Assembly: GCA_964438735.1 (NCBI GenBank) | Contig: CAYTLW010000004.1 | Span: 51,953-115,952, forward strand | DNA length: 64,000 nt | Source of the DNA: an uncultured Enterobacteriaceae bacterium | Lineage (GTDB): Bacteria > Myxococcota_A > UBA9042 | Direction of reading: 5' to 3' | Part shown: one piece after another, positions 1 through 64,000 of the stretch | How positions within the stretch are numbered: the stretch's first letter is position 1 | Layout of the letters: the number at the start of each line of letters is the position of its first letter | Program-made: the position numbers and the translations under genes | The notes under the pieces: model-generated | Database searches by the model: none | Seen by the model: only the letters and a program-made list of their open reading frames with translations | What the model was told of the DNA's origin: nothing

Positions 1-851
1 AGCAGGCCGACGAAGCCGATGATGCCGGCCAGGGCCACCGCCGCCGCCGCCAGGGCGCTCGACAGCCAGACGGCGGCCCGCATGACAGAACCATCGTCGA
101 CGCCGAGTCCCCGAGCGGTGTCGGCACCGAGCGCCAGGGCGTTGAGGTGCACCGCCCGGGCGACCCCCCAGATGCCGGCCAGCACGGCCATGGCGATCGC
201 CGGCAGCACCTGCCAGGCGGCGTCGGCCATCACCCCGCCCATGAGCCATTGGGTCGCCGCCCGAAGCTGCAGGTCGCTGGCCTGATAGAGCAGAAAGGAC
301 GTCGCCGCGCCGGCGAAAGCGGTCAACACCAGGCCGGCCAACAAGACGCGCTCGGGGCTCGCCGGGCCGCCGGTGCGCGCCAGCCAGAACGCCAGCGACA
401 CGGCCACCATGGCGCCGACGAAAGCGGCCAGGGGCTGGACCACGGGCAGCGCGGCGTCCAGGTTGAAGGGCAGCAGATCGCCGGCGGCCGCCGCCAATGT
501 CGCCACGCCAACGGCCGCGAGTGTGGCCCCGGCGCTGGTACCGACCAGGTAGGGATCGGCGACGGGATTGCGAGTGGCCGCCTGCAGCAGCACGCCCGCC
601 AGGGCCAGGCAGGCGCCCACCGCGAAGCTGCCCAGCACGCGCGGCAGGCGCACATCCAGCAGGATCGCGCTGGCGGTGGCGTGGCCGTCCGTGGTCGGGT
701 CCATCAAGCGGGTCAACAGGTCGAGGTTGGAGATGTCCGCCGGCCCGATGAGCATTCCCAGGGCGATGGAAGCCACGGCGATGAGTACCGAGACGCTCCA
801 GAGCAGCAACAATCGGCCGACGCGGCCGTTGGCAGTGCCGTCGCTGCTCAC
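1..851 (-). CDS. FecCD-family ABC transporter permease (BtuC-like), 3' truncated by window edge
   Basis: Hand translation of the minus strand from a GTG at 851..849 gives VSSDGTANGRVGRLLLLWSVSVLIAVASIALGMLIGPADISNLDLLTRLM...LPRVLGSFAVGACLALAGVLLQAATRNPVADPYLVGTSAGA, the classic FecCD/BtuC signature. The GTG overlaps the TGA of the upstream gene as GTGA. The ORF runs off position 1, which is why it is not in the ORF track. Confidence 0.8.
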   Translation of the reverse strand, partial: MSSDGTANGRVGRLLLLWSVSVLIAVASIALGMLIGPADISNLDLLTRLMDPTTDGHATASAILLDVRLPRVLGSFAVGACLALAGVLLQAATRNPVADPYLVGTSAGATLAAVGVATLAAAAGDLLPFNLDAALPVVQPLAAFVGAMVAVSLAFWLARTGGPASPERVLLAGLVLTAFAGAATSFLLYQASDLQLRAATQWLMGGVMADAAWQVLPAIAMAVLAGIWGVARAVHLNALALGADTARGLGVDDGSVMRAAVWLSSALAAAAVALAGIIGFVGL

Positions 852-1800
852 GGTCTGTCCTCCACGATCGGCGCCGGGACCGCGCCCGGGTGCAGGATCG
901 AAGCCAGCTGACGCAAGCCGTGGATCACCCGCGGCCCCGGGCGTGCCACCCAGTCCGTATGCACGGGGTGGATTCGCCCCTTCTGCACCGCCTGCAGGGC
1001 CGACCAGCCCGGCCGGGCGGCCACCGATGCCGCCGACTGCGGGCTGTCGATGACGTCCACATCGGCCAGAACAATGACGTCGGGTCGGGCCACCAGGATG
1101 GCCTCGGCCGAGACCTGCAGCCAGGGCTGGTCGGTGTCGCCGAAGACGTTGATGCCGCCGGCGGCGACGATGAGGTCGTGACCGAAGCTGCCGCTGCCGA
1201 CGGTGTAGGGCCGTCCTCCGGCGCCCGCGTCCATCTCGTAGAACACCCTCGGGCGCTCTCGGCCCGCCACGGCGGCGCGCACGGCCGCGGCGGCTTCATC
1301 GAGGCGCTTGCGCTCCTGCACGGCGCGCTCGGACCGCCCGCAGAGCCGGCCCACCCGCTCAACGGCGGTGCCTACGCCAGCCAGATCCGCCGGCGCGAAG
1401 GCCGCCCAGTTCACGCCCGCCGCGTCCAGGGCGGCGCGCAGCGGTGGCGGCGGCCAGGTGGTCAGCAGCAGGTCCGGTCGGGCGGCCACAATGGACTCGG
1501 CGCCCGGCGCGAAGCTGCCGACCGATTCGATCTTCAGCGCTGCAGCCGGGTGGTCGCTCCACTCGTCGCGCAGCACGATCCGCTCGCCGCAGTCGATGGC
1601 GAAGAGCGCCTCGGTGATGGCCGGAGAAAGGCTGATGATGCGCTCGGCGGGGCGCGCCAGGCGCACCTTGCGGCCCAAATCATCGGTGATTTCCAAGCTG
1701 TCGGGCCCGCTGGCCGGCGCCGTAGCTGGGCCCTGTCGACAGCCGGGGGCCATGAGCAGGCATGTCACCACAAGCAGCGGCCATGGTTGGAGCAGCTCCA
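848..1800 (-). CDS. Periplasmic substrate-binding lipoprotein, BtuF/TroA-like (cobalamin or Fe-siderophore binding)
   Basis: C-terminal 317 aa of track ORF 848..3022. ATG verified at 1800..1798 (ctccat). Signal/lipobox MELLQPWPLLVVTCLLMAPGC. BtuF-like fold motifs are present (RIISLSPAITE, VNVFGD). Sits in operon with TBDR and FecCD permease. Confidence 0.8.
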
Positions 1801-3066
1801 TCAGAATCCCACCAGCTCGGCCGCTCGCAGGCCGTTGGGGTTGCTGTCCAAGGTCGCGATCGGCTCGGCTACGCCATGACCGGCCATGTCGAAGATGAGC
1901 AGATCGCCGTCTTTGGCCCCCCGGTCGGTGACCCAGAGACGACGACGATCGACATCCAGCCACAGGGAAGTCATGGCGAAGGGGCCGCTGGCGTCGGCGA
2001 TCTTGATGGGTTTGCCGCCCTTCAGGTCGAACTGCCACAGGGCATCGGGCACGCCGGCGGTCAGGTCGCCGTCGGTGATCACCCAGCCTCGACCATCCCC
2101 ATCGAGCGCCAGGTCGAAGCCGAAGCCCCGCGTGGTGCCGGTGTCGCTGGCATGGGCGGCCACCGACGCGGTCGTCGCGGTGGCGCCGACGGCCAGATCG
2201 AGGATCTTGGAGAAGGTGTAGCGCTTGCCGTCCGGCTCCTTGTAGAAGCCGCTGCAGACCACCGCAACCCGCTTGCCGGCGCTGCGTGCGGCGGTGCAAT
2301 TCTTGGCCGCCGCCACCGTCAGGACCTGATTCACCTTGCGCGCGACCGGATCGACGATTGCCACACTGCCCTGGCCCATCTGGCCGAAGTCGGTGGCCAC
2401 CGACGCCAGCGGCACCACCAGCTTGCCCCCGGCCATGGTCATGCGCCCGGGCCAGGCATGGGCGTCGGCCAGCGAAGCGTGCTCGGACAGGCCGATGCGA
2501 TGGTCGATCTCGCCGCTGGAGGCGTTCACGTGCACCAGGTCGTCGCCACGGGGCGCGTCGGCGGGCGCCTTGACGTCGCGCTGAGCGCGGCTGACCCACA
2601 ACCCCCCCTTTCCATCGCCGATGGCGTCCTGGGGATTGGCCAGCCAGCCACCTGCCGTCTTCACCTGGCCGAGTACGCCCTCGTCGCTCACATGGGTGAG
2701 CACGCCGCTGGCCCGGTCGATGAGCCAGAAGCTGCCATCGCCCGCCGGACGACGGCCCAGGACCACGTCGCCGCCCAGGGCGGTGCCGCTGCAGGTCACC
2801 CGCGTGCCGCTGTGCAGGAACGCCGCTGAGACCACCTTCATGTTGGCGCGATCGATGATCGACACCTCGGTGGTCTGGAAGTCGGTGCCGACCACGGCCA
2901 GCAGCTCGTCGACCCCTTCCGGCGTCGTCCACCCCGCCGCGCCACCATCGGCGCCGCAGGGACCGTCGGTGTCCGTTGTATCGTCGACGCAACCGGCCAG
3001 CAGGAGCCAGATGAGACACCACAACAGGCCGGTCGCCGACAGCTTGCGGCGATTCAAGTCGGTCAT
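1801..3066 (-). CDS. Lipoprotein, beta-propeller-like, unknown function (possible surface B12-capture accessory, BtuG-like by context)
   Basis: Real start MTDLNRRKLSATGLLWCLIWLLLAGCVDD (ATG at 3066..3064) lies inside track ORF 1801..3483. The lipobox is LLAGC. The protein has repeated ~40-aa segments with WL/WV/VTD signatures suggestive of propeller blades. Its stop TGA at 1801..1803 abuts the next ATG. Confidence 0.6.
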   Translation of the reverse strand: MTDLNRRKLSATGLLWCLIWLLLAGCVDDTTDTDGPCGADGGAAGWTTPEGVDELLAVVGTDFQTTEVSIIDRANMKVVSAAFLHSGTRVTCSGTALGGDVVLGRRPAGDGSFWLIDRASGVLTHVSDEGVLGQVKTAGGWLANPQDAIGDGKGGLWVSRAQRDVKAPADAPRGDDLVHVNASSGEIDHRIGLSEHASLADAHAWPGRMTMAGGKLVVPLASVATDFGQMGQGSVAIVDPVARKVNQVLTVAAAKNCTAARSAGKRVAVVCSGFYKEPDGKRYTFSKILDLAVGATATTASVAAHASDTGTTRGFGFDLALDGDGRGWVITDGDLTAGVPDALWQFDLKGGKPIKIADASGPFAMTSLWLDVDRRRLWVTDRGAKDGDLLIFDMAGHGVAEPIATLDSNPNGLRAAELVGF

Positions 3067-5126
3067 GGTGCGGTCCTCCAGGTCAGATTCAGCATGGCCG
3101 TGCGTCCGGGCAGGGGGTAGCCGATCAGGTCGAAGTTCTCGCGGCCAAGCAGGTTGTCGACGCGCAGGGCGACGCGCAGCCGACCGCTTCGATCCTCGCC
3201 GCCGAAGCCGACATCCAGGCTGGCCCGCGCCGGGACCGCGACCCGATTGGCCCGGTCGGTGAAGTGCCCGGACTGCCAGCGACCCGCCAACCAGCCATCC
3301 AGCCGGCCCATGCGGGCCCACGGGGTGCCTTTGACCGCCAGCCGGCCGCCGATTCGGGCGCGCGGCCGCATGGGCAGGGCGTTGCCGTTGTACTCCGGCT
3401 CGGGCGAGCGATCGCGGCCATGTAACAGGGCGTAGCGGGCGCTCAGTTGAAAGTGCTCGCCGAGGCTGGCCCCTGCCTCGCATTCGCCGCCCAGCAGGAT
3501 CGCCGAACCCAGGTTGTCATGGCGTGCCTGGTGGGCGCTGACCCGGCGCAGCTGGATGAGATCGTCGACCGCCATGGCAAATCCCGACAGGCGCATATGT
3601 AGCCGATGTCGGGTGCCTGCGGTGGTCAGGCGAACGCCCGCATCGAGGCCATGGGAGCGCTCATCGAGCAGCGCTGGATTGCCCAGCACGGTGCCGTCAT
3701 TGCCGAAGAGTTCGGACAGGGTCGGCGCCCGCAAGCCGCGGGTCCAGCCACCGTGCAGCTGCACCCGCTCCTGCACCTGCCAGCTGGCCGCCATTCGCCA
3801 GGTGGTCAGGGCGCGCGGATCGATATGCTCCTGCCGCCAGCCATCGGCCTCTACCGGCAGATTGGCCCGCGTCGATTGCAGCCAGGCCACCGTCACCGAG
3901 GGCAGCAGGCTCACTTCCGGCGACGCCCAACGCAGCGGCAGCCCCAGGCCGCCGGTCACACCGCTGCGATGGGAAGTGGGCGCCTCCAGCCCCGTGCGAT
4001 CGTCGCGCTGGTCGACCGTGCCGTGGTCGGCCGCAACCCGAGCCTCGGCGCGCAAGGGTCCCCAGGCCGGACCCAGCCAGCGCCAGGCGCTCGACAGACC
4101 GGCGATGACCTGGTGCAAGCGCTGCGGCATCCCCAGCTCACCGAGGCTGTCTTCGACCCGCGTATTCCGCCTGGCGGCTTGTACATGACCCTGCAGCCGA
4201 GCGCCCCGCAGGCCTACATGGCGCCCCGATACATGCAGCACGGCGTCGTGAAAGCCGTGGCGCAGGCTCGACTCTTCCGCCTCGAAGAGCGCCACCCCTG
4301 GCAGCCCCTGCTCGCGCCAGCTGCCCAGGTACCTGCCTTCGATCCGCCAGCCGCGACGGGGCCGAAAGGACTGTCGCAGCAGGCCCCCCAGTCGCTGGAT
4401 GTGGTTGTTGCGCCGCAATCGCCAACGGTCGTCGCTGGCATCGAACGCGGTGCCACCATCGAAGGTATAGCCGTGGTCGCCATCGGAGCGCAGCCAGCGC
4501 AGGGCCGCCGTGCCCTCGCCGCCCAGCGCGCGCCAGGACGCGCTGCCCTCGGCCAGGTGGCTGCCATGGCTGCCGGTGGCCAGGCGCAGATCGGCGCCGG
4601 GCGTCTTCGGCCGACGCAGCATCAAGCGCACCGCGCCGCCGATGGATTGGCCGCCCAGGGCCAGGGGCGTCGCGCCGCGATGGATCTCGGCCCGTTCGAG
4701 CTGGCCGATGGGCAGGTCGTCCAGGTCCAGGGGCCGGCCATCCAATGCCTGCAGGGGGACGTCGTCCAACGCGTAGCGGACCTGCTCCAGCGTCGAGCCG
4801 CGGATCCGAAGCGTGGTCACCGCACCGAAGCCGCCCGTACGCTGAACCTGCAAGCCCGCCTGGCGATCCAGGGCGTCGGCCAGGTCGCGATGCTGGCGCC
4901 TCACCTCGGCTCCTTGCAGCACTGTCGCCGCATCGCCCAGTTCGAATTCGGGCTCGTCGTCCACCAGCCTGCGGGCGCGCACCGGCACCGGCGCCACCGC
5001 CGTCGGATCCTGCGCTGCGGTCGCCGTCTGGTGGGCTGGAGCGGGCACCGCCGCCGCGACGGCAGTCGGCCGCAGCAGAATGCATGCGAACAGGAAGAAG
5101 CAGGGCGCAGCGAATCGACCAACCAT
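3063..5126 (-). CDS. btuB: TonB-dependent outer-membrane receptor, BtuB-like
   Basis: Signal peptide MVGRFAAPCFFLFACILLRPTAVAAA starts at an ATG verified at 5126..5124. Plug and barrel motifs are present (VTTLRIRGST, IEGRYLGSWREQGLPG). A cobalamin riboswitch lies immediately 5'. The 830-aa track ORF over-extends N-terminally through the riboswitch. Confidence 0.85.
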   Translation of the reverse strand: MVGRFAAPCFFLFACILLRPTAVAAAVPAPAHQTATAAQDPTAVAPVPVRARRLVDDEPEFELGDAATVLQGAEVRRQHRDLADALDRQAGLQVQRTGGFGAVTTLRIRGSTLEQVRYALDDVPLQALDGRPLDLDDLPIGQLERAEIHRGATPLALGGQSIGGAVRLMLRRPKTPGADLRLATGSHGSHLAEGSASWRALGGEGTAALRWLRSDGDHGYTFDGGTAFDASDDRWRLRRNNHIQRLGGLLRQSFRPRRGWRIEGRYLGSWREQGLPGVALFEAEESSLRHGFHDAVLHVSGRHVGLRGARLQGHVQAARRNTRVEDSLGELGMPQRLHQVIAGLSSAWRWLGPAWGPLRAEARVAADHGTVDQRDDRTGLEAPTSHRSGVTGGLGLPLRWASPEVSLLPSVTVAWLQSTRANLPVEADGWRQEHIDPRALTTWRMAASWQVQERVQLHGGWTRGLRAPTLSELFGNDGTVLGNPALLDERSHGLDAGVRLTTAGTRHRLHMRLSGFAMAVDDLIQLRRVSAHQARHDNLGSAILLGGECEAGASLGEHFQLSARYALLHGRDRSPEPEYNGNALPMRPRARIGGRLAVKGTPWARMGRLDGWLAGRWQSGHFTDRANRVAVPARASLDVGFGGEDRSGRLRVALRVDNLLGRENFDLIGYPLPGRTAMLNLTWRTAP

Positions 5127-5169
5127 CGATCTCCCGTTCCACGAGGAGTCGGATTCAACGCCTGCTGCA

Positions 5170-5345
5170 AGGTTTCCTGGCTCGCGGCTGTGCGACGCCC
5201 CGGAGGCCGTCGCCCGTCGCATCCGCCTTCCCAGTCGCCCCACGGGGGCCGCACCAGTGGCTCGTTGGATGCGCCTCACCGCTGACAGTGGCGGGCCCGC
5301 GCCGGATTCACACCGGCTTCCCTCCACAGCAAGCTCGACCACCAT
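5170..5345 (-). promoter_or_regulatory. Cobalamin (adenosylcobalamin) riboswitch in btuB leader
   Basis: Minus-strand RNA reads ...GAGGGAAGCCGGTGTGAATCCGGCGCGGGCCCGCCACTGTCAGCGGTGAGG...GAGCCACTGGTGCGGCCCCCGTGGGGCGACTGGGAAGGCGG...GAGCCAGGAAACCTTGCAG. This matches the conserved GGGAA / GGTG..AATCC / CCCGCCACTGT core. It also matches the B12 box (rAGYCMGgAgaCCkGCC as AGCCAGGAAACCTTGC). It ends about 45 nt upstream of the btuB ATG. Confidence 0.75.
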
Positions 5346-5409
5346 AGCGCAGCGGTGTTGCGCCGACCAGCCACTTGCGGCCGTGGCGGCGCCCGGGCAC
5401 CCTCCGCCC

Positions 5410-5976
5410 ATGAATGCGAGCGCTTTGAACCACCTGCACGAGATCGACTGGACCACCTGGCAGCCTGTGGATCTGGCGACCCTGCTGTTCGTGATCGATG
5501 GCGACCGGGTGTTGCTGATTCGCAAAAAGCGCGGCCTCGGCGCCGGCCTCATCAACGCGCCGGGCGGTCGCCTGGACCCGGGCGAGACTCCCCGTCAGGC
5601 GGCGGTGCGCGAGGTGCAGGAGGAGTTGGGAATCACCCCCCATTCGCCGACCTGGGGGGGCGAACATCGCTTCCAATTCCGCGACGGTTATTCGCTCTAC
5701 GTGCACGTATTCACCAGTGATCGTTATGACGGCGAGCCCACGGAGACCGATGAGGCGGTGCCGCTGTGGGTCCAGCGCGACGCGATGCCCTACGAGCAGA
5801 TGTGGGCCGACGACAGGTACTGGCTGCCGCTGCTGCTGGCCGGTCAGCGATTCTCGGGGCGCTATATCTTTGATGACCAGGAGATGGTCGCCATGCACAT
5901 CGCCGAGCTGCAGGACGGCGATCCCGACGGTGATGTGGGCGTGCGGCGACCTGAAGATGGTGCCGGCGCGGACTGA
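5410..5976 (+). CDS. NUDIX hydrolase (MutT-like)
   Basis: ATG at 5410 (MNASALNHL...). Nudix box GGRLDPGETPRQAAVREVQEELG is present. Divergent from the riboswitch/btuB leader. Confidence 0.8.
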   Translation: MNASALNHLHEIDWTTWQPVDLATLLFVIDGDRVLLIRKKRGLGAGLINAPGGRLDPGETPRQAAVREVQEELGITPHSPTWGGEHRFQFRDGYSLYVHVFTSDRYDGEPTETDEAVPLWVQRDAMPYEQMWADDRYWLPLLLAGQRFSGRYIFDDQEMVAMHIAELQDGDPDGDVGVRRPEDGAGAD

Positions 5977-5990
5977 GTGCCGCTCGCGAC

Positions 5991-7112
5991 CTACTTCATC
6001 GAGCAATCGACATTGGATGCGCCGCACGACTCGAGGTACAGCGGCTTGTCGTTGTTGGTGAAGGTGCCCAGCTGCAGGTCGCGGATCTTCAGCCAGCCGC
6101 CGTAGCCAACCGCGCCGCTCTGCTCGTCCAACGCCACGGCCCGGATGTCCAGGTTCTTGTCCAGGATGCCGCACACGATCAGGCCGTTGGCGCCCGGGGG
6201 GATGTTGCAGGTCGGCTTGATGAATTGCAGGTCGATGGCGCGCTCGCTCAGGCTGTTCGACGGCCCGAGATCGCAGGGTTTGGCGGCGTCATTGGCGGTC
6301 AGGGGCACGATAACGGCCGCGCCGGGGCGGCGGACCTCGACCTTGATGATGCTGATGCCGTTGCCGCCGCAGGTCTTGCCGTTGGAGAACTGCCACGGGA
6401 TGTTGATGCTGGCGCGCAGGTCGATGATGTTCTCGGGCGCGGCCAACGCGGTGATGGTATTGGACGCCAGGCCGATGGGACCGATCACGTTGAGGTTGCC
6501 GTAGAAGGCGTGTTCGTTCTTGTCCACGCCGTCGATCTGGAGCCACACATCGCCCGGCGCCAGCCCATCGATGGCCACCTGGCCGACCGTGCATGCCACC
6601 GTGGTCTGGGCCAGCGCCTTGGTCAGTTTGCTGTCGAAGACGGTGACCGAGACGGAATCGAGGCTCAGCTGGGCACAGCCGGTGGCCGGGGCCATGCCGG
6701 CGACGGTCCACTTGACGCGCACGCCTGCGTCACCGCTGCCGGTGCCGCTCTTGAGCACCAGCTCCGGCGACAGGGTGTTGGTGTCGGACTCCACCTGCAG
6801 CCCGCCGAGGCTGGCCGTGCGGATGGTCTTGCCCGAGCCGCTCAGGCCGACCACGACCACGTCGTAGTGGCCCGGCTCCAGGGCGAAGGAGTGAAAGCCC
6901 TTGCTGCAGGCCAGTTGGGGCGACTCGTCGTAGAGCTGGCCGCCCTTTTCGATGCGTACCCGCACGCCGGCGATGCCGGAGCAGGCGACGGGACTGTTAT
7001 CCCAGCGGACCTCCAGCACACCGGTGTTGGAGGTGGCGTGAACGATGCAACCGCTGATGACAAGGGCGCACGCCATGGCGCCGACAAGGCTCGTCCTGGT
7101 GATGTTCGACAT
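5991..7112 (-). CDS. Hypothetical secreted lipoprotein
   Basis: Track ORF; signal/lipobox MACALVISGC. No recognisable catalytic motifs; Gly/Ser-rich, probably a beta-rich fold. Confidence 0.6.
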   Translation of the reverse strand: MSNITRTSLVGAMACALVISGCIVHATSNTGVLEVRWDNSPVACSGIAGVRVRIEKGGQLYDESPQLACSKGFHSFALEPGHYDVVVVGLSGSGKTIRTASLGGLQVESDTNTLSPELVLKSGTGSGDAGVRVKWTVAGMAPATGCAQLSLDSVSVTVFDSKLTKALAQTTVACTVGQVAIDGLAPGDVWLQIDGVDKNEHAFYGNLNVIGPIGLASNTITALAAPENIIDLRASINIPWQFSNGKTCGGNGISIIKVEVRRPGAAVIVPLTANDAAKPCDLGPSNSLSERAIDLQFIKPTCNIPPGANGLIVCGILDKNLDIRAVALDEQSGAVGYGGWLKIRDLQLGTFTNNDKPLYLESCGASNVDCSMK

Positions 7113-7284
7113 GATGTCCTCCCGACCCCGTCAACGCCGCAGGTCCGGGCCTATTCACGTGGCCTCGGGGGCGCCAATGCTGGCGCCACGACCCTGGAAA
7201 TTTGACCCCGTCTCCGCACGTTGCAGCATGGAAGAGGCGTCTGGTGGCCCGCGACGGGCGGCCGACGCCCGGCCCGGAGACGAC

Positions 7285-8115
7285 ATGTTCCCCTCCAGCC
7301 ATCGGCTCTTGGTACCCGGACATGGAGCGATCCACAAGGCTTGTTTGCGGCTCGTCGCCGTGCTGCTCGCCATGGGCCTGTGCGGCGCCTGTACGGCCAC
7401 CGGACCGGGTGCCGGCCGGCTCGACAGGGCGCGGACCATCGGCCTGCTCGACGGCGGCGAACGAGGCCACTTCCTGCGGCCCGCACCCGAACCCAAGCTT
7501 CGCCGCGCCGTGCGCCGGCCAGCCGGACCCGCCAACGTTTCGCCCTATCGCAGTCGGCAACGGGCAGCGAAGTCGATTCGTTACAAGCCGCAAAGCCACC
7601 GGGGCGCCGCGCGGGCCAATATGGGCAACGCCTCCCTGCGGGCTCGCCAGCGCATCGACGCCGCCCGCGCATGGCTCGGCACCGCCGGTCGCGCCGGCCA
7701 ACCCTTCGTGGCCCAGGTGCTGCGCTCATCTGGCCAGGCCATCGACTTGCCCGGCGACCGGCCCTACGCGCCGACCCTTTACGCCTACCTGCGCCAACGT
7801 GGGGCGTCGATCAAGCGCGGCGAGTCGCGACCCGGCGACCTGGTCTTCTTCCGCAACACCCTCGACCTGAACGGCAACACCAAGCCCGACGACGGCGTGA
7901 CTTTCGTCGCGGTGGTCGAACAGGTGACCGATGAACGCATCATCTTCGTCGGCCTGCGGGCCGGCCGCGTGCGTCGAATGGCCCTGAGCCTGAAGGCGCC
8001 CGATCGGGTGCGGGACGCCGGCGGCCAGGTGCTCAATACCCGCCTGGTGCACTGGCCGGGCGCGGACGCGCCGCTGACGGCAGGCCGCTGTTTCGCCGCC
8101 TTTGCGCGTCCATGA
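7285..8115 (+). CDS. Exported protein with NlpC/P60-like C-terminal motif (GDLVFF) but no catalytic Cys
   Basis: ATG at 7285 (MFPSSHRLLVPGHGAIHKACLRLVAVLLAMGLCGAC signal). RPGDLVFFRNT resembles C40 peptidases, but the expected xDCSG catalytic Cys position reads FVAQVLRSSG. Confidence 0.45.
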   Translation: MFPSSHRLLVPGHGAIHKACLRLVAVLLAMGLCGACTATGPGAGRLDRARTIGLLDGGERGHFLRPAPEPKLRRAVRRPAGPANVSPYRSRQRAAKSIRYKPQSHRGAARANMGNASLRARQRIDAARAWLGTAGRAGQPFVAQVLRSSGQAIDLPGDRPYAPTLYAYLRQRGASIKRGESRPGDLVFFRNTLDLNGNTKPDDGVTFVAVVEQVTDERIIFVGLRAGRVRRMALSLKAPDRVRDAGGQVLNTRLVHWPGADAPLTAGRCFAAFARP

Positions 8116-8138
8116 CAGGCCCGTGACGGATAGCCGCG

Positions 8139-10541
8139 TTACTGCTTGACCCAGACCATGGTGACGCCGGCCCCGCCTTCGCCCTTGCGACCGAGACGGT
8201 AGTGGGCCACCTGGGGGTGGCCGCGCAGGTGCCCTTGAACGGCGTTGCGCAGGGCTCCGGTGCCGATGCCATGCACCACGCAGGCGCCCGGACCGGCCTC
8301 CACGATGGCGCGATCCAGGTGCCGATCGACCGCCATGAGCGCCTCTTCGACACGCATGCCGCGCAGATCGCAAGTCCAACGTTCCGTGCGTAGAGGCAAG
8401 GTGTGATCCTCGTCGATTCGAGCCGGATCGTCCGCTGGCCGCGCCTTTTCCGGCCGAGTGCTCGCCTTGGGACGGCCACTATCGCCCCCCCGCGGCGCAC
8501 GCAGCTCGTCGACTGATACAGCCATCTCCAGCGGACCAGCGCGGACCCGCAGCCGGCCCCGTTGGGCATCGATCTCGGTGATGACTACCAGCCGCTCCAG
8601 CCCGGGATGCCAGGCGGGGGCGTCGACCTGCAAGCTCGCCAGGTCCAGCGCTGGCCGATCGCCACTACCATCGACCTGCGCCTGCGCCTTTTTGCGGATG
8701 GCGTCGGCGCGGGCCCGGGCTTGCCCCGCCGCGCGCGCCGCCTCGTCCACCTTGCGCTGGGACGGCTGCTTGCGAAGCTGCTTGCGCGTGGCGTTCAGCT
8801 CGCTGCGAATGTCATCCAGCTCGGCGATCGTCTCGCCGGCGGCGTGTTCGATCCGGCGATCGGCGGCGCGTTTTTCATTGCGTCGTTGATCCTCCAGCCG
8901 GCGGCGGGCTTGCTCTACCTGGCGATGCTCGTCGGCGGTCTGCTTGAGCTGCTGATCCAGCTGCCCGCGCAGGGTGCGTAGCCGGTCCAGCAGCTCTTCG
9001 GTCTCCTTGCTACCGACGCCGGCCAGCTCGCGGGCCCTGTCCACGATCTCATGGGGCAGCGCCAGCCGATCGGCGAGCGCGAAGGGGCTCGACGAGCCGA
9101 CCTCGTCCAAGCGCAGTCGGAAGTCCGGCGCCAGGGAGTTCGGGTTCAGATCGAGCGCCGCGTTGCCGAAGCGGTCGTCTCTCAGGGCCAGCAACTTGAC
9201 CGTCTCATAGTGCGTGGTGACGAGTCCGAGACAGCGGCGATCGGCCAGCGCCTCGAGGAAGGCCGTAGCCAGCGCACTGCCGGCGCTCGGCTCGGTGCCC
9301 GAGGCCAACTCGTCCAGCAGGACCAGTGGCGGCGGACCGTCCTGGGCGTCCTGGCCGGTGGCGTCGAGCACGGCGCGCACCTGCTCCAGGTGGCCCGAGA
9401 ACGTGGACAGGCCACGATCCAGGTCCTGCGCATCGCCGAGCACCACGTGCACCGCGCCCAGCCAGGGAAGGATGCTGCCCTCATCTGCGCAGACCGGCAG
9501 GCCGCGGCGGGCCATCTCGACGGCCATGCCCGCAGTGGTCAGCACCACGGTCTTGCCACCGCCGTTGGGCCCGCTGACCACCAGCCAGCGACGCGGCGGG
9601 GTGATGGTCACGTCGTTGGCCACCACGGCGGCATCTTCCAGGATGAGCACCGGGTGGCGGGCGCGGCGCAGGTCCAGGTGGCCGTCCTCGCTGAATCGAG
9701 GTGTCGACGCCTGCAGGCGCTCGGCGAGGCGGGCGCCAGCGAAGATGCCGTCGAGCCCCGCCAGTTCGTCGCTCGCGCGGCCGATGGCCGGCGCCTTTTC
9801 GGCCACCAATCCGGACAACTGAGCCAGGATGCGATGTTCCTCGCGTCGCGCCTCGCCCGCGACCATGGTCAGCTTGTTGTTGGCTTCCACCAGGTCGGTG
9901 GGCTCGATGTAGATGGTCTGGCCGGTCTGCGAAGAGCCGTGCACGATGCCAGCCACCTGCCGTCGGTCGCTGGATTTGACCGGCAATACGTAGCGACCGT
10001 CGCGCACCGTGAAGTAGTCATCCTGCAACACGCCCTGATCGTCGGTCTCCCGCACGAGGTCGGCGATCCGATTGCGCAGCCCGCTGCTGCGACGTCGGAT
10101 CTCCTTGCGCAGGCGGGCCAGTTCATCGCTGGCGTCGTCGCGCAGGGTGCCATCCTCTTCGAAGACGTCGTCCGCCAGGTCGGCCAGCACGCTCAGGATG
10201 GGCAGACCGCCAGCCAGGTCGGCCAGCTCAGCAGCGTGCTCCCGCCAGGATTCGGCGCGGTCGGCCATCTTCTCCGCGCAGCGTGCAACCGCGGAGATGC
10301 GTAGCAGATCCTCGCCGCCCAGCACGCCGCCGCGCCCCGCCAGTTCGACCAGCGGCGCCACGTCCAACTCGCCATGAATGGTTGTTTGCAGGCCCTCAGC
10401 CACCACCGCGCGCCCCTGCTGGATGCGCGCCATGGACGCCAGGGCGGCCTCGGCATCGGCCAGCGGCTGCAGCGCGCGAGCCCTCAGGGCGGCCACGTCG
10501 CTATCACACTGGGCGGCCAGGGCCGAGCGGACCCGATCCAT
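8139..10541 (-). CDS. mutS2: Endonuclease MutS2 (MutS domains III-V plus C-terminal Smr)
   Basis: Walker A VVSGPNGGGKT, LSTFSGH motif, and C-terminal Smr (LRGMRVEEALMAVDRHLDRA...VHGIGTGALR). The track ORF starts at a TTG at 10562. An ATG (MDRVRSAL) at 10541 is the more likely start. Confidence 0.85.
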   Translation of the reverse strand: MDRVRSALAAQCDSDVAALRARALQPLADAEAALASMARIQQGRAVVAEGLQTTIHGELDVAPLVELAGRGGVLGGEDLLRISAVARCAEKMADRAESWREHAAELADLAGGLPILSVLADLADDVFEEDGTLRDDASDELARLRKEIRRRSSGLRNRIADLVRETDDQGVLQDDYFTVRDGRYVLPVKSSDRRQVAGIVHGSSQTGQTIYIEPTDLVEANNKLTMVAGEARREEHRILAQLSGLVAEKAPAIGRASDELAGLDGIFAGARLAERLQASTPRFSEDGHLDLRRARHPVLILEDAAVVANDVTITPPRRWLVVSGPNGGGKTVVLTTAGMAVEMARRGLPVCADEGSILPWLGAVHVVLGDAQDLDRGLSTFSGHLEQVRAVLDATGQDAQDGPPPLVLLDELASGTEPSAGSALATAFLEALADRRCLGLVTTHYETVKLLALRDDRFGNAALDLNPNSLAPDFRLRLDEVGSSSPFALADRLALPHEIVDRARELAGVGSKETEELLDRLRTLRGQLDQQLKQTADEHRQVEQARRRLEDQRRNEKRAADRRIEHAAGETIAELDDIRSELNATRKQLRKQPSQRKVDEAARAAGQARARADAIRKKAQAQVDGSGDRPALDLASLQVDAPAWHPGLERLVVITEIDAQRGRLRVRAGPLEMAVSVDELRAPRGGDSGRPKASTRPEKARPADDPARIDEDHTLPLRTERWTCDLRGMRVEEALMAVDRHLDRAIVEAGPGACVVHGIGTGALRNAVQGHLRGHPQVAHYRLGRKGEGGAGVTMVWVKQ

Positions 10542-10710
10542 GGCCAGCAGATGTTCGTTCAATGCATGCCTCTTGTGTGGGCGGGAACCGGTCTCCCCAA
10601 CGGTCCGGTGGCGTGCGTGCGCCGCGCTTGCCGGCCCGGATTCAGACTTCTATCATCCCGGACACGGATGCGCGACCGGCCGTCACGGACGCGGATGGCC
10701 AAGGAACCCG

Positions 10711-13449
10711 ATGGCAAGCGGCGCGAACGAGACCACCGGTCAGGCCAGCACTTCGTCGACGAATCGACTGCGGGGCACCGGTAAGACGCGCGCCCTGGGC
10801 GATGGTCGACGTCGGCAGACGTGGGCCGACTTCCGCAAGGCGGGCGGCAACGACACCACCGTGATGGGCCGCTCTGTGCCCTTCGTGGGCCGTCGCAAAG
10901 ACCTGGAATCCCTGTACAACACCGTTCGAGACGGGCTCAACAAGCGGCACGTACGTATCGCCTGGATCCACGGCGCGGCAGGTGTGGGCAAGTCACGCCT
11001 GCTAAGCGAATTGGAACGCGCGGTGGCCCCATCGCGTCGCGGTGTGGGCTGGTACGCGGCGGTCGCTGGCAAGGATCGCGGCGGTCCGCCCACGCTGGTG
11101 GGCCGGATCCTGCTGGAGGTCCTGGGTGGCGCGCCGGTGATGGTGGACAGCGACCCGTGGGGCCGCGTACGCGAGAACCTGGTCGCGCTGGTCGGCGAGA
11201 AGCACGCTGGCGAGTGCATGGCCGTGGTCGCGCCGCTGATCGGTTTGCCGCTGCCCGAAGGGGCCGAGAGCGGCATGCGCACCCGAGAGCCGCCGCCGGA
11301 AGTGGCGGTGCAGTTCGCCGGCAGCGTATTGCGCAGTCGCGGCCGGGGCGGACCCTTCCTGATCCGAATCGACGCCTCCCATGACACCACCGGCGAGTCC
11401 GTGCTCATGGCCCGTGGTCTGGCCGAGACCCTGGTGGGCATCTCCGCGGCCGTCATGGTCGAGTCGCGCGAGCCGCCGCCGCCGGGCCTGGACGTGTCGG
11501 GGCTGTTGCTCAGCGACCTTGAGCCCGACAGCGCCATGATCCTGGCCCGTCACCTGGTCAAGGACCTGGACGGCTCGCCCGCCAACCTGGCCGACCAGAT
11601 CATCGAGCGTTCCGGTGGCAATCCCGAGCGTCTGCTCGACGTGCTGCGCGGCATGATCGCCGCCCGCGACATCGTCCGCAAAGAGGGTGTATGGCGCTGG
11701 CGAAGGGCGACCGAGCCCGGCGGCCAGTCGGCCCTGCCCGAACCACCCGAAGCCGAATCTGCGCATGAGACGCCCCTGCCCGATCGAATCGCCCGCCTGC
11801 CCAAAGACCTGCGCCGAGTCGCCGAAGCCTGCGCCATCTTTGGCTCCAGCTTCTGGTTCGGCGGCGTGCTCTCGGTGTTGAGGGGCTCGGGCGGCAGTGG
11901 TGGCGGCGACACCATGACCGATCGCGATCGCGCGCGGCTCAAGGCGTCGATGATGCAGATGCAGTCGATCGAGCTGATCGTCTTCGTCGAGAACAGCAAG
12001 ATGAGTCGCGAGTTGGAGTTCGCTTTCGAACACGCCAACGACGCCCAGCGCCTGGTCGCCCGCATGCCCGGTGATCAGCGCCGTCTCTACGCCCGCCTGG
12101 CGGCCCAGTGGCGGAACTGTCGACCGCGACGGGATCCCATCGCCGACAATGAGCGCATCGCCAACCTCTACCAGCAGGGCGGTCGGCTGCGCCTGGCAGC
12201 TGGCCTCTACCTGGAGGCAGGCCACGCAGCGCGTAACGTCGGTCAGACCCAGCGCGCGGTCGAGCTCTACGAGGCGGGCAGCCGGATCTCGAGCACCGAT
12301 GACGCCGACCTGGCCGCCGACCTGCGTACCGCGCACGGCGGCGCCCTGCTGCGCCTGAGCCAGCACGACACCGCCGAGCCGATCCTGCTCGACGCCCTGC
12401 GTATGGCCCGCTGCCTCGAAGACGACGTTCGCTGCGGCATCGCGCAGCTCAGAGTGGCCCAGGTGGCGCGCGTCTCCGGCCGCTACGAGACGGCCCTCCG
12501 CTTCCTGGAGGGTGCGCTCAAGCACCTGCGGGTCGCCGGCGCCCACCGCTGGATCGCCGACGTGATGGACGAGATCGGTCTCGTGCACCTGGTCCGTGGC
12601 GAACAGGATGGCTACAAGCTGGCCCTGGCCCACTTCCTCAAGGCGCTCGCCCTGCGCAGGCGGAGCGAGGATCGTCGCGTCGTCGCCCGCTCTCTGTGCC
12701 ATATCGCGCGCATTCATACGGGCCGTGGCCACTTCGACGACGCCCTGGATTCGGCCAACGAGGCGGTGCAGATCTGCGAGCAGATCGAGGATCGCTGGGG
12801 CAACGCCAAGGCGCGCACAGTACTCGGCGAGGTGCTCGCCGCGTCGGGTAAACACCGCTCAGCGCTGACCGTCTGGCAGGCGGCGCGCGAACTGGCCGAT
12901 GAGGTGGGCGACACCTCCCGTCGGCTCGAGGTGACGATTCTGCAGGCCGAGGCGGCGATCGCGATCGGCGAGTGGCAGGACGCCGCTGCGCTGATGGTCG
13001 ATGCCGTCGACGACGCCAAAGAGGTCAACGATCCGGAGCTGCTGTCGGGTATCTACCGCGTGCAGGCCTCGATCTCCCTGGAACGACAGGCCCTGGAGAC
13101 GGCCGACCTGGACAGCCTGCAGGCGGTCGAGGTGGCGCGCGAGAGCGGTGCCCGATCCCAGGTCGCTCGCGCTCTGCTGGTGCGCGGCTGCGTGCTCGGC
13201 ACACGGGCGTTGAGCGAGACCGGTGCCCGCAGCACGGTCGTCGATCGCAAGGCCACCGAGGCCTTCCAGCAAGCGCTGGACGCGTTCAAGGAGATGGGCG
13301 ACCTGGTTCGCCAGCGGGCGGGACTGCGCTCCTATGCCAACTACCTGACGCAGCGCGGCGGCGGTCCGCGATTGGGCGCGGTCGAAGCGCGACTGGCCGA
13401 GGTGACCGCAGAGCTGGTGCAGGTATCGGGTGCGCCGTTGGACGGCTAG
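10711..13449 (+). CDS. STAND/AAA+ ATPase with C-terminal TPR repeats, regulatory-type, no recognisable effector or HTH
   Basis: ATG at 10711 (MASGANETT). Walker A IHGAAGVGKSRLL is present. The C-terminal half is a long alpha-helical TPR-like region. Confidence 0.7.
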   Translation: MASGANETTGQASTSSTNRLRGTGKTRALGDGRRRQTWADFRKAGGNDTTVMGRSVPFVGRRKDLESLYNTVRDGLNKRHVRIAWIHGAAGVGKSRLLSELERAVAPSRRGVGWYAAVAGKDRGGPPTLVGRILLEVLGGAPVMVDSDPWGRVRENLVALVGEKHAGECMAVVAPLIGLPLPEGAESGMRTREPPPEVAVQFAGSVLRSRGRGGPFLIRIDASHDTTGESVLMARGLAETLVGISAAVMVESREPPPPGLDVSGLLLSDLEPDSAMILARHLVKDLDGSPANLADQIIERSGGNPERLLDVLRGMIAARDIVRKEGVWRWRRATEPGGQSALPEPPEAESAHETPLPDRIARLPKDLRRVAEACAIFGSSFWFGGVLSVLRGSGGSGGGDTMTDRDRARLKASMMQMQSIELIVFVENSKMSRELEFAFEHANDAQRLVARMPGDQRRLYARLAAQWRNCRPRRDPIADNERIANLYQQGGRLRLAAGLYLEAGHAARNVGQTQRAVELYEAGSRISSTDDADLAADLRTAHGGALLRLSQHDTAEPILLDALRMARCLEDDVRCGIAQLRVAQVARVSGRYETALRFLEGALKHLRVAGAHRWIADVMDEIGLVHLVRGEQDGYKLALAHFLKALALRRRSEDRRVVARSLCHIARIHTGRGHFDDALDSANEAVQICEQIEDRWGNAKARTVLGEVLAASGKHRSALTVWQAARELADEVGDTSRRLEVTILQAEAAIAIGEWQDAAALMVDAVDDAKEVNDPELLSGIYRVQASISLERQALETADLDSLQAVEVARESGARSQVARALLVRGCVLGTRALSETGARSTVVDRKATEAFQQALDAFKEMGDLVRQRAGLRSYANYLTQRGGGPRLGAVEARLAEVTAELVQVSGAPLDG

Positions 13450-13467
13450 CCGGGCGCCGAGCGTGCC

Positions 13468-15144
13468 CTACCAACGCAAGTGCAGGACTCCGCCCACCTG
13501 GCCAGGCGCCAGCGAGGGCGCGATCGCGACCCGTGACCAAATCGACTCGTCCGTGCCGAGGTCGGCGCTGCGGCTGCTGCCGGTCAGCGCGACGTAAAGG
13601 CCTGTGAGCGCCAACAGGCCGCCCACCGAAGCGGTCGCCACACCCGTCCACCAGGTCTGCTCGGCGCCGTCGAAGTTGGGCGTGTAGTTCTTGTCGTCAT
13701 CCTTCAACGAGTTGGCGGCCTCCGCTTCGGCCACCGCGTCCAGGACCAGGTAGCCGCCGACGCCGCCGGACAGCAGGCCCAGGGTGGCCAGCGTCCAGCC
13801 CTTGCCGCTGCGGCTCAGCCCTTTGGCGCCGAAGAGGTACATGCTGCCAACCGCCAGGGATACGCCACCCAGGGCGGCCGTGCCGTAGCCGACCCACGCC
13901 ATCTGGGCGGCCGGGTCGTAGTAGTCATCGTATTGGGAGTGGCCGAGCGCCATGCCGTTGGCCAGGCGTGCGTTGGTGACGCTGACCAACGCCAGCCCCG
14001 TGCCGCCGCCGACCAGGGCCAGGCCGATGCCCGACCAGATCAGGCCCTTGAAGACGCTGCTGCCACCGCTGGAGCCGCCGCCGCTGTCGACCACCACATC
14101 GGCGGGCGCCGCGTCGCTGAATTCGTCTTCGTCTTCTTCTACGTCGTCGTAGCTGCCGCCGCCCGGTGCCGGCGGGGCGTCCTCGTCATCGTGGTTCACC
14201 TTGGGCATCTCCACAGTGGGCAGCTCGACGCCGGGGGGCGGCGCATATTCGCCTCCGGCACCGCCGCCACGAGCGGCCGCTGGCGGTCCGCCGCGAGCCG
14301 GTCCCGAGTTGCGCACATTGCCCAGGCGCGAACCGCGACCACCACGATTGGCCATCTCCAAGGGCGTCAACTTGCGCTCGACGTTCGAGGCCATTCGCAG
14401 TTTGAGGCCGTCCTTGACCTCCCGTTGCAGCTTCTGCTTGATGACGTGTCGAGCGCCCGCCTTGAGCGGGATCGTCTTGACCCAGCGGATGTAGCCCGGC
14501 GCGCGGATCTCGATCACCTTGGGTCCTGGTGCGACGCGGAAGACGCGCCGCGTGGCGTGCCCCAAGAACACCCGGTTGGCCCAGATCTCGGCGTTGGCAG
14601 GCTGGATCTCGACGCGGATCTCGGGCGCGCGGATCATCTCCATCGCCACCCGCATTTCGCGCACCTCGCCCCGTGACGCGGCGATGATGCGGCTCTCGTC
14701 GGCGTAGTCCTTGGCCTTCAGATCCATGGCGTGGGAACCCTCGGGCAACCAGAGCAGGTACTGGTTGCGGCGCGGATGGATCTTCTTGCGGTCGATGGTC
14801 AGCCAGGCGTGGGCAGGGGTGACGTTGATCTTGTACAGGCCGTAGCCGGCGTCGCGTAGATCCCAGCGCAGGCTGTGGCGGAGGTTGGTGGCCTGACGTT
14901 GGATGCTCGACGTCAGGCGCGGCGATGCCAGGGCGCGCTCGGCCCAGTTCATGGCTTTGCCCAGCTGACCTTTGCTGCGGAAGTGCTCGTGCAGCTTCCA
15001 GGCCAGTCGTGCGTCTGGATGCTTGTTGAAGCGCTTGATCTGGGACTCGATGCTCTTGCCCTTGGCCATTGCAGGCGATGCCAGCAGCGCCCCGCAGAGC
15101 AAAGCGGCGAGCAGGGTCCATCGAATCGTTGAACTATATTTCAT
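13468..15144 (-). CDS. Secreted PEGA-domain protein with C-terminal Gly-rich membrane region
   Basis: ATG at 15144 ([27 protein letters not shown] signal). PEGA-like segments are present ([35 protein letters not shown]). Acidic linker followed by Gly-rich TM helices. Confidence 0.65.
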
Positions 15145-15355
15145 GGGGTCGCTTGCACCCGTGCCAGCCGACGTTCGCCCACGGTCGATCTGGTTGTTGG
15201 AATCTACCGCACGCCCGGCGACCGGTCCAACCCAATGCACATCTCCTGAACAGTCCTGCGCATTCCCGACGTTGGCCGCCGTCACCTTGTGCGCACCCCC
15301 CGCTTGTCTAGACTGGCCCACAGATGAGCCGCCAACGACCCGATTTCTGGGGGGG

Positions 15356-17818
15356 ATGCGCGTGAACTACCTGTCCAGAACCGCGTTGTTGTTGTGCCTG
15401 CCCCTCGCCGCGATGGCGTCGTTGTGCACTGGCTGCGGACGAAAGGCACCGGCCACTGCGGGCCCGTCGGCCACCTCCAAGGCCGCCACCGCTGCGGTTG
15501 CCAAGGTCGCTGCGCCCGAGGCCAACTATGTGCCCACCATGTCCACGCATCCCGGCACCTTGCCCTACGAGGCCGCCACCGATCGCGCCATCGCTGCAGC
15601 CCTGAAGGCTCAGCCGGCCGATTATCGACCACGCACCCGTCACCACGGCGGTCGGGTCCACGCCAGCGCCGGCAAACATGTCGAGCCTCGCGCCCCAGCC
15701 GGGGCCAAGCCCAACTACACCAATCGCCTGATCCTGAGCAGCAGCCCCTACCTGCGGCAGCACGCCCACAACCCGGTCGACTGGCGACCCTGGGGCGAGG
15801 CGGCGTTCGCCGAAGCGCGCAAGCTGGGCCGACCCATCTTCCTCAGCGTCGGCTACTCCACCTGCCACTGGTGCCACGTGATGGAGCACGAGAGCTTCGA
15901 GGACCTGGAGATCGCCCGCGTGATGAACACACGCTACGTGCCCATCAAGCTGGATCGAGAAGAGCGGCCGGACGTGGATGCGGTCTACATGGCCGCGGTG
16001 CACGCCATGGGCATGGGCGGCGGCTGGCCCATGTCGGTGTGGATCGCGCCCGGCAAGGGGGGCGCCGGAAAGGCCGTACATGGCGTGCCCTTCTTCGCCG
16101 GCACCTACTTCCCGCCGCGCCAGTCTCGCGGCCGTCGCCGCGGCTTCCTTGGCCTGATGAACGACCTGGCCGATCGCTTCGCAGAGGACCCCGAAGGCAT
16201 CGCCGCCAAGGGCAACCGCATCGCCAGCCAGTTGCGTCGCAAGCTGGAGACCGATTGGACAGGCATCGTCGCCGATACCACCTCGGTCGACCGTCTGGTG
16301 GCCCAGGTCCGCAGCGTCTACGACAACCAGCACGGCGGCACGCGGCGGGCGCCGAAGTTCCCCTCCAACATCCCCTACGGCGTGCTGATGCGGCATCACC
16401 TGCGCACCGGCGATCGCGAGAGTCGGCGCATGGCCGTGCACTCCCTGGAGCGCATGCGCATGGGTGGCATCTATGACCATGTCGGCGGTGGTTTTGCCCG
16501 CTACAGCACCGACGTGCGCTGGCTGGTGCCCCACTTCGAGAAGATGCTCTACGACCAGGGGCTGATCACCAAAGCCCTGGTCGAAGCCTGGACCGTGAGC
16601 TCCAAGCCCAGCATGGCGCGGACCATCCGCCAGACGCTGGACTACCTGCTGCGCGAGATGCGCCACCCCGGCGGCGCCTTCTATTCGGCCACCGATGCCG
16701 ACAGCGAGGGCGAAGAGGGGCGCTTCTTCCTGTGGACGCCGGCGCAGCTGCAGGCGTTGCTGAGCAAGGAGGACGCGGCGCTGGTGGCCGAGATCTACGA
16801 CGTGACGCCCGGTGGCAACTTTGAACACCGCAACATCCTGCACCTGAGGGAGGACCTGGACGTCTGGGCCCAGCGCAAAAAGGTCGCCGCGCCGGCCCTG
16901 CGAAAACGCCTGCGATCGGCCCTGGATCGCCTCTATACCGAACGCGCCAAGCGGGTGCCGCCGCTGCGCGACGACAAGATCCTGACCGCCTGGAATGGCC
17001 TCATCATCAGCGCATTTGCCCGCGCCGGATTGTCTCTGGCGGAGCCGCGTTATGTGCAGGCGGCCGGCAAGGCGGCGGACTATGTGCTCGCCACCCTGCG
17101 CGACGACCAGGGACGGCTGCTGCGCACCGCGTTGGGCGGCAAGGCGAGCGGCATGGCTGTGCTGGATGACCACGCCTTCTTCATCGAGGCGCTGATCGAT
17201 CTCTTCGAGGCCACCGGAGAGCAGCGCTGGCTCGCCCAGGCGCTGCGCCTGCAGGCCAACCAGGATCGCTGGTATTCGGCACCGAATGCGGCCGGCTACT
17301 TCACCACCGCCACGGACGCCCAGTCGCTGCTGGCGCGTGAGAAGCCCGACTACGATGGCGCCATCCCCTCGGGCAACTCGGTCTCGGCCATGAACCTGGT
17401 GCGCCTGGCGGCCATCACCGGCGAGTCGACCCATCGCAATCGTGCCGTGGCTACCATCCGCGCGTTTTCGCGGCGATTGCGCAACTATCCCATCGCCATG
17501 AGCCGGATGCTGGTGGCGGTGGAGGCGCTGGCCTGGCCCATGAAGGAGGTCGTCCTGGTGCGCCCGGCGGGCAGCAAACCCGAGGCTTTTGCCCCCATGC
17601 TGGCCGCGCTGCGCCGCACCTGGCAGCCCCACCACGTGCTGGTCATGGTGGAGCAGGGATCGTCTTTGGAGAGGCTCGCGTCCCTGGCCCCGCCCGTGCG
17701 CGGCAAAATCGCCCGCGATGGCCGGGTCACGGCGTATGTCTGCAAGGAGGGAGCCTGCAGGCTGCCTACCACGCAGCCGGCCAAGATGATCGAACAGCTG
17801 CTTGCGCGTGGCGGTTAG
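15356..17818 (+). CDS. Thioredoxin-domain protein, DUF255/YyaL family, lipoprotein
   Basis: ATG at 15356 ([27 protein letters not shown]). DUF255 core with CxxC: [43 protein letters not shown]-terminal six-hairpin glycosidase-like region. Confidence 0.85.
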
Positions 17819-17860
17819 CGGACCGGCTCCGGTCGTCCACCGGCCGATCTGGCTGGCGAC

Positions 17861-18907
17861 TCAGCGTTTGCGTGGTCGTCGTAGGAGCGTGCGACGGGCT
17901 TCGACACGACCCTGCTCGTCGTGGAACGACAGGGCGAGCGAGTCGTCGCGCATGATCAGCCAGGCCCAGCCCAGGGTGCTGGCCGCCCAGATGCTGCCCT
18001 CTTTGGCCTCGACGTCGCGCAGCTGACCCGCCGCACCGCTGATGATCTGGTGTACGCCGCACTCCGGTTCGAGCACTTCCTTGTTGTGGTCGTGGCCGGA
18101 GATGTAGACGTCCACGCGGTCGCAAAGAATGGCCCGTAGCCAGTCGCGCAATTCGCCCTCGGCGTCGCCATGCTGGCCGCTCGAGCGCAGCGGGTGGTGG
18201 CCCAAGGCGATCACCCAGGCTTCGCCCTTCTCGGCGCTCTTGCTCAGTACCTCTCGGGCCCAGCGCGATTGCGGCTCGCCGCGCGCCTGCGTGTCCAGGA
18301 CCAGGAAGCGCACGCCGTCGCGGATGAAGGTGTACCAGGCAGCGGGCAGTCGGCCGTCCAGAATGCCGCGCTTGCGGGCCGGTGAGCCGTCGGCCCACGC
18401 CTTCACCATGGCGTCCGCGTTACCGTAGTGGTCGTGATTGCCCAGGCTGAAGTACAGCGGTACGCCCAGGTCGGCATAGGGTTTTTCGACGCGCTCGAGC
18501 AGGTAGGGATCGGCGGGCGATCGGATGCCTTCGGGGTAGACGATGTCGCCGGTGTGCAGCCCGAAGCCGCACTTCTCCTTGGCGCAGAAGGCGGCCAACG
18601 CCTTGCCGACCCGGAATGCGCCCGGGCTGGCGGTGCCGCCGTCGCCGAACGCGAAGAAACGGGCCTGAACGCCCGTGATGCGCTCGCCCTGGAGGGTGCC
18701 AGCGGTGGTCGCCGTTGCCGCGGCTTGCGGCTGCGCTGACCTGGCGGCCTCCAGCGGCCGATCGGCGATGCTGGCGCTGGATCTGGACTGGTTTGGGGCG
18801 GGATCCGCCTGGCGGGTCTGGCGCTTACAACCAGGTCCGACGAGCAGCAGGACGATGCCGACGAGGAAGACCCTCGACAGCCGCGCTGCGCTGCGGTTGG
18901 CGCTCAA
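17861..18907 (-). CDS. Calcineurin-like metallophosphoesterase, lipoprotein
   Basis: TTG start at 18907 (MSANRSAARLSRVFLVGIVLLLVGPGC). Metallophosphatase motifs GDGG / GD..Y / GNHD / GHHP / GHDH. Its start overlaps the stop of the upstream small gene. Confidence 0.8.
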   Translation of the reverse strand: MSANRSAARLSRVFLVGIVLLLVGPGCKRQTRQADPAPNQSRSSASIADRPLEAARSAQPQAAATATTAGTLQGERITGVQARFFAFGDGGTASPGAFRVGKALAAFCAKEKCGFGLHTGDIVYPEGIRSPADPYLLERVEKPYADLGVPLYFSLGNHDHYGNADAMVKAWADGSPARKRGILDGRLPAAWYTFIRDGVRFLVLDTQARGEPQSRWAREVLSKSAEKGEAWVIALGHHPLRSSGQHGDAEGELRDWLRAILCDRVDVYISGHDHNKEVLEPECGVHQIISGAAGQLRDVEAKEGSIWAASTLGWAWLIMRDDSLALSFHDEQGRVEARRTLLRRPRKR

Positions 18908-19143
18908 TCTTTGCCCGAGGCGCTCTTCTTCATGCGCATGTCGGTGTGAAGGCGATCGGCCTTATCCTGCATGCTGGCGACCTTGCGGTAGAGCTGGCTG
19001 AAGTGGGGGTTCTGCAGGAATTTCATCAAGTGATTGCGGCCACGAAAATCCGTCGTCGTCGCGGTATCGATGATCTCCTTGAGGATTCTGATCTCGTTGC
19101 GCGTGAACGAATTGCTGACGCGGATGACCGGCTGCTTGCTCAT
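18904..19143 (-). CDS. Small hypothetical protein (79 aa), lower GC than its surroundings
   Basis: ATG at 19143 (MSKQPVIRVSNSFTRNEIRILKEIIDTATTTDFRGRNHLMKFLQNPHFSQLYRKV...). Its stop overlaps the metallophosphoesterase start. AT-rich codons. Confidence 0.5.
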   Translation of the reverse strand: MSKQPVIRVSNSFTRNEIRILKEIIDTATTTDFRGRNHLMKFLQNPHFSQLYRKVASMQDKADRLHTDMRMKKSASGKD

Positions 19144-19463
19144 CTGGGGCACCACTCTCTTGATTCGGCCCCGACTGGAGCGGCGGGGGCGCGCGTTATC
19201 GCACCGATCGGCAGTTTGGATCAAGGGCGAGGCAATGTCACGTCTGGGCCCGGGATTGGAACCTCCCACAGTTCGCGGGCTTGTAGGTAGACCGGTGCCT
19301 TGGCCAGCGCAGCGTTGTCCTGGGCCCGGGCCTCGACTATCGTGGTCCGGCGCCGCCGACTGCGATCTGTGGCGCCACTCCGACGCCATCGGCCGCCCGC
19401 AGTTGCGCCGAAGAATTTGCCGCCGATCGCAGCCCGGCGGCGGACTGGAGTCGATCGTCAGCC

Positions 19464-20525
19464 ATGCCCACAAGCGCCATGCCCGCCGTCGATCTGCGCA
19501 GCGATACGGTCACCCGGCCGGGCGTCGCCATGCGCGCGGCCATGATGGATGCCGTCGTTGGCGATGATGGTTTCGACGACGATCCCACGCTGCACGCGCT
19601 GCAGCGACGAGTGGCCGGGTTGCTGGGCAAGGAGGCGGCGATCTACGTGCCCTCGGGTACCATGGCCAACCAGCTGGCCATCCGCCTGCAGAGCCAGCCT
19701 GGCGACGAGGTGGTCTGCCATCGACTGGCCCACATCCGCGGCCACGAAGCCGGCGGCCCTGCAGCCCTGTCCGGAGTCACCCTGGCCCTGTACGACGGCG
19801 CGCGCGGCCTGCCCGATGCCAGGCATCTGGCCGGATTGTTGCGAGTTGGTGAAGACGGATTGCAGGCGCCAACCGCGCTGGTCTGCTTCGAGAACACCCA
19901 CAACGCCTGTGGCGGCGTGGTCCTGGCGCCCGATCAGCTGTCCGAATGCCTGGCGCAGGTCCGGGAGCGCGCCATCGCCCTGCACCTGGACGGCGCCAGG
20001 ATCTGCAACGCGGCGATCGCTTCGCAGACCTCTCCGGCGACGCTGGCGGGGCCCTTCGACACGGTCTCGCTGTGCCTGAGCAAGGGCCTTGGCGCCCCCA
20101 TCGGCAGCCTGTTGGCCGGACCGAAAGACCTGATCGCGCGCGCTCGCCGAATGCGCCGCATGTTGGGTGGCATGATGCGGCAGGTGGGCATTCTGGCTGC
20201 GGCTGGGCTGTATGCGCTGGATCACCATGTGGAACGTCTGGCCGACGACCACCGCCGCGCTGCGGCATTGGGTTCTGCGTTGGCGGCGCTGCCCGGCGTC
20301 GTGATCGAGGAGCCGCAGACCAACATCGTCGCCTTTGACCTGGACGACGGGCATCCCGCCCTGGCGCGACATGGCGGTCGGCCGGCCATCGCCCGAGCGC
20401 TGGACGACGCTGGCGTGCGCCTCACGGCCAGGGCCGTGGGTTTCCGGGCCGTGCTGCACCTGGACGTGGATGACGCCGGATTGGAGCGGGCGATCGCGAC
20501 CCTCAGTCGGGTGCTGGCGCCATGA
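19464..20525 (+). CDS. ltaE: Low-specificity L-threonine aldolase
   Basis: MPAVDLRSDTVTRPGVAMRAAMMDAVVGDDGFDDDPTL...YVPSGTMANQLA...CLSKGLGAPIGS (PLP lysine context). ATGA overlap with the next gene. Confidence 0.85.
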   Translation: MPTSAMPAVDLRSDTVTRPGVAMRAAMMDAVVGDDGFDDDPTLHALQRRVAGLLGKEAAIYVPSGTMANQLAIRLQSQPGDEVVCHRLAHIRGHEAGGPAALSGVTLALYDGARGLPDARHLAGLLRVGEDGLQAPTALVCFENTHNACGGVVLAPDQLSECLAQVRERAIALHLDGARICNAAIASQTSPATLAGPFDTVSLCLSKGLGAPIGSLLAGPKDLIARARRMRRMLGGMMRQVGILAAAGLYALDHHVERLADDHRRAAALGSALAALPGVVIEEPQTNIVAFDLDDGHPALARHGGRPAIARALDDAGVRLTARAVGFRAVLHLDVDDAGLERAIATLSRVLAP

Positions 20526-23152
20526 AGCCTCGCAAGCGCCGACCCGATGTCTCCCTCACCCTGCGCCTGAACGGGGCCCCTGTGGCCTGGACCGGCGATC
20601 CGGACGGATTGCTGCTGGACTGGCTGCGCGACGACCTGGGCATCACTTCGGTCAAGCGTGGTTGCTCGCCCCAGGCGGGTTGCGGCAGCTGTACCGTCAG
20701 CGTAGACGGCGAGCCGCAGCTGGCCTGTTCCTTCAAGATGCGCCGCGCCGCCGGCCGTCATGTGCGTACCCTGGAGGGGCTCGATCCGACCATCACCACG
20801 GCGGTGGCCGAAGCCATCGCCGGTCGCGCTGGCACCCAGTGCGGCTACTGTGCGCCCGGCATCACCATGAGCGCGGCCCTGCTCCTGGCCCGCGAGCCGG
20901 CGCCGGAGCGTACGCGCATCGCCGCGGCCATGGACAAGCACATCTGCCGCTGCACCGGCTGGGTCAAGGTGCTGGATGCGGTACAGACCGCCAGCGGCCT
21001 GTTGCAGGGCGCCACGCTGCCCACCCCGGGCGGCGGGGTCGGCGCAGGACGGGCCAAGCTGGACGCGCGCCACCTGGCTCTTGGACAGCGGGACTTCGCC
21101 GGCGACCTGGCCGAACCCGACATGCTGCACGGCGCCCTGGTGCTGAGTCATCACGCCAGGGCGGTGGTACGTCGGATCGACACCGGCGCGGCGCTGGCCC
21201 TGCCCGGGGTGGAGCGCGTGCTGCTGGCGACCGATGTGCCGGGCGATCGACGGGTTGGCCTGAAGTCACGTGACTGGCCGGTGCTGGTGGCGGCGGGCGA
21301 GACCACCCGCTATGTGGGCGACTGCCTGGCGGTGGTCCTGGCCAGCGATCGACGGGTGGCGCGCCAGGGCGCGGCTCTGGTCGCCGTGGACTACGAGGTT
21401 CAGCCGGCGATCGTCGATCCGGACGCTGCGCTCGCCGCTGACGCGCCGGCCCTGCATCCAGGCGGCAACCTGCTCTCGCACACGGTCATTCAACGGGGCG
21501 ATGTGGACGCGGCGCTGGCTGATGCGGCGTTCGTGGTCGAGCAGCGCTACGTCACCCAGCGCGTGGAGCACGCCTTCCTGGAACCGGAGGCTTGCCTGGC
21601 GGTGCCGCAGGAGGACGGCGCGCTCGAGGTCTTCTCCCAGGGACAGGGCATCTACGAAGATCGGCGCCAGCTGGCCCGCTTGTTGGACTGGCCCGAGGAC
21701 AGGGTGCGGGTCCGCCTGGTGGCCGCTGGCGGCGCATTTGGCGGCAAGGAGGACCTGAGCGTGCAGGGCCAGGCCTGCCTGGCCGCCGTGGCGACGGGCC
21801 GGCCGGTGCGCGTGGAGTTGTCCCGCGACGAGTCGATCCGCCTGCATCCCAAGCGACATCCCATGGTCATGGATTGGCGTCTGGGCTGCGACGCCGACGG
21901 GCGCCTCACCGGGCTCAGTGCGCGCATCGTCGGCGATGGCGGTGCCTACGCTTCGGTGAGCGCCGAGGTGTTGGCTCGTGCGGCCTCCCATGCCACCGGC
22001 GGTTACGACGTGCCGGCGGTGGACATCGAGGCCTTGGCGGTGTTCACCAACAACCCGCCCAGCGGCGCGTTTCGCGGTTTCGGCGTCAACCAGGTGCATT
22101 TCGCCATGGAGTGCGCGGTCGACGAGCTCTGCGAGTTGGGCGGCTTCGACCGCTGGCAGATGCGCTGGGATAACGCCCTGCGAGCGGGTTCGCGAACCGC
22201 AGCGGGTCAGGTGCTGACCGGTCCAGTGGGCTTGCGGGATTGCCTGGAGGCGGTGCGACCAGCCTTCGAGGCGGCGCCCAGAGCGGGCCTGGCGCTGGGT
22301 ATGAAGAACGTCGGTATCGGTGGCATGACCGCCGACGTCGGACAGGCCCGGGTCGTCGTCCTGCCCGGAGGCCGCCTGCAGATCCAGCATGGCTTCAGCG
22401 AGATGGGCCAGGGCGTGCAGACCATCGCCACGCAGTTGTTGTGTGAGGGACTGGCCGGCTGCGACGGCCTCGACCCGGCGACCATCGACGTCGTGGTCGA
22501 CACCGCCAGCGACCTGGCCGTAGGCATGACCACGGCCTCGCGGGCCACCTCCCTGCTGGGCGGCGCGATCCTCGACGCCGCCGCGGCGTTGCGGTCGGAG
22601 CTGGATGATCGCGGTCTCGCCGGTCTCGCAGGCCGCTCCTACACCGGCCGATGGCGGCCCGCCGAAGGCAAGCTCGAGCCCGGCGCGGAGCATCACCACT
22701 ACAGCTATGGCTGGGCGGCGCAGCTGGCCATCATCGGCGACGACGGGCGGGTCGAACGCGTCGTCGCCGCCCACGACGCCGGCCGGGTCATCAACCCGAT
22801 GCTCTTCGAGGCCCAGATCGAAGGCGCGGTACACATGGGCCTGGGCTACGCGTTGACCGAGGCGCTGCCCTGCGATGACGACGGCTGGCCATGGAGCACC
22901 CGAATCCGGGATTGCGGCGTGTTGAGCGCCGCCGACGTGCCGGAGATCACCGTGGTCGCCGTCGAAAACCCCGATCCCAACGGCCCGCTGGGCGCCCGCG
23001 GCATCGGCGAGATCGGCCTGGTGCCGACCGCACCAGCTGTAGCCAACGCCCTCTGGGCTGCCGACGGCAACCGACGTCGACAGTTGCCCATGGGCACATT
23101 CAAGCGGCGGATTCGCAAGCGACCCGTAGTACCCGTGGCCCCATCGGATTAG
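20522..23152 (+). CDS. Molybdopterin aldehyde oxidoreductase / xanthine dehydrogenase family (N-terminal [2Fe-2S] x2 fused to Mo-binding subunit, no FAD domain)
   Basis: Both ferredoxin Cys clusters are present (CSPQAGCGSC...C and QCGYCAPG...CRCTGW). The a/b hammerhead and MoCo-binding domains follow. The architecture resembles Desulfovibrio MOP-type enzymes. Confidence 0.8.
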   Translation: MKPRKRRPDVSLTLRLNGAPVAWTGDPDGLLLDWLRDDLGITSVKRGCSPQAGCGSCTVSVDGEPQLACSFKMRRAAGRHVRTLEGLDPTITTAVAEAIAGRAGTQCGYCAPGITMSAALLLAREPAPERTRIAAAMDKHICRCTGWVKVLDAVQTASGLLQGATLPTPGGGVGAGRAKLDARHLALGQRDFAGDLAEPDMLHGALVLSHHARAVVRRIDTGAALALPGVERVLLATDVPGDRRVGLKSRDWPVLVAAGETTRYVGDCLAVVLASDRRVARQGAALVAVDYEVQPAIVDPDAALAADAPALHPGGNLLSHTVIQRGDVDAALADAAFVVEQRYVTQRVEHAFLEPEACLAVPQEDGALEVFSQGQGIYEDRRQLARLLDWPEDRVRVRLVAAGGAFGGKEDLSVQGQACLAAVATGRPVRVELSRDESIRLHPKRHPMVMDWRLGCDADGRLTGLSARIVGDGGAYASVSAEVLARAASHATGGYDVPAVDIEALAVFTNNPPSGAFRGFGVNQVHFAMECAVDELCELGGFDRWQMRWDNALRAGSRTAAGQVLTGPVGLRDCLEAVRPAFEAAPRAGLALGMKNVGIGGMTADVGQARVVVLPGGRLQIQHGFSEMGQGVQTIATQLLCEGLAGCDGLDPATIDVVVDTASDLAVGMTTASRATSLLGGAILDAAAALRSELDDRGLAGLAGRSYTGRWRPAEGKLEPGAEHHHYSYGWAAQLAIIGDDGRVERVVAAHDAGRVINPMLFEAQIEGAVHMGLGYALTEALPCDDDGWPWSTRIRDCGVLSAADVPEITVVAVENPDPNGPLGARGIGEIGLVPTAPAVANALWAADGNRRRQLPMGTFKRRIRKRPVVPVAPSD

Positions 23153-23181
23153 TCTGCCGGGGCTGAATTCAGGGGGCACTC

Positions 23182-24906
23182 ATGGTCACCAGCGGCGAAC
23201 GACTCATCGAGACCATCCGCGGCGCCATCATCGGCGACGACCAGGTGCTGGAGGGCCCCTATGGTCCGCGTCGGGTCACCTACGCCGACTACACCGCCTC
23301 GGGCCGGTCGCTCACCTTCATCGAGGACTTCATCCGTCACGAGGTGATGCCGCTCTACGCCAACACCCACACAGAGACTTCGGGCACCGGTCGGCAGACG
23401 ACGCGATTTCGCGAGGACGCGCGCCGGATCATCCTCAAGGCCGTCGGCGGTGGCGAAGATGATGTGCTCATCTTCTGTGGTTCCGGCGCCACCGGCGCGA
23501 TCCACCACATGCTGGAGGTGCTCAATCTGCGCATCCCCTCCGACCTGGACGCTCGCCACGGCTTCAGCGCCCAGATTCCAGCCGAACAGCGGCCCGTGGT
23601 CTTCATCGGCCCCTACGAGCATCACAGCAACGAGATCCCATGGCGGGAGTCCATCTGCGACGTGGTGGTCATCGACGAAGACGCCGATGGACGCATCGAC
23701 CTGCAGCAACTCGAGGCCGGCTTGCTGGCCCACGCCGACCGACCGCTGCGCATCGGCAGCTTCTCCGCGGCCTCGAACGTCACCGGTATCGGCTCGGATA
23801 CCCGCGCCACGGCCGCGCTCCTGCACAAACATGGGGCGCTGTCGTTCTGGGACTTTGCCGCCGCCGGGCCCTACGTGCAGATGGAAATGAACATGGCCGA
23901 CGACGAGCCCGACGGCCACCTCGTCTACAAGGACGCCATCTTCCTGTCGCCCCATAAGTTCATCGGCGGCCCGGGCACGCCGGGCGTGCTCGTGGCCAAG
24001 AAGAACCTGTTCAAGAACTCGGTGCCCGCGGTGCCCGGCGGCGGCACCGTGGCCTACGTCAACTACCTGGAGCATCGCTACCTGGACGACATCGCCCAGC
24101 GCGAAGAGGGCGGCACGCCGGACATCATCGGCGCCATCCGCGCCGGGCTGGTCTTCCAGCTCAAAGAAGCGGTAGGCGCACCGCAGATCCGCGAGCTTGA
24201 GCACGACCTCGTGCAACGCGCAGTGGCCGCCTGGCACGACAACCCGGCCCTGCACATCCTGGGCAATCACGAACGCTGGCGGCTGTCGATCGTCAGCTTC
24301 GTGGTGCGTCACAGAGACCGCTTCTTGCATCACGGCTTCGTGGTCGCCCTGCTCAACGACCTGTTCGGCATCCAGGCACGTGGCGGCTGTTCCTGCGCCG
24401 GGCCCTATGGTCACCGGCTGCTGGGTATCGACCTGAAGCGCAGCCAGGCCTTCGAGCGCGAGATCCTGCGCGGTTGCGAAGGTGTCAAGCCGGGCTGGGT
24501 GCGGGTCAACTTCAACTATTTCATCTCCGAGCAGGTCTTCGACTTCGTGGTGCAGGCCGTGAACATGGTCGCCGAACACGGCTGGAGACTGCTGCCCGAC
24601 TACGTCTTCGAGCCCGAATCCGGCCGCTGGCGCCACCGCGACGCCCCCGAATCCGCAGCCATGGGCCTGGACGACGTGACCTACCGCAGCGGCCGCCTGG
24701 AGTATCGCTCCCGACACGCCAGCGAACCCGAATGGGCCCTGCCGGGCTACCTGGAGCAGGCCCGAAAGGTCCTCGACGGCGCGGAGCAACGCCACCGCGG
24801 CCAGATCATCGCCGACCCACCCCTGAACCCCGACTTCGAACAACTACGGTGGTTCACCCTGCCCGGCGAGGCCTGGCCCGATGAGGGGTCAGGTATTGAC
24901 ACCTGA
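23182..24906 (+). CDS. Aminotransferase class-V fold PLP enzyme (NifS/cysteine-desulfurase-like, possible MoCo sulfurase partner)
   Basis: PLP-lysine motif FLSPHKFIGGPGTPG (SxHKxxGPxG). It is 574 aa long and lies immediately downstream of the Mo-enzyme. Confidence 0.65.
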   Translation: MVTSGERLIETIRGAIIGDDQVLEGPYGPRRVTYADYTASGRSLTFIEDFIRHEVMPLYANTHTETSGTGRQTTRFREDARRIILKAVGGGEDDVLIFCGSGATGAIHHMLEVLNLRIPSDLDARHGFSAQIPAEQRPVVFIGPYEHHSNEIPWRESICDVVVIDEDADGRIDLQQLEAGLLAHADRPLRIGSFSAASNVTGIGSDTRATAALLHKHGALSFWDFAAAGPYVQMEMNMADDEPDGHLVYKDAIFLSPHKFIGGPGTPGVLVAKKNLFKNSVPAVPGGGTVAYVNYLEHRYLDDIAQREEGGTPDIIGAIRAGLVFQLKEAVGAPQIRELEHDLVQRAVAAWHDNPALHILGNHERWRLSIVSFVVRHRDRFLHHGFVVALLNDLFGIQARGGCSCAGPYGHRLLGIDLKRSQAFEREILRGCEGVKPGWVRVNFNYFISEQVFDFVVQAVNMVAEHGWRLLPDYVFEPESGRWRHRDAPESAAMGLDDVTYRSGRLEYRSRHASEPEWALPGYLEQARKVLDGAEQRHRGQIIADPPLNPDFEQLRWFTLPGEAWPDEGSGIDT

Positions 24907-24962
24907 CATCTTTCGACATTGTTCAACGGGTGAGGACAATGGTGCGCGACAAGAACTGTCGC

Positions 24963-26177
24963 CTATTTGAGCCGCTCCATGTGCAGCACGGTGTCGGTGT
25001 CCACGGTCATGGTGCCCATGCCGCCAGAAGGCATCTTCTGAGCCGTCTGCAGGCGCCCCTTGATCAGCTTCAAGAAGCCGGCGCGCACGTTGTGCGTCAG
25101 GGTGAAGTCGCCGGTCATCTTCAAGGTCGGCATCTGGCCATCGCCGCCAGGCTGGCCACGCTTGGCGCCTGCTTTGGCCGGTGCTCCGGCGCCGCCCATG
25201 CCTGGAAGTCCCGCCATGCCGGGAACGCCGCCCATGCCGCCCATGCCACCCATGCCACCCATACCGCCCATGCCGCCCATACCGCCCATACCGCCCATGC
25301 CGCCTGCTGCACCTGCGCCGGGCGCAGCCGGTGTTTGGACTTTGGCTGAGGACTTGCCGGATCGGGCTTCGACCTTCGCGCCGGGCTTCGACAGGCCGCT
25401 GCCATCACCGGGAGTACGGATTTGCACGTCGAGCAGGGCGACGTTCTTGTCGACGCGGCGTGCGGTGGTGTTGAACTGCCAGTCCGCCACCCGCGCCTTG
25501 ACCACGTCGCCGCGCTTCACATTGCCATCGGGCAGGCGCAACATCTCCATGAACTGCTGCGGCACCAGGTCCACCTTGCGCGACCCGGCGCGCACGGTCA
25601 CGGTCTTTTTCGGTCGCTTGACCTGGGTGACCTTGATGCCCGCGCTGAGCTTGCCGCTCTTGCGATCGAAGCGGGCCCAGACGTTGACCTTCTCGCCGCC
25701 CGCGGTGGCGCTGGCGCTGGCGCCATCGGGTCCGACCCTGGCCGAGACGAGTTGGGTGTCGCCCTGGTCGTGTACCAGCAGGTAGATGATCTCCTGGAAC
25801 TGGAATCGCCCTTTGCGGTCGATGGACACCGGGTTGCTCAGGGCGTTCTTCGGCAGGCCGCCAAGACCGGCAACCAGCTTGCCGCGGTCGTCTTTGACCT
25901 CGAACTTCTCGATGATCAGCGCCGCGTTGGCGGTGCCCGCGCGATCCACTTTGTCGATGCGAAGCAGATAGGTGGCGTCCATGTGCATCTTCATGGCGAT
26001 CTTCATGCCCATGGCGTCGATCTTCACCGTCTGCGCCGAGCGGGCGCGATAGCGATGTTCGGCGCCGCGTTTCCACTTCCAGATCAGGTCCGCGCCGAGC
26101 GCAGAGGTGGCGAAGAGCAGGCAGAGCGTCAGCGCGACGAGGCTTGCGAGCAGACGGGCGTTCGGCGTCTTTTTCAT
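24963..26177 (-). CDS. Secreted hypothetical protein with (GGM)8 repeat
   Basis: Signal MKKTPNARLLASLVALTLCLLFATSALGA. Strong SD GGAGGAG upstream. GGMGGMGGMGGMGGMGGMGGMGG is encoded by a 9-bp tandem repeat at about 25211..25300. Confidence 0.65.
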   Translation of the reverse strand: MKKTPNARLLASLVALTLCLLFATSALGADLIWKWKRGAEHRYRARSAQTVKIDAMGMKIAMKMHMDATYLLRIDKVDRAGTANAALIIEKFEVKDDRGKLVAGLGGLPKNALSNPVSIDRKGRFQFQEIIYLLVHDQGDTQLVSARVGPDGASASATAGGEKVNVWARFDRKSGKLSAGIKVTQVKRPKKTVTVRAGSRKVDLVPQQFMEMLRLPDGNVKRGDVVKARVADWQFNTTARRVDKNVALLDVQIRTPGDGSGLSKPGAKVEARSGKSSAKVQTPAAPGAGAAGGMGGMGGMGGMGGMGGMGGMGGMGGVPGMAGLPGMGGAGAPAKAGAKRGQPGGDGQMPTLKMTGDFTLTHNVRAGFLKLIKGRLQTAQKMPSGGMGTMTVDTDTVLHMERLK

Positions 26178-26211
26178 GGGTCTCCTCCGCGGCTGCGAGG
26201 AGCCGCGCAGG

Positions 26212-28875
26212 CTACTTATACAACGCCCCGCCGGAATTCACCCGGGCGATGAACAGCCGAAAGCCGCCCGGGTTCGCGAGGCCGCCAAACGACTTGTTCG
26301 TATAGCCGCCAAACAGGATGTCACCGTTGAAGGTCATCTTGACCACGGCGCCGGCCGCGTTGCCGCCCATGGCCTGCCACTGCTTGTGCCAGAGCATCTG
26401 GCCGGACTTCTTGAACCAGGCCAGCTGCACGCCGTTGCTGCCGAAATTGCCGACGACGACCATGTTGCCTTCGGCGTCCATGTCCATGCCGTATCCGAAG
26501 TCGTCGGCCTTGGTGCCGAACTGCACCGAGCCAGGCAGCTCCTTGCCGGTCTTGTCCAGGTGCATCAAGTACATATCGCGGCCGCCCTTGCTGGGCTGGG
26601 GCTGCCAGAGCTTGCCCTTGGTCGAACCCAGCAGCCACAGCGTGCCGTCGGGATGTACGCGCAACTTGCGGCCCCAGTCGTCGGCGTTGGTGCCCATCTG
26701 CTTGAGCCAGAGCTGCTTGCCGGCGCCGTCGAAGGCGGTCACGAAGAGGTCAGAGCCGCCCTTATGCTTCTGACCGGCCAGGGGGTACTTGGCGCTACCG
26801 GTGGCGTACACGGCCTGGGATTTGTCCACCGCGATGCCTGTGACGCTGAGGCTGCCGGTGCTGTTGCCGAAGGTGGAGCGCCACTTCTTGGCGCCGGATT
26901 TGTCGTACCGGGCCACGTAGCCGACGTAGTGTTTTGAGGTCTTGAGGCCGTAACCGCCGGTGTAGACGTCGGTGCCGCCAGACGCTGTGGCGACGGACCA
27001 GGTCGACGCCCACGTGGTGGTCTTGTAGCTGTCGAACCAGACCTGCGTGGCGAACAACTGCTTGCCGTTGAGATCGAGCTTCTGGGTGTAGCCCGTCTGG
27101 GAGTTGCTGCCCGACTGCGGCTTGCCCTGTCCGGCCAGATAGACGTGCGAGCCCAGCACGCTCATGGTGCGCGGGATGTAGGAGTTGCCTGTGTAGTAGG
27201 CCTTGCTCAAGACGCTCTTGACGCCGTCGGGCTCGTAGCTCAGCAGCCGGGCCGGGTATTTGCTGGTCTGCAGGTCGCTCACGGCGACATAGACGTGGCC
27301 GTTTGGCGCCACACCCAAACCGGCTATGACCTTCTTGTTCAGCGACGTGTGTGCTTGGAAGTAGCGGGCGCCCTTCCAGCCGCAGCCATGGACCGCCTTG
27401 CTGGTGCACTTGCCGGTCTTGGCGTCGCAGCTGTCGGTGCTGCAGGGATTGTTGTCGTCGCAGGCCTTCATGGTGCCCTTGCAGGCGCCCTTGTCGCACT
27501 TGTCGGCGCTGGTGCACATGCTGCCGTCGTCGCAGCCGGGCGTGCCGGCGACCGGACTGGTCGTGCAGCCCTTGGCTTTATCGCAACTGTCGGTCGTGCA
27601 GGAATTGCCATCGTCGCAGACCTTGGTTTTGCCGCCGCCGCACTTGCCGGCCGTACAGGCCTTGTCGGTCATGCACATGTCGCCGTCTGCGCACGCCTTG
27701 CCGGCGGCGTTCTTGTGCACGCAGCCGGTCTTGGCGTCGCAGCTGTCGTCGGTGCAGTCGTTCTTGTCATCGCAGGTCTTGGGTTTGCCACTGCCGCATT
27801 GGCCGGTGGCGGGCACGCAGGCGGCCTCTGTGCAGGCATCGCCGCACTGCTTGGTGGTGCCGGCTGTGCACTTGCCGCCGGCGCAGACGTCGCCAGTGGT
27901 GCACTTATTGCCGTCCTCGCAGGCGGCGGTATTGGGCGTGTAGACGCAGCCCTTGGCCTTGTCGCAGGTGGCGTCCTTGCATCCCTTGGAGATGCAGGTC
28001 ATGGGGCTGCCAGATGTGCATTTGCCGGCTTTGCACACCTCGCCGACCGTGCAGGCACTGCCATCATCGCAGATCGGGCCAGCGCTGGTGGTGGGGTTGT
28101 CGATGATGCCATCGCAGTCGTTGTCGATGCCGTCGCAGATCTCCTTGCCGTCGCCTTCTGGCTTGCAGTCGGTCCACTTGCAACCGGGCTGATTGGCGCA
28201 GGCTCCGGCGTCCTTGCTGTCGGTGCACTGCGGGCCCTTGTCGCCGATCTGGCCGACACATGTGCCGGCCGTCCACAAGCAAACGGGCGCCTTGACGCTG
28301 GCGCACTGGGCGGCTGAATTCTTGGTGTAACAGGAGTTGACGAACAAGCACTTGGTACCAGCCCATTTGCAGCCCATGTAGTTGGCGATGTCGCAGTTCT
28401 TCTTGGTGTTGAGCTTGGGGCATTGCTTCTGGGCGGTGGGGTCCTTGGGCACGCATACGAAGCCTGCCAGCTTGCAGCCAACGGTGACCTGGCAGGTAGC
28501 GTGTTGGGCCTTGTCTTTGTAGATGCTGCACGACACGGAGCCCTGGCAGGAGAACTCCTTTGGCTGCGGGCCGGCATCGACGGGGCCGCTGTCGCTGGAC
28601 CCAGCGTCCCCGCCGCTCGAGTCGACAGCGCCGCCCGAATCGACGGCGCCGCCAACGTCAGCGGTCCCGCCGGCATCCACTGGACTGGTGCTGGTGTCGG
28701 CCTGGCCACCGCTATCAGGGGGGGTCGCGCCGTCGCTCGTCGCACCGTCTGCAGACGTCGTGTCGACGGTTCCGCCAGGAGAGGGCGGGTTGTCACTGCC
28801 ACAGGCACCGAGGGCCAGGGCGAGGGCGGCGAGCATGGCGCAAGGGCGCACGCCCCAGGAAGCTTGCGGGGTCAT
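26212..28875 (-). CDS. Secreted protein: Ser/Thr/Gly-rich linker, Myxococcus-type Cys-rich repeats, C-terminal SBBP beta-propeller repeats
   Basis: Signal MTPQASWGVRPCAMLAALALALGAC. It has about 10 CxDxxxCTxDxC modules (CDDKNDCTDDSCDAKTGC, CDDGNSCTTDSC...). The C-terminus has SBBP-like propeller segments (DVYTGGYG, SDLFVTAFDGAGKQLWLKQMG). Confidence 0.7.
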   Translation of the reverse strand: MTPQASWGVRPCAMLAALALALGACGSDNPPSPGGTVDTTSADGATSDGATPPDSGGQADTSTSPVDAGGTADVGGAVDSGGAVDSSGGDAGSSDSGPVDAGPQPKEFSCQGSVSCSIYKDKAQHATCQVTVGCKLAGFVCVPKDPTAQKQCPKLNTKKNCDIANYMGCKWAGTKCLFVNSCYTKNSAAQCASVKAPVCLWTAGTCVGQIGDKGPQCTDSKDAGACANQPGCKWTDCKPEGDGKEICDGIDNDCDGIIDNPTTSAGPICDDGSACTVGEVCKAGKCTSGSPMTCISKGCKDATCDKAKGCVYTPNTAACEDGNKCTTGDVCAGGKCTAGTTKQCGDACTEAACVPATGQCGSGKPKTCDDKNDCTDDSCDAKTGCVHKNAAGKACADGDMCMTDKACTAGKCGGGKTKVCDDGNSCTTDSCDKAKGCTTSPVAGTPGCDDGSMCTSADKCDKGACKGTMKACDDNNPCSTDSCDAKTGKCTSKAVHGCGWKGARYFQAHTSLNKKVIAGLGVAPNGHVYVAVSDLQTSKYPARLLSYEPDGVKSVLSKAYYTGNSYIPRTMSVLGSHVYLAGQGKPQSGSNSQTGYTQKLDLNGKQLFATQVWFDSYKTTTWASTWSVATASGGTDVYTGGYGLKTSKHYVGYVARYDKSGAKKWRSTFGNSTGSLSVTGIAVDKSQAVYATGSAKYPLAGQKHKGGSDLFVTAFDGAGKQLWLKQMGTNADDWGRKLRVHPDGTLWLLGSTKGKLWQPQPSKGGRDMYLMHLDKTGKELPGSVQFGTKADDFGYGMDMDAEGNMVVVGNFGSNGVQLAWFKKSGQMLWHKQWQAMGGNAAGAVVKMTFNGDILFGGYTNKSFGGLANPGGFRLFIARVNSGGALYK

Positions 28876-29115
28876 GGGTACTCCAGGAGGGCAAGGAACA
28901 GAATCTGGGCGACTCAGTGTCAGTTGTGGCGGGTCGGGTCAACCTGCCCATATGCCGGCGTGTGGGCCAGGGTGCTCGCTCCAACCCCCGCGCTTCACAT
29001 TGGATGCGCCGTCAGGGCATCGCCGACAAGCGCATGTCGAGCGATCGGTGCGCGCCTGCAAGCCGTTCGGTGTCAAGCGCGAGGGGCACGCGCCGAGGTC
29101 GCTGGGTATCGATGC

Positions 29116-30138
29116 CTATGGCAGCCGGGCGAGGCCCTCGCGGTAGGCGTCGATGTGGCCCTGCCAGGCGGTGTAGACGTGGCTCTGCCGGTAGCCCATC
29201 GCTACGTTGATGGCTAGCATTGCGGCGTTGCTCTCGGCGTTTCCAGTGCGTAGACGGGTCACGCCAGGGTGTTGGTCGCGCAGGCGACGCCACATGGCTG
29301 CCTTCAGCCACCGACCGACCCCGCGGTTGCGAAAAGCGGGCAGAACCACGGTGTCGTACTGCCATGAACACCTGGGCCGATGGAGGTTGAGCATCACGGC
29401 CGTGGCGCCCACGGGCGCGCCCGAGGGATCGACCGCCAGCATCACCATCGGGGCCTCGCCGATGACCTGTCGCGCCTGCTCCTCGCGCTGGACCATCTTG
29501 GCGTCGAAGTGCCAGTCCTGCAGCTCGATGCCCTCTCTTGGTGCGTCGTTCATGGCGTTGTTGGCCGCGATGTAGGCGGGCAGCCAGCGCTCTGGGCAGG
29601 CACCTTGCCACTGCACCAGGCGGATGTCCGAGGCGCGCTCCATGCGGCGATCGATCCAGGCGGCCATGCGAGCTTCGTCCACCGCGGTGAGGTCCAGTTC
29701 CGACAGCCGCTCGCTGTACCGTCGCTCGATGCCCAAGCGCTCGTAGAACGCCAACCGCCAGGGCGTCTCCGGGCCCCAGGCGAGGATCGAAGAGCGGTCG
29801 TCCGCCGCCGCGATGTCCAGCAGCTTGCTCAATACCGCAGCGGTGAGCCCATCCTGGTCGTTCAGCATCTCGATCTCGAAGGCGCCGAACGTGGGATTCT
29901 CCGGGTCGTCCGTGCGGTCTACGTGGCCAATGGCGACCGCCTGGTCATCGTCAAATGCCACCAGGCGATCGTGATCGGCGTGCTCGGTCCTGTCGTCATC
30001 GAAGCGGGCGCGTAGTTCGACGGCGGTGCTCGGCGGCAGGTGTGGGTCGAGCGCGAGGTCCAGTTGCTGGCGCAGGTCCAGGGCAGCGTTGAAGCCGGCG
30101 TGGTCGAGCTCGCGGGTGTGCAGGATGTGTGTGGTCAT
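29116..30138 (-). CDS. GNAT-family N-acetyltransferase (tandem GNAT folds)
   Basis: The C-terminal half has motif A RNRGVGRWLKAAMWRRL. At 340 aa it is consistent with two acyl-CoA N-acyltransferase folds. Confidence 0.65.
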   Translation of the reverse strand: MTTHILHTRELDHAGFNAALDLRQQLDLALDPHLPPSTAVELRARFDDDRTEHADHDRLVAFDDDQAVAIGHVDRTDDPENPTFGAFEIEMLNDQDGLTAAVLSKLLDIAAADDRSSILAWGPETPWRLAFYERLGIERRYSERLSELDLTAVDEARMAAWIDRRMERASDIRLVQWQGACPERWLPAYIAANNAMNDAPREGIELQDWHFDAKMVQREEQARQVIGEAPMVMLAVDPSGAPVGATAVMLNLHRPRCSWQYDTVVLPAFRNRGVGRWLKAAMWRRLRDQHPGVTRLRTGNAESNAAMLAINVAMGYRQSHVYTAWQGHIDAYREGLARLP

Positions 30139-30155
30139 GATCCCTTCTCTTCAAC

Positions 30156-30950
30156 CTACTGGCTTGCGTCGGCCTGAGGTTGCGCGGCGCGGTCCCAGTG
30201 AATCATCTGGCCGTGTCGGGTGAAGCCATGCGCCGCGACGATGGGGCCGGAAGTGGTGTCCCGTGCGTACAGTCCCAAGAGTCCGATATCGCGAGTTCGC
30301 GCGAGCTCCGCGCGGGCGTGTAGCAACGCCGTGTAGACGCCCTGTCCGCGGGCCGTCACGGTCACGCCACCGCCCCAGATGAACGCGAAGCCGAGCTCCT
30401 CAAAGCAGGTCATGCCGCCGCCACCCGCTGGCTGACCGTCCACAGAGGCCAGGTACATGGAAGCGCGGGCACCGGGCATCGTGAGCATCTGCAGGTCGTC
30501 TGCCAGGTCAGATTCCGACTGGCTCGCCACCACGCCGAACACTTCTGCGCGCACCTCGTAGAGCGCCAGAAGTTGCGCCATGTCGGTGACGCGCCGCACC
30601 TGCACGTGGCGCGATGGCTGGCGGCTGTAATCCTGGGGTCGAATCACGTAGGCGTGGTGACGTGCGCCGGCCGCATAGCCAGCGTCGGTCAGCGCCTGGC
30701 GCATGGGCGCTGTGTCGCTCATCGGGTTGAGACTCCAGCGACTGCCGTGGCCGTCGTGTCGCTGGCTCACTTCGTGTACGAGTTCTCGGGGGCGGCAGAG
30801 CTCGGGTCGGACCCGGACCACGCAATTGAAGAAGAGCTCGGGTCGATCCGACCATGTGTAGGTGACCTCGGGTCGGACCACGACGTTCACGTCGTCCGGT
30901 GCCCAGAAGTAGTCGGCCTGGGCGGCCTCGATGGTCTCATCGATGTGCAT
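30156..30950 (-). CDS. GNAT-like acetyltransferase family protein
   Basis: Motif A-like VTVTARGQGVYTALLHARAELA in the C-terminal half. The N-terminal half is unassigned. Confidence 0.5.
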   Translation of the reverse strand: MHIDETIEAAQADYFWAPDDVNVVVRPEVTYTWSDRPELFFNCVVRVRPELCRPRELVHEVSQRHDGHGSRWSLNPMSDTAPMRQALTDAGYAAGARHHAYVIRPQDYSRQPSRHVQVRRVTDMAQLLALYEVRAEVFGVVASQSESDLADDLQMLTMPGARASMYLASVDGQPAGGGGMTCFEELGFAFIWGGGVTVTARGQGVYTALLHARAELARTRDIGLLGLYARDTTSGPIVAAHGFTRHGQMIHWDRAAQPQADASQ

Positions 30951-30965
30951 CTTCGGCTCTTACTC

Positions 30966-31439
30966 CTACCTGGCCCGGCGACTGCGCGACAGCCAGCGAT
31001 CCAGCTCGTTGGCGAAGCGCTGCTTGTCCTTCTTGCCGTACGGTGGCGGGCCTTCGGTGATGACGCCGCTGCCACGCAACGAGTCCATGAAGTCGCGCAT
31101 TCCCAGTCGCTGGCGCACGTTCTCTTCGGTCAGGACCTCGCCGCGAAATGCCAGCACCGTGCCGCCTGCATCGATGATGCGCGCGGCCAGCGGGATGTCG
31201 GCGCTGATGACCAGGTCCCCCTTTTGGCACTTCTCGGCGATGTAATCGTCGGCCACGTCCATTCCGCCGCTGACCTGCACTGCGCGCACCGTGGCGATGC
31301 GGGGCACCTCCTGGTAGCGATTGGCGACCAGGATGGCTGGCACGCCGGTGCGTCCGCTGGCCTTGAAGACGACCTCCTTGCAGGCCCTGGGGGCCGAATC
31401 GCCGTCGATCCAGATGGTCGGTTTGTCTGATTGGGTCAT
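30966..31439 (-). CDS. yaiI: UPF0178 protein YaiI (DUF188)
   Basis: IWIDGDSAPRACKEVVFKAS...ILVANRYQEVP...GMDVADDYIAEKCQKGDLVISADIPLAARII...RQRLGMRDFMDSLRGSGV aligns closely with E. coli YaiI (IWVDADACP...DLVITADIPLAA...MRDFMDTLRASG). Confidence 0.8.
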   Translation of the reverse strand: MTQSDKPTIWIDGDSAPRACKEVVFKASGRTGVPAILVANRYQEVPRIATVRAVQVSGGMDVADDYIAEKCQKGDLVISADIPLAARIIDAGGTVLAFRGEVLTEENVRQRLGMRDFMDSLRGSGVITEGPPPYGKKDKQRFANELDRWLSRSRRAR

Positions 31440-31477
31440 TGTGGGGTCCCGCAGGCGTTCAGCCCGCCCCTCTGGCG

Positions 31478-31575
31478 CCGAAAGGTGTCAAGTGTCAATA
31501 CCTGACCCTCTGTGATGGTGGGGCTTGGTGATGCGAATGGCGATGAAGGTGTCAAGTGTCAATGCCTGACCCCTT
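31478..31575. repeat. Two copies of a ~30-bp direct repeat containing tandem TTGACA hexamers (on the minus strand: GGTCAGGYATTGACACTTGACACCTT) upstream of yaiI
   Basis: GAAAGGTGTCAAGTGTCAATACCTGACCCTC at about 31481 and GAAGGTGTCAAGTGTCAATGCCTGACCCCTT at about 31541. The second copy overlaps the stop codon of the SGNH gene. Confidence 0.8.
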
Positions 31576-33067
31576 CGCAGGCGGTGATGTCCAGGCCGGC
31601 GGCGATCAGATTGGCTGGCGAGTCCGGGTCGGTGGCCACCATCTCGGCCAGGTCGATGGTCGGGACGTCGGTGCCCAGGGCGCTGTTGATGGTCTCGATA
31701 ACCGCGTTGGCGGTCATGGCATTGCCCGTGTCGCTGAAGTGCACGCCATCAAGTCCCAAGAGGCCGCCGAACTTGGCCACGGTCAGCGTCTGGTCGCCGG
31801 CGGTCAAGCCGGTCTTCTCCAGGTCGGCGACTCGGCTCGCCAGGTCGACCACGTGCACGTTGTCGTGCGCCGCGGCGACTTTGGCCAGGGCGGCGTTGGC
31901 GTCTGTGGTCAGCTTGTCCAGGGCCGCGATTTCGGTGTCGATGGTCTTTTGCAGTGCGGCCCGCTCGGCGGCGGGGGCGGCGGCCAGTCGACGTCCCTTG
32001 AGCTCGGCGGTGACCGGAATCAGGGTCGGTCGCGGCAGGTTGGCGATGAAGACCTCGGCGCCGGTGGCCGCCAGGCGGGGCACCAGCAGGTCGAGGCGCT
32101 CGGTCAGGTTCTTGAGCGACGTGGCGCCGTCGGCCTTCAACTCGGTCTCGCCGACGATGGCCCGGATCAGGTCGTTGCCGTACAGGTCCACGCTCATGAT
32201 GAGCGATGGCTTGGCCGACTCGAGCAACTCGAGTTGTGACTGGTGCACCGGGCCCAGAAAGGTGCCGTAGGGGTCGTAGACCAGGTGAGCGACAAAGTTG
32301 CCGCCAACGTCATCGGCATCCGGGCCGTCCAGCACGGTGCGCACCTTGCTGCCTCCGACGGCGAGGTTCTGGGGTGCCAGGTCCGGGTCGATGCGCGCGG
32401 CGGCGTAGGTGAGCTTGTTGGTCTCGAGGTCCTTGAGGCTGACCATGACCGCGGCGCTCTCCTTGCTGACGTGAGAGACGATGTCTGGCACCTGGCAGCG
32501 CGGCGCCGGGCCGATATCGGCAGGTTTGATGCCGGGGAAGAGGGGCTCCACCAGTAGCGGCAGGGGGAACCAGGCTCCCAATTGACGGGCGACCAGGGCG
32601 ACGGGCGAGATGAGCTGGCTGCGTTGGTTGGGCACACCGCGCTGGGTGCCCTGGCTGATGGACGCGCCGAAGGCGTACACGCGGGCGAAGCGGGCATCGC
32701 TGGGGGCCGTATAGGTGAAGGGTTTGCCGAGCGTCGCAGAGGTCTCGCCGGCGCTGACCACCACGTCAACTTCGCCGCCGGTGGCGTGGCCCTGGACCAT
32801 GAAGGCCAGCTTCTGATCGCGCTCCGCCAGGCCCCAGGCGCGCACACCGCCGACGGTGACGCCGGTGATGTCGGCAGCCGCCAGGCCGGTGTCGCGCAGG
32901 TCGGCCAGGATCTCGAAGTTGCCGTGTACGGAGCCACTGGAAGGGACCAGCGAGGGGCCAGGCGCCTCGGCTTCATCGGTCGCGGCGCAGCCGGTGGCCA
33001 GCGCAGGAAACAGCAGCACGCACAGGACAAGGATGCGTGGACCGGCCATGCTCAACATCTCCCCCAT
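31559..33067 (-). CDS. SGNH/GDSL-family hydrolase lipoprotein with N-terminal Ig-like (IPT/TIG-like) region
   Basis: Lipobox LLFPALATGC. Block I VYAFGASISQG (GDS(L)-type Ser) and block V DGVHFSDTGNAM (DxxH). The start may be MLSM or MAGPR rather than the first Met. Confidence 0.7.
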   Translation of the reverse strand: MGEMLSMAGPRILVLCVLLFPALATGCAATDEAEAPGPSLVPSSGSVHGNFEILADLRDTGLAAADITGVTVGGVRAWGLAERDQKLAFMVQGHATGGEVDVVVSAGETSATLGKPFTYTAPSDARFARVYAFGASISQGTQRGVPNQRSQLISPVALVARQLGAWFPLPLLVEPLFPGIKPADIGPAPRCQVPDIVSHVSKESAAVMVSLKDLETNKLTYAAARIDPDLAPQNLAVGGSKVRTVLDGPDADDVGGNFVAHLVYDPYGTFLGPVHQSQLELLESAKPSLIMSVDLYGNDLIRAIVGETELKADGATSLKNLTERLDLLVPRLAATGAEVFIANLPRPTLIPVTAELKGRRLAAAPAAERAALQKTIDTEIAALDKLTTDANAALAKVAAAHDNVHVVDLASRVADLEKTGLTAGDQTLTVAKFGGLLGLDGVHFSDTGNAMTANAVIETINSALGTDVPTIDLAEMVATDPDSPANLIAAGLDITACEGVRH

Positions 33068-33082
33068 GCCCTCTGACGTCGT

Positions 33083-36000
33083 TCAACGGCGTTGGCGGAT
33101 GGCCCTCACGCGTCGACCGAGGTGTACCACGTAGATCAGCACCAGGCAGATCAAGGAGGCCGCGCCGGCCACATCGAGGCCGACGCCTGGGCCCGGATCC
33201 ACGATTGTGCCGAAGTAGTGTTTGGTCAGCTTGTAGTCGACCAGGGTGCTGACCAGCCCCATCCTGCTGGTGCCGAGCCAGATGGATGCGAACACCGTCA
33301 CGCCGGTCAACTGGAGCGCGGCGAGGCCGAAGCGCCCGCTGAACATGTCGGACCAGCCGGGCAGGAGCCAGCCGATGACGCGCGAGAGCGTGCGATCGAT
33401 GGCCCGGCTGCGTCTCCACAGTCGACGGAACAACCCTTCAGTCGGCCCACCCGGCGGCTGCGGTGAAGGCGGCGGCTCCGGGATGATTGGCAACGGCCGC
33501 ACGGGCAACCACAGCAGCGAGAGCAGGGCCACCGCCAGCGTCCAGATGCCCAGGGCGCTGGACAGGGTGCGGGCCGGGCTGATGGTTTCGCCCAGGTCGC
33601 CGCCGGCGACCCGGAAGGCGGCCTGGGTGTCGCCGCTGATCAATCCCGCCAGCGACTGGGCGACGGCCTGCCCGAAGTCCTGCGCCGGGTTGAGCAGGTT
33701 GCGCACGTCGTTGAGGGTGCAGCGGGCCCACAAGGGGCGATCCGGCCCGGTGCGTTCCATAGGCAGGCGATCGCGCCGCGGCAACGTCTCGGCGGCGGGA
33801 TTGCTGCCAGCGAGGCGATCGCGATTCCACGCTGCCGACTCGGCCCCTGGCCCGCTGCCAGCGGCGGCGCGTTCGTACCCTTGGCGCGCGGCGTCCCGAT
33901 CGCCGGCCTGTTCGTCCAGCAAGGCGAGGTTGTTGCGCGCCATGGCGCTATCCGGCCAGTTGGCCAGCAGCCGATCGAGGGTCTGCCGCGCGGCGTCCAG
34001 CTGGCCGCGGGTGTAGCGGCCCTCGGCCTGCAGGTTCAGCACCGAGGGGCTGTCGCCGCTGGTCTCCAGTCGCCGCTCGAGCACTTCCAGGCAACCCGGC
34101 GCGCCGGCGTGGCCCGCGGCCACCGTGAGCGAGGCGTTGGCGTTGCGCATCACCACGGTGACGTTGGCCGACAGGATCGCGGCGCTGAGCAGGCTGAGCA
34201 GGGCCAGACCGAAGACTGCGAGCCGCTGCGGCCGGGTGGCGTAGGTCGGGAAGGTATGGCGCAGGCGGTCCACCGGGTGTTCCAGGAAGGCCACCAGGCG
34301 CTGTCGGCGGGTGCGGAAGCCGCGCGCGTGCAGGGCGGCAAAACGCGTCTTGCGCGGCCGCCACCACATGGCGATGAGCAGGATGAACAGGATCATGGGC
34401 GCCGCAGCGGAGATGGGCAGGGCGATGTCCACGAGGCGGACCTGAAACGTGTTCAGCAGCAGCGCAGCGCCCAACGGCGCCGATTCGCGGATTCGACGGG
34501 CCACCAGGCCGTTGGTATCGGGTCGGCCCTGCTGCCGCAGCCAGGCGCCCCAACGCCGATAGAACTTGGGGTCGTACTCGATGAAGTCGGCGAAGGCCCG
34601 ACCGCTCTCGACCAGTTGCAAGGCCCGTTCGATCTTGCCCTGCTGCCACAGCTCGTCGCCCAGTTTGCGTAGGACGAACGCCGGATTGCCGATGAGGGAC
34701 GCGTTCAGCTCGCTGTTGACGCCGGCGATCTGGGCGGCCTCCGCGGCCTGATCGATCAGCTTGTCCGCCCGCCCTGCAAAGCCCTCCCGCTCGAGCATGG
34801 CCGCGATGCGCGTGCCATGCAGCGGCAGCATGTCAGCGCTGTTGGCGACCACGCGATCGGCGAGTTGCGCGCGCCGAGCAGAGTCGGCGTCTTTGCCCAG
34901 CAGCTGCAAGACCATCAGCGGGATCTCGGGATCGAGGGGGTCGTCCTTCGCCAGCGCGGCCACGGTTTCGGCGGCCAGGCGCTTCAACGCGGGATCGTCT
35001 CCGGCCTTGTCCTTGTCCACGCCTGCCCGAGCTGCGCCGGCCTCCAGGGCTTGTTTGCGTACATTCTGGAGCCACTTCGGTGCGGCCCAGCCGCTGCCCA
35101 CGCGGTCGTTGGCGAAGATGGGCTGCTCCGGACCGGCGCGGAAGCGCAGCAGGTGCACCACGCCCTGGTCGACCAGCGACCAGACGGCCACGACCAGGCG
35201 TCGTCGATCGTTGGGATCGGGCCAGCCGTGCAGCGCCACGCCGGGCAGCTTCTGGCGCGCCAGCACCCGGCCTGTCAAGCCATCGCGACGGAGCAGGAAG
35301 GCGCCCAGCCCGAACACGATGGAGCCGTCGGCGACCGGCACGGCGAGCTGGCTTCGTTCGCCATCGGGCGCCGCGGCCGTGCGCCAGCGCCGTTTGCCGG
35401 TGCGTCGATCCCAGGCCTCCCAGGCGCCGTCGGCGGTGCGGGACAGGCGCGGCGCATCCACCGGCAGACCCTGCCGCAGCGCACCAAAGGGTGGCTCCAG
35501 CAGGGCGAAAGGCGGTACGCCATCGGCGCAGCCACCGCCGGCAACCGTGGCCGTGACCTGGGCGGCCGGGTGCAGGGCGCAGATGGCGGCCCTGCCCAGG
35601 CGTGCAGACTCGGCGTCCTTTGCGGTTGGCTGGCCCCCTTCGCGCTGGATGGTGGCCAGGGCGTCGAGCACCGCAGGCACCGGATCGCCGGCCACGATCG
35701 CCTCGTGCAGCACCCGGCACAGGCGCGTGGACGAGCCCACAAAACCCTCGCCATGGCGCAGCCTGTCGCTCAGCGACGTGTTCTTGATGGCCGGTCGCTT
35801 CATCAGCAATCCGCGCATGGACGCCGAACCGTGCTCCTGAAGGGAGGACCGACAGAGCTGGCCGAAGAGTTGCTCCCAGCGGCCTTGTTGCCAGAGCAGC
35901 GTTCGTGTCGCCCGGCCGAGCAACTCCCCCCGAGCCACGGCACGCGGTCCCAGTTCGGCCACGGTCTCTCGGAAGTCGGCCAGCGCCCGGGTAGCGGCGA

Positions 36001-37825
36001 AGGCGTCATGGGTCGCCAGCGCCTGCCAGGCCTTGGTGGCCCGATGATCCAGCGCACCGATCATCTCCCGGCGCTTCAGCTCGGCCTGTTTCGTCGCGGT
36101 CACCTCCTCCAGGCCCTGCCAGATCAGCAGCGCCAGGGCGATCGCCACGACCGCGCCGATTCCGGCGCGCAATCGCCCCGAACCCAGGCGTCGTACGCCC
36201 ATGGCGGTGGTCTCGCAGCGGGGTCGATCGGCGTGTCGATGACCTTCGAGCAGGGCCAGTTGGGCGCTGGCCAGTCCGGCGTCGCCGCGCTCCAGGGCCT
36301 CTTCGGCAAAGTGGATGGCGGCCCGGGCCTGGCCGCGAGAGGCCGGCTCGTTATCTGCCCACAGGTGCAAGGCCTGCTCGTGTCGGGACAGGGCCCGCGC
36401 ATAGAGGCCATAGCGTTCTTCCATGGCCACTTCGCCAGCGACCAGGCTGGCCAGCAGGCGGTCGCCCTCGTCGGACAGGCGCAGGGATTCGGCGTTGCCG
36501 AGCCAGGTTCGCAGGGCGGCCAGGAACGCGGCCGCGTCGGCGAAACGGTCGGCGGGGTCGCGGGCCATGGCCTGACGACAGATGGCTTGCAGGGCGCTGG
36601 GTACGTCGTCGTCGTAGGTGGGCGGTTCGGCCCGGCTGGCCGCGTGCAGCACGTCCATCAGCTGCGCGCCCTTGTGCGGCGGCGCGCCGGTGATCACCTC
36701 GTGCAGCATGGCGCCCAGCTGGAAGACGTCTGTCCACGGGCCGATGTCCCGATTGCGCGCCTCGGCCTGCTCCGGGGCCATGTAGCAGGGCGTGCCCGCC
36801 GGCCCCGTCGCGTCGTCCTTGTGGGGGCCCAGCGGCTGCTCCGGCCGCGGCTCGCGTACATCCAGGGAGATGCCCCAGTCCATCACCATGGTCTCGCCGA
36901 AGTCGCCGACCATGATGTTGGCGGGCTTCAGGTCGCGATGGGCGATGCCACGCGAATGCGCAAAGGCGATGGCGTTGCAGACGCTGATCAAGACATCCAC
37001 ATGGCGCCGCTGATCCCAGCCCTCCGCGGCTTTCTTGTGGGCGTCGGTGCGCGGATGCAGCAGGTCGTGCCAGCTGTGGCCGCGGACCAGCTTCATGGCC
37101 AGGAAGACCTCGCCCTGACCGGTCTCGCCGAGCTCGTGCACCGGGATCACGTTGGGATGATCCAGGGCGCCGGTGACCAGGGCTTCGGCAACGAACTGCT
37201 CCCGAGCCAGACCGCCCCCTCGACCTGGGATCAGCGTCTTGACCGCCACGTCGCGACGCAGGCTGCCCTGGGTGGCGCGATAGACCACGCCCATGCCGCC
37301 GCGGCCGATCTCGTCCTGGAGTTCGTACTGCTGCATGCCCTCGGCGGCGGTTGGAGCGGCCGTGGAGGGCATGGTGGGGGCGGTGACGGGGGCTGCGAGG
37401 GTGTCCGTGTCCGTGGCTGCGACCGTGTCGGCGCCAGTGTCCGTGTCTGTGTCTGTGTCCGTGGCTGCGACCGTGTCCGCGCCGGTGTCCGTGTCTGTGT
37501 CCGTGTCTGTGTCCGTGGCGGCGACCGTGTCGGCGCCCGTATCTGTGTCTGCGACCGCGTCGGTTGCGGCGAGGGTTTCGTCGAAGGCCTGCTCGCCTGT
37601 GACCGGCCGGTGACGGGCGACGCCGGGACCGACCAGGGCCACCTGCTGGCGGCCCCTCAGGCGTGGACTTGTTGTAAAGGCGGCCTGTGGCAGGCCACTC
37701 AGGGCGGGTGGAGGGGCTTTTTTCGCCGGCGCCGGGCGATAGGCGGCGACCGTGGATGCGGCATCCCAGTCGGCATCGGCGCCGATGGTCTCCGCCCACA
37801 CCTGCTTGATCTCGGCCCGATTCAT
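33083..37825 (-). CDS. Multidomain Ser/Thr protein kinase (Pkn-type): (TD)n repeat N-terminus, kinase, helical/TPR region, PQQ-like propeller, C-terminal multi-TM region
   Basis: Kinase motifs GRGGMGVVYRA, VAVK, HRDLKPANIM, DWG and APE are present. The N-terminal TDTDTDTDTGADTVAA repeats are encoded by a tandem DNA repeat at about 37395..37565. The C-terminus has at least 5 hydrophobic helices. Confidence 0.8.
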   Translation of the reverse strand: MNRAEIKQVWAETIGADADWDAASTVAAYRPAPAKKAPPPALSGLPQAAFTTSPRLRGRQQVALVGPGVARHRPVTGEQAFDETLAATDAVADTDTGADTVAATDTDTDTDTDTGADTVAATDTDTDTDTGADTVAATDTDTLAAPVTAPTMPSTAAPTAAEGMQQYELQDEIGRGGMGVVYRATQGSLRRDVAVKTLIPGRGGGLAREQFVAEALVTGALDHPNVIPVHELGETGQGEVFLAMKLVRGHSWHDLLHPRTDAHKKAAEGWDQRRHVDVLISVCNAIAFAHSRGIAHRDLKPANIMVGDFGETMVMDWGISLDVREPRPEQPLGPHKDDATGPAGTPCYMAPEQAEARNRDIGPWTDVFQLGAMLHEVITGAPPHKGAQLMDVLHAASRAEPPTYDDDVPSALQAICRQAMARDPADRFADAAAFLAALRTWLGNAESLRLSDEGDRLLASLVAGEVAMEERYGLYARALSRHEQALHLWADNEPASRGQARAAIHFAEEALERGDAGLASAQLALLEGHRHADRPRCETTAMGVRRLGSGRLRAGIGAVVAIALALLIWQGLEEVTATKQAELKRREMIGALDHRATKAWQALATHDAFAATRALADFRETVAELGPRAVARGELLGRATRTLLWQQGRWEQLFGQLCRSSLQEHGSASMRGLLMKRPAIKNTSLSDRLRHGEGFVGSSTRLCRVLHEAIVAGDPVPAVLDALATIQREGGQPTAKDAESARLGRAAICALHPAAQVTATVAGGGCADGVPPFALLEPPFGALRQGLPVDAPRLSRTADGAWEAWDRRTGKRRWRTAAAPDGERSQLAVPVADGSIVFGLGAFLLRRDGLTGRVLARQKLPGVALHGWPDPNDRRRLVVAVWSLVDQGVVHLLRFRAGPEQPIFANDRVGSGWAAPKWLQNVRKQALEAGAARAGVDKDKAGDDPALKRLAAETVAALAKDDPLDPEIPLMVLQLLGKDADSARRAQLADRVVANSADMLPLHGTRIAAMLEREGFAGRADKLIDQAAEAAQIAGVNSELNASLIGNPAFVLRKLGDELWQQGKIERALQLVESGRAFADFIEYDPKFYRRWGAWLRQQGRPDTNGLVARRIRESAPLGAALLLNTFQVRLVDIALPISAAAPMILFILLIAMWWRPRKTRFAALHARGFRTRRQRLVAFLEHPVDRLRHTFPTYATRPQRLAVFGLALLSLLSAAILSANVTVVMRNANASLTVAAGHAGAPGCLEVLERRLETSGDSPSVLNLQAEGRYTRGQLDAARQTLDRLLANWPDSAMARNNLALLDEQAGDRDAARQGYERAAAGSGPGAESAAWNRDRLAGSNPAAETLPRRDRLPMERTGPDRPLWARCTLNDVRNLLNPAQDFGQAVAQSLAGLISGDTQAAFRVAGGDLGETISPARTLSSALGIWTLAVALLSLLWLPVRPLPIIPEPPPSPQPPGGPTEGLFRRLWRRSRAIDRTLSRVIGWLLPGWSDMFSGRFGLAALQLTGVTVFASIWLGTSRMGLVSTLVDYKLTKHYFGTIVDPGPGVGLDVAGAASLICLVLIYVVHLGRRVRAIRQRR

Positions 37826-37925
37826 GGCTGCCCTTGCCGCTTTTGTCGCCAGGGGCCAAGCCTACTTCAGGGCAGGGCGTGGTGTCATGGCTGGCAAGCG
37901 CTCGATGGGGTCTTGTCCTGGGCGC

Positions 37926-39119
37926 TCAGGTCAGCAGCTGCAATCGTCCGCGCAGGAAGTCCCTGGCGACCACGCCGACGTGAACTTCGTCGGGGCCATC
38001 GGCGATGCGGGCGGCGCGGGCGTGTCGGTACCAGCCGGCGAATGGCATGTCCTCGCTGTAGCCGAGTGCGCCGTGCATCTGGATGGCGTCGTCGAGCACG
38101 TCGCAGAGCATGCGGGCGCAGTGCAACTTGGCCATGGACGAATAGCCGCGGGCCGCGGCGGGACCGTCTCGCTCGAGCACTCTGGCGCAATGCCAGGTCA
38201 ACAGGTCGCCGGCGTGGATGGCGGTGGCGCCATTGGCGATGAACTGTTGGACCAGCTGGTGTCTGGCCAGTGGCCGGCCGAAGCTCTGCCGTTCATTGAC
38301 GTAGGCGCGGCAGAGGTCCAGCGCCCGATCTGCCAGACCGAGCCAGCGCATGCAGTGGGTCAGGCGCGCCGGGATGAGCCTCGCCTGGGCCAGCTCGAAA
38401 CCCTGGCCGACCTCGCCGAGCAGGTTGTCGGTGCCCACCTGCACGTCGTTGAACTGCAGCTCCGCCTCTCGATGCACGAGCAGCGGCTCTGCCATGACGC
38501 CCACGGTGCGCACATGCTCGATGCCTGGAGATTGCCGGTCGACCGCGAAGAGGGTGGCACCTCGCCGCCGATCGTCCGAGGTGCGGGCCATGACGATCAG
38601 CATGGACGCCCGGCCGCCACCGGTGGCGAACCATTTGCGGCCGTTGATGCGCCAGCCCTCGCCGTCGGCGGTGGCCGTGGTCTGCAGGTTGTGGGGGTCT
38701 GCACCGGCACCTGGGGCGGGTTCGGTCATGCAGAATGCGCTGGTGATCTCGCCATCGCACATGGGCTTGAGCCAGCGCTGCCGCACCGCGGGTCCGGCCA
38801 CGCGCAGGAGCAGGTCCATGTTGCCCTGGTCGGGCGCGTCACAGTTGAAGACCCGTGGGCCCACGAGCGAACGGCCCATCTCGCGAAACAGGGCGCACAT
38901 GCCGATCACGCCCAGGTCCAGTCCGCCGTAGTCGGCCGGCAGGTGAGGTGCCCACAGACCTGCCGCCCGGGCGCCGACCTGCAGCTGACGCAGGGTGGTG
39001 TCCTCGCCGCGCCGATCCTCGGCGATGATGCGCGCCTCGTTGGTCAGCACGTGGCCGTCCATGAACTCGCGCACCTGGCGCCGCGTCCGCTGCAATGACT
39101 CCGACAGATTCCAGGGCAT
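37926..39119 (-). CDS. Acyl-CoA dehydrogenase family protein (ACAD10/11-type by context)
   Basis: ACAD fold motifs are present (TEPAPGAGADP, WINGRKWFATGG, GALGYSEDMPFAGWYRHARAARIADGPDEV). It lies 1 nt downstream of the 100-aa gene. Confidence 0.85.
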   Translation of the reverse strand: MPWNLSESLQRTRRQVREFMDGHVLTNEARIIAEDRRGEDTTLRQLQVGARAAGLWAPHLPADYGGLDLGVIGMCALFREMGRSLVGPRVFNCDAPDQGNMDLLLRVAGPAVRQRWLKPMCDGEITSAFCMTEPAPGAGADPHNLQTTATADGEGWRINGRKWFATGGGRASMLIVMARTSDDRRRGATLFAVDRQSPGIEHVRTVGVMAEPLLVHREAELQFNDVQVGTDNLLGEVGQGFELAQARLIPARLTHCMRWLGLADRALDLCRAYVNERQSFGRPLARHQLVQQFIANGATAIHAGDLLTWHCARVLERDGPAAARGYSSMAKLHCARMLCDVLDDAIQMHGALGYSEDMPFAGWYRHARAARIADGPDEVHVGVVARDFLRGRLQLLT

Positions 39120-39120
39120 G

Positions 39121-39423
39121 TCAGGGACTCCTTTGTCCGCCTTCGATGTGCTCGCTCAAGTCGAATCGGGGATTGGCCACGGCCAGTTGTTGGCGCAACC
39201 AGCGGGCGATGGCCTCGGGATCCTTGTCGTCCACCGCGGTGGATTCCAGCCCCAATCCTGCGCCGACCTGCTGCAGCACACTGGCCGCAACAAGCAGTCG
39301 AAAGCGCAGCCCGGCGTCCTGCACCGCGGGCCTGACATCGGCCATCAGGAAGCGCGCCACCCCCGCCAGCAGGGTGGGGTCGTCGGGGAATGGCGCAATC
39401 GCTTCGGTCGGCTCTGCACTCAT
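39121..39423 (-). CDS. Small conserved hypothetical protein (100 aa) between phosphotransferase and ACAD genes (possibly the DUF6285-type partner)
   Basis: ATG at 39423 overlaps the TGA of the phosphotransferase as ATGA. MSAEPTEAIAPFPDDPTLLAGVARFLMADVRPAVQD... Its stop lies 1 nt before the ACAD ATG. Confidence 0.55.
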   Translation of the reverse strand: MSAEPTEAIAPFPDDPTLLAGVARFLMADVRPAVQDAGLRFRLLVAASVLQQVGAGLGLESTAVDDKDPEAIARWLRQQLAVANPRFDLSEHIEGGQRSP

Positions 39424-40469
39424 GGCTTCCTCCAGGCGGGTACACCGGTGCGAATCAGCCGCATGGCCTCCCACTCCATCTCCACCACGCGTCGTCCGAT
39501 GGCCAGGTATTCCAGATCGAGCGCCTTGCCCGACAGGTAGCGCATGGACTGCTGCACGGCACCTACGGCCCAGCGCGCGTTGCCCATCACCTCCCACCAA
39601 TGCAGCCGGCGCTCGTCGACACGCACGCCAGCGGCCGCTTCGTAGGCCGCCAGGAAGGTGGCGCGGTCGCCGAATCCGCCGACCGGCTGGTCCAGCACGC
39701 CAAATCGCCAGTCGCGCACACAGATCCAGGACAGGTCCTCGGCGCGGCTGCCCCAATGGGCGAATTCCCAGTCCAGGATGCCGTGCAACCCGCTTTCGCC
39801 GACCATGAAGTTGCCCGTGCGGAAGTCGCCGTGCAGCAGCACATGCTCTTCCGCGGCCGGCGCATTATCCGCCAGCCACCGGTTGAGCCAGCGCAGGGCG
39901 GGGCGTCGGCTCGGCAACTGGCCCAGGTTCGCGTCCAGGTCGTTCAGCGCGGCCGCTGCCGGATCGGTGCCAGGCGCCTCGCCGGCGAACAGCTGGGGCC
40001 CATCGTGAGGGCCGATGCTGTGGATCCGGGCCAGTTCTTCGGCCAGCACCGGGCCGAGCGTCTGCCGTGCCTCTGCCAGCTTCGGGTCGCCGACCACCTT
40101 GCGGCCGATGGCGACCCCGTCCACCCAGGGCATGAAGTAGGCCGAGGCGCCGGGACGGACGAGGTCCTCGGCGAGATGCTGCGCCGCCGGGGTGCGCACG
40201 CCGGCCGCCACCGCGGCGTTGATGACCGGCGCCTCCTGGCGTCTGGCGATGCTGCCCATCAGGGCGCTGCTGGCGTCCGAGCGCAGCACGAAACGCCGGC
40301 TGGTGGCGTCTTCGTAGACCACATCGACGGCGAAGTTCTCCTGGCATGCACCGCCAGCGAGCGGGCGCAATTCCACAGTGCTGACCGCGTCTTCCGACAC
40401 CGCACGCAGGTGCTCGAGCACGCGCTGTTGCACTTGTCCGAGGTTGTCTGCGAGTTTGGCTGCCGTCAT
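39420..40469 (-). CDS. Phosphotransferase-family protein (APH/aminoglycoside-phosphotransferase-like kinase fold)
   Basis: Real start MTAAKLADN at 40469 (ATG verified). The upstream part of the 588-aa track ORF is antisense to the hydratase gene. APH motifs HGDFRTGNFMV and DWEFAHWG are present. Confidence 0.8.
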   Translation of the reverse strand: MTAAKLADNLGQVQQRVLEHLRAVSEDAVSTVELRPLAGGACQENFAVDVVYEDATSRRFVLRSDASSALMGSIARRQEAPVINAAVAAGVRTPAAQHLAEDLVRPGASAYFMPWVDGVAIGRKVVGDPKLAEARQTLGPVLAEELARIHSIGPHDGPQLFAGEAPGTDPAAAALNDLDANLGQLPSRRPALRWLNRWLADNAPAAEEHVLLHGDFRTGNFMVGESGLHGILDWEFAHWGSRAEDLSWICVRDWRFGVLDQPVGGFGDRATFLAAYEAAAGVRVDERRLHWWEVMGNARWAVGAVQQSMRYLSGKALDLEYLAIGRRVVEMEWEAMRLIRTGVPAWRKP

Positions 40470-40487
40470 CGACCCAGGAGAGTGAAC

Positions 40488-41231
40488 ATGAGCGTTCGTG
40501 TCAACCATGAAGGACCCGTGACCGTGGTCACGATCGACCGACCCGACCGCCGCAACGCCGTCGATCGGGCCACCGCCGAGGGACTGGCGGACGCTTTCCG
40601 GGCGTTCGAGGCTGACGACAATGCGGCGGTCGCCATCCTGACCGGTGCCGGGCAGACGTTCTGCGCCGGGGCCGACCTGAAGGCCATAGCAGCCGGGGCG
40701 CCCAATCGTGTGGCGCCAGACGGCGACGGCCCCATGGGGCCCACGCGCATGGAGTTGAGCAAGCCGGTCATCGCCGCGGTCGAAGGACACGCCGTGGCCG
40801 GTGGGTTGGAGTTGGCCTGCTGGTGCGACCTGAGGGTGGTGGCGAGCGATGCCGTGTTCGGCGTCTTCTGCCGCCGATGGGGCGTGCCGCTCATCGATGG
40901 CGGCACGGTCCGGCTGCCCCGACTGGTCGGCATGAGTCAGGCGCTGGACATGATCCTGACCGGGAGGGCCGTCGGCGCCGAAGAGGCCCTGCAGATGGGC
41001 CTGGCCAACCGCGTGGTGGCGACTGGACAAGCCCTGGCGGAGGCGGTGAAGCTGGCCGGCGAGGTGGCCGCCTTTCCGCAGATGGCCATGCGTGGCGACC
41101 GCGCCAGTGCGCGTCAGCAATGGTCGCTCAGCGAGCGCGACGCCCTGGCCAACGAGCTGGTGCACGGCGAGGCAGCCATGCGTCACGAGGCGGTGGCAGG
41201 CGCCCGACGATTTCGCGGAGATGCCACATGA
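40488..41231 (+). CDS. Enoyl-CoA hydratase/isomerase (crotonase family)
   Basis: ATG at 40488 (MSVRVNHEGPVTVVTIDRPDRRNAVD). Crotonase oxyanion-hole motifs TGAGQTFCAGADLK and AAVEGHAVAGGLELACWCDLRV. Confidence 0.85.
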   Translation: MSVRVNHEGPVTVVTIDRPDRRNAVDRATAEGLADAFRAFEADDNAAVAILTGAGQTFCAGADLKAIAAGAPNRVAPDGDGPMGPTRMELSKPVIAAVEGHAVAGGLELACWCDLRVVASDAVFGVFCRRWGVPLIDGGTVRLPRLVGMSQALDMILTGRAVGAEEALQMGLANRVVATGQALAEAVKLAGEVAAFPQMAMRGDRASARQQWSLSERDALANELVHGEAAMRHEAVAGARRFRGDAT

Positions 41232-42613
41232 TCCGCAGCGAACGCATCCTCATTCTCGGCCTCGGCGGCATTGGTTACTACCTCGCCAAACGTCTGGCGC
41301 ACGACGGCCATGCCATCACAGCCATCGAGTCCGACGCCGAGACCGTGCTGCGGGCCGATGCCGACATCGACGCCCGCACGGTGCACGGCAACGCGCTGAC
41401 CTTTTCGTGTTGGAAGGGAGTCGCCGGTGAGTCTTTCGACTACCTGATCGCCGTCACCGACAGCGACGCCGTCAACATCACCGCGTCGCTGATCGCCCAT
41501 CGCTGCGGCGTGCAGCAGAAGATCGCCCGCATCCGCTCCCTGGAGCTCTGGCGCCCCGACGCCCTGCTTCGCAAGGAAGACCTGCACATCGACCTGATGA
41601 TCCGCCCGGCCGAACTCACCGCCCTGGAGATCGCCCGCCTGCTCGAGGTCCGCTCGGGCAACATGGTCATCGACATCGATGATGGCGAGATGCAGGTGCT
41701 GGAGATCCCGGTCACCGAGAGCTCTCCCCTGTGCCGCAAGACGCTCATCGAGGCCGCGCAATTGCACGACGCCTTCCGCTTCCGCATCGTGGCCATCGCC
41801 CGTGGCATCCAGACCATCATCCCCGGCGGACACGACGTCATCCTGCCCAACGACCACATCTTCGTCCTGGCGCACCAGGCCAAGCTGCCCGATCTCATGG
41901 CCCTGGCAGGGCTGTCCGACCAGCGACGCCATCGGGTGATGATCATCGGCGGTGGATTGATCGGTCAGCGTACGGCGCAGCTGCTCGAGCAGACGCACCC
42001 GGTCACCCTGATCGAGCGCGACGAGAAGCGGGCCGAAGAGCTGTCCTGCCTGCTCGACAAGACCCAATGCCTGCATGGGGACGGCGCCGACGCCGAGACG
42101 CTGATTCAGGCCGGGCTGTTGGAAGCCGACACCATCATCACCGCCACCAGCGACAACGAGACCAACATCATGACCGGTGTGCTGGCCAAGCATCTGCTGC
42201 GCACCCACGGCGATGGCGGCGATGGCGACGGCAAGACCATCGTGCTGGTCAAACGAGAGGAGTACGTGGCCCTGGCCTCGTCCATGGGCGCCGACATCGT
42301 GCTCAACAGCAAGGTCCTGGCCGGCAACGAGATCCTCAAACACATCCGCCGCGGTCAGCTGCTGGCGGTGGCCCACCTGCACGGCTGTGACGCCGAGGTC
42401 CTGGAGCTGGTGGCGGAGCCAGACGCGCCCATCACGCGCCGGCCGTTGCAGGATGTTTCAGGGCTGAAGGGTCGAATCCTGATCGGCGGCGTGTATCGAG
42501 AAGGCGTCTGGCGGATTGCGGTCGGATCGACGCGTATTGCGGCTGGCGAAAAGGTGATCGCGATCTGTTCATGTCACGATCAGCCACACTTGCAGCGGCT
42601 GTTCCTGAGCTGA
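41228..42613 (+). CDS. trkA: Trk system potassium uptake protein TrkA (two TrkA-N/TrkA-C units)
   Basis: ATGA overlap with the hydratase gene. Rossmann motifs ILILGLGGIGYYLAKRL and VMIIGGGLIGQ, with two RCK_C segments. Confidence 0.85.
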   Translation: MIRSERILILGLGGIGYYLAKRLAHDGHAITAIESDAETVLRADADIDARTVHGNALTFSCWKGVAGESFDYLIAVTDSDAVNITASLIAHRCGVQQKIARIRSLELWRPDALLRKEDLHIDLMIRPAELTALEIARLLEVRSGNMVIDIDDGEMQVLEIPVTESSPLCRKTLIEAAQLHDAFRFRIVAIARGIQTIIPGGHDVILPNDHIFVLAHQAKLPDLMALAGLSDQRRHRVMIIGGGLIGQRTAQLLEQTHPVTLIERDEKRAEELSCLLDKTQCLHGDGADAETLIQAGLLEADTIITATSDNETNIMTGVLAKHLLRTHGDGGDGDGKTIVLVKREEYVALASSMGADIVLNSKVLAGNEILKHIRRGQLLAVAHLHGCDAEVLELVAEPDAPITRRPLQDVSGLKGRILIGGVYREGVWRIAVGSTRIAAGEKVIAICSCHDQPHLQRLFLS

Positions 42614-42635
42614 TTTCGGACGTGGTTTGTGCCCG

Positions 42636-44684
42636 TCAGCGAACGACCGCGCTTTGACAGAGCGCGCTGACCAGCGGCTCCAGGTCGTCGGTCCCGCTCG
42701 AAATCGCCGTCTCCAAGGCTCGGGCGTGGTCCCCGCAGGTGGTCAGCCCGTACATGCCAGCGCTGCCGGCGAGCTTGTGGGCAATAGCCGCGACACCCTG
42801 GCGATCCCCGGCCTGCCAGGACGATTGCAATTCAGCGATGCGATCGGGCAGGCGTTCCTCGAACTGCTGCTTCTGCACTGCCAAGGCCCGGGCGAGAATC
42901 TCCTCGGCGGCCGGGCGGGCCTGTTCGTGCTCGTTGCACTCGTCCGCTTCGACCTGGCGGCTCGCCGCCTCCGGCAGCAGGTCGGCCATGGCCGATAGCA
43001 GCACGGCGAAGTCCACGGGTTTGGTCACATAGCCGTCGCAACCGGCGGCCAGGCATCGTTCGCGGTCGCCGGCCATGGCGTGCGCCGTCAGCGCGATGAC
43101 CGGACCGCCATGACCATCTGCGCGCAGCCTGCTGGTGGCGGCATAGCCGTCGAGCACGGGCATCTGCATGTCCATCAAGATCATGTCGAAGGCCTGGCCA
43201 CCAGCGGCTGCCTCGCGGACGGCGTGCAGCGCCGCGCCGCCATTGTCCACCAACTCCACAGAGGCACCCGCGCGCTCGAGGTGGAGCGCGATCAGTCGGC
43301 CGCTGTCAGCGAAGTCCTCGGCCAGCAGCACGGACACATCGGTCAGGTCCAACTGGTGCACTGCCTGCGGCTTGCTCGCCTGTCGCAGCCCCCCACGTGC
43401 AGGATCGCGCAGCCCGGCCGCCTCGTCGGCCGAGACCGGCAGGATCAGCCGGAAGCAGCTGCCCACATCCACCGTACTCTCCGCTTCCAGGCGGCCGCCC
43501 ATCAACTCGGCCAGCTGTCGCGAGATGGTCAGGCCCAGTCCCGTGCCACCGTATACGCGGGCCGTGCTGGCGTCGGCCTGCACGAAGGGCTGAAAGAGAG
43601 ACTCCAAGCGGGCCTTGTCGACGCCGATCCCGCTGTCGATGACCTCGAGCCGAAGTTCTCGATTTCCTTCGGCCAGGGCGACCCGAATTCGGACCCTGCC
43701 CTTGCGTGTGAACTTCACGGCGTTGCCCATCAAGTTGAGCAGCACCTGCTTGAGCCGCAGGGGATCGCTGTGCAGTCGTTCGGGCACCCGCGTGGCGTAC
43801 TCGATGCCGAACTCCAGCCCCCGTACGTTCGACTGGACCCTCATCAGCGAGGCCACATCCTCGACCACCGCCTGGACGTCGACGGGTACCGACTCCACGA
43901 GCAGCTCGCCTGCCTCGATCTTGGCCAGGTCGAGCACCTGGTTGACCAGATCGACCAGGTGAGCGCTGTTGCGCTGGATCACCTGCGTGGCTTGTTCACG
44001 TTCATCGGCGCTGACTCGCGGGTCGGATAACAGGTCACCGTAGCCGGTGATGGCTGCCAGCGGCGTGCGCAATTCGTGGCTCATGTGGGCGAGGAAGGAG
44101 GACTTGGCCGAAGACGCTGCCTGGGCAGCCGCCGTGGCGCGACGAAGGTTCTCCGTAGCCACAGCGAGCCGCTTGCCCCGCTGACGCATGGCCTCTGCTA
44201 CTGGCGCAGTCACCATGGCGACGGCCAGCATGGCCAGTCCGGGTACCAGCCACGCCATCGTCGGCCCGGCCATGTGCTGCCAGGCGCCCAGTACCAGGAC
44301 GATGAGCGCGACCTCTGCCGCCAACGCCGCGCCAAAGCTCAACAGGTAGGGGACCGCGACGATGGCCGGCAGCGCCACCACCCACGCTTCCGTCGTCGGC
44401 CCGCCGAGCCACGCCAGCGGCGGCAGCAGCAGCAGCGACAGGCCGGCTCGCGCGCCGTCGAGCGCCCTACCTGGCTCCTCACCCCGTTCGATGCGCCGCT
44501 TGATGATGACATTCAGCGCGATATTGCCGGCCACAAAGAGCACGGACACGATGGCTGCGAGCCAGGGGTGTGCGGACCCGGCCACCACGTAGGCGCACGT
44601 CAGGACCACGGGCAAGGGCATCGCCTTGTCCAGGAACTGGCTGCCAGCGGTTTCGAATGACTGCTGGCTGTGCGTGTTGTTCAC
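42636..44684 (-). CDS. Hybrid sensor histidine kinase / response regulator with C-terminal HPt domain and N-terminal multi-TM sensor
   Basis: GTG start at 44684. H-box FLAHMSHELRTPLAAI, HATPase G-boxes, receiver DMILMDMQMPVLDG, HPt HKLAGSAGMYGL. Confidence 0.85.
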   Translation of the reverse strand: MNNTHSQQSFETAGSQFLDKAMPLPVVLTCAYVVAGSAHPWLAAIVSVLFVAGNIALNVIIKRRIERGEEPGRALDGARAGLSLLLLPPLAWLGGPTTEAWVVALPAIVAVPYLLSFGAALAAEVALIVLVLGAWQHMAGPTMAWLVPGLAMLAVAMVTAPVAEAMRQRGKRLAVATENLRRATAAAQAASSAKSSFLAHMSHELRTPLAAITGYGDLLSDPRVSADEREQATQVIQRNSAHLVDLVNQVLDLAKIEAGELLVESVPVDVQAVVEDVASLMRVQSNVRGLEFGIEYATRVPERLHSDPLRLKQVLLNLMGNAVKFTRKGRVRIRVALAEGNRELRLEVIDSGIGVDKARLESLFQPFVQADASTARVYGGTGLGLTISRQLAELMGGRLEAESTVDVGSCFRLILPVSADEAAGLRDPARGGLRQASKPQAVHQLDLTDVSVLLAEDFADSGRLIALHLERAGASVELVDNGGAALHAVREAAAGGQAFDMILMDMQMPVLDGYAATSRLRADGHGGPVIALTAHAMAGDRERCLAAGCDGYVTKPVDFAVLLSAMADLLPEAASRQVEADECNEHEQARPAAEEILARALAVQKQQFEERLPDRIAELQSSWQAGDRQGVAAIAHKLAGSAGMYGLTTCGDHARALETAISSGTDDLEPLVSALCQSAVVR

Positions 44685-44981
44685 CAGGAGCTCCGCAGCA
44701 GCCGTGGGCGGGTGTGCGCTGTGCCACTTCTATGCCAGAAGGCTGCCCGTTTCGTCTACGGAACGGCCCCCGACGACGACCGTGCCAGACCTGGCCAAGC
44801 GGGCGCTGCAAGCGCACAGCCGGCACAAGCGATGACCGCAATTGCAGTCAGCTCGAGTCCGCCCCCGCTGGCCATGCTGACGTCAGCGCTCCTGGCCGCC
44901 CGACCTCGCCTTCACCGCGACCCGACAGCGGTGGTAGGCTCTCCCTTGTGGAGCACGACCGCTCCCTGTTGGAGAGTGCAT

Positions 44982-45560
44982 ATGCCCCCCCCACCCGCCC
45001 TCGCGTTGATCCTGGTCGCCGCCGCGCTGGCCATCGCAGGCGCTCGCATGGCCTGGCTTCTGGGCAACATGAACGTGAACGTGCCGGCGTTCACCGCCGT
45101 GGTCCTCAAGCTGTTGATGTCCGGCAACCAGGACCGGGCGCGCAAGATCTGCAACGCCACTCCCAGGGTGCCCCTGGCCATCGGTGTTCGCTTGATGTTG
45201 GAGAGCGTCGACGGCGTGGACGATGACGCCGAGCTCAGACGCCGCCTCGGACCGGTGTGGCTCAAGCAGGTGCTCGGCCTGCGACCAACATTGCGGCGAT
45301 TCGACCAGGCGACCCGGCTGGTGCTCGGCCTGGCCGGCGCCGGCGTCGTGTTATCGCTGTTTGGCGGCGGCGGTCTGCACCCGATGATCCTGGGGCCCGT
45401 AGTGGCCACCGCGGTCGTCGCCGCGGCGACCGAGTTCAAGCTGCGCCAGGTAGAGGCCGCGACCTTGGAGAGCTGGGAGCGGGTGCTGGACTTCCTGGCC
45501 CGCGGGCTGCGCGACGAGGTCATCGCCGAGTATGAGCGCAAGGGCCTCGATGTGAATTGA
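44982..45560 (+). CDS. Hypothetical membrane protein (3 predicted TM helices)
   Basis: ATG at 44982 inside track ORF 44670..45560. It has an N-terminal TM helix (ALALILVAAALAIAG) and two more at about residues 135-175. Function unclear. Confidence 0.45.
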   Translation: MPPPPALALILVAAALAIAGARMAWLLGNMNVNVPAFTAVVLKLLMSGNQDRARKICNATPRVPLAIGVRLMLESVDGVDDDAELRRRLGPVWLKQVLGLRPTLRRFDQATRLVLGLAGAGVVLSLFGGGGLHPMILGPVVATAVVAAATEFKLRQVEAATLESWERVLDFLARGLRDEVIAEYERKGLDVN

Positions 45561-45606
45561 GGTTGGCGCCGCCGTTGCGGGTCCAATCGTCGAATCGGGA
45601 GCGGCC

Positions 45607-46119
45607 ATGAACGATGACGCCATCTTCGCCATCGAACGTCCCGATGACAGCCTGCTCAAGCTCTACGTGATCCGTTCGCTGGTGCTGGGCCCCCTGTTCT
45701 GGGTGATGTTGCTGCCGCTGTACTTCCGCTTTCGCACGCTGCGTTATCGATTCGATGATGAAGGCGTGTCCATGAGCTGGGGCATCCTCTTCCGACGCGA
45801 GATCCACCTGACCTACGCGCGCATTCAGGACATTCACCTGGTCAGCGGCTTCGTGCAGCGCTGGCTGGGCCTGGCCGACGTGCTGGTGCAGACCGCGTCG
45901 GGCAACGCGGGCGCCGAGATGCGCATCGAAGGCATGCTGGAGTGCGGCGATGTGCGCGACTTCCTCTATCGGCGCATGCGCGGCGGCGACAAGATCGAAG
46001 CGCCGGCCAGCAAGGATACCGACGGCGCAGATGACGAGCTGGTCGACCTGCTGCACGCCATGCGCGATGACCTGGCCGCCGTACGCACGGCCATCGAGGG
46101 CGGGGGCGCAGATGTTTGA
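45607..46119 (+). CDS. Bacterial PH-domain (bPH_2/YdbS-like) membrane protein
   Basis: The N-terminal TM hairpin (LVLGPLFWVMLLPLYF) is followed by a bPH_2-like core (EIHLTYARIQDIHLVSGFVQRWLGLADVLVQTASG). Confidence 0.65.
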   Translation: MNDDAIFAIERPDDSLLKLYVIRSLVLGPLFWVMLLPLYFRFRTLRYRFDDEGVSMSWGILFRREIHLTYARIQDIHLVSGFVQRWLGLADVLVQTASGNAGAEMRIEGMLECGDVRDFLYRRMRGGDKIEAPASKDTDGADDELVDLLHAMRDDLAAVRTAIEGGGADV

Positions 46120-46888
46120 GACCCTGCGCGGCCTGGTGACGCGCTGGCTGCGCGTGCCCGAAGCGCCCGAACCGCCGGCAGGCTCCGAAGGCACCTTGAC
46201 CGTATTCCAGCCCGGTGAGCGTTACGTGCGCTACAAGATGGTTGGCTGGTGGCTCGGTCATGCGTCGCTCTTTCTCTTCATCCTGTCGCCCACCGTGCTG
46301 GCGCCGGCGCTGATCCTGCTGGGTGCCCGGCTGCGATCTGAGGCCATGTGGCTGGGCGCGCTGGCCATGTGCATCGTGGCGGTGTTCTGCTTGTTGGGCT
46401 GGGTCGCCTTCATGGTCGCCACCTGGGTCACCGTGCGCATGGATCGCGACCTGCGCTGGTACATGGTCACCGACCGCGCGGTCCGCATCCGCGAAGGCGT
46501 CTGGTTCGTGCGCGAGATGACCCTGACCTTCGACAACATCCAGAACGTCTCGGTCGCCCAGGGCCCCCTGCAACGCTACTTCGGCCTCGCCGATGTGCAG
46601 GTACAGACCGCCGGCGGTGGTGGTGTGCAGGCCGGCGCCGAGGGCGCCGCGCAGGATACCCTGCATACCGGCTTCTTCCGCGGCGTCGAGGATGCGGCGG
46701 CGATTCGCGACTTTCTGATTGAGCGAATGCGCACCGGTCGGGACTCCGGGCTTGGCGATCCGGACGATCCCGCGCTGGCCAGGCGTGCAACTCAGCAGGG
46801 CCTGTCGCCCGCGGCCATGGCTGCGTTGCGCGAGGTCGCTGGACAGACGCGTGCCCTACGGGATGTGCTGGCCGGCAAGGCCCGGTGA
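46112..46888 (+). CDS. Bacterial PH-domain (bPH_2/YdbT-like) membrane protein
   Basis: ATG at 46112 overlaps the previous gene by 8 nt. TM hairpin followed by bPH_2 core (TLTFDNIQNVSVAQGPLQRYFGLADVQVQTAGG). Confidence 0.65.
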   Translation: MFETLRGLVTRWLRVPEAPEPPAGSEGTLTVFQPGERYVRYKMVGWWLGHASLFLFILSPTVLAPALILLGARLRSEAMWLGALAMCIVAVFCLLGWVAFMVATWVTVRMDRDLRWYMVTDRAVRIREGVWFVREMTLTFDNIQNVSVAQGPLQRYFGLADVQVQTAGGGGVQAGAEGAAQDTLHTGFFRGVEDAAAIRDFLIERMRTGRDSGLGDPDDPALARRATQQGLSPAAMAALREVAGQTRALRDVLAGKAR

Positions 46889-46936
46889 AGTAGCGGTCTC
46901 TGCTTGTTTCTGTCAGGAAGTCTCGAGCTGGCCGCG

Positions 46937-48406
46937 TCAGGGCCCCGAGCAGCAATCCAGGTCGAGGATCTCGCCGTTGGTATAGTCATCGACCCGTAGA
47001 TCCGGCCGCGGTCGGTCGGTCACGGCCTTCAACTCCGACGTACCGTGCACGTCGATGTAGCGTGTCCAGACGCCAGGGCAGAGATTGTCGAAAGCGCAGC
47101 CGTCGCAGGTCTCTTTGGGTTTGACCCGCTCGGGATCGGCCAGGGTGCCGGTGTAGTCGCCCATCAGGTCGTAGTGGTCGATGTAATCCGGCGCCACGCA
47201 GGGCGGCAGGGCGCAGCATTGGGAGCTCTCGACCCGCAGACCGGTCTCGCGGCCCATCTCGAAGGCGCCGACGAAGGGCGTCAGGCACTCGGTGAACGAG
47301 GGCAGCAGCGCGTGATGTGACCAGGCGTGGCCGCGCGGGATGGGATAGCTGAACTGCAGCCGCTCCAGGGCGCCTCCCCACCGATCCCAGCACCAGCGAC
47401 CAAACGCGGGCAGGTGGGCCAGGCTGGGGCGCATGACCACGGCGGTGATCTTGATGCGGAAGCCCATCTTGGCGGCCAGGTCGATGGCGCGCACCTTGCG
47501 GGCGTGTCGTTCGGTGGCGGGGCCTTTTGCGAGCACGGCGCGCGGCGGCAGGGAGGGGCCCTTGCCGTCGATGGAGAAGCGCTGCGCCAGGGGTTTGTCG
47601 GGCACATCCAGCGCGCCCGTCATCATGTCCGAGATGTGTGGATCGGCCGCGTGCAGGGAGAAACCCAGGCCCAGCCGTTCGCGATAGGGCAGGTAGGGCT
47701 CCAGCGCGCCCGGCTCGCCGAAGCGGATGCCATTGGTCTGCACGATGATCTCGTCGGCGCCACGCTCCCAGGCCAGTCTGACGAAGTCGGGCAGGTCCTT
47801 GACCAGGGTCGGCTCGCCGCCGGAGAAGATGACCTGGCTGAGCGAACCGGCCGGCAGGCGCTTGAGGATGTCGCGCAGGGCCGACTTGGAGGTGACCAGG
47901 TTGGCGTTGCCTTCGGTGGCGTTGCAGAACATGCAGTTCTCGTCGCACTGGTCGGTGACCCGGATGTAGAGCTTCTTGCCCGGCGACACCTCCAGGTACT
48001 TCTCCTGCCCCGGCCGGACGAAGTAGCGCGAAAAGAGCTCGTCCACCGACCAGCCGCGCGTGGCGGTGACCGTCTGCAGGCGTTTGCCCACCTCGCGTAG
48101 CAGCGCCTCCATGCGCCGGTCGAAGGCCTCGCCGCGATAGGAGACATTCCACGCATTGGTGCGGAAGAAGGCGGCGCTGTCCTCATCGTGGGGACGAAGC
48201 AGCACGGCAAAGGGCACCGCGTCGCCGTTGACCGTCACGCCCATGCGCAAGTGGTCGCCTTCGTGAGTCCAATCGCTGACCTGGACCACGCCCAGCCGAT
48301 CGCCGGCGCGGATCTCACACGGGGCGCCAAAGTCGTCGAAGAAGCGCTCAAGGCGCGGCACGGCGTCTTTGTCCTTGGGAATTACGGCGTGATCGAACAG
48401 GGCCAT
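46937..48406 (-). CDS. Radical SAM enzyme with SPASM-like C-terminal Cys cluster and ~140-aa N-terminal extension
   Basis: CX3CX2C at CDENCMFCNA and SAM-binding GGEP (IFSGGEPTL). C-terminal Cys pairs (QCCALPPC and CDGCAFDNLCPG). SD AGGAGG 10 nt upstream of the ATG at 48406. Monocistronic. Confidence 0.75.
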   Translation of the reverse strand: MALFDHAVIPKDKDAVPRLERFFDDFGAPCEIRAGDRLGVVQVSDWTHEGDHLRMGVTVNGDAVPFAVLLRPHDEDSAAFFRTNAWNVSYRGEAFDRRMEALLREVGKRLQTVTATRGWSVDELFSRYFVRPGQEKYLEVSPGKKLYIRVTDQCDENCMFCNATEGNANLVTSKSALRDILKRLPAGSLSQVIFSGGEPTLVKDLPDFVRLAWERGADEIIVQTNGIRFGEPGALEPYLPYRERLGLGFSLHAADPHISDMMTGALDVPDKPLAQRFSIDGKGPSLPPRAVLAKGPATERHARKVRAIDLAAKMGFRIKITAVVMRPSLAHLPAFGRWCWDRWGGALERLQFSYPIPRGHAWSHHALLPSFTECLTPFVGAFEMGRETGLRVESSQCCALPPCVAPDYIDHYDLMGDYTGTLADPERVKPKETCDGCAFDNLCPGVWTRYIDVHGTSELKAVTDRPRPDLRVDDYTNGEILDLDCCSGP

Positions 48407-48460
48407 AGGGCCGGCACCTCCTGGCCGATCAGGCTAGCGTGCGCCGGCGATTCTGCCCAG

Positions 48461-48590
48461 TTGTGAATCGCCTGGCACCCTACAAAACGGCGAGTTGTGA
48501 ATCAAAGGCACCCTACAAAACGGCGAGTTGTGAATCAAAGGCACCCTACAAAACGGCGAGTTGTGAATCAAACGCACCCTACAAATCGCA
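48461..48590. repeat. Four tandem copies of a 33-bp AT-rich repeat (TTGTGAATCAAAGGCACCCTACAAAACGGCGAG) in a divergent promoter region
   Basis: Copy 1 is 34 bp with a variant (TCGCCTGG), copies 2-3 are identical, and copy 4 diverges at its 3' end. About 48% GC against about 70% for the window. No spacers, so not CRISPR. Confidence 0.9.
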
Positions 48591-59131: not shown

Positions 59132-62100
59132 ATGAACGGTCGTGGTTGGGGCGCAGCGCATTGGTTCGTTGGCACCAGGTTCGTCAGCACGTGGTGCATC
59201 GTCCTGGCAGCTGCGCTGGCAGCCGGCGGTTGCGAAGCGCCCGTGGAGACGACCGACGAACCCGCCGATACCACGACCGGCGGCGGTGAAGACGCCATCG
59301 TGGACGCCACCGTGGCCGACCAGGCCAGCACCGGCGGCTGCAAATCCGACGACGACTGCGAGGCCGACGCGCCCGTCTGCGACACAGCGTCTGGCAAATG
59401 TGAAGGCTGCACCAAGGACGACCAATGTGACGCCGATCGCCACTGCCTGGACGGCAAGTGCCCCGCGGATGTGTGCAAGAAGGGCGAAAAGAAGTGCGAC
59501 GGCCCCGGCAAGGTCGCCCGTTGCGCCGACAATGGCGGCGCCTTCGACCCCACTCCCTGCGGCGACAAGGAGATCTGCGAGGACGGCAACTGCCTCAAGG
59601 TGGTCTGCAAAGCCGACAGCAAGAAGTGCGAGGACAACGGCGTGGCGACCTGCAACAAGCTCGGCACCGCCTGGGGCGAGGCCACCAAATGCAGCGACAC
59701 CCAGACCTGCGCCGCCGGTGTCTGCCAGGATCACGACTGCAAACCGGCCAGCACCAAGTGCGAGAACGCGTCCATCCTGACCTGCCAGGAGGACGGGCTG
59801 GGTTGGAAGACCACCGCCTGCAAAGATGGCAGCGATGGCGGCGCGGCGCAGTGGTGCGCAGACGTCGAGGGCACGCCCACGTGCCAGGATCAGACCTGCC
59901 AACCCACCCAGACGGCCTGCAAGGACGGCATCGCGGTGGTCTGCAAGGATGACGGCCTAGGCACCACCGTGGTCGAGGACTGCACCAAGAAGGATCCCGA
60001 CGGCGGCCCCGGCAAGACCTGCATCTCGGGCAAGTGTGTCTCGCTCAACTGCGTGCCCAAAAGCACCAAATGCGCCGGCAAGAACCTGGTCACCTGCAAG
60101 GATGATGGCCTCGGCGTGACCACCAAGTCCTGCGGCGCCCAGATGGGCTGCGAGGACGGCAAGTGCATGCCCATCATCTGCCTGGCCACCAGCGAATTCT
60201 GCGACGGCAAGGTGGCCAAGAAGTGCAACCTCTTCGGCACCAGCGCGACCGTGACCGACGACTGCCCCAAGGCCGACAAGACCTGCTCCAAGGGCAAGTG
60301 CGTCGAGTACGTGTGCAAGCCCGGCGCCATCAGCTGCGGCGCGGGCGGCGGCCAGGTGCAGACCTGCAACGCCGACGGGCTGTCCTACAAGGCCAAGAAC
60401 TGCACTGGCGGCACCACCTGCGTCAAGGACACCTGCAAACCGGTCATCTGCACCCCCGATTCGATGTTCTGCAAGGGCGCCGAGGTCAAGAAGTGCGATG
60501 CAACTGGCACCAGCAGCGCCACCGACGCCACCTGCGCCAAGGACAAGGTCTGCCTGCAGGGCAAGTGCGTGCCCAAGGTCTGCGACGCCGGCGAGCTCAA
60601 GTGCAACGGCCTCAAGGCGACCCAGCAGTGCAAACCCAGCGGGCTGGGCTGGACCGACAAGAGCTGCGCGGACAAGACCGCATGTGACAAGGGCCAATGC
60701 CTGCCCCAGGTCTGCAGCCCGTCGGCCCTGCAATGCGACGAGGGCAAGGCCAACAAGTGCGACGCCAAGGGCTTGAAGTGGGCGCTGGCGGGCGACTGCA
60801 AATCCAAGGGCCAGAACTGCATCGCCGGCAAGTGCGTCGACTATGTCTGCAAGGCGGGCGCCAAGAAGTGCGACAAGGGCAAACTGGCCACCTGCGCCAA
60901 GAGCGGCATGTCCTGGAGCCAGGCGACCTGCGGCAAGGACACCATCTGCGATGCGGGCTCCTGCGAGCCCCTGATCTGCACGCCCAAGCAGAAGAAATGC
61001 GCCAACAACAAGGCCATGGTCTGCAACGACCTGGGCACGGTCTCCAAGCTCGTATCCGACTGCACCAAGAGCAAGCAGAACTGCGTCAAGGGCGCCTGCG
61101 TCGACTTCGTCTGCAAGGCCAAGACCAGCAAATGCGAGGCTGGCGTGCGCATGATCTGCGCCGATGACGGCATGGCCTGGAACAATGCGGCCTGCGGCAA
61201 GGGCACCATCTGCGAGGCGGGCGCGTGCAAGAACGTCGTCTGCGAGGCCAAGAAGGCCTTCTGCAAGGGCCACCTGGTGCAGCAATGCAACGACCTGGGC
61301 ACGGCGGCCAAAGATGGCGACGACTGCAAGGCCAAGGGCAAGGCCTGTGTCGCCGGCAAGTGCGTCGACCTGCTCTGCAAGCCGGGCGCGCTCAGCTGCA
61401 AATCCGGCAAACTGCGGACCTGCAACGCCGACGGTCTCGGCTGGACGGCCAAGGATTGCGCGGCGGGCACCGCGTGTGTGAGCGGCGTGTGCAAGACCGT
61501 CATCTGCAAAGCCGACCAGCTCGCCTGCAAGGGCAGCGTGCTGCAGACCTGCGATGCCACCGGCACCGCCATCGCCAAGACCGTCGACTGCGCCGCCGAC
61601 AAGAAGAAGTGCTCGGCCGGCAAGTGCGTCGCGGCCATCTGCAAGGCCGGCACCACCACCTGCCAGAGCGGCCAGCTGGCCACCTGCGACGCCGGCGAAC
61701 TGTCCTGGAACAAGCAGTCCTGCGGCGTCGGCAAGGCGTGCGATGGCGGCAAATGCCTGGCTGTCATCTGCACGCCGAACAAGGCAACCTGCAAGGTGCG
61801 GCAGGCCTACAAGTGCAACGCCACCGGCACCGCCAATCCGCTGCTGACCGACTGCAAGAAGCTGGACAAGGCCTGCGTCAACGGCGAGTGCAAGCCGCTG
61901 CTCTGCAAGCCGGGGGCCGTCAAATGTGACGGCATCAAGCTGGCCACCTGCAATCTCGACGGGCTCACCTGGAAGAGCGCCGACTGCGCCAAGGGCAAGG
62001 CCTGCGCGGGCGCCAAGTGCGTCGCTGTGGCCTGCAAAGCCAACGAGAAGTCCTGCGACGGCTTCAACGCCATGTTGTGCAACGCCAGCGGGACCAAGAA

Positions 62101-64000
62101 CGAGCTCCAGGCCGCCTGCGACAAGCAGGGCAAGGCCTGCAAGGCTGGCAAGTGTGTGCCCCAGGTCTGCAAGCCGGGCACCAAGACCTGCCTGCAGAAA
62201 GACGCCATGGTCTGCAACGCCGACGCCCTGGGCTGGAAGGTCACGGCCTGCGGCGGCGACACGGTGTGCGAGAACGGCGTCTGCGCCAAGAAGATCTGTA
62301 CCCCCTTCAAGCCCTTCTGCGACGCCAAGGCCAACGCGATCAAGATGTGCAATCCCCTGGGCACCGATGGGGTCACCGTGACGCCGTGCAAGTCCAATGA
62401 GCTGTGCATCGGTACGCAGTGCGAGACCAAGGTCTGCGAGCCCAACAAGCAGGGCTGCAAGGACCTGGCCACCCTGACGGTCTGCAACTCGACGGGTACC
62501 AGCGCCAAGGAGTACCCCTGCGGCTCCGGCAAGGTCTGCTACAAGGGCGGCTGCCCGAACAAGCTCTGCGAGCCGTCGGCGAAGTTCTGCGAAAAGAACG
62601 TCAGCATCCAGTGCGCCGCCACCGGCCTGTCCAAGAGCACGCTGGCCGATTGCAGCAAGACCAACCAGGTCTGCGTCAAGGGCAAGTGCCTGGACAAGAT
62701 CTGCAAGTCCGGCGCCCTGTCCTGCATCGACGGCCAGGTGGGCACCTGCAACTCTGACGGCATGGGCTGGACCAAGAAGCCCTGCGATGACGGCAACGCC
62801 TGCACCTCCAACGGCTGCAAGGATGCCAAGTGTGCGTACGGCGCGCCCAAGACCTGCAACGACGGCAACGTCTGCACCACCGACAAATGCGACACCTCCA
62901 ACGGCAAGTGCAGCAACAAGGCCGTCGGCGGCAACTGCGACGATGGCAGCAAGTGCACCTTTGGCGAAACGTGCGTCAGCGGCGTCTGCAAGGAAGGCAA
63001 GTGGGGCGTGGTCAGCACCCTGGCCGGCACGGGCTCCAGCGGGGTCGCCGATGGCGCGGCGAACAAGGCCACCTTCAACGGTCCATTCGGCGTCACGGTG
63101 GGTGGCGATGGCACAGTGTACATCGCCGGCTTGAACGGTCAGCGCATCCGCCGCATCAAGGATGGCACCGTCAGCCTGTGGGCCGGCAGCTCGGCCGGTT
63201 TCGCCAACGGCAAGGGCTCGGCGGCGAAGTTCAACAATCCGTCCGGCATCGCCGTCGACGCGGAGGGCACCGGCTATGTGGCCGACCAGAACAACCACAA
63301 GATCCGCCGGATCGAGGGCGATGGCATGGTGACCGTGCACGCCGGCGGCAAGGCGGGCTTCATGGACGGCGCGCCCGAGGTGGCCCAATTCGATCATCCC
63401 GTGGGCGTCGCCGTCGACAAGGCGGGCAACGTCTACGTGGCCGATCGGCTCAACCATCGCATCCGCAAAATCAACGCCATGGGCGTGGTCAACACCCTGG
63501 CCGGCTCGGGCAACGCGGGCAACAACGACGGCCCCGCCGCCCAGGCCCGATTCCGCTATCCCATGGGCATCGCGGTCGATGGCGCGGGCAACGTCTACGT
63601 CGGCGACGAGTACTACGCCCGGGTGCGCAAGGTCGCGCCCAACGGCACCGTGAGCACGCTCGCCGGCGGCAGCATGGGCTACAAGGATGGCAAGGGCAGC
63701 GCAGCCCAGTTCGCCGGCCAGCTCGGCGTGGCGGTCAACCTCTACGGCCAGGTGGCGGTCGCCGATCGCAAGAGCCAACGCATCCGCCTGATCAGCCCAG
63801 ACGGTCAGGTCACCACCATCGCCGGCACGGGCTCGGCCTCTTTCTCAGACACCGTGGCCAACCAGGCCCGCTTCAACCAGCCCACCGGCGTGGCCTTCGA
63901 CCACTGGGGGCGCATCGTCATCGTCGACTCCGGCAACCGGCGGATCCGCCTGTTGACCCCGTCCAAGCTCTCCTGCGACGACGACAACGTCTGCACCAAG
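59132..64000 (+). CDS. Giant exported protein: about 26 tandem 42-45-aa six-Cys modules, Myxococcus-type CxDGNxCTxDxC repeats, then NHL-repeat beta-propeller; 3' truncated by window
   Basis: Hand-translated; absent from the ORF track because no stop falls in the window. ATG at 59132 with SD GGAAGGGGGG. Signal WCIVLAAALAAGGC. Repeats such as CKAGAKKCDKGKLATCAKSGMSWSQATCGKDTICDAGSCEPLI. NHL blades: FNGPFGVTVGGDGTVYIAGLNGQRIRRI, FNNPSGIAVDAEGTGYVADQNNHKIRRI, FDHPVGVAVDKAGNVYVADRLNHRIRKI. Confidence 0.85.
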   Translation, partial: MNGRGWGAAHWFVGTRFVSTWCIVLAAALAAGGCEAPVETTDEPADTTTGGGEDAIVDATVADQASTGGCKSDDDCEADAPVCDTASGKCEGCTKDDQCDADRHCLDGKCPADVCKKGEKKCDGPGKVARCADNGGAFDPTPCGDKEICEDGNCLKVVCKADSKKCEDNGVATCNKLGTAWGEATKCSDTQTCAAGVCQDHDCKPASTKCENASILTCQEDGLGWKTTACKDGSDGGAAQWCADVEGTPTCQDQTCQPTQTACKDGIAVVCKDDGLGTTVVEDCTKKDPDGGPGKTCISGKCVSLNCVPKSTKCAGKNLVTCKDDGLGVTTKSCGAQMGCEDGKCMPIICLATSEFCDGKVAKKCNLFGTSATVTDDCPKADKTCSKGKCVEYVCKPGAISCGAGGGQVQTCNADGLSYKAKNCTGGTTCVKDTCKPVICTPDSMFCKGAEVKKCDATGTSSATDATCAKDKVCLQGKCVPKVCDAGELKCNGLKATQQCKPSGLGWTDKSCADKTACDKGQCLPQVCSPSALQCDEGKANKCDAKGLKWALAGDCKSKGQNCIAGKCVDYVCKAGAKKCDKGKLATCAKSGMSWSQATCGKDTICDAGSCEPLICTPKQKKCANNKAMVCNDLGTVSKLVSDCTKSKQNCVKGACVDFVCKAKTSKCEAGVRMICADDGMAWNNAACGKGTICEAGACKNVVCEAKKAFCKGHLVQQCNDLGTAAKDGDDCKAKGKACVAGKCVDLLCKPGALSCKSGKLRTCNADGLGWTAKDCAAGTACVSGVCKTVICKADQLACKGSVLQTCDATGTAIAKTVDCAADKKKCSAGKCVAAICKAGTTTCQSGQLATCDAGELSWNKQSCGVGKACDGGKCLAVICTPNKATCKVRQAYKCNATGTANPLLTDCKKLDKACVNGECKPLLCKPGAVKCDGIKLATCNLDGLTWKSADCAKGKACAGAKCVAVACKANEKSCDGFNAMLCNASGTKNELQAACDKQGKACKAGKCVPQVCKPGTKTCLQKDAMVCNADALGWKVTACGGDTVCENGVCAKKICTPFKPFCDAKANAIKMCNPLGTDGVTVTPCKSNELCIGTQCETKVCEPNKQGCKDLATLTVCNSTGTSAKEYPCGSGKVCYKGGCPNKLCEPSAKFCEKNVSIQCAATGLSKSTLADCSKTNQVCVKGKCLDKICKSGALSCIDGQVGTCNSDGMGWTKKPCDDGNACTSNGCKDAKCAYGAPKTCNDGNVCTTDKCDTSNGKCSNKAVGGNCDDGSKCTFGETCVSGVCKEGKWGVVSTLAGTGSSGVADGAANKATFNGPFGVTVGGDGTVYIAGLNGQRIRRIKDGTVSLWAGSSAGFANGKGSAAKFNNPSGIAVDAEGTGYVADQNNHKIRRIEGDGMVTVHAGGKAGFMDGAPEVAQFDHPVGVAVDKAGNVYVADRLNHRIRKINAMGVVNTLAGSGNAGNNDGPAAQARFRYPMGIAVDGAGNVYVGDEYYARVRKVAPNGTVSTLAGGSMGYKDGKGSAAQFAGQLGVAVNLYGQVAVADRKSQRIRLISPDGQVTTIAGTGSASFSDTVANQARFNQPTGVAFDHWGRIVIVDSGNRRIRLLTPSKLSCDDDNVCTK

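Follow-up and report, generated by a model that had tools for sequence, protein, structure and literature searches.

Lipoprotein-capped TonB-dependent transporters have been described as seemingly exclusive to Bacteroidota (PMC10404256; also 10.1101/2023.03.17.533168), and BtuG, the propeller that captures vitamin B12 at the cell surface as a lid on the receptor BtuB, has been reported only in Bacteroidetes (PMC6143338). BtuG1, BtuG2, and BtuG3 of Bacteroides thetaiotaomicron (PDB 3DSM, 8BAI, 8BMY, 8BN0, 8PTD, 8PTF, 8OKV, and 8BLW) are N-terminally lipidated seven-bladed propellers, and their genes adjoin BtuB-type receptor genes in corrinoid-riboswitch loci that also hold btuF and btuCD. A second comparison is offered by XusB of Bacteroides (PDB 9HQE/9HQK), considered here together with other Bacteroidota receptor "lids"; XusB is a propeller lipoprotein whose gene adjoins that of a TonB-dependent receptor, for which it captures the substrate. 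In the canonical proteobacterial btuB/btuFCD system, a TonB-dependent receptor, a binding protein of the BtuF type, and an importer of the BtuCD type occur together with a cobalamin riboswitch.

Here we analyze a locus in a 64,000-nucleotide stretch of DNA from an uncultured member of the Myxococcota (the whole stretch is hereafter the window) in which a 421-aa lipoprotein gene lies between a receptor gene and btuF. All of the canonical components are present; unlike the canonical system, however, they are gathered into one operon, the extra lipoprotein is interposed, BtuC and BtuD are fused, and the BtuF-like protein bears a lipobox-like signal (LLMAPGC). The resemblance to BtuG extends to the predicted lipidated seven-bladed propeller, the adjoining BtuB-type receptor gene, and the riboswitch locus with btuF and btuCD, whereas the phylum is different and the window protein is about 80 to 90 residues longer than the BtuG propellers. 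XusB differs from the window lipoprotein in its siderophore substrate, its phylum, its lack of riboswitch control, and a structural match weaker than that of BtuG.

Operon architecture and the cobalamin riboswitch

Every element of the operon was found on the minus strand at the positions proposed for it (Table 1). The original prediction had described a complete B12 uptake operon; its elements and gene order stand, but its completeness does not, because btuC is cut at base 1 of the window and the ATPase part lies outside. On the full contig (L001, gene 12216-14153), btuC encodes a 645-aa BtuC-BtuD fusion with FecCD and ABC_tran domains. The last three gene junctions, which had been read as overlapping or abutting, prove to be so: the lipoprotein ATG overlaps the receptor stop codon in ATGA (3066-3063), the btuF ATG and the lipoprotein stop share one base in TGATG (1803-1799), and the GTG at 851 overlaps the btuF stop in GTGA (851-848).

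Table 1. Features of the B12 uptake operon, in window positions
Feature	Position	Strand	Basis
Cobalamin riboswitch aptamer (RF00174)	5346..5149	-	cmscan 73.4 bits vs gathering score 31.5, E 3.3e-16, full model 1-189
Short putative expression platform	5127..5148	-	CUCC...GGGAG stem, Shine-Dalgarno GGGAG 5135-5131
TonB-dependent receptor, BtuB-like, 687 aa	ATG 5126 to stop 3063	-	Plug and barrel domains
421-aa lipoprotein, predicted seven-bladed beta-propeller	ATG 3066 to stop 1801	-	Signal peptide and lipobox; AF2 fold
BtuF-like periplasmic binding protein, 317 aa	ATG 1801 to stop 848	-	Peripla_BP_2
BtuC-like permease, 5' part (283 codons)	GTG 851 to <1	-	FecCD

That a cobalamin riboswitch heads the operon, as had also been proposed, is confirmed by the covariance-model scan, in which the aptamer scores far above the RF00174 threshold, and RF00174 riboswitches occupy the equivalent position in two 60%-identical relatives (L005 and L009). 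Between the end of the aptamer and the receptor start codon lie 22 nt, and the CUCC...GGGAG stem that directly precedes this ATG can block access to the Shine-Dalgarno sequence. In the window and in both relatives, the motif GACUCCUCG..GGGAG.UCGAUG is conserved. Positions 5000-5600 of the window hold no terminator-like site. The most likely target of the riboswitch is translation initiation; since the leader and the Shine-Dalgarno stem fold no better than shuffled sequences (folding z-scores are not significant), it is layout and conservation, and not folding energy, that speak for this mechanism. A scan for sigma-70-like promoters upstream of the riboswitch gave none, a negative that is uninformative in so GC-rich an organism.

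The receptor matches the TonB-B12 model TIGR01779 at 9.3e-33 (113.6 bits, under the equivalog cut-off of 599.7) and the BtuB equivalog NF007926 at 84.2 bits (cut-off 836), with Plug and barrel domains at 6.8e-14 and 3e-23. Among solved structures its top sequence match is Escherichia coli BtuB (3e-15), and B. thetaiotaomicron BtuB1 is matched as well; its top NCBIfam match is the myxochelin receptor MxcH. The role of the receptor in B12 uptake is assigned from the riboswitch and the operon. The BtuF-like protein matches Peripla_BP_2 (1.3e-19) and the BtuF model NF002894 (2.1e-27, 95.9 bits, under the cut-off of 234), and its top matches among solved structures are B12-binding BtuF proteins (1.8e-25). 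For the permease, FecCD is matched at 3e-53 and BtuC models at ~1e-35.

Fold, lipid anchor, and conserved residues of the lipoprotein

The lipoprotein was modeled with AF2 on a 137-sequence alignment, which replaced a mediocre model built on five sequences (pLDDT 68). The resulting model (pLDDT 91.4, pTM 0.88) has 28 strands, consistent with seven blades, and in Foldseek the first seven ranks are all held by BtuG1, BtuG2, BtuG3, or 3DSM (E 2.3e-12 to 7e-11, target TM 0.68-0.74), with the next family at 1.7e-9 and XusB at 2.8e-8. The predicted fold is a seven-bladed beta-propeller with BtuG as its nearest solved structure, which bears out the original suggestion that the propeller-like repeats of this protein parallel BtuG. 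The structure-based identity to BtuG is 11 to 15%. The window protein lies outside the BlastP threshold (E<1e-10) by which Wexler et al. 2018 (PMC6143338) recognized BtuG homologs, and among solved structures the 137-sequence profile reached none of the BtuG chains at E<=10. Because no sequence homology to BtuG emerged from these searches, the parallel is one of fold and genomic context, and not of demonstrated family membership.

Sequence searches lead instead toward YncE (PDB 3VGZ) and the YVTN-repeat propellers. A single-sequence search of solved structures with the window lipoprotein returned nothing, whereas the 137-sequence profile returned YncE as its sole match (E 1.8e-4, 23.7 bits, spread over several weak stretches). 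Some Sorangium homologs are labeled "YncE family protein" by NCBI and UniRef, a name that NCBI also gives to the BtuG chains in the PDB; family members are otherwise annotated as hypothetical. Pfam and NCBIfam scans of the window lipoprotein and 27 family members assigned no meaningful family, TIGR02276 being matched by one of the 27, at 0.031. YncE of E. coli is an iron-regulated, soluble periplasmic propeller without a lipid anchor or a link to B12, and its gene adjoins the receptor gene yncD. AztD, a zinc chaperone, is likewise a periplasmic propeller.

These matches raise the prospect that the lipoprotein faces the periplasm, tethered either to the outer membrane's inner leaflet or to the inner membrane, where it would take B12 from the periplasmic side of the receptor and hold it or pass it to BtuF. 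The sole profile match to YncE, the presence of both YncE and AztD among the structural matches, and the Sorangium labels all fit such a shuttle, and we know of no established machinery in Myxococcota for exporting such lipoproteins to the surface. Capped receptors have, moreover, been held specific to Bacteroidota (PMC10404256; 10.1101/2023.03.17.533168). In both structure searches, nevertheless, YncE and AztD rank below BtuG; the periplasmic step already has its own dedicated protein in BtuF; and coupling of the lipoprotein gene to btuF or btuCD is far rarer at the listed family loci than coupling to the receptor gene. We consider a periplasmic shuttle unlikely.

The linkers behind the lipid anchor also argue against a periplasmic shuttle. 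The window lipoprotein has a signal peptide and a lipobox (LLAG|C26) whose cysteine is aligned in 135 of 137 family members, and the linkers that follow the anchor are long, acidic, and rich in proline and threonine, reaching 114 residues; such linkers are common in surface-exposed lipoproteins. The export signal of Bacteroidota lipoproteins is absent, in contrast to BtuG; what follows the cysteine is an acidic stretch, often C-x-D-D-T, with an acidic residue at +2 to +5 in 115 of the 135 members. An invariant pair, Cys257 and Cys271, suggests a disulfide and hence an exported protein.

The invariant or near-invariant polar residues (D62, S86, D100, D117, R118, Q134, N144, D147, R160, and D176) all map within about the first three blades, as judged from the alignment and the AF2 model. 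Blades 1 to 4 of BtuG2 supply its hydrogen bonds to the corrin (PMC10404256), and the clustering of these residues is the only hint of direct, high-affinity corrinoid binding by the lipoprotein. The same residues invite another explanation, in which the protein is a salvage enzyme acting outside the cytoplasm to modify or release corrinoids, such as by stripping B12 from carrier proteins or remodeling its analogues. Many seven-bladed propellers of such architecture are lactonases, lyases, or cyclases, and D117, R160, and D176 could make up a catalytic or metal-binding site. No enzyme family model was matched at any threshold tried, however, the top structural matches are binding proteins, and the tight, often overlapping coupling to the receptor gene is characteristic of transport partners, so that we judge an enzymatic role highly improbable.

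A family linked to receptors and cobalamin riboswitches

A full HMM search identified 713 cluster representatives of the lipoprotein family; it was needed because word-indexed homolog searches returned only five proteins with the window protein and six with the 137-sequence alignment. To place the family in its genomic context, loci were gathered from species genomes with a hand-built degenerate DNA motif, which demanded GAC for Asp100 and consequently favored GC-rich genomes. The scan returned at least 120 loci, and 118 of the 120 listed are true family members. Homologs at the listed loci share only 25 to 36% identity with the window protein, and the labels on the genome copies found are of Myxococcota/Polyangia type. 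Cultured carriers include Sorangium cellulosum, Labilithrix luteola, and Minicystis rosea.

At 76 of the 100 listed loci that have upstream DNA, the lipoprotein gene is immediately preceded by a same-strand receptor gene, often with an overlap, which leaves about a quarter of the listed loci without an adjacent receptor gene. Rfam scans found a same-strand cobalamin riboswitch upstream at 50 of 69 listed loci, a share that rises to 47 of 58 (absent in 11) where at least 2.8 kb of upstream DNA is available. At 12 loci fewer than 100 nt separate a riboswitch from the lipoprotein gene downstream of it, and five of these have a further riboswitch ahead of the receptor gene. Some copies of the family adjoin methylmalonyl-CoA mutase genes. 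The 60%-identical relatives (L005-L011) also have their flanking genes in common, so their gene order was given little weight, as it may reflect common descent alone. Across the family as a whole, linkage to receptor genes and cobalamin riboswitches provides independent support for the BtuG-like reading.

The same survey bears on whether the lipoprotein is instead a general receptor accessory serving siderophores, haem, or metals, with a B12 link peculiar to some loci. The 19 of 69 scanned loci in which no riboswitch was found, the MxcH match of the window receptor, and the appearance among the structural matches of XusB, which binds xenosiderophores, would all sit well with a broader role. 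Set against these are the prevalence of the cobalamin riboswitch where upstream DNA is ample, the 12 loci in which it closely precedes the lipoprotein gene, the copies beside methylmalonyl-CoA mutase genes, and the finding that no other riboswitch class occurs in any locus scanned with Rfam. We regard a general accessory as the least probable of the readings weighed here.

Proposed role and implications for Myxococcota

The BtuG-like reading is the one that we favor: the lipoprotein is probably a B12 accessory of this type in a second phylum, and the original suggestion of an analogous accessory is supported by both fold and genomic context. On this reading the operon would serve B12 (corrinoid) uptake in an uncultured marine representative of the Myxococcota, and B12 would shut it down by way of the cobalamin riboswitch. 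The lipoprotein would be a propeller anchored in the outer membrane and exposed at the surface, paired with the adjacent receptor as BtuG is with BtuB in Bacteroides and probably capping its extracellular side. It would bind corrinoid on one face of the propeller and hand it to the receptor, after which the BtuF-like protein would carry it to the fused BtuCD importer. To our knowledge, Bacteroidota alone export lipoproteins to the surface by a route of the BtuG type, and we count this against the proposal.

We extend this proposal, more tentatively and with somewhat less than even confidence, to the family as a whole: capped B12 receptors of the BtuB-BtuG type may not be confined to Bacteroidota, and a large, unannotated family of propeller lipoproteins in Myxococcota (class Polyangia and relatives) may do the same job, either as a very ancient relative of BtuG or as an independent recruitment of a YncE-type propeller. 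The family has hundreds of members, is unnamed, and lacks a Pfam or NCBIfam model; it occurs in soil and marine Myxococcota yet combines the predicted fold, the lipid anchor, the partnership with a receptor, and the riboswitch control seen for BtuG. If capped receptors exist there, Myxococcota must have the means to bring lipoproteins to the cell surface and to seat them on TonB-dependent receptors. Confirmation of the function would give an unnamed family a role, would raise the question of how myxobacteria export surface lipoproteins, and would provide a testable system in the cultured strains that carry homologs. It would also extend the capture-lid strategy for a scarce vitamin to a second phylum.

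Organization of the riboswitch-controlled operon

An Rfam scan of the whole window returned a single match, the cobalamin riboswitch aptamer RF00174, which precedes four genes that we delimited by their reading frames and start codons (see table). The original prediction had placed such a riboswitch, a receptor, a lipoprotein, a BtuF-like protein, and a BtuC-like permease in this order on the minus strand, with start and stop codons that abut or overlap. The Rfam score, the frames, and the Pfam assignments all agree with this layout, and the junctions read ATGA, TGATG, and GTGA. The original prediction had also called the operon complete; the gene order stands, but on the full contig (L001, a 120-kb JGI marine metagenome scaffold) the permease gene spans 12216-14153 and encodes a 645-aa FecCD+ABC_tran fusion whose ATPase part lies beyond the window, and the operon therefore reaches ~1.1 kb past the window start. 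The same permease-ATPase fusion (640 aa) is present in relatives L005 to L007.

Features of the operon and of the DNA flanking it
Feature	Position	Strand	Support
Cobalamin riboswitch aptamer (RF00174)	5346..5149	-	Rfam, 73.4 bits against a gathering score of 31.5, E 3.3e-16, whole model
TonB-dependent receptor, 687 aa	ATG 5126 to stop 3063	-	preceded by GGGAG; Pfam Plug and barrel
Lipoprotein, 421 aa	ATG 3066 to stop 1801	-	signal peptide and lipobox; no Pfam match
Codons for C26-V-D-D-T of the lipoprotein	2977-2991	-	
BtuF-like binding protein, 317 aa	ATG 1801 to stop 848	-	Pfam Peripla_BP_2
BtuC-like permease frame	GTG 851, runs off window start (1-851)	-	preceded by GGAGGA; Pfam FecCD
NUDIX hydrolase gene	5410-5976	+	
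373-aa protein	5991-7112	-	N-terminal hydrophobic segment; no Pfam match on record
MutS2/Smr gene	8139-10562	-	

Among solved structures, the receptor is closest in sequence to Escherichia coli BtuB (3e-15), with Bacteroides thetaiotaomicron BtuB1 also matching, and the binding protein is closest to BtuF proteins (1.8e-25). Both score below the NCBI equivalog cut-offs, and we call them BtuB-like and BtuF-like for that reason; it is the riboswitch and the operon that tie them to B12. The signal sequence of the BtuF-like protein has a lipobox-like end (LLMAPG/C), and the protein may be lipid anchored rather than free in the periplasm. The NUDIX gene diverges from the operon, the two starts being only ~283 nt apart, and the genes for the 373-aa protein and MutS2/Smr lie beyond it; this neighborhood is kept in the 60%-identical relatives L005 and L006.

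The spacer from the aptamer end to the receptor ATG is 22 nt long (GACUCCUCGUGGAACGGGAGAUCGAUG), and its CUCC is able to pair with the Shine-Dalgarno GGGAG. This motif is kept in two relatives with lipoproteins ~60% identical to the window protein (L005 and L009), both of which have the riboswitch. No terminator-like site was found in 5000..5600, and the folding energies of the leader region were not distinct from those of shuffled sequences. From the leader sequence, we infer that the riboswitch may act on translation initiation.

The lipoprotein family and its genomic context

The window lipoprotein carries the lipobox LLAG/C26 after its signal peptide, and its sequence matched nothing in Pfam, NCBIfam, or the solved structures. 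A word-indexed homologue search returned only five proteins, all from syntenic operons of close relatives; since these relatives share the flanking genes as well, the synteny counts for little. When a profile built from these five was used in a full HMM scan, it reached 713 cluster representatives at E<=1e-3, 161 of them at E<=1e-30, and most are 400 to 450 aa long. Across an alignment of 137 members, six positions are invariant (D117, R160, G174, D176, C257, and C271), the motifs LSGDV, DR, and NPxD are nearly so, and the lipobox Cys is kept in 135. Acidic residues follow this Cys in 115 of the 135 (exactly C-x-D-D-T in 22), and a Pro/Ala/Gly/Asp/Thr-rich linker of 21 to 114 residues comes next. 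The acidic stretch is reminiscent of the acidic signal for export of surface lipoproteins in Bacteroidota and may be a sorting or docking signal.

We scanned a species-genome collection with a degenerate DNA pattern for D-V...[LIV][LIV]DR...NP[QH]D...V-x-R, which matched at least 120 blocks. By HMM, 118 of the 120 listed hold a true family member; the Chloroflexia- and Rhodoplanes-labelled blocks do not. True members among the matches listed are mostly labelled Polyangia, Polyangiaceae, Sandaracinaceae, Myxococcales, Myxococcota, or delta proteobacterium, with a few general labels (Proteobacteria/Pseudomonadota, "uncultured bacterium") and one Bdellovibrionales; cultured carriers include Sorangium cellulosum So0157-2 and So ceGT47, several Sorangium sp., Labilithrix luteola DSM 27648, and Minicystis rosea DSM 24000. 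Because these proteins are only 25 to 36% identical to the window protein, a shared genomic context is informative. Among the matches listed, 100 loci have 600 nt or more of DNA ahead of the family gene, and in 76 of these the gene immediately before it, in the same orientation and often overlapping it, encodes a TonB-dependent receptor. BtuF- or BtuCD-like genes adjoin the family gene in only a minority.

A same-strand cobalamin riboswitch lies upstream of the family gene in 50 of the 69 listed loci covered by an Rfam scan (47 of 58 when only loci with 2.8 kb or more of upstream DNA are counted), and no other riboswitch class was found in these 69. The receptor gene usually sits between riboswitch and family gene, which are ~2.0 to 2.8 kb apart; in 12 loci, the lipoprotein gene itself is preceded by a riboswitch at a distance of <100 nt. 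With roughly one cobalamin riboswitch per megabase in these genomes, the chance of meeting one in a random 8-kb block is ~1%. The family therefore belongs to the B12 regulon, as a rule together with a receptor, and there is good support both for this membership and for joint action of lipoprotein and receptor. Two lesser rival readings, a salvage enzyme and a general receptor accessory with no tie to corrinoids, are both very improbable.

Several loci depart from the usual layout. Five of the 12 loci with a riboswitch close to the lipoprotein gene (L020, L024, L040, L070, and L123) have a second one before the receptor gene, giving the tandem order riboswitch, receptor, riboswitch, BtuG-like gene, with the inner riboswitch ~80 nt upstream of the BtuG-like gene. 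At L021 and L096, no receptor gene adjoins the BtuG-like gene, which is served by a riboswitch of its own and stands back-to-back with genes for methylmalonyl-CoA mutase, a B12-dependent enzyme. L047 has one cobalamin riboswitch before the BtuG-like gene and another before open reading frames that resemble, by eye, the large and small subunits of class I ribonucleotide reductase. At L033, no riboswitch was found upstream of the receptor-lipoprotein pair; a cobalamin riboswitch instead closely follows the BtuG-like gene in the same orientation (5637-5828, +) and presumably controls the next gene. Eight loci (L016, L023, L043, L060, L067, L092, L107, and L124; six labelled Sandaracinaceae) have a ~215-aa lipoprotein gene, not a receptor gene, directly upstream. 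These lipoproteins share the motif EIVEAPGATG..NGVRGGG..SLDVYS..VFENGF..FMDPVVVEVS.DG..W, the two scanned (L067 and L107) have no Pfam match, and the gene lies downstream of a cobalamin riboswitch in all six Rfam-scanned loci. They are a second unnamed lipoprotein family of the B12 regulon.

Predicted fold and proposed corrinoid capture

The proposal that the lipoprotein is a propeller resembling BtuG, the Bacteroides surface lipoprotein that captures B12 as partner of BtuB, is supported by structure prediction and Foldseek. In the AlphaFold2 model, built from the 137-sequence alignment (mean pLDDT 91.4, pTM 0.88), a disordered linker is followed by 28 strands, which fits seven blades of four strands each. 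Ranks 1 to 7 among solved structures are all BtuG proteins (E 2.3e-12 to 7e-11; target-normalised TM scores 0.68 to 0.74): BtuG2 with cyanocobalamin (8BAI, 8BMY, 8BN0, and 8PTF), BtuG1 (8PTD), BtuG3 (8OKV), and a B. uniformis homolog (3DSM). AztD is the next family (1.7e-9). Identity to the BtuG structures is 11 to 15%, and the family profile reached no BtuG chain among solved structures at E<=10, its sole sequence-level link being a weak YncE match (1.8e-4). A periplasm-facing shuttle like YncE or AztD is the main rival reading, and with BtuG proteins filling the first seven ranks we judge it unlikely. "YncE family protein" is both the NCBI name of some Sorangium homologs and the PDB name of the BtuG1 and BtuG2 chains; given this shared name and the profile match, a very distant common origin with BtuG within YncE-type propellers is plausible. 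The lipoprotein is like BtuG by every in silico criterion applied save sequence homology, and for that reason we leave it outside the BtuG family.

The conserved polar residues all fall within approximately the first three blades of the model. BtuG2 makes thirteen hydrogen bonds to corrin side chains from blades 1 to 4 (PMC10404256), and the parallel, drawn at the level of blades, is suggestive. BtuG homologs were found exclusively in Bacteroidetes by Wexler et al. (PMC6143338), the conserved pairs in a survey of receptor "lids" are nearly all from Bacteroidota (10.1101/2023.03.17.533168), and our search for papers that treat BtuG in connection with Myxococcota turned up none describing this lipoprotein family.

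We consider it reasonably probable that the lipoprotein is a BtuG-like, riboswitch-controlled, corrinoid-capturing partner of the receptor; its corrinoid binding, its topology, and its capping of the receptor are what we infer. At low B12, the riboswitch would permit translation of the operon, and the lipoprotein, anchored in the outer membrane, would capture corrinoids and pass them to the adjacent receptor, whose outer face it would probably cap in the way that BtuG caps BtuB. The remaining steps of import would then fall to the BtuF-like protein and the fused BtuCD.

Follow-up and report, generated by a model that had tools for sequence, protein, structure and literature searches.

A predicted LvaABC-type module for 4-hydroxyacyl-CoA catabolism with a divergent EchA5-like crotonase in a Myxococcota-like metagenome contig

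Described systems and the layout of the locus

Conversion of 4-hydroxyacyl-CoA to 4-phosphoacyl-CoA and then to enoyl-CoA is an established pathway in Pseudomonas and in mammals. The bacterial core, LvaA/LvaB/LvaC, was described in Pseudomonas putida in 2017 (Rand et al.); as summarized in PMC6692424, LvaAB is the 4-hydroxypentanoyl-CoA kinase and LvaB its small subunit, without which LvaA does not phosphorylate 4-hydroxyacyl-CoA, LvaA and LvaB form a physical complex that was recovered by pull-down, LvaC catalyzes the elimination step, and the canonical operon also contains lvaR (a sigma-54 regulator), lvaD (for the SDR acting on levulinyl-CoA as reductase), lvaE (a CoA ligase/acyl-CoA synthetase) and lvaFG (transport). 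The LvaABC core was tied to ACAD10 and ACAD11 in 2024-25 (PMC11342911, PMC12440821). The mammalian proteins (8v3u, 8v3v, 2wbi) are fusions of a kinase with an acyl-CoA dehydrogenase (ACAD), and the Arg and HCMR motif of ACAD11 (R626, H634, R637) are proposed to bind the 4-phosphate, the HCMR motif having been reported as essential (PMC12440821). The kinase and ACAD orthologs of Burkholderia pseudomallei, which are stand-alone polypeptides, replace the domains of ACAD10 in vitro for both steps (Paquay et al. 2024, PMC11342911).

A locus of this kind is present in the window, the 64,000-nucleotide stretch of DNA that was analyzed here as a whole. On the minus strand, the gene of an LvaA-type APH-fold kinase (39420-40469, 349 aa; Pfam PF01636 (APH), E 1.5e-28) is followed by those of a shortened LvaB/DUF6285-family small subunit (39121-39423, 100 aa; assigned with a profile of positional homologs) and an LvaC/ACAD10/11-type ACAD (37926-39119, 397 aa; three ACAD Pfam domains), so that the functions fused in ACAD10 and ACAD11 reside on separate polypeptides, without a HAD domain and accompanied by a further, small subunit for which ACAD10/11 offer no equivalent. 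The gene of an EchA5-like crotonase (40488-41231, plus strand, 247 aa; Pfam ECH_1, E 1.3e-44) is transcribed divergently, and genes called separately on the metagenome contig of origin include the identical four. Both the coupling of the three minus-strand genes and the crotonase 18 bp away, as claimed in a previous sequence-only reading of the window, are present: the ATGA at 39423-39420 serves as kinase stop and small-ORF start, giving a 4-nt overlap; a single base separates the small-ORF stop (39123-39121) from the ACAD ATG (39119); and the spacer between the kinase and crotonase start codons occupies 40470-40487. Shine-Dalgarno-like sequences lie within the gene preceding the small ORF (GGAGGA, 39433-39428) and within the gene preceding the ACAD (AAAGGAG, 39134-39128). 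The 18-bp spacer, which holds the Shine-Dalgarno sequence of the crotonase (AGGAG, 40477-40481), is too short for two promoters, and neither a sigma-70-like promoter nor a terminator was seen on the relevant strands of 37600-41500.

Kinase, small subunit and acyl-CoA dehydrogenase

For comparison, the P. putida KT2440 lva operon is represented by the annotated lvaRABCDEFG operon on P. aeruginosa plasmid p12939-PER (L085), in which lvaR, lvaD, lvaE and lvaFG are all present; the host lineage of the window is Myxococcota-like and not of the Pseudomonadota. The order of kinase, small subunit and ACAD is the same in this operon and in the window, and the 4-nt overlap of the first two genes is shared by both and by many other loci. 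The window kinase is 35.4% identical to LvaA over 98% of its length (E 4e-46). In a single-sequence search it scores 175 bits with LvaA versus 27 bits with 3dxp, the ACAD10-type kinase of Cupriavidus pinatubonensis, and has no match to the ACAD10/11 kinase domain. The relation to the latter is distant and becomes detectable with a profile of the kinase family, which places 3dxp (the top match, 72 bits), Rv3168 (3ats) and the ACAD11 kinase domain (E 2e-15) at 60-72 bits, with macrolide and aminoglycoside kinases scoring no more than 32 bits and homoserine kinase absent from the matches; no NCBIfam model for resistance or homoserine kinases comes near its cut-off for the window kinase. The kinase groups with the ACAD10/11 kinase domain, and not with the antibiotic or homoserine kinases that the sequence-only reading had set as the grouping that would speak against it.

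The key residues of the kinase are R63, E79, H213-G-D215-F-R-T-G-N220 and D233-W-E, among which R63, E79, D215, N220 and D233-W-E are common to LvaA and invariant in 24 kinase homologs; by the roles given for an ACAD10-type kinase (PMC13596139), they supply the beta3 Arg, the alphaC Glu, the catalytic HxDxxxxN loop and the metal-binding DWE. The catalytic loop itself reads HGDFR in the window kinase and HRDYR in LvaA, unlike the HYDxK of the ACAD10/11 kinases. The ACAD10-type kinases of Burkholderia and 3dxp share up to 51% identity with the kinase domain of ACAD10, whereas the window kinase belongs to an LvaA-like branch in which a DUF6285 gene nearly always comes next; no small subunit is mentioned for the purification and assay of the Burkholderia kinase (PMC11342911). 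The window protein is predicted to be the catalytic subunit of a 4-hydroxyacyl-CoA kinase.

The 100-aa protein next to the kinase, anonymous in the sequence-only reading, can be placed as a shortened LvaB/DUF6285 kinase subunit. It has no match in Pfam or NCBIfam, DUF6285 (PF19802) being missed even at E 10, and its direct BLASTP alignment to LvaB is not significant; Pfam DUF6285 does match the annotated LvaB, at E 4.8e-24, as well as the small proteins in syntenic position at three related loci (L002, L003, L086). With a profile built from 72 positional homologs encoded just 3' of LvaA-type kinases, LvaB included, the 100-aa protein aligns at E 8.4e-22 (73 bits) over HMM positions 5-55 and 110-134, and the runner-up ORF of the window has an E value of 3.3. 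Thus, the small subunit shares the DUF6285 family with LvaB and retains its conserved N-terminal residues (about 50) and C-terminal residues (about 25, with the NPRFD motif), but lacks about 55 central positions of the family, its length being 100 aa compared to 118 aa for LvaB; the closest relative (L005) also has the short form, of 97 aa. The internal deletion accounts for the failure of the Pfam model and, together with it, is why the protein is called a shortened homolog and not a typical DUF6285 member. With its center lost the small subunit could be impaired, although we infer that it retains function. The overlap of its gene with that of the kinase fits the LvaA-LvaB complex reportedly recovered by pull-down for the P. 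putida proteins (PMC6692424).

The ACAD matches Pfam Acyl-CoA_dh_N, _M and _1 above their cut-offs and has the three-domain acyl-CoA dehydrogenase fold. Its best PDB relative is ACAD11 (246 bits, E 4e-72, about 36% identity), and ordinary ACADs of solved structure score 161 bits or less, at least 85 bits lower; identity to LvaC is 41% (E 8e-91). A neighbor-joining tree groups the window ACAD with LvaC, with proteins of Thermus, Massilia and Leptospira and with mouse ACAD11, and places the neighboring ordinary ACADs, which have the catalytic Glu in a YEGTSE-type segment, outside that clade. The R247-x7-H255-C-M-R258 motif aligns column for column with that of ACAD11, R247, H255 and R258 corresponding to R626, H634 and R637 of the mouse protein, and D374 (ADGPDEVH) aligns with mouse D753, a catalytic Asp of the xDGPxEVH type in place of the canonical Glu. 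LvaC likewise has a catalytic Asp (YDGPSEVH) and an ARLTHCMRWLG segment identical to that of the window ACAD. The combination of R-x7-HCMR and catalytic Asp is found in all of the kinase-adjacent ACADs and in none of the ordinary ACADs at the same loci. Both the kinship with ACAD11 and the ACAD10/11-type substitutions in the active site for which the sequence-only reading had proposed checks are therefore present, and the ACAD is predicted to be an FAD-dependent enzyme that eliminates phosphate from 4-phosphoacyl-CoA. That reading's description of the locus as a split bacterial ACAD10/11-like module holds for the likeness, in ACAD clade and kinase profile, of an arrangement already known as the LvaABC core.

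Gene order in related genomes and the divergent crotonase

Synteny was compared in 80 species-representative genomes with a related kinase, mostly from Myxococcota and Leptospiraceae. The kinase gene is followed by a DUF6285-like ORF at 77 of the 80 loci, and an LvaC-type ACAD comes next after that ORF on 46 of 76 contigs long enough to include this position. A crotonase of the same type is linked at 26 loci overall: upstream of the kinase and divergent at 23 of 75, with spacers of 14-318 bp in related loci, and downstream of the ACAD in the same operon at three (L027, L049, L069). The gene order is kept across four phyla, and the four-gene arrangement is far beyond chance. Kinase-DUF6285 pairs without an ACAD also exist, for example in Cupriavidus, which indicates that the pair is not confined to 4-hydroxyacyl-CoA chemistry. 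The LvaABC core of Thermus, Massilia and Pseudomonas adjoins CoA ligases, SDRs and thiolases. Described in Proteobacteria, the core is common far outside them, in Myxococcota, Leptospiraceae and Thermus, and the Pfam "domain of unknown function" DUF6285 corresponds to the LvaB kinase subunit.

The crotonase exceeds the 273-bit cut-off of NCBIfam NF006108 with 396 bits, and its top PDB matches belong to the mycobacterial EchA5 group (E approximately 1e-88), with strong full-length alignment to 3qka, 4qfe, 3r9q and 4z0m that includes the FGVFCRRWGVPLIDGGT segment. Aligned with ECHS1, E144 and E164 being taken as the catalytic glutamates of the rat and human enzymes, it keeps the first catalytic Glu as E108 (GGLELA) and has Cys128 (FGVFCRRWG) in place of the second. 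The sequence-only reading had a hydratase handle the product of the ACAD; the link to a crotonase is upheld by synteny, but its identity as a hydratase is not, given the Cys at the second catalytic position. The enoyl-CoA product is the predicted substrate of the crotonase, which may hydrate or isomerize it, the two roles being equally possible. We know of no substrate on record for EchA5. EchA5 is dispensable in Mycobacterium tuberculosis (PMC3220763), and the literature searched contains no mention of the linkage of EchA5 to LvaABC-type modules observed here. The recurrent partnership with the module provides a testable lead to the substrate of the orphan EchA5-type crotonase.

Predicted pathway and alternative substrates

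The three minus-strand genes are predicted, with a probability of roughly 0.75, to encode an LvaABC-type module that feeds 4-hydroxyacyl-CoAs into beta-oxidation by the same chemistry as ACAD10/11. A complex of the APH-fold kinase with the LvaB-like subunit would transfer phosphate from ATP to the 4-hydroxyl group of a 4-hydroxyacyl-CoA; the LvaC/ACAD10/11-type flavoenzyme would hold the 4-phosphoacyl-CoA through R247, H255 and R258 and, with D374 as the base and with FAD cycling without net redox change, eliminate phosphate to form an enoyl-CoA; and hydration or isomerization of the enoyl-CoA by the linked EchA5-like crotonase would allow ordinary beta-oxidation to continue. The bacterial 4-hydroxy-acid pathway that the sequence-only reading had suggested is in keeping with the ACAD signature, the LvaA-type kinase, the LvaB homolog and the synteny.

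The substrate of the window module, its chain length and the role of the crotonase are inferred. Among the likely-gene ORFs of the 64-kb window scanned against Pfam there is no lvaD, lvaE, lvaR or lvaFG, nor any acyl-CoA synthetase, lactonase or regulator. With lvaD, lvaE and lvaR missing, the locus is read as a generic 4-hydroxyacyl-CoA module and not as a levulinate operon, and, with the transporter genes also missing, the substrate is probably a preformed 4-hydroxy acid, such as one derived from gamma-lactones or oxidized lipids, rather than levulinate.

The same absence of genes that would define the substrate leaves some room for a different hydroxyacyl-CoA (branched, cyclic, derived from secondary metabolites or hydroxylated at another position) undergoing the same chemistry, with the one-Glu crotonase as an isomerase. 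Such a substrate would suit the richness of lipid and polyketide metabolism in Myxococcota, the departure of the conserved crotonase partner from canonical hydratases, and the widely differing contexts in which kinase-DUF6285 pairs are found. We nevertheless consider it rather unlikely, since the ACAD keeps all of the phosphate-binding and catalytic residues that serve 4-phosphoacyl-CoA in ACAD11, and all members characterized to date use 4-hydroxyacyl-CoAs (PMC11342911, PMC12440821).

A true levulinate operon as in P. putida, with 4-hydroxyvaleryl-CoA formed from levulinate as the substrate, would agree with the homology of the three core proteins to LvaA, LvaB and LvaC, with the shared gene order and with the overlap of the kinase and small-subunit genes, but is improbable in view of the missing lvaR, lvaD, lvaE and lvaFG, identities to LvaA and LvaC of only 35-41%, and closest relatives in Myxococcota and Leptospiraceae, with a crotonase as the linked gene instead of an SDR or ligase.

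Myxobacteria make ether lipids, and the kinase might act mainly on lipid alcohols, for example as a 1-O-alkylglycerol kinase, its linkage to an ACAD being secondary. Alkylglycerol kinase activity is claimed in a 2026 preprint for ACAD10-type kinase domains, those of ACAD10 and several prokaryotic homologs, with which the window kinase has the beta3 Arg, alphaC Glu, catalytic Asp, Asn and DWE in common (PMC13596139). This activity was shown, however, for kinases with the HYDxK loop, which neither the window kinase nor LvaA possesses; the window kinase is far nearer to LvaA than to ACAD10-type 3dxp in bit score; ether-lipid genes are absent nearby; and the coupling to an LvaB-like gene, the phosphate site of the ACAD and the linkage to a crotonase point to acyl-CoA substrates, making a lipid-alcohol kinase highly improbable. 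An ordinary beta-oxidation cluster lying by chance beside an antibiotic- or homoserine-type phosphotransferase, as the generic annotations "acyl-CoA dehydrogenase," "aminoglycoside phosphotransferase" and "enoyl-CoA hydratase" might suggest, is effectively refuted by the clade and motif of the ACAD, which lacks the catalytic Glu, by the scores of the kinase against profiles and resistance or homoserine kinase models, and by the gene order kept in four phyla.

Under the preferred reading, an LvaABC-type module for 4-hydroxyacyl-CoAs, the window locus introduces no new principle. A more specific proposal, which we offer tentatively and regard as unlikely, is that the LvaABC core of Myxococcota and related lineages recruited a dedicated one-Glu EchA5-type crotonase and that the kinase of this lineage uses a minimal LvaB without its central third; if true, it would reveal for the first time what the orphan EchA5 family acts on and delimit a minimal functional LvaB core. 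Should the crotonase serve obligatorily as an isomerase or represent an unusual hydratase, the bacterial LvaC-type enzymes would form a product other than plain 2-trans-enoyl-CoA, for example a 3-enoyl-CoA or dienoyl-CoA, or the module would act on a non-standard hydroxy-lipid. The small subunit, as a natural deletion variant that consists of only the two ends of LvaB, is a guide for mapping the surface of interaction with the kinase.

An operon of a kinase, a small protein and an ACAD11-like flavoenzyme

The G+C content of the window (~68%) makes raw lists of open reading frames noisy; nonetheless, the open reading frames in 37926-41231 have clear Pfam family matches, except for one of 100 amino acids. 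On the minus strand, an APH-fold kinase of 349 amino acids (39420-40469; PF01636, E 1.5e-28) is followed by this 100-amino-acid open reading frame (39121-39423) and by an acyl-CoA dehydrogenase (ACAD) of 397 amino acids (37926-39119) that matches three of three ACAD domains, and a crotonase of 247 amino acids (40488-41231; ECH_1, E 1.3e-44) is encoded on the plus strand. As read from the DNA, an ATGA at 39423-39420 contains both the stop codon of the kinase and the start codon of the small open reading frame, whose own stop codon is separated from the ATG of the ACAD by a single base (39120), and 18 bp lie between the divergent start codons of the kinase and the crotonase. Shine-Dalgarno-like sequences for the small open reading frame and the ACAD are each located within the preceding gene. 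The same genes were predicted independently on the source contig (ENA ERZ23498660, scaffold_180, 144.5-kb metagenome assembly), and the arrangement is exactly that claimed by the sequence-only reading, which had been made without database searches. A scan of 37600-41500 found no promoter and no relevant terminator, and a repeat search of the module found short repeats at chance level only.

Among all solved structures, the best matches of the ACAD are mouse and human ACAD11 (E 4e-72, 246 bits), with a mycobacterial relative next to them (227 bits), whereas ordinary short-chain, medium-chain, long-chain, isovaleryl- and glutaryl-CoA dehydrogenases each score 161 bits or less. Rashan et al. reported that ACAD10/11 and LvaC, the ACAD-like enzyme of the Pseudomonas putida levulinate operon, differ from other ACADs in that a catalytic Asp (D753 of mouse ACAD11) replaces the usual Glu, that an HCMR motif (H634...R637) is essential in them, and that the upstream R626 is the proposed holder of the 4-phosphate (PMC12440821). 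A residue-by-residue alignment shows all of these markers in the ACAD of the window, as R247, H255-C-M-R258 and D374 in ADGPDEVH. The protein is 41% identical to LvaC of an annotated lva operon (E 8e-91), and the segment ARLTHCMRWLG is the same in both. In a neighbour-joining tree, it forms one clade with LvaC, mouse ACAD11 and the ACADs encoded next to the kinase in Thermus, Massilia and Leptospira, outside of which are the other ACADs of the same loci, with the canonical LYEGTSE Glu motif and without HCMR. Both the phylogeny and the active-site residues favour the ACAD10/11-like identity that had been proposed for this enzyme.

Used as a single query against solved structures, the kinase found distant APH-fold structures only and not the kinase domain of ACAD11, which was detected solely by a profile of 24 kinase homologues (60 bits, E 2e-15). 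The profile ranked first 3dxp (72 bits), a Cupriavidus protein titled "putative acyl-CoA dehydrogenase" that is actually an ACAD10-type kinase, and also matched Rv3168 (65 bits); macrolide, aminoglycoside and hygromycin kinases scored 32 bits or less, and homoserine kinase was absent from the matches. The Pseudomonas aeruginosa plasmid p12939-PER, which carries a complete lvaR-lvaABCDEFG operon, came up when annotated plasmids were searched in translation: the phosphotransferase of that operon and the kinase share 35.4% identity (E 4e-46), and the alignment covers 98% of the kinase. Residues R63, E79, H213-x-D215, N220 and D233-W-E are invariant in the homologues, and the corresponding residues of an ACAD10-type bacterial kinase with a crystal structure were shown to be essential (PMC13596139). 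The catalytic loop is HGDFR here and HRDYR in the levulinate-operon kinase LvaA, in contrast to the HYDxK of the ACAD10 type.

The small protein and the divergent crotonase

The 100-amino-acid protein matched nothing in Pfam (even to E 10) or NCBIfam, only itself in a word-indexed protein search, and LvaB, the small subunit of the levulinate system, without significance in a direct BLASTP comparison (E 0.19), so that its homology rests on a profile and on its position. In related loci the gene following the kinase encodes a Pfam DUF6285 protein of 118-150 amino acids; the one on p12939-PER (9020-9376 of locus L085) is named by NCBI "lvaB: 4-hydroxypentanoyl-CoA kinase subunit LvaB", and annotated LvaB matches DUF6285 (E 4.8e-24). 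A profile of 72 positional homologues, LvaB among them, matches the 100-amino-acid protein with E 8.4e-22, compared to E 3.3 at best for other open reading frames of the window. The match is split between profile positions 5-55 and 110-134: the protein retains the N-terminal P..TLL.AVA.FL...VRP...D..L.FR.L.AA and the C-terminal L..L.V.NPRFD but lacks ~55 central positions. The same short form (97 amino acids) is found in the closest relative of the module, and thus the deletion is a trait of the lineage and not an assembly error. By profile and position, then, the protein is classed as a naturally shortened homologue of LvaB/DUF6285. According to the account of Rand et al. 2017 given in PMC6692424, the 12-kDa LvaB associates with LvaA in pull-down, growth on levulinate requires both, and the pair turns 4-hydroxyvaleryl-CoA into 4-phosphovaleryl-CoA; the shortened subunit is presumed to be competent in the same role. 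A DUF6285-alignment profile had only weak matches among solved structures (no E below 0.07; for the most part coiled coils or designed helical proteins), and a single-sequence AlphaFold model of the 100-amino-acid protein has four helices at low confidence (pLDDT 59.6). The family is still a domain of unknown function in Pfam, no model of NCBIfam release 20.0 matches the LvaB of p12939-PER despite its NCBI name, and DUF6285 is not mentioned anywhere in the literature searched.

The crotonase scores 396 bits with the NCBIfam equivalog NF006108, above the cut-off of 273, and aligns strongly with mycobacterial EchA5 structures (E ~1e-88). In a provisional alignment with human ECHS1, the first catalytic Glu is present (GGLELA) and the second is aligned with Cys128 in the family-conserved FGVFCRRWG, and thus the enzyme may act as an isomerase, or as a hydratase of an atypical kind, instead of a canonical hydratase. 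According to Paquay et al., preparations of LvaC and ACAD10 yield some 3-hydroxyacyl-CoA, with no certainty that the activity is intrinsic (PMC11342911), so a dedicated partner enzyme is plausible.

Conservation of the gene order

With one genome scanned per species, the kinase has at least 595 relatives, of which the best 80, mostly from Myxococcota MAGs and isolates (Archangium, Minicystis rosea, Polyangiaceae) and Leptospiraceae, were used for synteny. Among these best 80 of at least 595, a DUF6285-like open reading frame follows the kinase in 77, often with an overlap of 1-4 nt; of the 76 contigs long enough to show it, 46 have an LvaC-type ACAD next in the same orientation, and in seven loci, mostly of Leptospiraceae, the ACAD is instead just 5' of the kinase; and the same type of crotonase (59-73% identity) is encoded upstream in the divergent direction in 23 of 75. 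In three further loci (L027, L049, L069) the crotonase belongs to the operon itself, 3' of the ACAD, and all four genes occur together in 15 loci. The four-gene linkage recurs across phyla, far more often than expected by chance. The crotonase is clearly linked to the module, as had been proposed; its earlier description as a hydratase may not hold in the canonical sense. The closest relative of the entire module among the best 80 (locus L005, CAZLMW010000012.1) has 64%, 76% and 73% identity in kinase, ACAD and crotonase. It is labelled "uncultured Enterobacteriaceae bacterium", which is probably a placeholder because the other relatives are mostly Myxococcota or Leptospiraceae.

The gene order on Thermus thermophilus pTT27 is SDR, MaoC, thioesterase, ligase, SDR, ACAD, kinase, DUF6285 and histidine phosphatase, and a Massilia plasmid has the core amid ACADs, SDR, thiolase, ligase and hydratases. 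On pTT27 of strain HB8 (locus L087), the stretch from the LvaC-type ACAD to the histidine phosphatase family gene is at 2796-5923; P. citronellolis reportedly has the same phosphatase neighbour, and lvaB is said to be missing there (PMC6692424). On Cupriavidus pinatubonensis plasmid p2 (locus L088, 3866-5274), a kinase-DUF6285 pair without an LvaC-type ACAD is flanked by a DapA-like gene and an indolepyruvate:ferredoxin oxidoreductase family gene, so the two-subunit kinase may serve other pathways too. In an Archangiaceae MAG (locus L002, 9043-9649), the otherwise tight coupling is broken by a 70-amino-acid open reading frame and an opposite-strand YjbQ-family gene between kinase and DUF6285.

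Predicted pathway and neighbouring genes

Taken with the observed homologies, motifs and gene linkage, the module is likely (a probability of roughly 0.75) to encode an LvaABC-type route for 4-hydroxyacyl-CoA. A 4-hydroxyacyl-CoA, whose identity and chain length we infer, would be phosphorylated by a complex of the kinase and the LvaB-like protein; the LvaC-type flavoenzyme would use FAD, with no net redox change, to remove the phosphate and leave enoyl-CoA; and the crotonase may hand the product on to beta-oxidation. The enzyme activities of the LvaABC and ACAD10/11 steps are from the literature, as is the replacement of ACAD10 domains in vitro by Burkholderia orthologues (PMC6692424, PMC11342911, PMC12440821). 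The ACAD clade and motifs, the kinase profile and the lva homology bear out the ACAD10/11-like biology deduced from the DNA alone; the reading as a split bacterial ACAD10/11 is correct but not new, since such modules have been known as LvaABC from 2017 on and their equivalence with ACAD10/11 was published in 2024-25. Modestly new are the host lineage of this LvaABC module, the equation of DUF6285 with LvaB, the natural shortening of LvaB, and the repeated presence of an EchA5-type crotonase as a partner whose active site seems non-canonical.

There is a small chance that the same chemistry acts on a different hydroxy-acyl substrate. A true levulinate operon is unlikely because lvaD (SDR), lvaE (acyl-CoA synthetase) and lvaR (sigma-54 regulator) are missing; neither these nor lvaFG (acetate-type transporter) were found among the open reading frames of the window scanned against Pfam, which leaves the ABC core alone and argues for pre-formed 4-hydroxy acids, not levulinate, as the substrate. 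An alkylglycerol-type lipid kinase, an activity recently claimed for ACAD10-type kinases (PMC13596139), is very unlikely given that the kinase has an LvaA-type loop, is paired with an LvaB homologue and adjoins genes for acyl-CoA enzymes. The alternative of an antibiotic kinase next to ordinary beta-oxidation genes is effectively refuted by the low scores of ordinary ACADs and antibiotic kinases, the position of the former outside the ACAD11/LvaC clade, and NCBIfam resistance and homoserine-kinase models, all far below cut-off for the kinase.

The neighbours of the module (a Ser/Thr kinase, a GDSL lipase, a TrkA-like protein, a hybrid histidine kinase and others) are unrelated to lipid catabolism. 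The TrkA-like gene (461 amino acids, 41228-42613, plus strand) appears to be translationally coupled to the crotonase, since its start overlaps the crotonase stop in an ATGA (41228-41231); it was rejected as part of the module, which it adjoins in none of the other loci fetched. The Ser/Thr protein kinase gene (33083-37825, minus strand; 1580 amino acids, with TPR repeats) starts 100 nt downstream of the ACAD and contains a 12/48-nt tandem repeat (37401-37572) that encodes (Thr-Asp)n / GADTVAA near the N-terminus. Elsewhere in the window are two Cys-rich "Dicty_CTDC" repeat proteins (26212-28875, minus strand; 52857-54854, plus strand), one of which also has a MopE-type metal-binding motif, and an NHL-repeat open reading frame of more than 1633 amino acids (59099-64000, plus strand) that extends past the window end. 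AT skew is strongly positive from ~52 kb onward.

Follow-up and report, generated by a model that had tools for sequence, protein, structure and literature searches.

Some of the most unusual reactions in biology are the work of radical-SAM enzymes with auxiliary clusters, the majority of whose families still lack an assigned function. Models for maturases acting in trans are anSME, which acts on sulfatases, and HxsC, which acts on HxsA. HxsC is reported to contain two 4Fe-4S motifs, C105/C108 and C342/C345, the second of which is a CxxC, and matures a protein (PMC13128918), with the gene set hxsD-hxsB-hxsC-hxsA being found in 99.6% of HXS systems (PMC13128918). Radical-SAM 'B' components also partner nitrogenase-like systems, i.e. 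NifB with NifEN, and IsrB, MarB and NfaB in the 'B' plus HDK sets of Isr, Mar and Nfa (PMC11423573).

The gene described here, located in a window of 64,000 nucleotides (the whole stretch of DNA that was analysed; features in table 1), encodes an HxsC-type four-cysteine motif together with an N-terminal domain that has no counterpart in Pfam or the PDB, and represents a compact, well-conserved radical-SAM family in little-studied uncultured myxobacteria. We consider it probable that its product is a stand-alone enzyme consisting of this N-terminal domain (termed X), a radical-SAM core and an auxiliary-cysteine domain, that it belongs to an uncharacterised Myxococcota family and operates outside of any RiPP cluster, that no neighbouring gene encodes its substrate and that the adjoining DNA repeats are unrelated to it.

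Table 1. Positions of the radical-SAM gene, its domains and motifs, and the adjoining repeats and open reading frames within the window.
Feature	Position	Strand	Remarks
Radical-SAM gene	46937..48406	-	489 aa plus stop codon, ATG start; mechanical ORF list
Shine-Dalgarno-like AGGAGG	48417..48422	-	10 nt 5' of the ATG of the radical-SAM gene; read from the sequence
N-terminal domain X, residues 1-135 (folded part ~17-128)	48002..48406	-	
Radical-SAM core, residues 140-355	47342..47989	-	includes the SGGEP (GGE) SAM-binding motif
CX3CX2C motif CDENCMFC, residues 154-161 (C154, C158, C161)	47924..47947	-	predicted SAM-binding [4Fe-4S] site
C-terminal domain, residues 356-489	46940..47341	-	four invariant Cys; alignment columns
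Invariant C403	47198..47200	-	
Invariant C434	47105..47107	-	
Invariant C437	47096..47098	-	
Invariant C443	47078..47080	-	
33-bp tandem repeat, 3.8 copies	48459..48585	.	TRF; divergent intergenic region
64-aa ORF, APYKTASCESK x3	48439..48633	+	mechanical ORF; GC3 0.57; judged not to be a gene
47-aa ORF, SPFCRVPLIHN x3	48434..48577	-	mechanical ORF; GC3 0.62; judged not to be a gene
226-aa gene	48649..49329	+	repeat on both sides
~1.3 more copies of the 33-bp repeat	49331..49371	.	downstream of the 226-aa gene

The open reading frame is a genuine gene, with the codon composition expected for a gene in this window of 68% GC (GC1/2/3 of 0.67/0.47/0.87); its start agrees with the N-termini of homologues in the alignment, and the AF2 model of its product has a pLDDT of 87.5 and a pTM of 0.83. 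The CX3CX2C core and the cysteine-rich C-terminus, from which the first-pass annotation had recognized a radical-SAM enzyme, are present with all motifs quoted there, including QCCALPPC (residues 396-403) and CDGCAFDNLCPG (residues 434-445). Membership in the radical SAM superfamily is evident from the CX3CX2C motif, with CDENCMFC being invariant in all 38 aligned family members, and from a match to Pfam PF04055 (Radical_SAM) above the gathering score (46.1 versus 29.5 bits) with a partial TIM-barrel fold. A loop of low confidence within the core (approximately residues 264-299) is missing from a short subfamily. By analogy with the superfamily, the cluster held by C154, C158 and C161 together with the GGE motif would bind SAM and cleave it reductively, and the resulting 5'-deoxyadenosyl radical would abstract a hydrogen atom from the substrate.

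Beyond the superfamily, curated models reach only part of the protein. The best NCBIfam matches are HxsC4 (58.6 bits, cutoff 500), HxsC (41.5, cutoff 267.9) and MoaA (40.9, cutoff 284), and these as well as the Tes matches mainly span the first ~90 residues of the core (~90-120 for HxsC/HxsC4). HxsC/HxsC4 (TIGR03977, NF038332) are the best-scoring curated families not only for the window protein but also for each of its distant relatives, with cutoffs that the window protein does not reach. It has in common with HxsC a radical-SAM core followed by a second cysteine motif containing a CxxC, but carries the additional N-terminal X domain, and the window offers neither an hxsD-hxsB-hxsC-hxsA context nor a paired second radical-SAM gene or a nearby HxS-repeat protein. 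With MoaA, GDGT-MAS/Tes, BlsE and viperin the protein shares the first half of the core, which comprises cluster and SAM binding (E 1e-10 to 1e-13 in NCBIfam; 7tol with E 2e-6 in the PDB), but these matches end at about residue 230-265 and stay far under the cutoffs, with the C- and N-terminal domains being unrelated. The two MoaA models cover residues 144-230 only (TIGR02666, 40.9 versus 284 bits; TIGR02668, 41.7 versus 325). The only PADLOC match, to pVip (E 3e-11), is at the level of the core, aligning residues 150-229 with profile positions 9-88 of 262 rather than the full length of the model, and the NCBIfam viperin model, with a cutoff of 180, gives 32 bits. Sequence matches in the PDB are likewise limited to the core.

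Assignment to a housekeeping radical-SAM family, which the first-pass annotation had named as the outcome that would speak against its orphan reading, was checked with NCBIfam and did not emerge, because no model comes near its cutoff and no curated family is reached. Full-length homologues (~43, with 48-77% identity) all come from metagenome-assembled genomes (MAGs) of uncultured Myxococcota or "Deltaproteobacteria". Among 185,579 species genomes, 18 contain a family member, all of them MAGs, and these are labelled mostly as Myxococcales, Myxococcota or Deltaproteobacteria, with a few generic labels and two reading 'uncultured Enterobacteriaceae'. Judged by these comparisons, the gene is an orphan and unclassified, and its uncharacterised family appears restricted to uncultured Myxococcota.

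An important question is what the C-terminal cysteines stand for, which had been taken to resemble those of SPASM/twitch peptide-modifying enzymes. The motif of SPASM-domain enzymes has seven cysteines (CX9-15GX4C ... CX2CX5CX3C ... C) that serve two auxiliary clusters, whereas invariant C-terminal cysteines in the 38 aligned sequences of our family are limited to four, and the family does not show the seven-cysteine motif. Where CX2CX5CX3C has its fourth cysteine, there is an invariant tryptophan (W447); C374 is almost, but not fully, invariant; G385 comes after it, whereas the cysteine of GX4C is missing. The SPASM family (PF13186) is not among the Pfam matches of the whole protein at E<=1, and the C-terminal 134 residues of nine members match neither SPASM nor any other Pfam family even at E<=10. 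Twitch-type enzymes have one auxiliary Fe-S cluster in a shortened C-terminal domain. The four cysteines would fit a single cluster, and among the 25 NCBIfam families listed no twitch-specific model matched the window protein. Distant relatives (P0044, P0048 and P0070) have the same PPC...CxxCx5C motif as the family, and their HMM alignments extend to the end of the HxsC and HxsC4 profiles. Since only four C-terminal cysteines are invariant and no SPASM model matches, C403, C434, C437 and C443 most likely hold a single auxiliary [4Fe-4S] cluster of the HxsC/HxsC4 type rather than the two clusters of SPASM proteins, and the original reading as a SPASM/twitch peptide-modifying enzyme is not supported. 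Other features of SPASM/twitch maturases such as SkfB, SuiB, CteB and anSME, namely an RRE-like N-terminal domain and a context of precursor, protease or transporter, are absent here as well.

An N-terminal extension of ~140 residues, as initially described, is correct, because the Pfam Radical_SAM match begins only at residue 149, and it also stays unassigned, with no relative of X in Pfam or the PDB and no RRE-like match or fold when a PqqD-like winged helix was sought. Its ~135 residues have a confidently predicted alpha+beta fold, with a helix, four antiparallel strands, a long helix and a further helix in this order, and a signature LLRPhDxxxxAFxRTxxWNVSYRG, and G50, W86 and Y90 are invariant. 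In an exhaustive HMMER search of 1.84 billion representatives (a word-indexed search gave one fragment only), matches of the X profile were confined to the present radical-SAM family, to P0064, in which X follows a U32-like part, and to P0065 and P0067, in which it precedes a nitrogenase component-1-like part, with the P0067 match being weak (E=7e-4). P0079 has the architecture rSAM-X and P0070 the architecture rSAM-X-Oxidored_nitro (hhalign probability 94.5%); the match of P0072 to X is weak (probability 7%). Matches outside of this family are few, and some of them are weak. A placement of X between two radical-SAM modules in relatives of 600 residues, first made by eye, was rejected for P0048 (hhalign E 0.41), and X in P0044 is not significant (E 0.029, probability 1.7%). 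By these profile matches X presents itself as a mobile and previously undescribed module. As X is also found joined to other Fe-S enzymes, it might perhaps serve in docking a substrate or partner.

Gene neighbourhoods vary in this family, with MoxR/VWA genes and uvrB, hemC/hemD or unrelated genes next to the radical-SAM gene. In the window, the gene is surrounded by those for two bPH_2 membrane proteins, a hybrid histidine kinase, an Amidohydro_3 enzyme and the 226-aa protein, which has no Pfam match. It adjoins no transporter, protease or second radical-SAM gene, and the initial impression of an orphan without RiPP-type neighbours, precursor peptide included, holds. The window ORFs that were scanned (1801-54854) contain no other PF04055 protein, no MoxR or VWA gene and no Oxidored_nitro/NifH-like gene. 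Synteny of gene families across 22 loci yields no universal neighbour; no second PF04055 protein adjoins the homologues, and in the annotated loci no peptidase or exporter adjoins the gene and no Oxidored_nitro/NifH-like gene occurs. A search for small ORFs, which the first-pass annotation had proposed for finding a RiPP precursor, came out against one, as no small ORF turned out to be conserved beside the gene when those within 1.5 kb of it were clustered across the 22 loci. All clusters obtained were R/S/T-rich and shadowed uvrB and VWA genes in alternative frames. A RiPP reading of the gene is not supported. The window context is unique among the loci, and a D-aminoacylase-like amidohydrolase two genes away, considered as a hint at D-amino-acid chemistry, is conserved beside no homologue.

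The enzyme most likely acts in trans, with a protein or a cofactor or metabolite made elsewhere as its presumed target. A rival reading, in which it would be a RiPP or protein maturase for a peptide or protein encoded elsewhere and X would be a non-canonical recognition domain, seems unlikely to us, even if it draws on HxsC4/HxsC being the best curated matches throughout, on HxsC itself maturing a protein (PMC13128918) and on a C-terminal cysteine motif that is like part of the SPASM motif. Scores far under the family cutoffs, a window without hxsD-B-C-A-like context or second radical-SAM gene, the lack of an RRE-like fold, and 22 loci without a conserved adjoining peptide ORF, with no peptidase or exporter in the annotated ones, speak against it.

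Half of the loci suggest a different connection. In 11 of 22, the radical-SAM gene comes after MoxR and DUF58 genes, and in 10 of these the last VWA gene immediately precedes it on the same strand, with a gap of 19-167 bp. It is convergent with uvrB in these MoxR-DUF58-VWA-VWA loci, which occur on both of the deep branches of the family tree, at 49-93% mutual identity, and downstream of this operon and convergent with uvrB apparently is the ancestral position. MoxR/VWA pairs take part in the maturation of metalloproteins or cofactors, and the enzyme could be an accessory to such a Bat-like system that matures a component or client of the AAA+/VWA chaperone machinery, with the gene having moved away in the window lineage. 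The adjacency may, however, be plain synteny, because the uvrB flank is equally conserved, and it is accompanied by wider conserved synteny of genes for UvrB, a CoA-transferase, an amidohydrolase, HPPK and DsbA; it may reflect inheritance rather than function. Moreover, the remaining loci keep the gene without MoxR/VWA neighbours, the scanned part of the window has no such genes, and MoxR-DUF58-VWA operons are widespread in bacteria that do not have this radical-SAM family. An accessory role of this kind therefore appears improbable.

A similarly doubtful alternative is a cofactor or small-molecule enzyme, for instance in tetrapyrrole or metallocluster synthesis, which would resemble the 'B' radical-SAM partners of nitrogenase-like reductases. 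X and the C-terminal motif recur in relatives fused to a NifE/D-like protein (rSAM-X-NifE/D), after which a second component-1-like (Oxidored_nitro) gene comes next, a recurrence that provides a concrete handle toward a pathway and recalls the 'B' plus HDK sets cited above. In addition, many invariant arginines and lysines would suit an anionic substrate, and in one clade of five loci the gene is divergent from hemC, with hemD present in three. This clade is monophyletic in the family tree, however, and therefore counts as one evolutionary event; identity to the radical-SAM part of the fusion is only 22%, matches to AhbC, AhbD and NirJ models are weak and limited to the core, and neither the scanned window ORFs nor the annotated family loci contain an Oxidored_nitro/NifH-like gene. 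In a further reading, X could be a module of a new type, used for docking or as a carrier, through which HxsC4-like radical-SAM enzymes are coupled to nitrogenase-like (NifE/D-type) reductases and to Fe-S enzymes of the U32 type. The window protein would then be the free-standing 'B' component of an Fe-S-dependent pathway, as yet undescribed, for a cofactor or metabolite of uncultured Myxococcota. We give little weight to this speculation.

As for the repeats beside the gene, the 226-aa gene is repeat-flanked because further copies recur behind it. The repeat frames noted at first reading do exist near the radical-SAM gene, both of them on the array. That they encode repeat-core precursor peptides of the enzyme, as open frames of 64 and 47 residues across an adjoining array might suggest, is extremely improbable, as had been surmised: their GC3 of 0.57 and 0.62 is lower than that of the two flanking genes (0.80-0.87) in a genome of 68% GC, both begin with GTG, the copies are 96-100% identical in DNA with no synonymous drift, the neighbouring gene has partial copies on its downstream side as well, and no such array occurs beside the nearest distinct homologue (77% identical) or in the other fetched loci, where no conserved small ORF adjoins the gene either. 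The array, in an intergenic region of 242 bp with 56% GC, has no Rfam match, no sigma-70 or terminator consensus and no RNA structure (fold z-score +0.75). In metagenomes, the exact repeat pattern gave 0 matches, and a looser pattern gave one unrelated contig of 1.2 kb, probably by chance. On the sequence evidence, the 33-bp repeats are non-coding, low-GC intergenic DNA unrelated to the enzyme. For genome mining, the lesson is that a tandem repeat beside a lone radical-SAM gene with C-terminal cysteine motifs does not justify scoring the locus as a RiPP cluster. The contig of a 99%-identical strain stops within the array.

The gene under study, a minus-strand frame of 489 codons, carries the quoted cysteine motifs exactly as the first-pass annotation had described them (CDENCMFC at residues 154-161, QCCALPPC at 396-403 and CDGCAFDNLCPG at 434-445). 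It is real and conserved, with a radical-SAM core: AGGAGG stands 10 nt upstream of its ATG, its GC1/2/3 of 0.67/0.47/0.87 is usual for genes of this 68% GC window, and Pfam places Radical_SAM at residues 149-262 (46.1 bits, gathering score 29.5), the sole other match being a sub-threshold Fer4_12. Since this domain starts only at residue 149, the N-terminal extension of about 140 residues, also proposed there, is real as well. AlphaFold, given an alignment of 38 sequences, returned a confident model (pLDDT 87.5, pTM 0.83). Among curated NCBIfam families, no cutoff was reached; the best match was HxsC4 (58.6 bits, cutoff 500), and HxsC (41.5 bits, cutoff 267.9), MoaA (40.9 bits, cutoff 284), TrsS and Tes also appeared, with most matches spanning only residues ~144-231 and none passing 265. 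Searches of PDB sequences, whether with the protein itself or with the family profile, gave matches that reach no further than the first half of the core (GDGT-MAS, BlsE, SkfB, MoaA and viperin). The gene is classed as a new variant inside a very large known superfamily.

Features around the radical-SAM (rSAM) gene, in window coordinates
Feature	Position	Strand	Remark
Hybrid histidine kinase	42636..44684	-	
Protein of unknown function	44670..45560	+	
bPH_2 protein	45607..46119	+	
bPH_2 protein	about 46100..46888	+	
rSAM gene	46937..48406	-	489-aa ORF; ATG start
N-terminal domain X	48002-48406	-	signature RPrDxxxxAFxRTxxxNVSY
33-bp x 3.8 tandem array	48459..48585		holds the quoted repeat frames
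Repeat-flanked 226-aa gene	48649..49329	+	
~1.3 more repeat copies	49331..49371		beyond the 226-aa gene
Amidohydro_3 enzyme	49391..~51150	-	
Cys-rich lipoproteins	from 51381	+	

The family is small. A search of 5.8 billion proteins returned some 43 full-length homologues with identities of 48-77% and a further copy at 99%, all of them without a name or with a generic one; where the source was named, it was a Myxococcales or Deltaproteobacteria MAG. With one genome per species, a full-length member occurs in only 18 of 185,579 species; these 18 genomes are all uncultured MAGs, mostly labelled Myxococcales, Myxococcota or Deltaproteobacteria (a few generic labels, two 'uncultured Enterobacteriaceae'), and beyond family members the next species-genome matches fall to 20-25% identity.

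The proposal of a SPASM/twitch-like, peptide-modifying enzyme is only partly supported: the radical-SAM core and a conserved set of C-terminal cysteines are there, but a canonical SPASM domain seems unlikely and the gene has no RiPP context. In the family alignment, CX3CX2C and SGGEP are invariant, and so are exactly four C-terminal cysteines (C403, C434, C437 and C443); C374 is nearly so, and neither the CC at 397/398 nor the terminal CC is conserved. An invariant W447 occupies the slot of the fourth cysteine in the SPASM motif CX2CX5CX3C, and no Pfam model matched the C-terminal 134 residues of nine members even at E<=10. Together these patterns of conservation suggest that the C-terminus forms a single auxiliary-cluster site rather than a canonical SPASM domain.

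More distant relatives, at 25-35% identity, have in common the motif PPC...CxxCx5C(P/S)G(V/L); their best curated matches are consistently HxsC4/HxsC, with several alignments reaching the profile end. HxsC is reported to carry a pair of 4Fe-4S motifs, of which the second is CxxC, and HxsB/HxsC are reported to mature the protein HxsA inside a nearly invariant hxsD-B-C-A cassette (PMC13128918). The window gene, lacking both the family score and the cassette, resembles HxsC without belonging to its family. The closest outgroup (P0044, 35% identity) lies within a run of six radical-SAM genes. Another relative, P0048 of Polyangium sp. 6x1, has two rSAM modules in tandem, with PPC...CxxCx5C after each, and is surrounded by a sugar-modification cluster (epimerase, PIG-L, glycosyltransferases and an rSAM-GFO_IDH_MocA fusion).

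The interest of the gene lies chiefly in its undescribed N-terminal domain X, i.e. residues 1-135, and in the tie of X to rSAM-nitrogenase-like fusions. This module is new. Modelled alone, X is confident (pLDDT 86), with a helix, four antiparallel strands, a long helix and a short helix in that order; Pfam gave no match for X of 23 members, Foldseek nothing at E<=0.001, and neither match list held a PqqD/RRE-type structure. An exhaustive HMMER search with an X profile against 1.84 billion representatives found only eight proteins, part of them family members and fragments. Among the others, X follows a U32-like region in P0064 (residues 344-437, E 3e-12) and precedes a nitrogenase component-1-type oxidoreductase in P0065 and P0067. 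Further comparisons place X at the C-terminus of P0079, a 551-aa rSAM protein, and in P0070 (847 aa, of the P0067 cluster), where the order is rSAM, X, Oxidored_nitro; the rSAM part of P0070 closes with CRTCRLDAVCPGVMTRYVAVHG, which is the motif seen in the window as CDGCAFDNLCPGVWTRYIDVHG. Fusions of this kind (850-910 aa) occur in other MAGs, both of those with a source name being labelled Deltaproteobacteria, and the module after X is NifE/D-like in P0070 and these relatives alike. A second Oxidored_nitro gene lies downstream of P0070, and one follows in loci L079 and L080. Because X recurs in U32-like, nitrogenase-like and rSAM proteins, it is a small mobile module joined to Fe-S enzymes, which may serve for docking or as a carrier. 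Pairs of a radical-SAM 'B' protein and a nitrogenase-like HDK enzyme are already known (PMC11423573), although this parallel concerns the relatives rather than the window gene.

Genomic context was compared by clustering predicted neighbours at 22 family loci, with annotated gene tables for a subset. No gene family accompanies the enzyme at all 22, and the only conserved small ORFs (20-110 aa, within 1.5 kb) are alternative-frame shadows of uvrB and VWA genes; these surroundings are unlike a RiPP cluster. At 11 loci, with 49-93% identity among them, the order is fam7-MoxR-DUF58-VWA-VWA, then the rSAM gene, then convergent uvrB, with a 19-167 bp gap upstream of the rSAM gene and its downstream end overlapping or nearly abutting uvrB. 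This arrangement is probably ancestral, since it is present on both deep branches of a neighbour-joining tree. Such adjacency could point to a MoxR/VWA client as substrate, but we consider this unlikely: the uvrB side is equally syntenic, even to its far side, so that shared descent rather than function may explain the MoxR/VWA adjacency, and no MoxR or VWA gene is among the window ORFs scanned (1801-54854). The same set contains neither UvrB nor a Nif-like gene nor another rSAM gene. In five of the 22 loci, which form a monophyletic clade, the rSAM gene and hemC (porphobilinogen deaminase) are divergent, and hemD adjoins at three loci; at L009 the next gene is a class-III aminotransferase, which may be hemL. 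Every other locus has a context of its own, that of the window and that of its 77% relative L007 among them. The hemC clade and the nitrogenase-like fusions of X would fit a cofactor, tetrapyrrole or nitrogenase-like pathway, which the lack of a Nif-like gene among the scanned ORFs helps to make doubtful for the window gene.

Overall, a lone rSAM enzyme with a new N-terminal module and without RiPP context is the probable picture. From what is known of the superfamily, the CX3CX2C cluster would cleave SAM by reduction, and the 5'-deoxyadenosyl radical so formed would take a hydrogen from the substrate; the auxiliary cluster may transfer electrons or anchor the substrate, as such clusters do in other rSAM enzymes. 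Our best guess is that the enzyme acts in trans and matures a protein or cofactor that is produced elsewhere, X being its docking module; that the substrate is specifically a protein or peptide acted on in trans is a tentative idea of low probability.

That the repeat frames beside the gene encode its precursor peptides is extremely improbable: they are present as quoted, but the ORFs spanning them have a GC3 of 0.57 and 0.62 (0.80-0.87 in the two flanking genes), the array copies share 96-100% nucleotide identity, and the 77%-identical homologue has no array. Copies of the 33-bp repeat (AGTTGTGAATCnAAGGCACCCTACAAA core) precede and follow the 226-aa gene in the same orientation, and the intergenic region holding the array has 56% GC. 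The array gave no Rfam match, RNA structure signal, or promoter or terminator consensus. The contig of the 99%-identical strain (L011) stops within the array, as assemblies typically do at repeats, and the array is therefore present there too; elsewhere among the fetched loci the pattern was found only in one short, unrelated metagenome contig. The repeats are intergenic DNA, tied if anything to the gene they flank, and not precursor genes.

The middle of the 226-aa protein is hydrophobic and probably spans the membrane, and its C-terminal motif is CAWCKSVRDDEGYWKRVDTYISENSAASFSHGMCPCCEEK (CxxC...CxxC, zinc-ribbon-like, below every Pfam gathering score). The bPH_2 pair, YdbS/YdbT-like bacterial PH membrane proteins convergent with the rSAM gene, is kept beside it only in the 99%-identical strain. 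The mechanical 908-aa ORF 49391-52117 (-) is over-extended: Amidohydro_3 (D-aminoacylase-like) covers only the part listed in the table, and the upstream part overlaps a Cys-rich lipoprotein gene (51381-52691, +). Large Cys-rich secreted proteins with Dicty_CTDC and MopE-type repeats are encoded at 26212-28938 (-), 52857-54854 (+) and 54344-56845 (+), the last with a 117-bp x 5 tandem repeat at 55609-56190. A GTGTCC-based 12/36/48-bp tandem repeat at 37401-37572, inside a 1592-aa Ser/Thr kinase-TPR gene (33083-37861, -), presumably codes for a low-complexity linker.

Follow-up and report, generated by a model that had tools for sequence, protein, structure and literature searches.

The window analysed is a 64,000 nt stretch of DNA whose 3' end holds the 5' part of a large gene encoding a Cys-rich tandem array (59132..64000, + strand; 4,869 of 6,201 nt). 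The gene was identified from its open frame, ribosome binding site (RBS), and match to the database protein P0001 (2066 aa). The + frame is open from 59033 to the window end. The probable start is the ATG at 59132, which is preceded by GGAAGGGGGGGG, with an RBS of the GGAAGGGG type, and corresponds to the N-terminus of P0001. The 1622 residues encoded within the window are 100% identical to P0001, and therefore the gene extends ~1.3 kb beyond the window. The initial annotation placed the array in a giant gene; at 2066 aa it is large rather than giant, and it is separate from two upstream ORFs with stops at 56845 and 58992. G+C by codon position is 0.50/0.53/0.93 in the frame of the array gene, within a window of about 67% G+C. 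An antisense ORF of 1273 codons (59957-63778) has codon-position G+C of 0.93/0.52/0.52, the mirror of the gene, and was rejected as a high-GC artefact. No conserved gene neighbours were found for the genes of array proteins. A weak MopE-type copper-binding match was recorded for a neighbouring Cys-rich gene.

P0001 consists of a signal with a lipobox-like end, an acidic linker, a small Cys motif, the array, a Dicty_CTDC region, an NHL propeller, a second Dicty_CTDC region, and an endostatin-like C-terminal domain, in that order, with all features on the + strand. The lipoprotein-type signal peptide (59132..59233) was read from the sequence and ends in a lipobox-like LAAGG-C at Cys34. By inspection, the N-terminus, MNGRGWGAAHWFVGTRFVSTWCIVLAAALAAGG followed by this Cys (...IVLAAALAAGG-C34), fits the layout of an SPII substrate with a non-canonical Ala at position -3. 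It leads into an acidic, Thr/Gly-rich low-complexity tether of 35 residues (aa 35-69; 59234..59338), also read from the sequence, and then into a small Cys motif of 45 residues and 8 Cys (aa 70-114; 59339..59473), which is unlike the array units in its Cys spacing. This motif weakly matches the NCBIfam TraA model (E 0.0022, far under cut-off) at positions 314-387 of 666, which we take to be the Cys-repeat region of that model. The array itself (aa 115-1233; 59474..62830), which accounts for the greater part of P0001, is followed by a Dicty_CTDC-like Cys-rich connector (CNDGNVCTTDKCD...; 62831..63001), whose Pfam Dicty_CTDC match (E 0.001, aa 1241-1263) is below cut-off and straddles the end of unit 25.

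The head of the protein starts with an NHL-repeat beta-propeller (aa about 1291-1610; 63002..63961), which matches Pfam NHL (E 1.7e-23) and TEN_NHL (E 1e-23). A teneurin-like identity was rejected as TEN_NHL alone matches, with no YD/RHS or FN-plug family in the Pfam list recorded for the full-length protein or in scans of aa 1-1622 and of the C-terminal 456 residues. The second Dicty_CTDC region begins at 63962 (63962..64000 within the window) and continues past the window, where the C-terminal part has six significant Dicty_CTDC matches (E 7e-36) and ends in a domain of ~185 residues. The matches of this domain to endostatin are weak but concordant: Pfam (E 0.023), endostatin PDB sequences (E 0.035-0.2), and the NCBIfam model of the leptospiral LenA/LenB endostatin-like outer-membrane protein (E 0.013). 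A Foldseek comparison of its model with 1koe gave E 6e-4 and a probability of 1.0 at a model pLDDT of only 51.5, which is supportive only when combined with the three weak sequence matches. The endostatin-like domain is kept at the C-terminus in five related proteins that combine the array with NHL.

Parsing by Cys spacing divides 59474-62830 into 25 consecutive six-Cys units carrying 150 Cys, and a unit hidden Markov model (HMM) trained on 230 units from P0001 and relatives likewise counts 25. The units fall into 13 of type A and 12 of type B that alternate strictly and without exception. Type A units are usually 43-44 aa, with units 3 and 7 longer, and have Cys spacing of 7, 8-10, 12, 6, 5 and usually a GxxW motif. 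Type B units range from 44 to 46 aa, with 45 the commonest length and unit 4 longer at 51, and have spacing of 7, 8-10, 13, 6-7, 5, and are marked by a D preceding C4 and G-K-C near the unit end. The two types thus differ in C3-C4 spacing, 12 in type A and 13 in type B. Unit length is 129-138 nt in 23 units, the others being unit 3 (159 nt) and unit 4 (153 nt), both of which have extended loops after C4.

Since the types alternate strictly, the array truly repeats once per A+B di-unit, every 88 aa or 264 bp, and autocorrelation finds this period at both the protein and DNA level. Cys-Cys coincidences at a lag of 88 aa number 87, against 28.6 +/- 1.8 (maximum 36) in 1000 shuffles, and non-Cys residue identity also peaks at this lag. 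DNA identity peaks at a lag of 264 nt (48% vs a mean of 34%), and a repeat search of the DNA returned families 264 nt apart with 60-77% identity. The initial annotation is therefore borne out in its central observation of a coding tandem array, with unit size, coordinates, and both consensus motifs essentially right by Cys parse, HMM, and autocorrelation. Its estimate of ~26 copies becomes 25, with the 264-bp di-unit as the real repeat. The Trp by which it told the alternating subtypes apart occurs in 9 of 13 A units and in 2 of 12 B units.

The same copies argue that the array is old. Copies of the same type share 37-39% amino acid identity (27-29% outside Cys) and 55-59% nucleotide identity, within a range of 47-69%. 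The copies have diverged too far for Tandem Repeats Finder to detect the array in the DNA. When a residue is shared by two copies, its codon is also identical at a frequency of 0.83, compared to a random expectation of 0.78 from the codon usage of the array, and thus synonymous sites are nearly saturated. The array is old and not the product of recent slippage, as had been proposed, given ~57% nucleotide identity between copies and synonymous sites near saturation.

A related concern was that an array of this length could have been collapsed during assembly. All available assemblies are probably short-read, which would favour a copy number distorted by the assembler. However, the longest exact repeat within the array is 20 nt, compared to 12-13 nt in four control coding regions, and the 4,869 nt of the gene within the window are identical in JGI 3300009008 (171 kb contig), JGI 3300008954, and ENA ERZ23498639, which come from at least two samples. 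Exact repeats of no more than 20 nt together with three identical assemblies make collapse or expansion by the assembler very unlikely, so the worry over copy number appears to be unfounded. Between the short exact repeats, the 47-69% range of identity among copies, the blank Tandem Repeats Finder result, and the identical gene in three assemblies, the chance that the copy number is an artefact or that the array is recent slippage is negligible.

The divergence of the copies also bears on the suggestion that their surface residues are diversifying. Under this explanation, the non-Cys positions would be under diversifying selection for recognition specificity or for evasion of phage or predators. 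It is in line with a non-Cys identity of only about 28% between copies of the same type and with a naive NG86 dN/dS between copies of about 1.3. The comparison of dN/dS among copies, which had been proposed earlier, yields no support for positive selection: the value is uninterpretable because synonymous sites are near saturation at a GC3 of 0.93, where codon identity (0.83) is close to random (0.78) and dS is not measurable. Furthermore, no nucleotide difference was found over 4,869 nt among the contigs from at least two samples. The 90% cluster has just one further member, equal in length, whose single residue change, G1396A, lies in the NHL domain and hence outside the array. Diversifying selection is thus highly improbable, and the claim of diversifying residues is not supported. 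What does hold is the observation underlying it, that Cys pattern is conserved while other positions vary.

This pattern is evident across the wider family, in which 349 of 459 units have the full set of six Cys. In the others the alignment is local and truncated, and no Cys has been lost. This supports the initial description of small modules with six Cys at regular spacing, here within a protein that is exported. No paired loss of Cys was found among the 459 family units, so co-loss is uninformative on disulfide pairing. Conserved non-Cys positions are mainly Gly and Pro, along with L/V13, T15, N17, W23 (type A), D28 (type B), and a terminal V/I. The remaining non-Cys positions are variable and hydrophilic.

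AlphaFold2 was used to model units 11-14 (176 aa; 60848..61375), with an alignment consisting of ten tetra-units of the same array. The model is all-beta with five short strands per unit and a pLDDT of 93.0, with every 10-residue block at 90 or above. The pTM of the tetra-unit is only 0.57, which could reflect either an elongated shape or uncertain inter-unit geometry. Confidence does not dip at the unit junctions, which are four residues long and end in the conserved V/I, and this steadiness suggests a continuous rod. The confident beta-hairpin model supports the initial picture of small beads in part, although the units may stack into a stiff continuous rod rather than floppy beads.

An array that is 13.4% Cys could instead be read as binding metal or performing redox chemistry, with its Cys not acting as structural disulfides, and the weak MopE-type match on the neighbouring Cys-rich gene would be compatible with this. 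However, the protein is exported, each unit has an even number of Cys at fixed spacing, and the beta-hairpin model is confident. Neither CxxC nor His-rich motifs occur in the units (His 0.2%), and Pfam and NCBIfam gave no match to a metal-binding family. A metal or redox role for the array Cys is accordingly hardly credible.

Comparison with catalogued families did not place the unit. Searches of Pfam and NCBIfam with the whole protein and with one, two, and four units at E <= 10 gave no accepted family for the array units. The best NCBIfam result on the array was C_rich_MXAN6577, with E 0.14 and 12 bits against a cut-off of 100. None of the curated NCBIfam myxobacterial Cys-rich families, nor the TraA-type repeat (TIGR04201, assumed to be in the release), reached E < 0.1 on the array. 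Dicty_CTDC (PF00526) is similar in being a short Cys-rich extracellular repeat and flanks the NHL propeller in P0001 itself, whereas its Pfam model has 24 positions and the motif CDDxNxCTxDxC. The array units are not Dicty_CTDC, as hhalign of the di-unit against the CTDC repeats of P0001 gave a probability of 1.2% and no match at gathering score was found in the array.

Several eukaryotic modules were also considered. EGF-like domains were rejected as no EGF family matched the window units at E <= 10 and the spacing of 7, 8, 12/13, 6/7, 5 lacks CxC. The TNFR cysteine-rich domain, with no Pfam match among the window units and a different spacing, was likewise rejected, and structural scores for both EGF and TNFR modules were insignificant. 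The ADAMTS disintegrin-like and ADAMTS_CR_2 domains share a similar motif, C..C....C....W....CG.G..C..G.C, and Pfam ADAMTS_CR_2 matches unit 1 only, at E 0.01 and 16.7 bits. This is below the cut-off of 27.3 bits. An ADAMTS-1 chain is the only PDB sequence match, at E 1.4, and ADAMTS is absent among the structural matches, so this identity was rejected as well. The Neocallimastix CysRRep is not the P0001 module as its repeat ends in CC and its spacing differs.

Structural searches found no close solved fold for the modelled units, with weak matches of single units to CBM14/tachycitin-type domains at scores below the usual confidence level. In our reading, the unit is a small beta fold rich in disulfides that has no close solved relative and falls in the same broad topological class as these matched domains. 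The weak resemblance to CBM14 leaves room for a binding role. It may be that the units themselves bind ligand in a CBM14/tachycitin-like manner, such as chitin or another polysaccharide, making the array a 25-valent rod like insect peritrophins. The units are unlike CBM14, peritrophin-A, and tachycitin in having no sequence match, a different Cys spacing, and a single conserved aromatic in alternate units only. A binding array of this kind is considered unlikely. A slightly less probable variant is that the units form a new disulfide-rich fold family, distantly CBM14/tachycitin-like, which binds chitin, peptidoglycan, or exopolysaccharide as a 25-valent cationic rod. If binding of this kind is true, P0001 would be a bacterial counterpart of insect peritrophins and not an inert spacer. 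In the composition of the array, Lys makes up 13.8% of residues and Arg 0.4% in a GC-rich genome, with a net charge of +45. This bias towards Lys is seen only in the immediate subclade of P0001, and a merely passive role as a spacer does not account for it.

The module is not confined to P0001. A search of 1.84 billion cluster representatives with a profile of the di-unit matched 2,699 proteins at E <= 1e-3, of which 1,286 passed E <= 1e-10 and 375 passed E <= 1e-30. The family is defined by C-6-C-7..9-C-11/12-C-5/6-C-4-C-4, usually in A/B alternation and N-terminal to a variable head, and P0001 has all of these features. With P0001 left out, A/B alternation and both consensus motifs still recur family-wide. 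Relatives carry the source names Deltaproteobacteria, Myxococcales, and Myxococcota metagenome-assembled genomes (MAGs). In nearly all of the 50-odd relatives examined the array is N-terminal to the head. The heads themselves are diverse; by Pfam and unit HMM, seven relatives carry RCC1, LamG plus C-type lectin, FGE-sulfatase (twice), FG-GAP, lamin tail, and di-haem cytochrome c peroxidase domains. Further relatives have NHL and LamG heads, with LamG lying inside the array span in P0107, and DUF1566 is also among the recorded Pfam heads. A lipobox is present in 19 of the 20 strong matches with N-termini read, including the canonical LGCA, VGCG, TGCG, and SGCE. An N-terminal lipobox, an array, and varied distal heads form an architecture that fits the stalk or adhesin role proposed in the initial annotation.

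Comparison of repeat number with relatives, also proposed there, found 3-27 units by unit HMM among the 50-odd relatives and 9-25 in NHL-type relatives. The longest is P0155 with 27, followed by P0105, P0107, and P0001 with 25 and P0109 with 24. The array of P0001 therefore ranks with the longest without being unique, and variation in unit number of this kind is typical of spacers.

The closest comparison in layout is P0105 (2354 aa), which has a lipobox, array, Dicty_CTDC, and NHL, is collinear with P0001 at 35% identity, and also contains 25 units. There is no positional orthology between the units of the two proteins: non-Cys identity between units of the same type is 0.228 on the diagonal, at matching positions, and 0.222 elsewhere. 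Having 25 units in common thus provides no evidence of a conserved length or ruler, and the NHL-type relatives range from 9 to 25 units. For 41 of the 50 units in the two proteins the nearest neighbour lies in the same protein, and unit similarity falls mildly with distance along the array. Nearest neighbours within the same protein without positional orthology suggest that duplication or conversion of di-units has reshaped the arrays since P0001 and P0105 split, or that their differing compositions mimic such remodelling.

Overall, the array probably serves a cell-surface lipoprotein as a stalk that is generic, portable, and stapled by disulfides, a role favoured with some reserve. P0001 would be exported by Sec and is probably lipid-anchored at Cys34, with outer-membrane or surface localisation assumed. 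The ~150 array Cys would probably be oxidised in the periplasm, giving about three disulfides per 44-residue unit. Each unit is predicted to form short beta-hairpins connected to the next through a four-residue joint ending in the conserved V/I. With junctions of this kind, the 25 units would stack as one stiff rod. EGF and TNFR modules of similar size span 2.5-3 nm each. At 2.5-3 nm per unit the rod would reach about 60-75 nm, which is too long for the periplasm, and the protein should therefore be surface-exposed. Such a rod would hold the NHL propeller, the second Cys-rich segment, and the endostatin-like domain off the membrane, where this head may bind ligand. As a stalk, the array could tolerate free drift at non-Cys positions provided they remain hydrophilic, and its copy number may shift over long periods as A+B di-units are duplicated. 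The proposed role resembles that of the EGF stalks in eukaryotic receptors, teneurins among them.

A bacterial precedent exists in TraA of Myxococcus xanthus, whose Cys-rich tandem repeats, each with three invariant Cys, have been proposed to form a rigid stalk that displays the PA14 domain (PMC3325183). P0001 is like TraA (TIGR04201) in being an exported, probable surface protein of myxobacterial type in which Cys-rich repeats separate a membrane anchor from a putative binding domain, and the same role is proposed for the repeats. However, the units of P0001 have six Cys, and TraA is anchored C-terminally by MYXO-CTERM while P0001 would be anchored N-terminally by its lipobox. With TraA already described, the idea of Cys-rich repeat stalks on bacterial surface proteins is a known one and no new biological principle is involved.

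The six-Cys A/B module itself is uncatalogued, with no Pfam or NCBIfam model, despite being present in at least 2,699 protein clusters. In many large lipoproteins it accounts for over half of the protein, while annotation covers the head domains alone. The module is also a confidently modelled target for structural work and a candidate modular rigid spacer of tunable length. Defining this family would improve the annotation of sequence currently labelled hypothetical in Myxococcota-like genomes.

The array gene, which starts at window position 59132 on the forward strand and encodes the 2066-aa protein P0001, is preceded on the same strand by a row of genes for exported proteins. The first (52974-54971; 3843-5840 of L001, a longer database locus carrying the array gene) encodes a Cys-rich exported protein of 665 aa with weak matches on record to Cu-binding_MopE and to Dicty_CTDC, the Cys-rich repeat that flanks the NHL propeller in P0001. 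The second (54998-56845) encodes a signal-peptide protein with no Pfam match on record and contains a further coding tandem repeat at 55609-56190, consisting of five copies of 117 bp with 77% match. Its 39-aa unit, KDTNSTYSGKNFALSNKxCGSGxxxRGVDANGNxVCxKD, contains two Cys residues. Directly upstream of the array gene, the third (57004-58992) has a product of 662 aa that combines a PPDK_N domain, as found in PEP-utilising enzymes, with an N-terminus resembling a lipoprotein signal (VLAVLAAGCGADD), an unusual pairing.

The array itself (59474-62830) has an extreme bias of Lys over Arg, with 13.8% K, 0.4% R, and a net charge of +45, compared with 5% of each residue in the neighbouring gene and a genomic GC content of 67%. 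The bias is limited to the closest subclade, and the AAG codons of the array may explain why AT skew is positive between 58 and 64 kb. An antisense ORF of 1273 codons (59957-63778, reverse strand) overlaps the array. Its GC content by codon position (0.93/0.52/0.52) mirrors that of the forward frame, which identifies it as a spurious product of the GC-rich coding sequence on the other strand.

Beyond the window, the C-terminal domain of P0001 (aa 1881-2066; L001 15641-16201) appears to be endostatin-like. Sequence matches to endostatin are weak but all agree, and a Foldseek search with a low-confidence model of the domain matched 1koe with an E-value of 6e-4. The domain also bears a likeness to the leptospiral outer-membrane proteins LenA and LenB, and is kept in five related array-plus-NHL proteins. 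Downstream of the array gene, L001 encodes an NAD-dependent epimerase and a DegT-type aminotransferase associated with sugar modification (16295-18495). Beyond these, and in the reverse orientation, comes a NiFe hydrogenase cluster (20118-26201) with the maturation genes HypA, CobW-like, and HycI.

Relatives of P0001 include P0004, encoded at locus L017 of GCA_020632665.1. One gene downstream, beyond a 401-aa ORF, the same strand carries a second giant paralogue of at least 3110 aa (L017 17342-23989) with NHL, Dicty_CTDC, and TLD domains. Another relative, P0105 (2354 aa), is collinear with P0001 at 35% identity, and both contain exactly 25 units. Comparison of these units found no unit-by-unit orthology between the two arrays; instead they group by protein, with the nearest neighbour lying within the same protein for 41 of the 50. 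This pattern suggests that the arrays were remodelled separately in each lineage or have evolved in concert.
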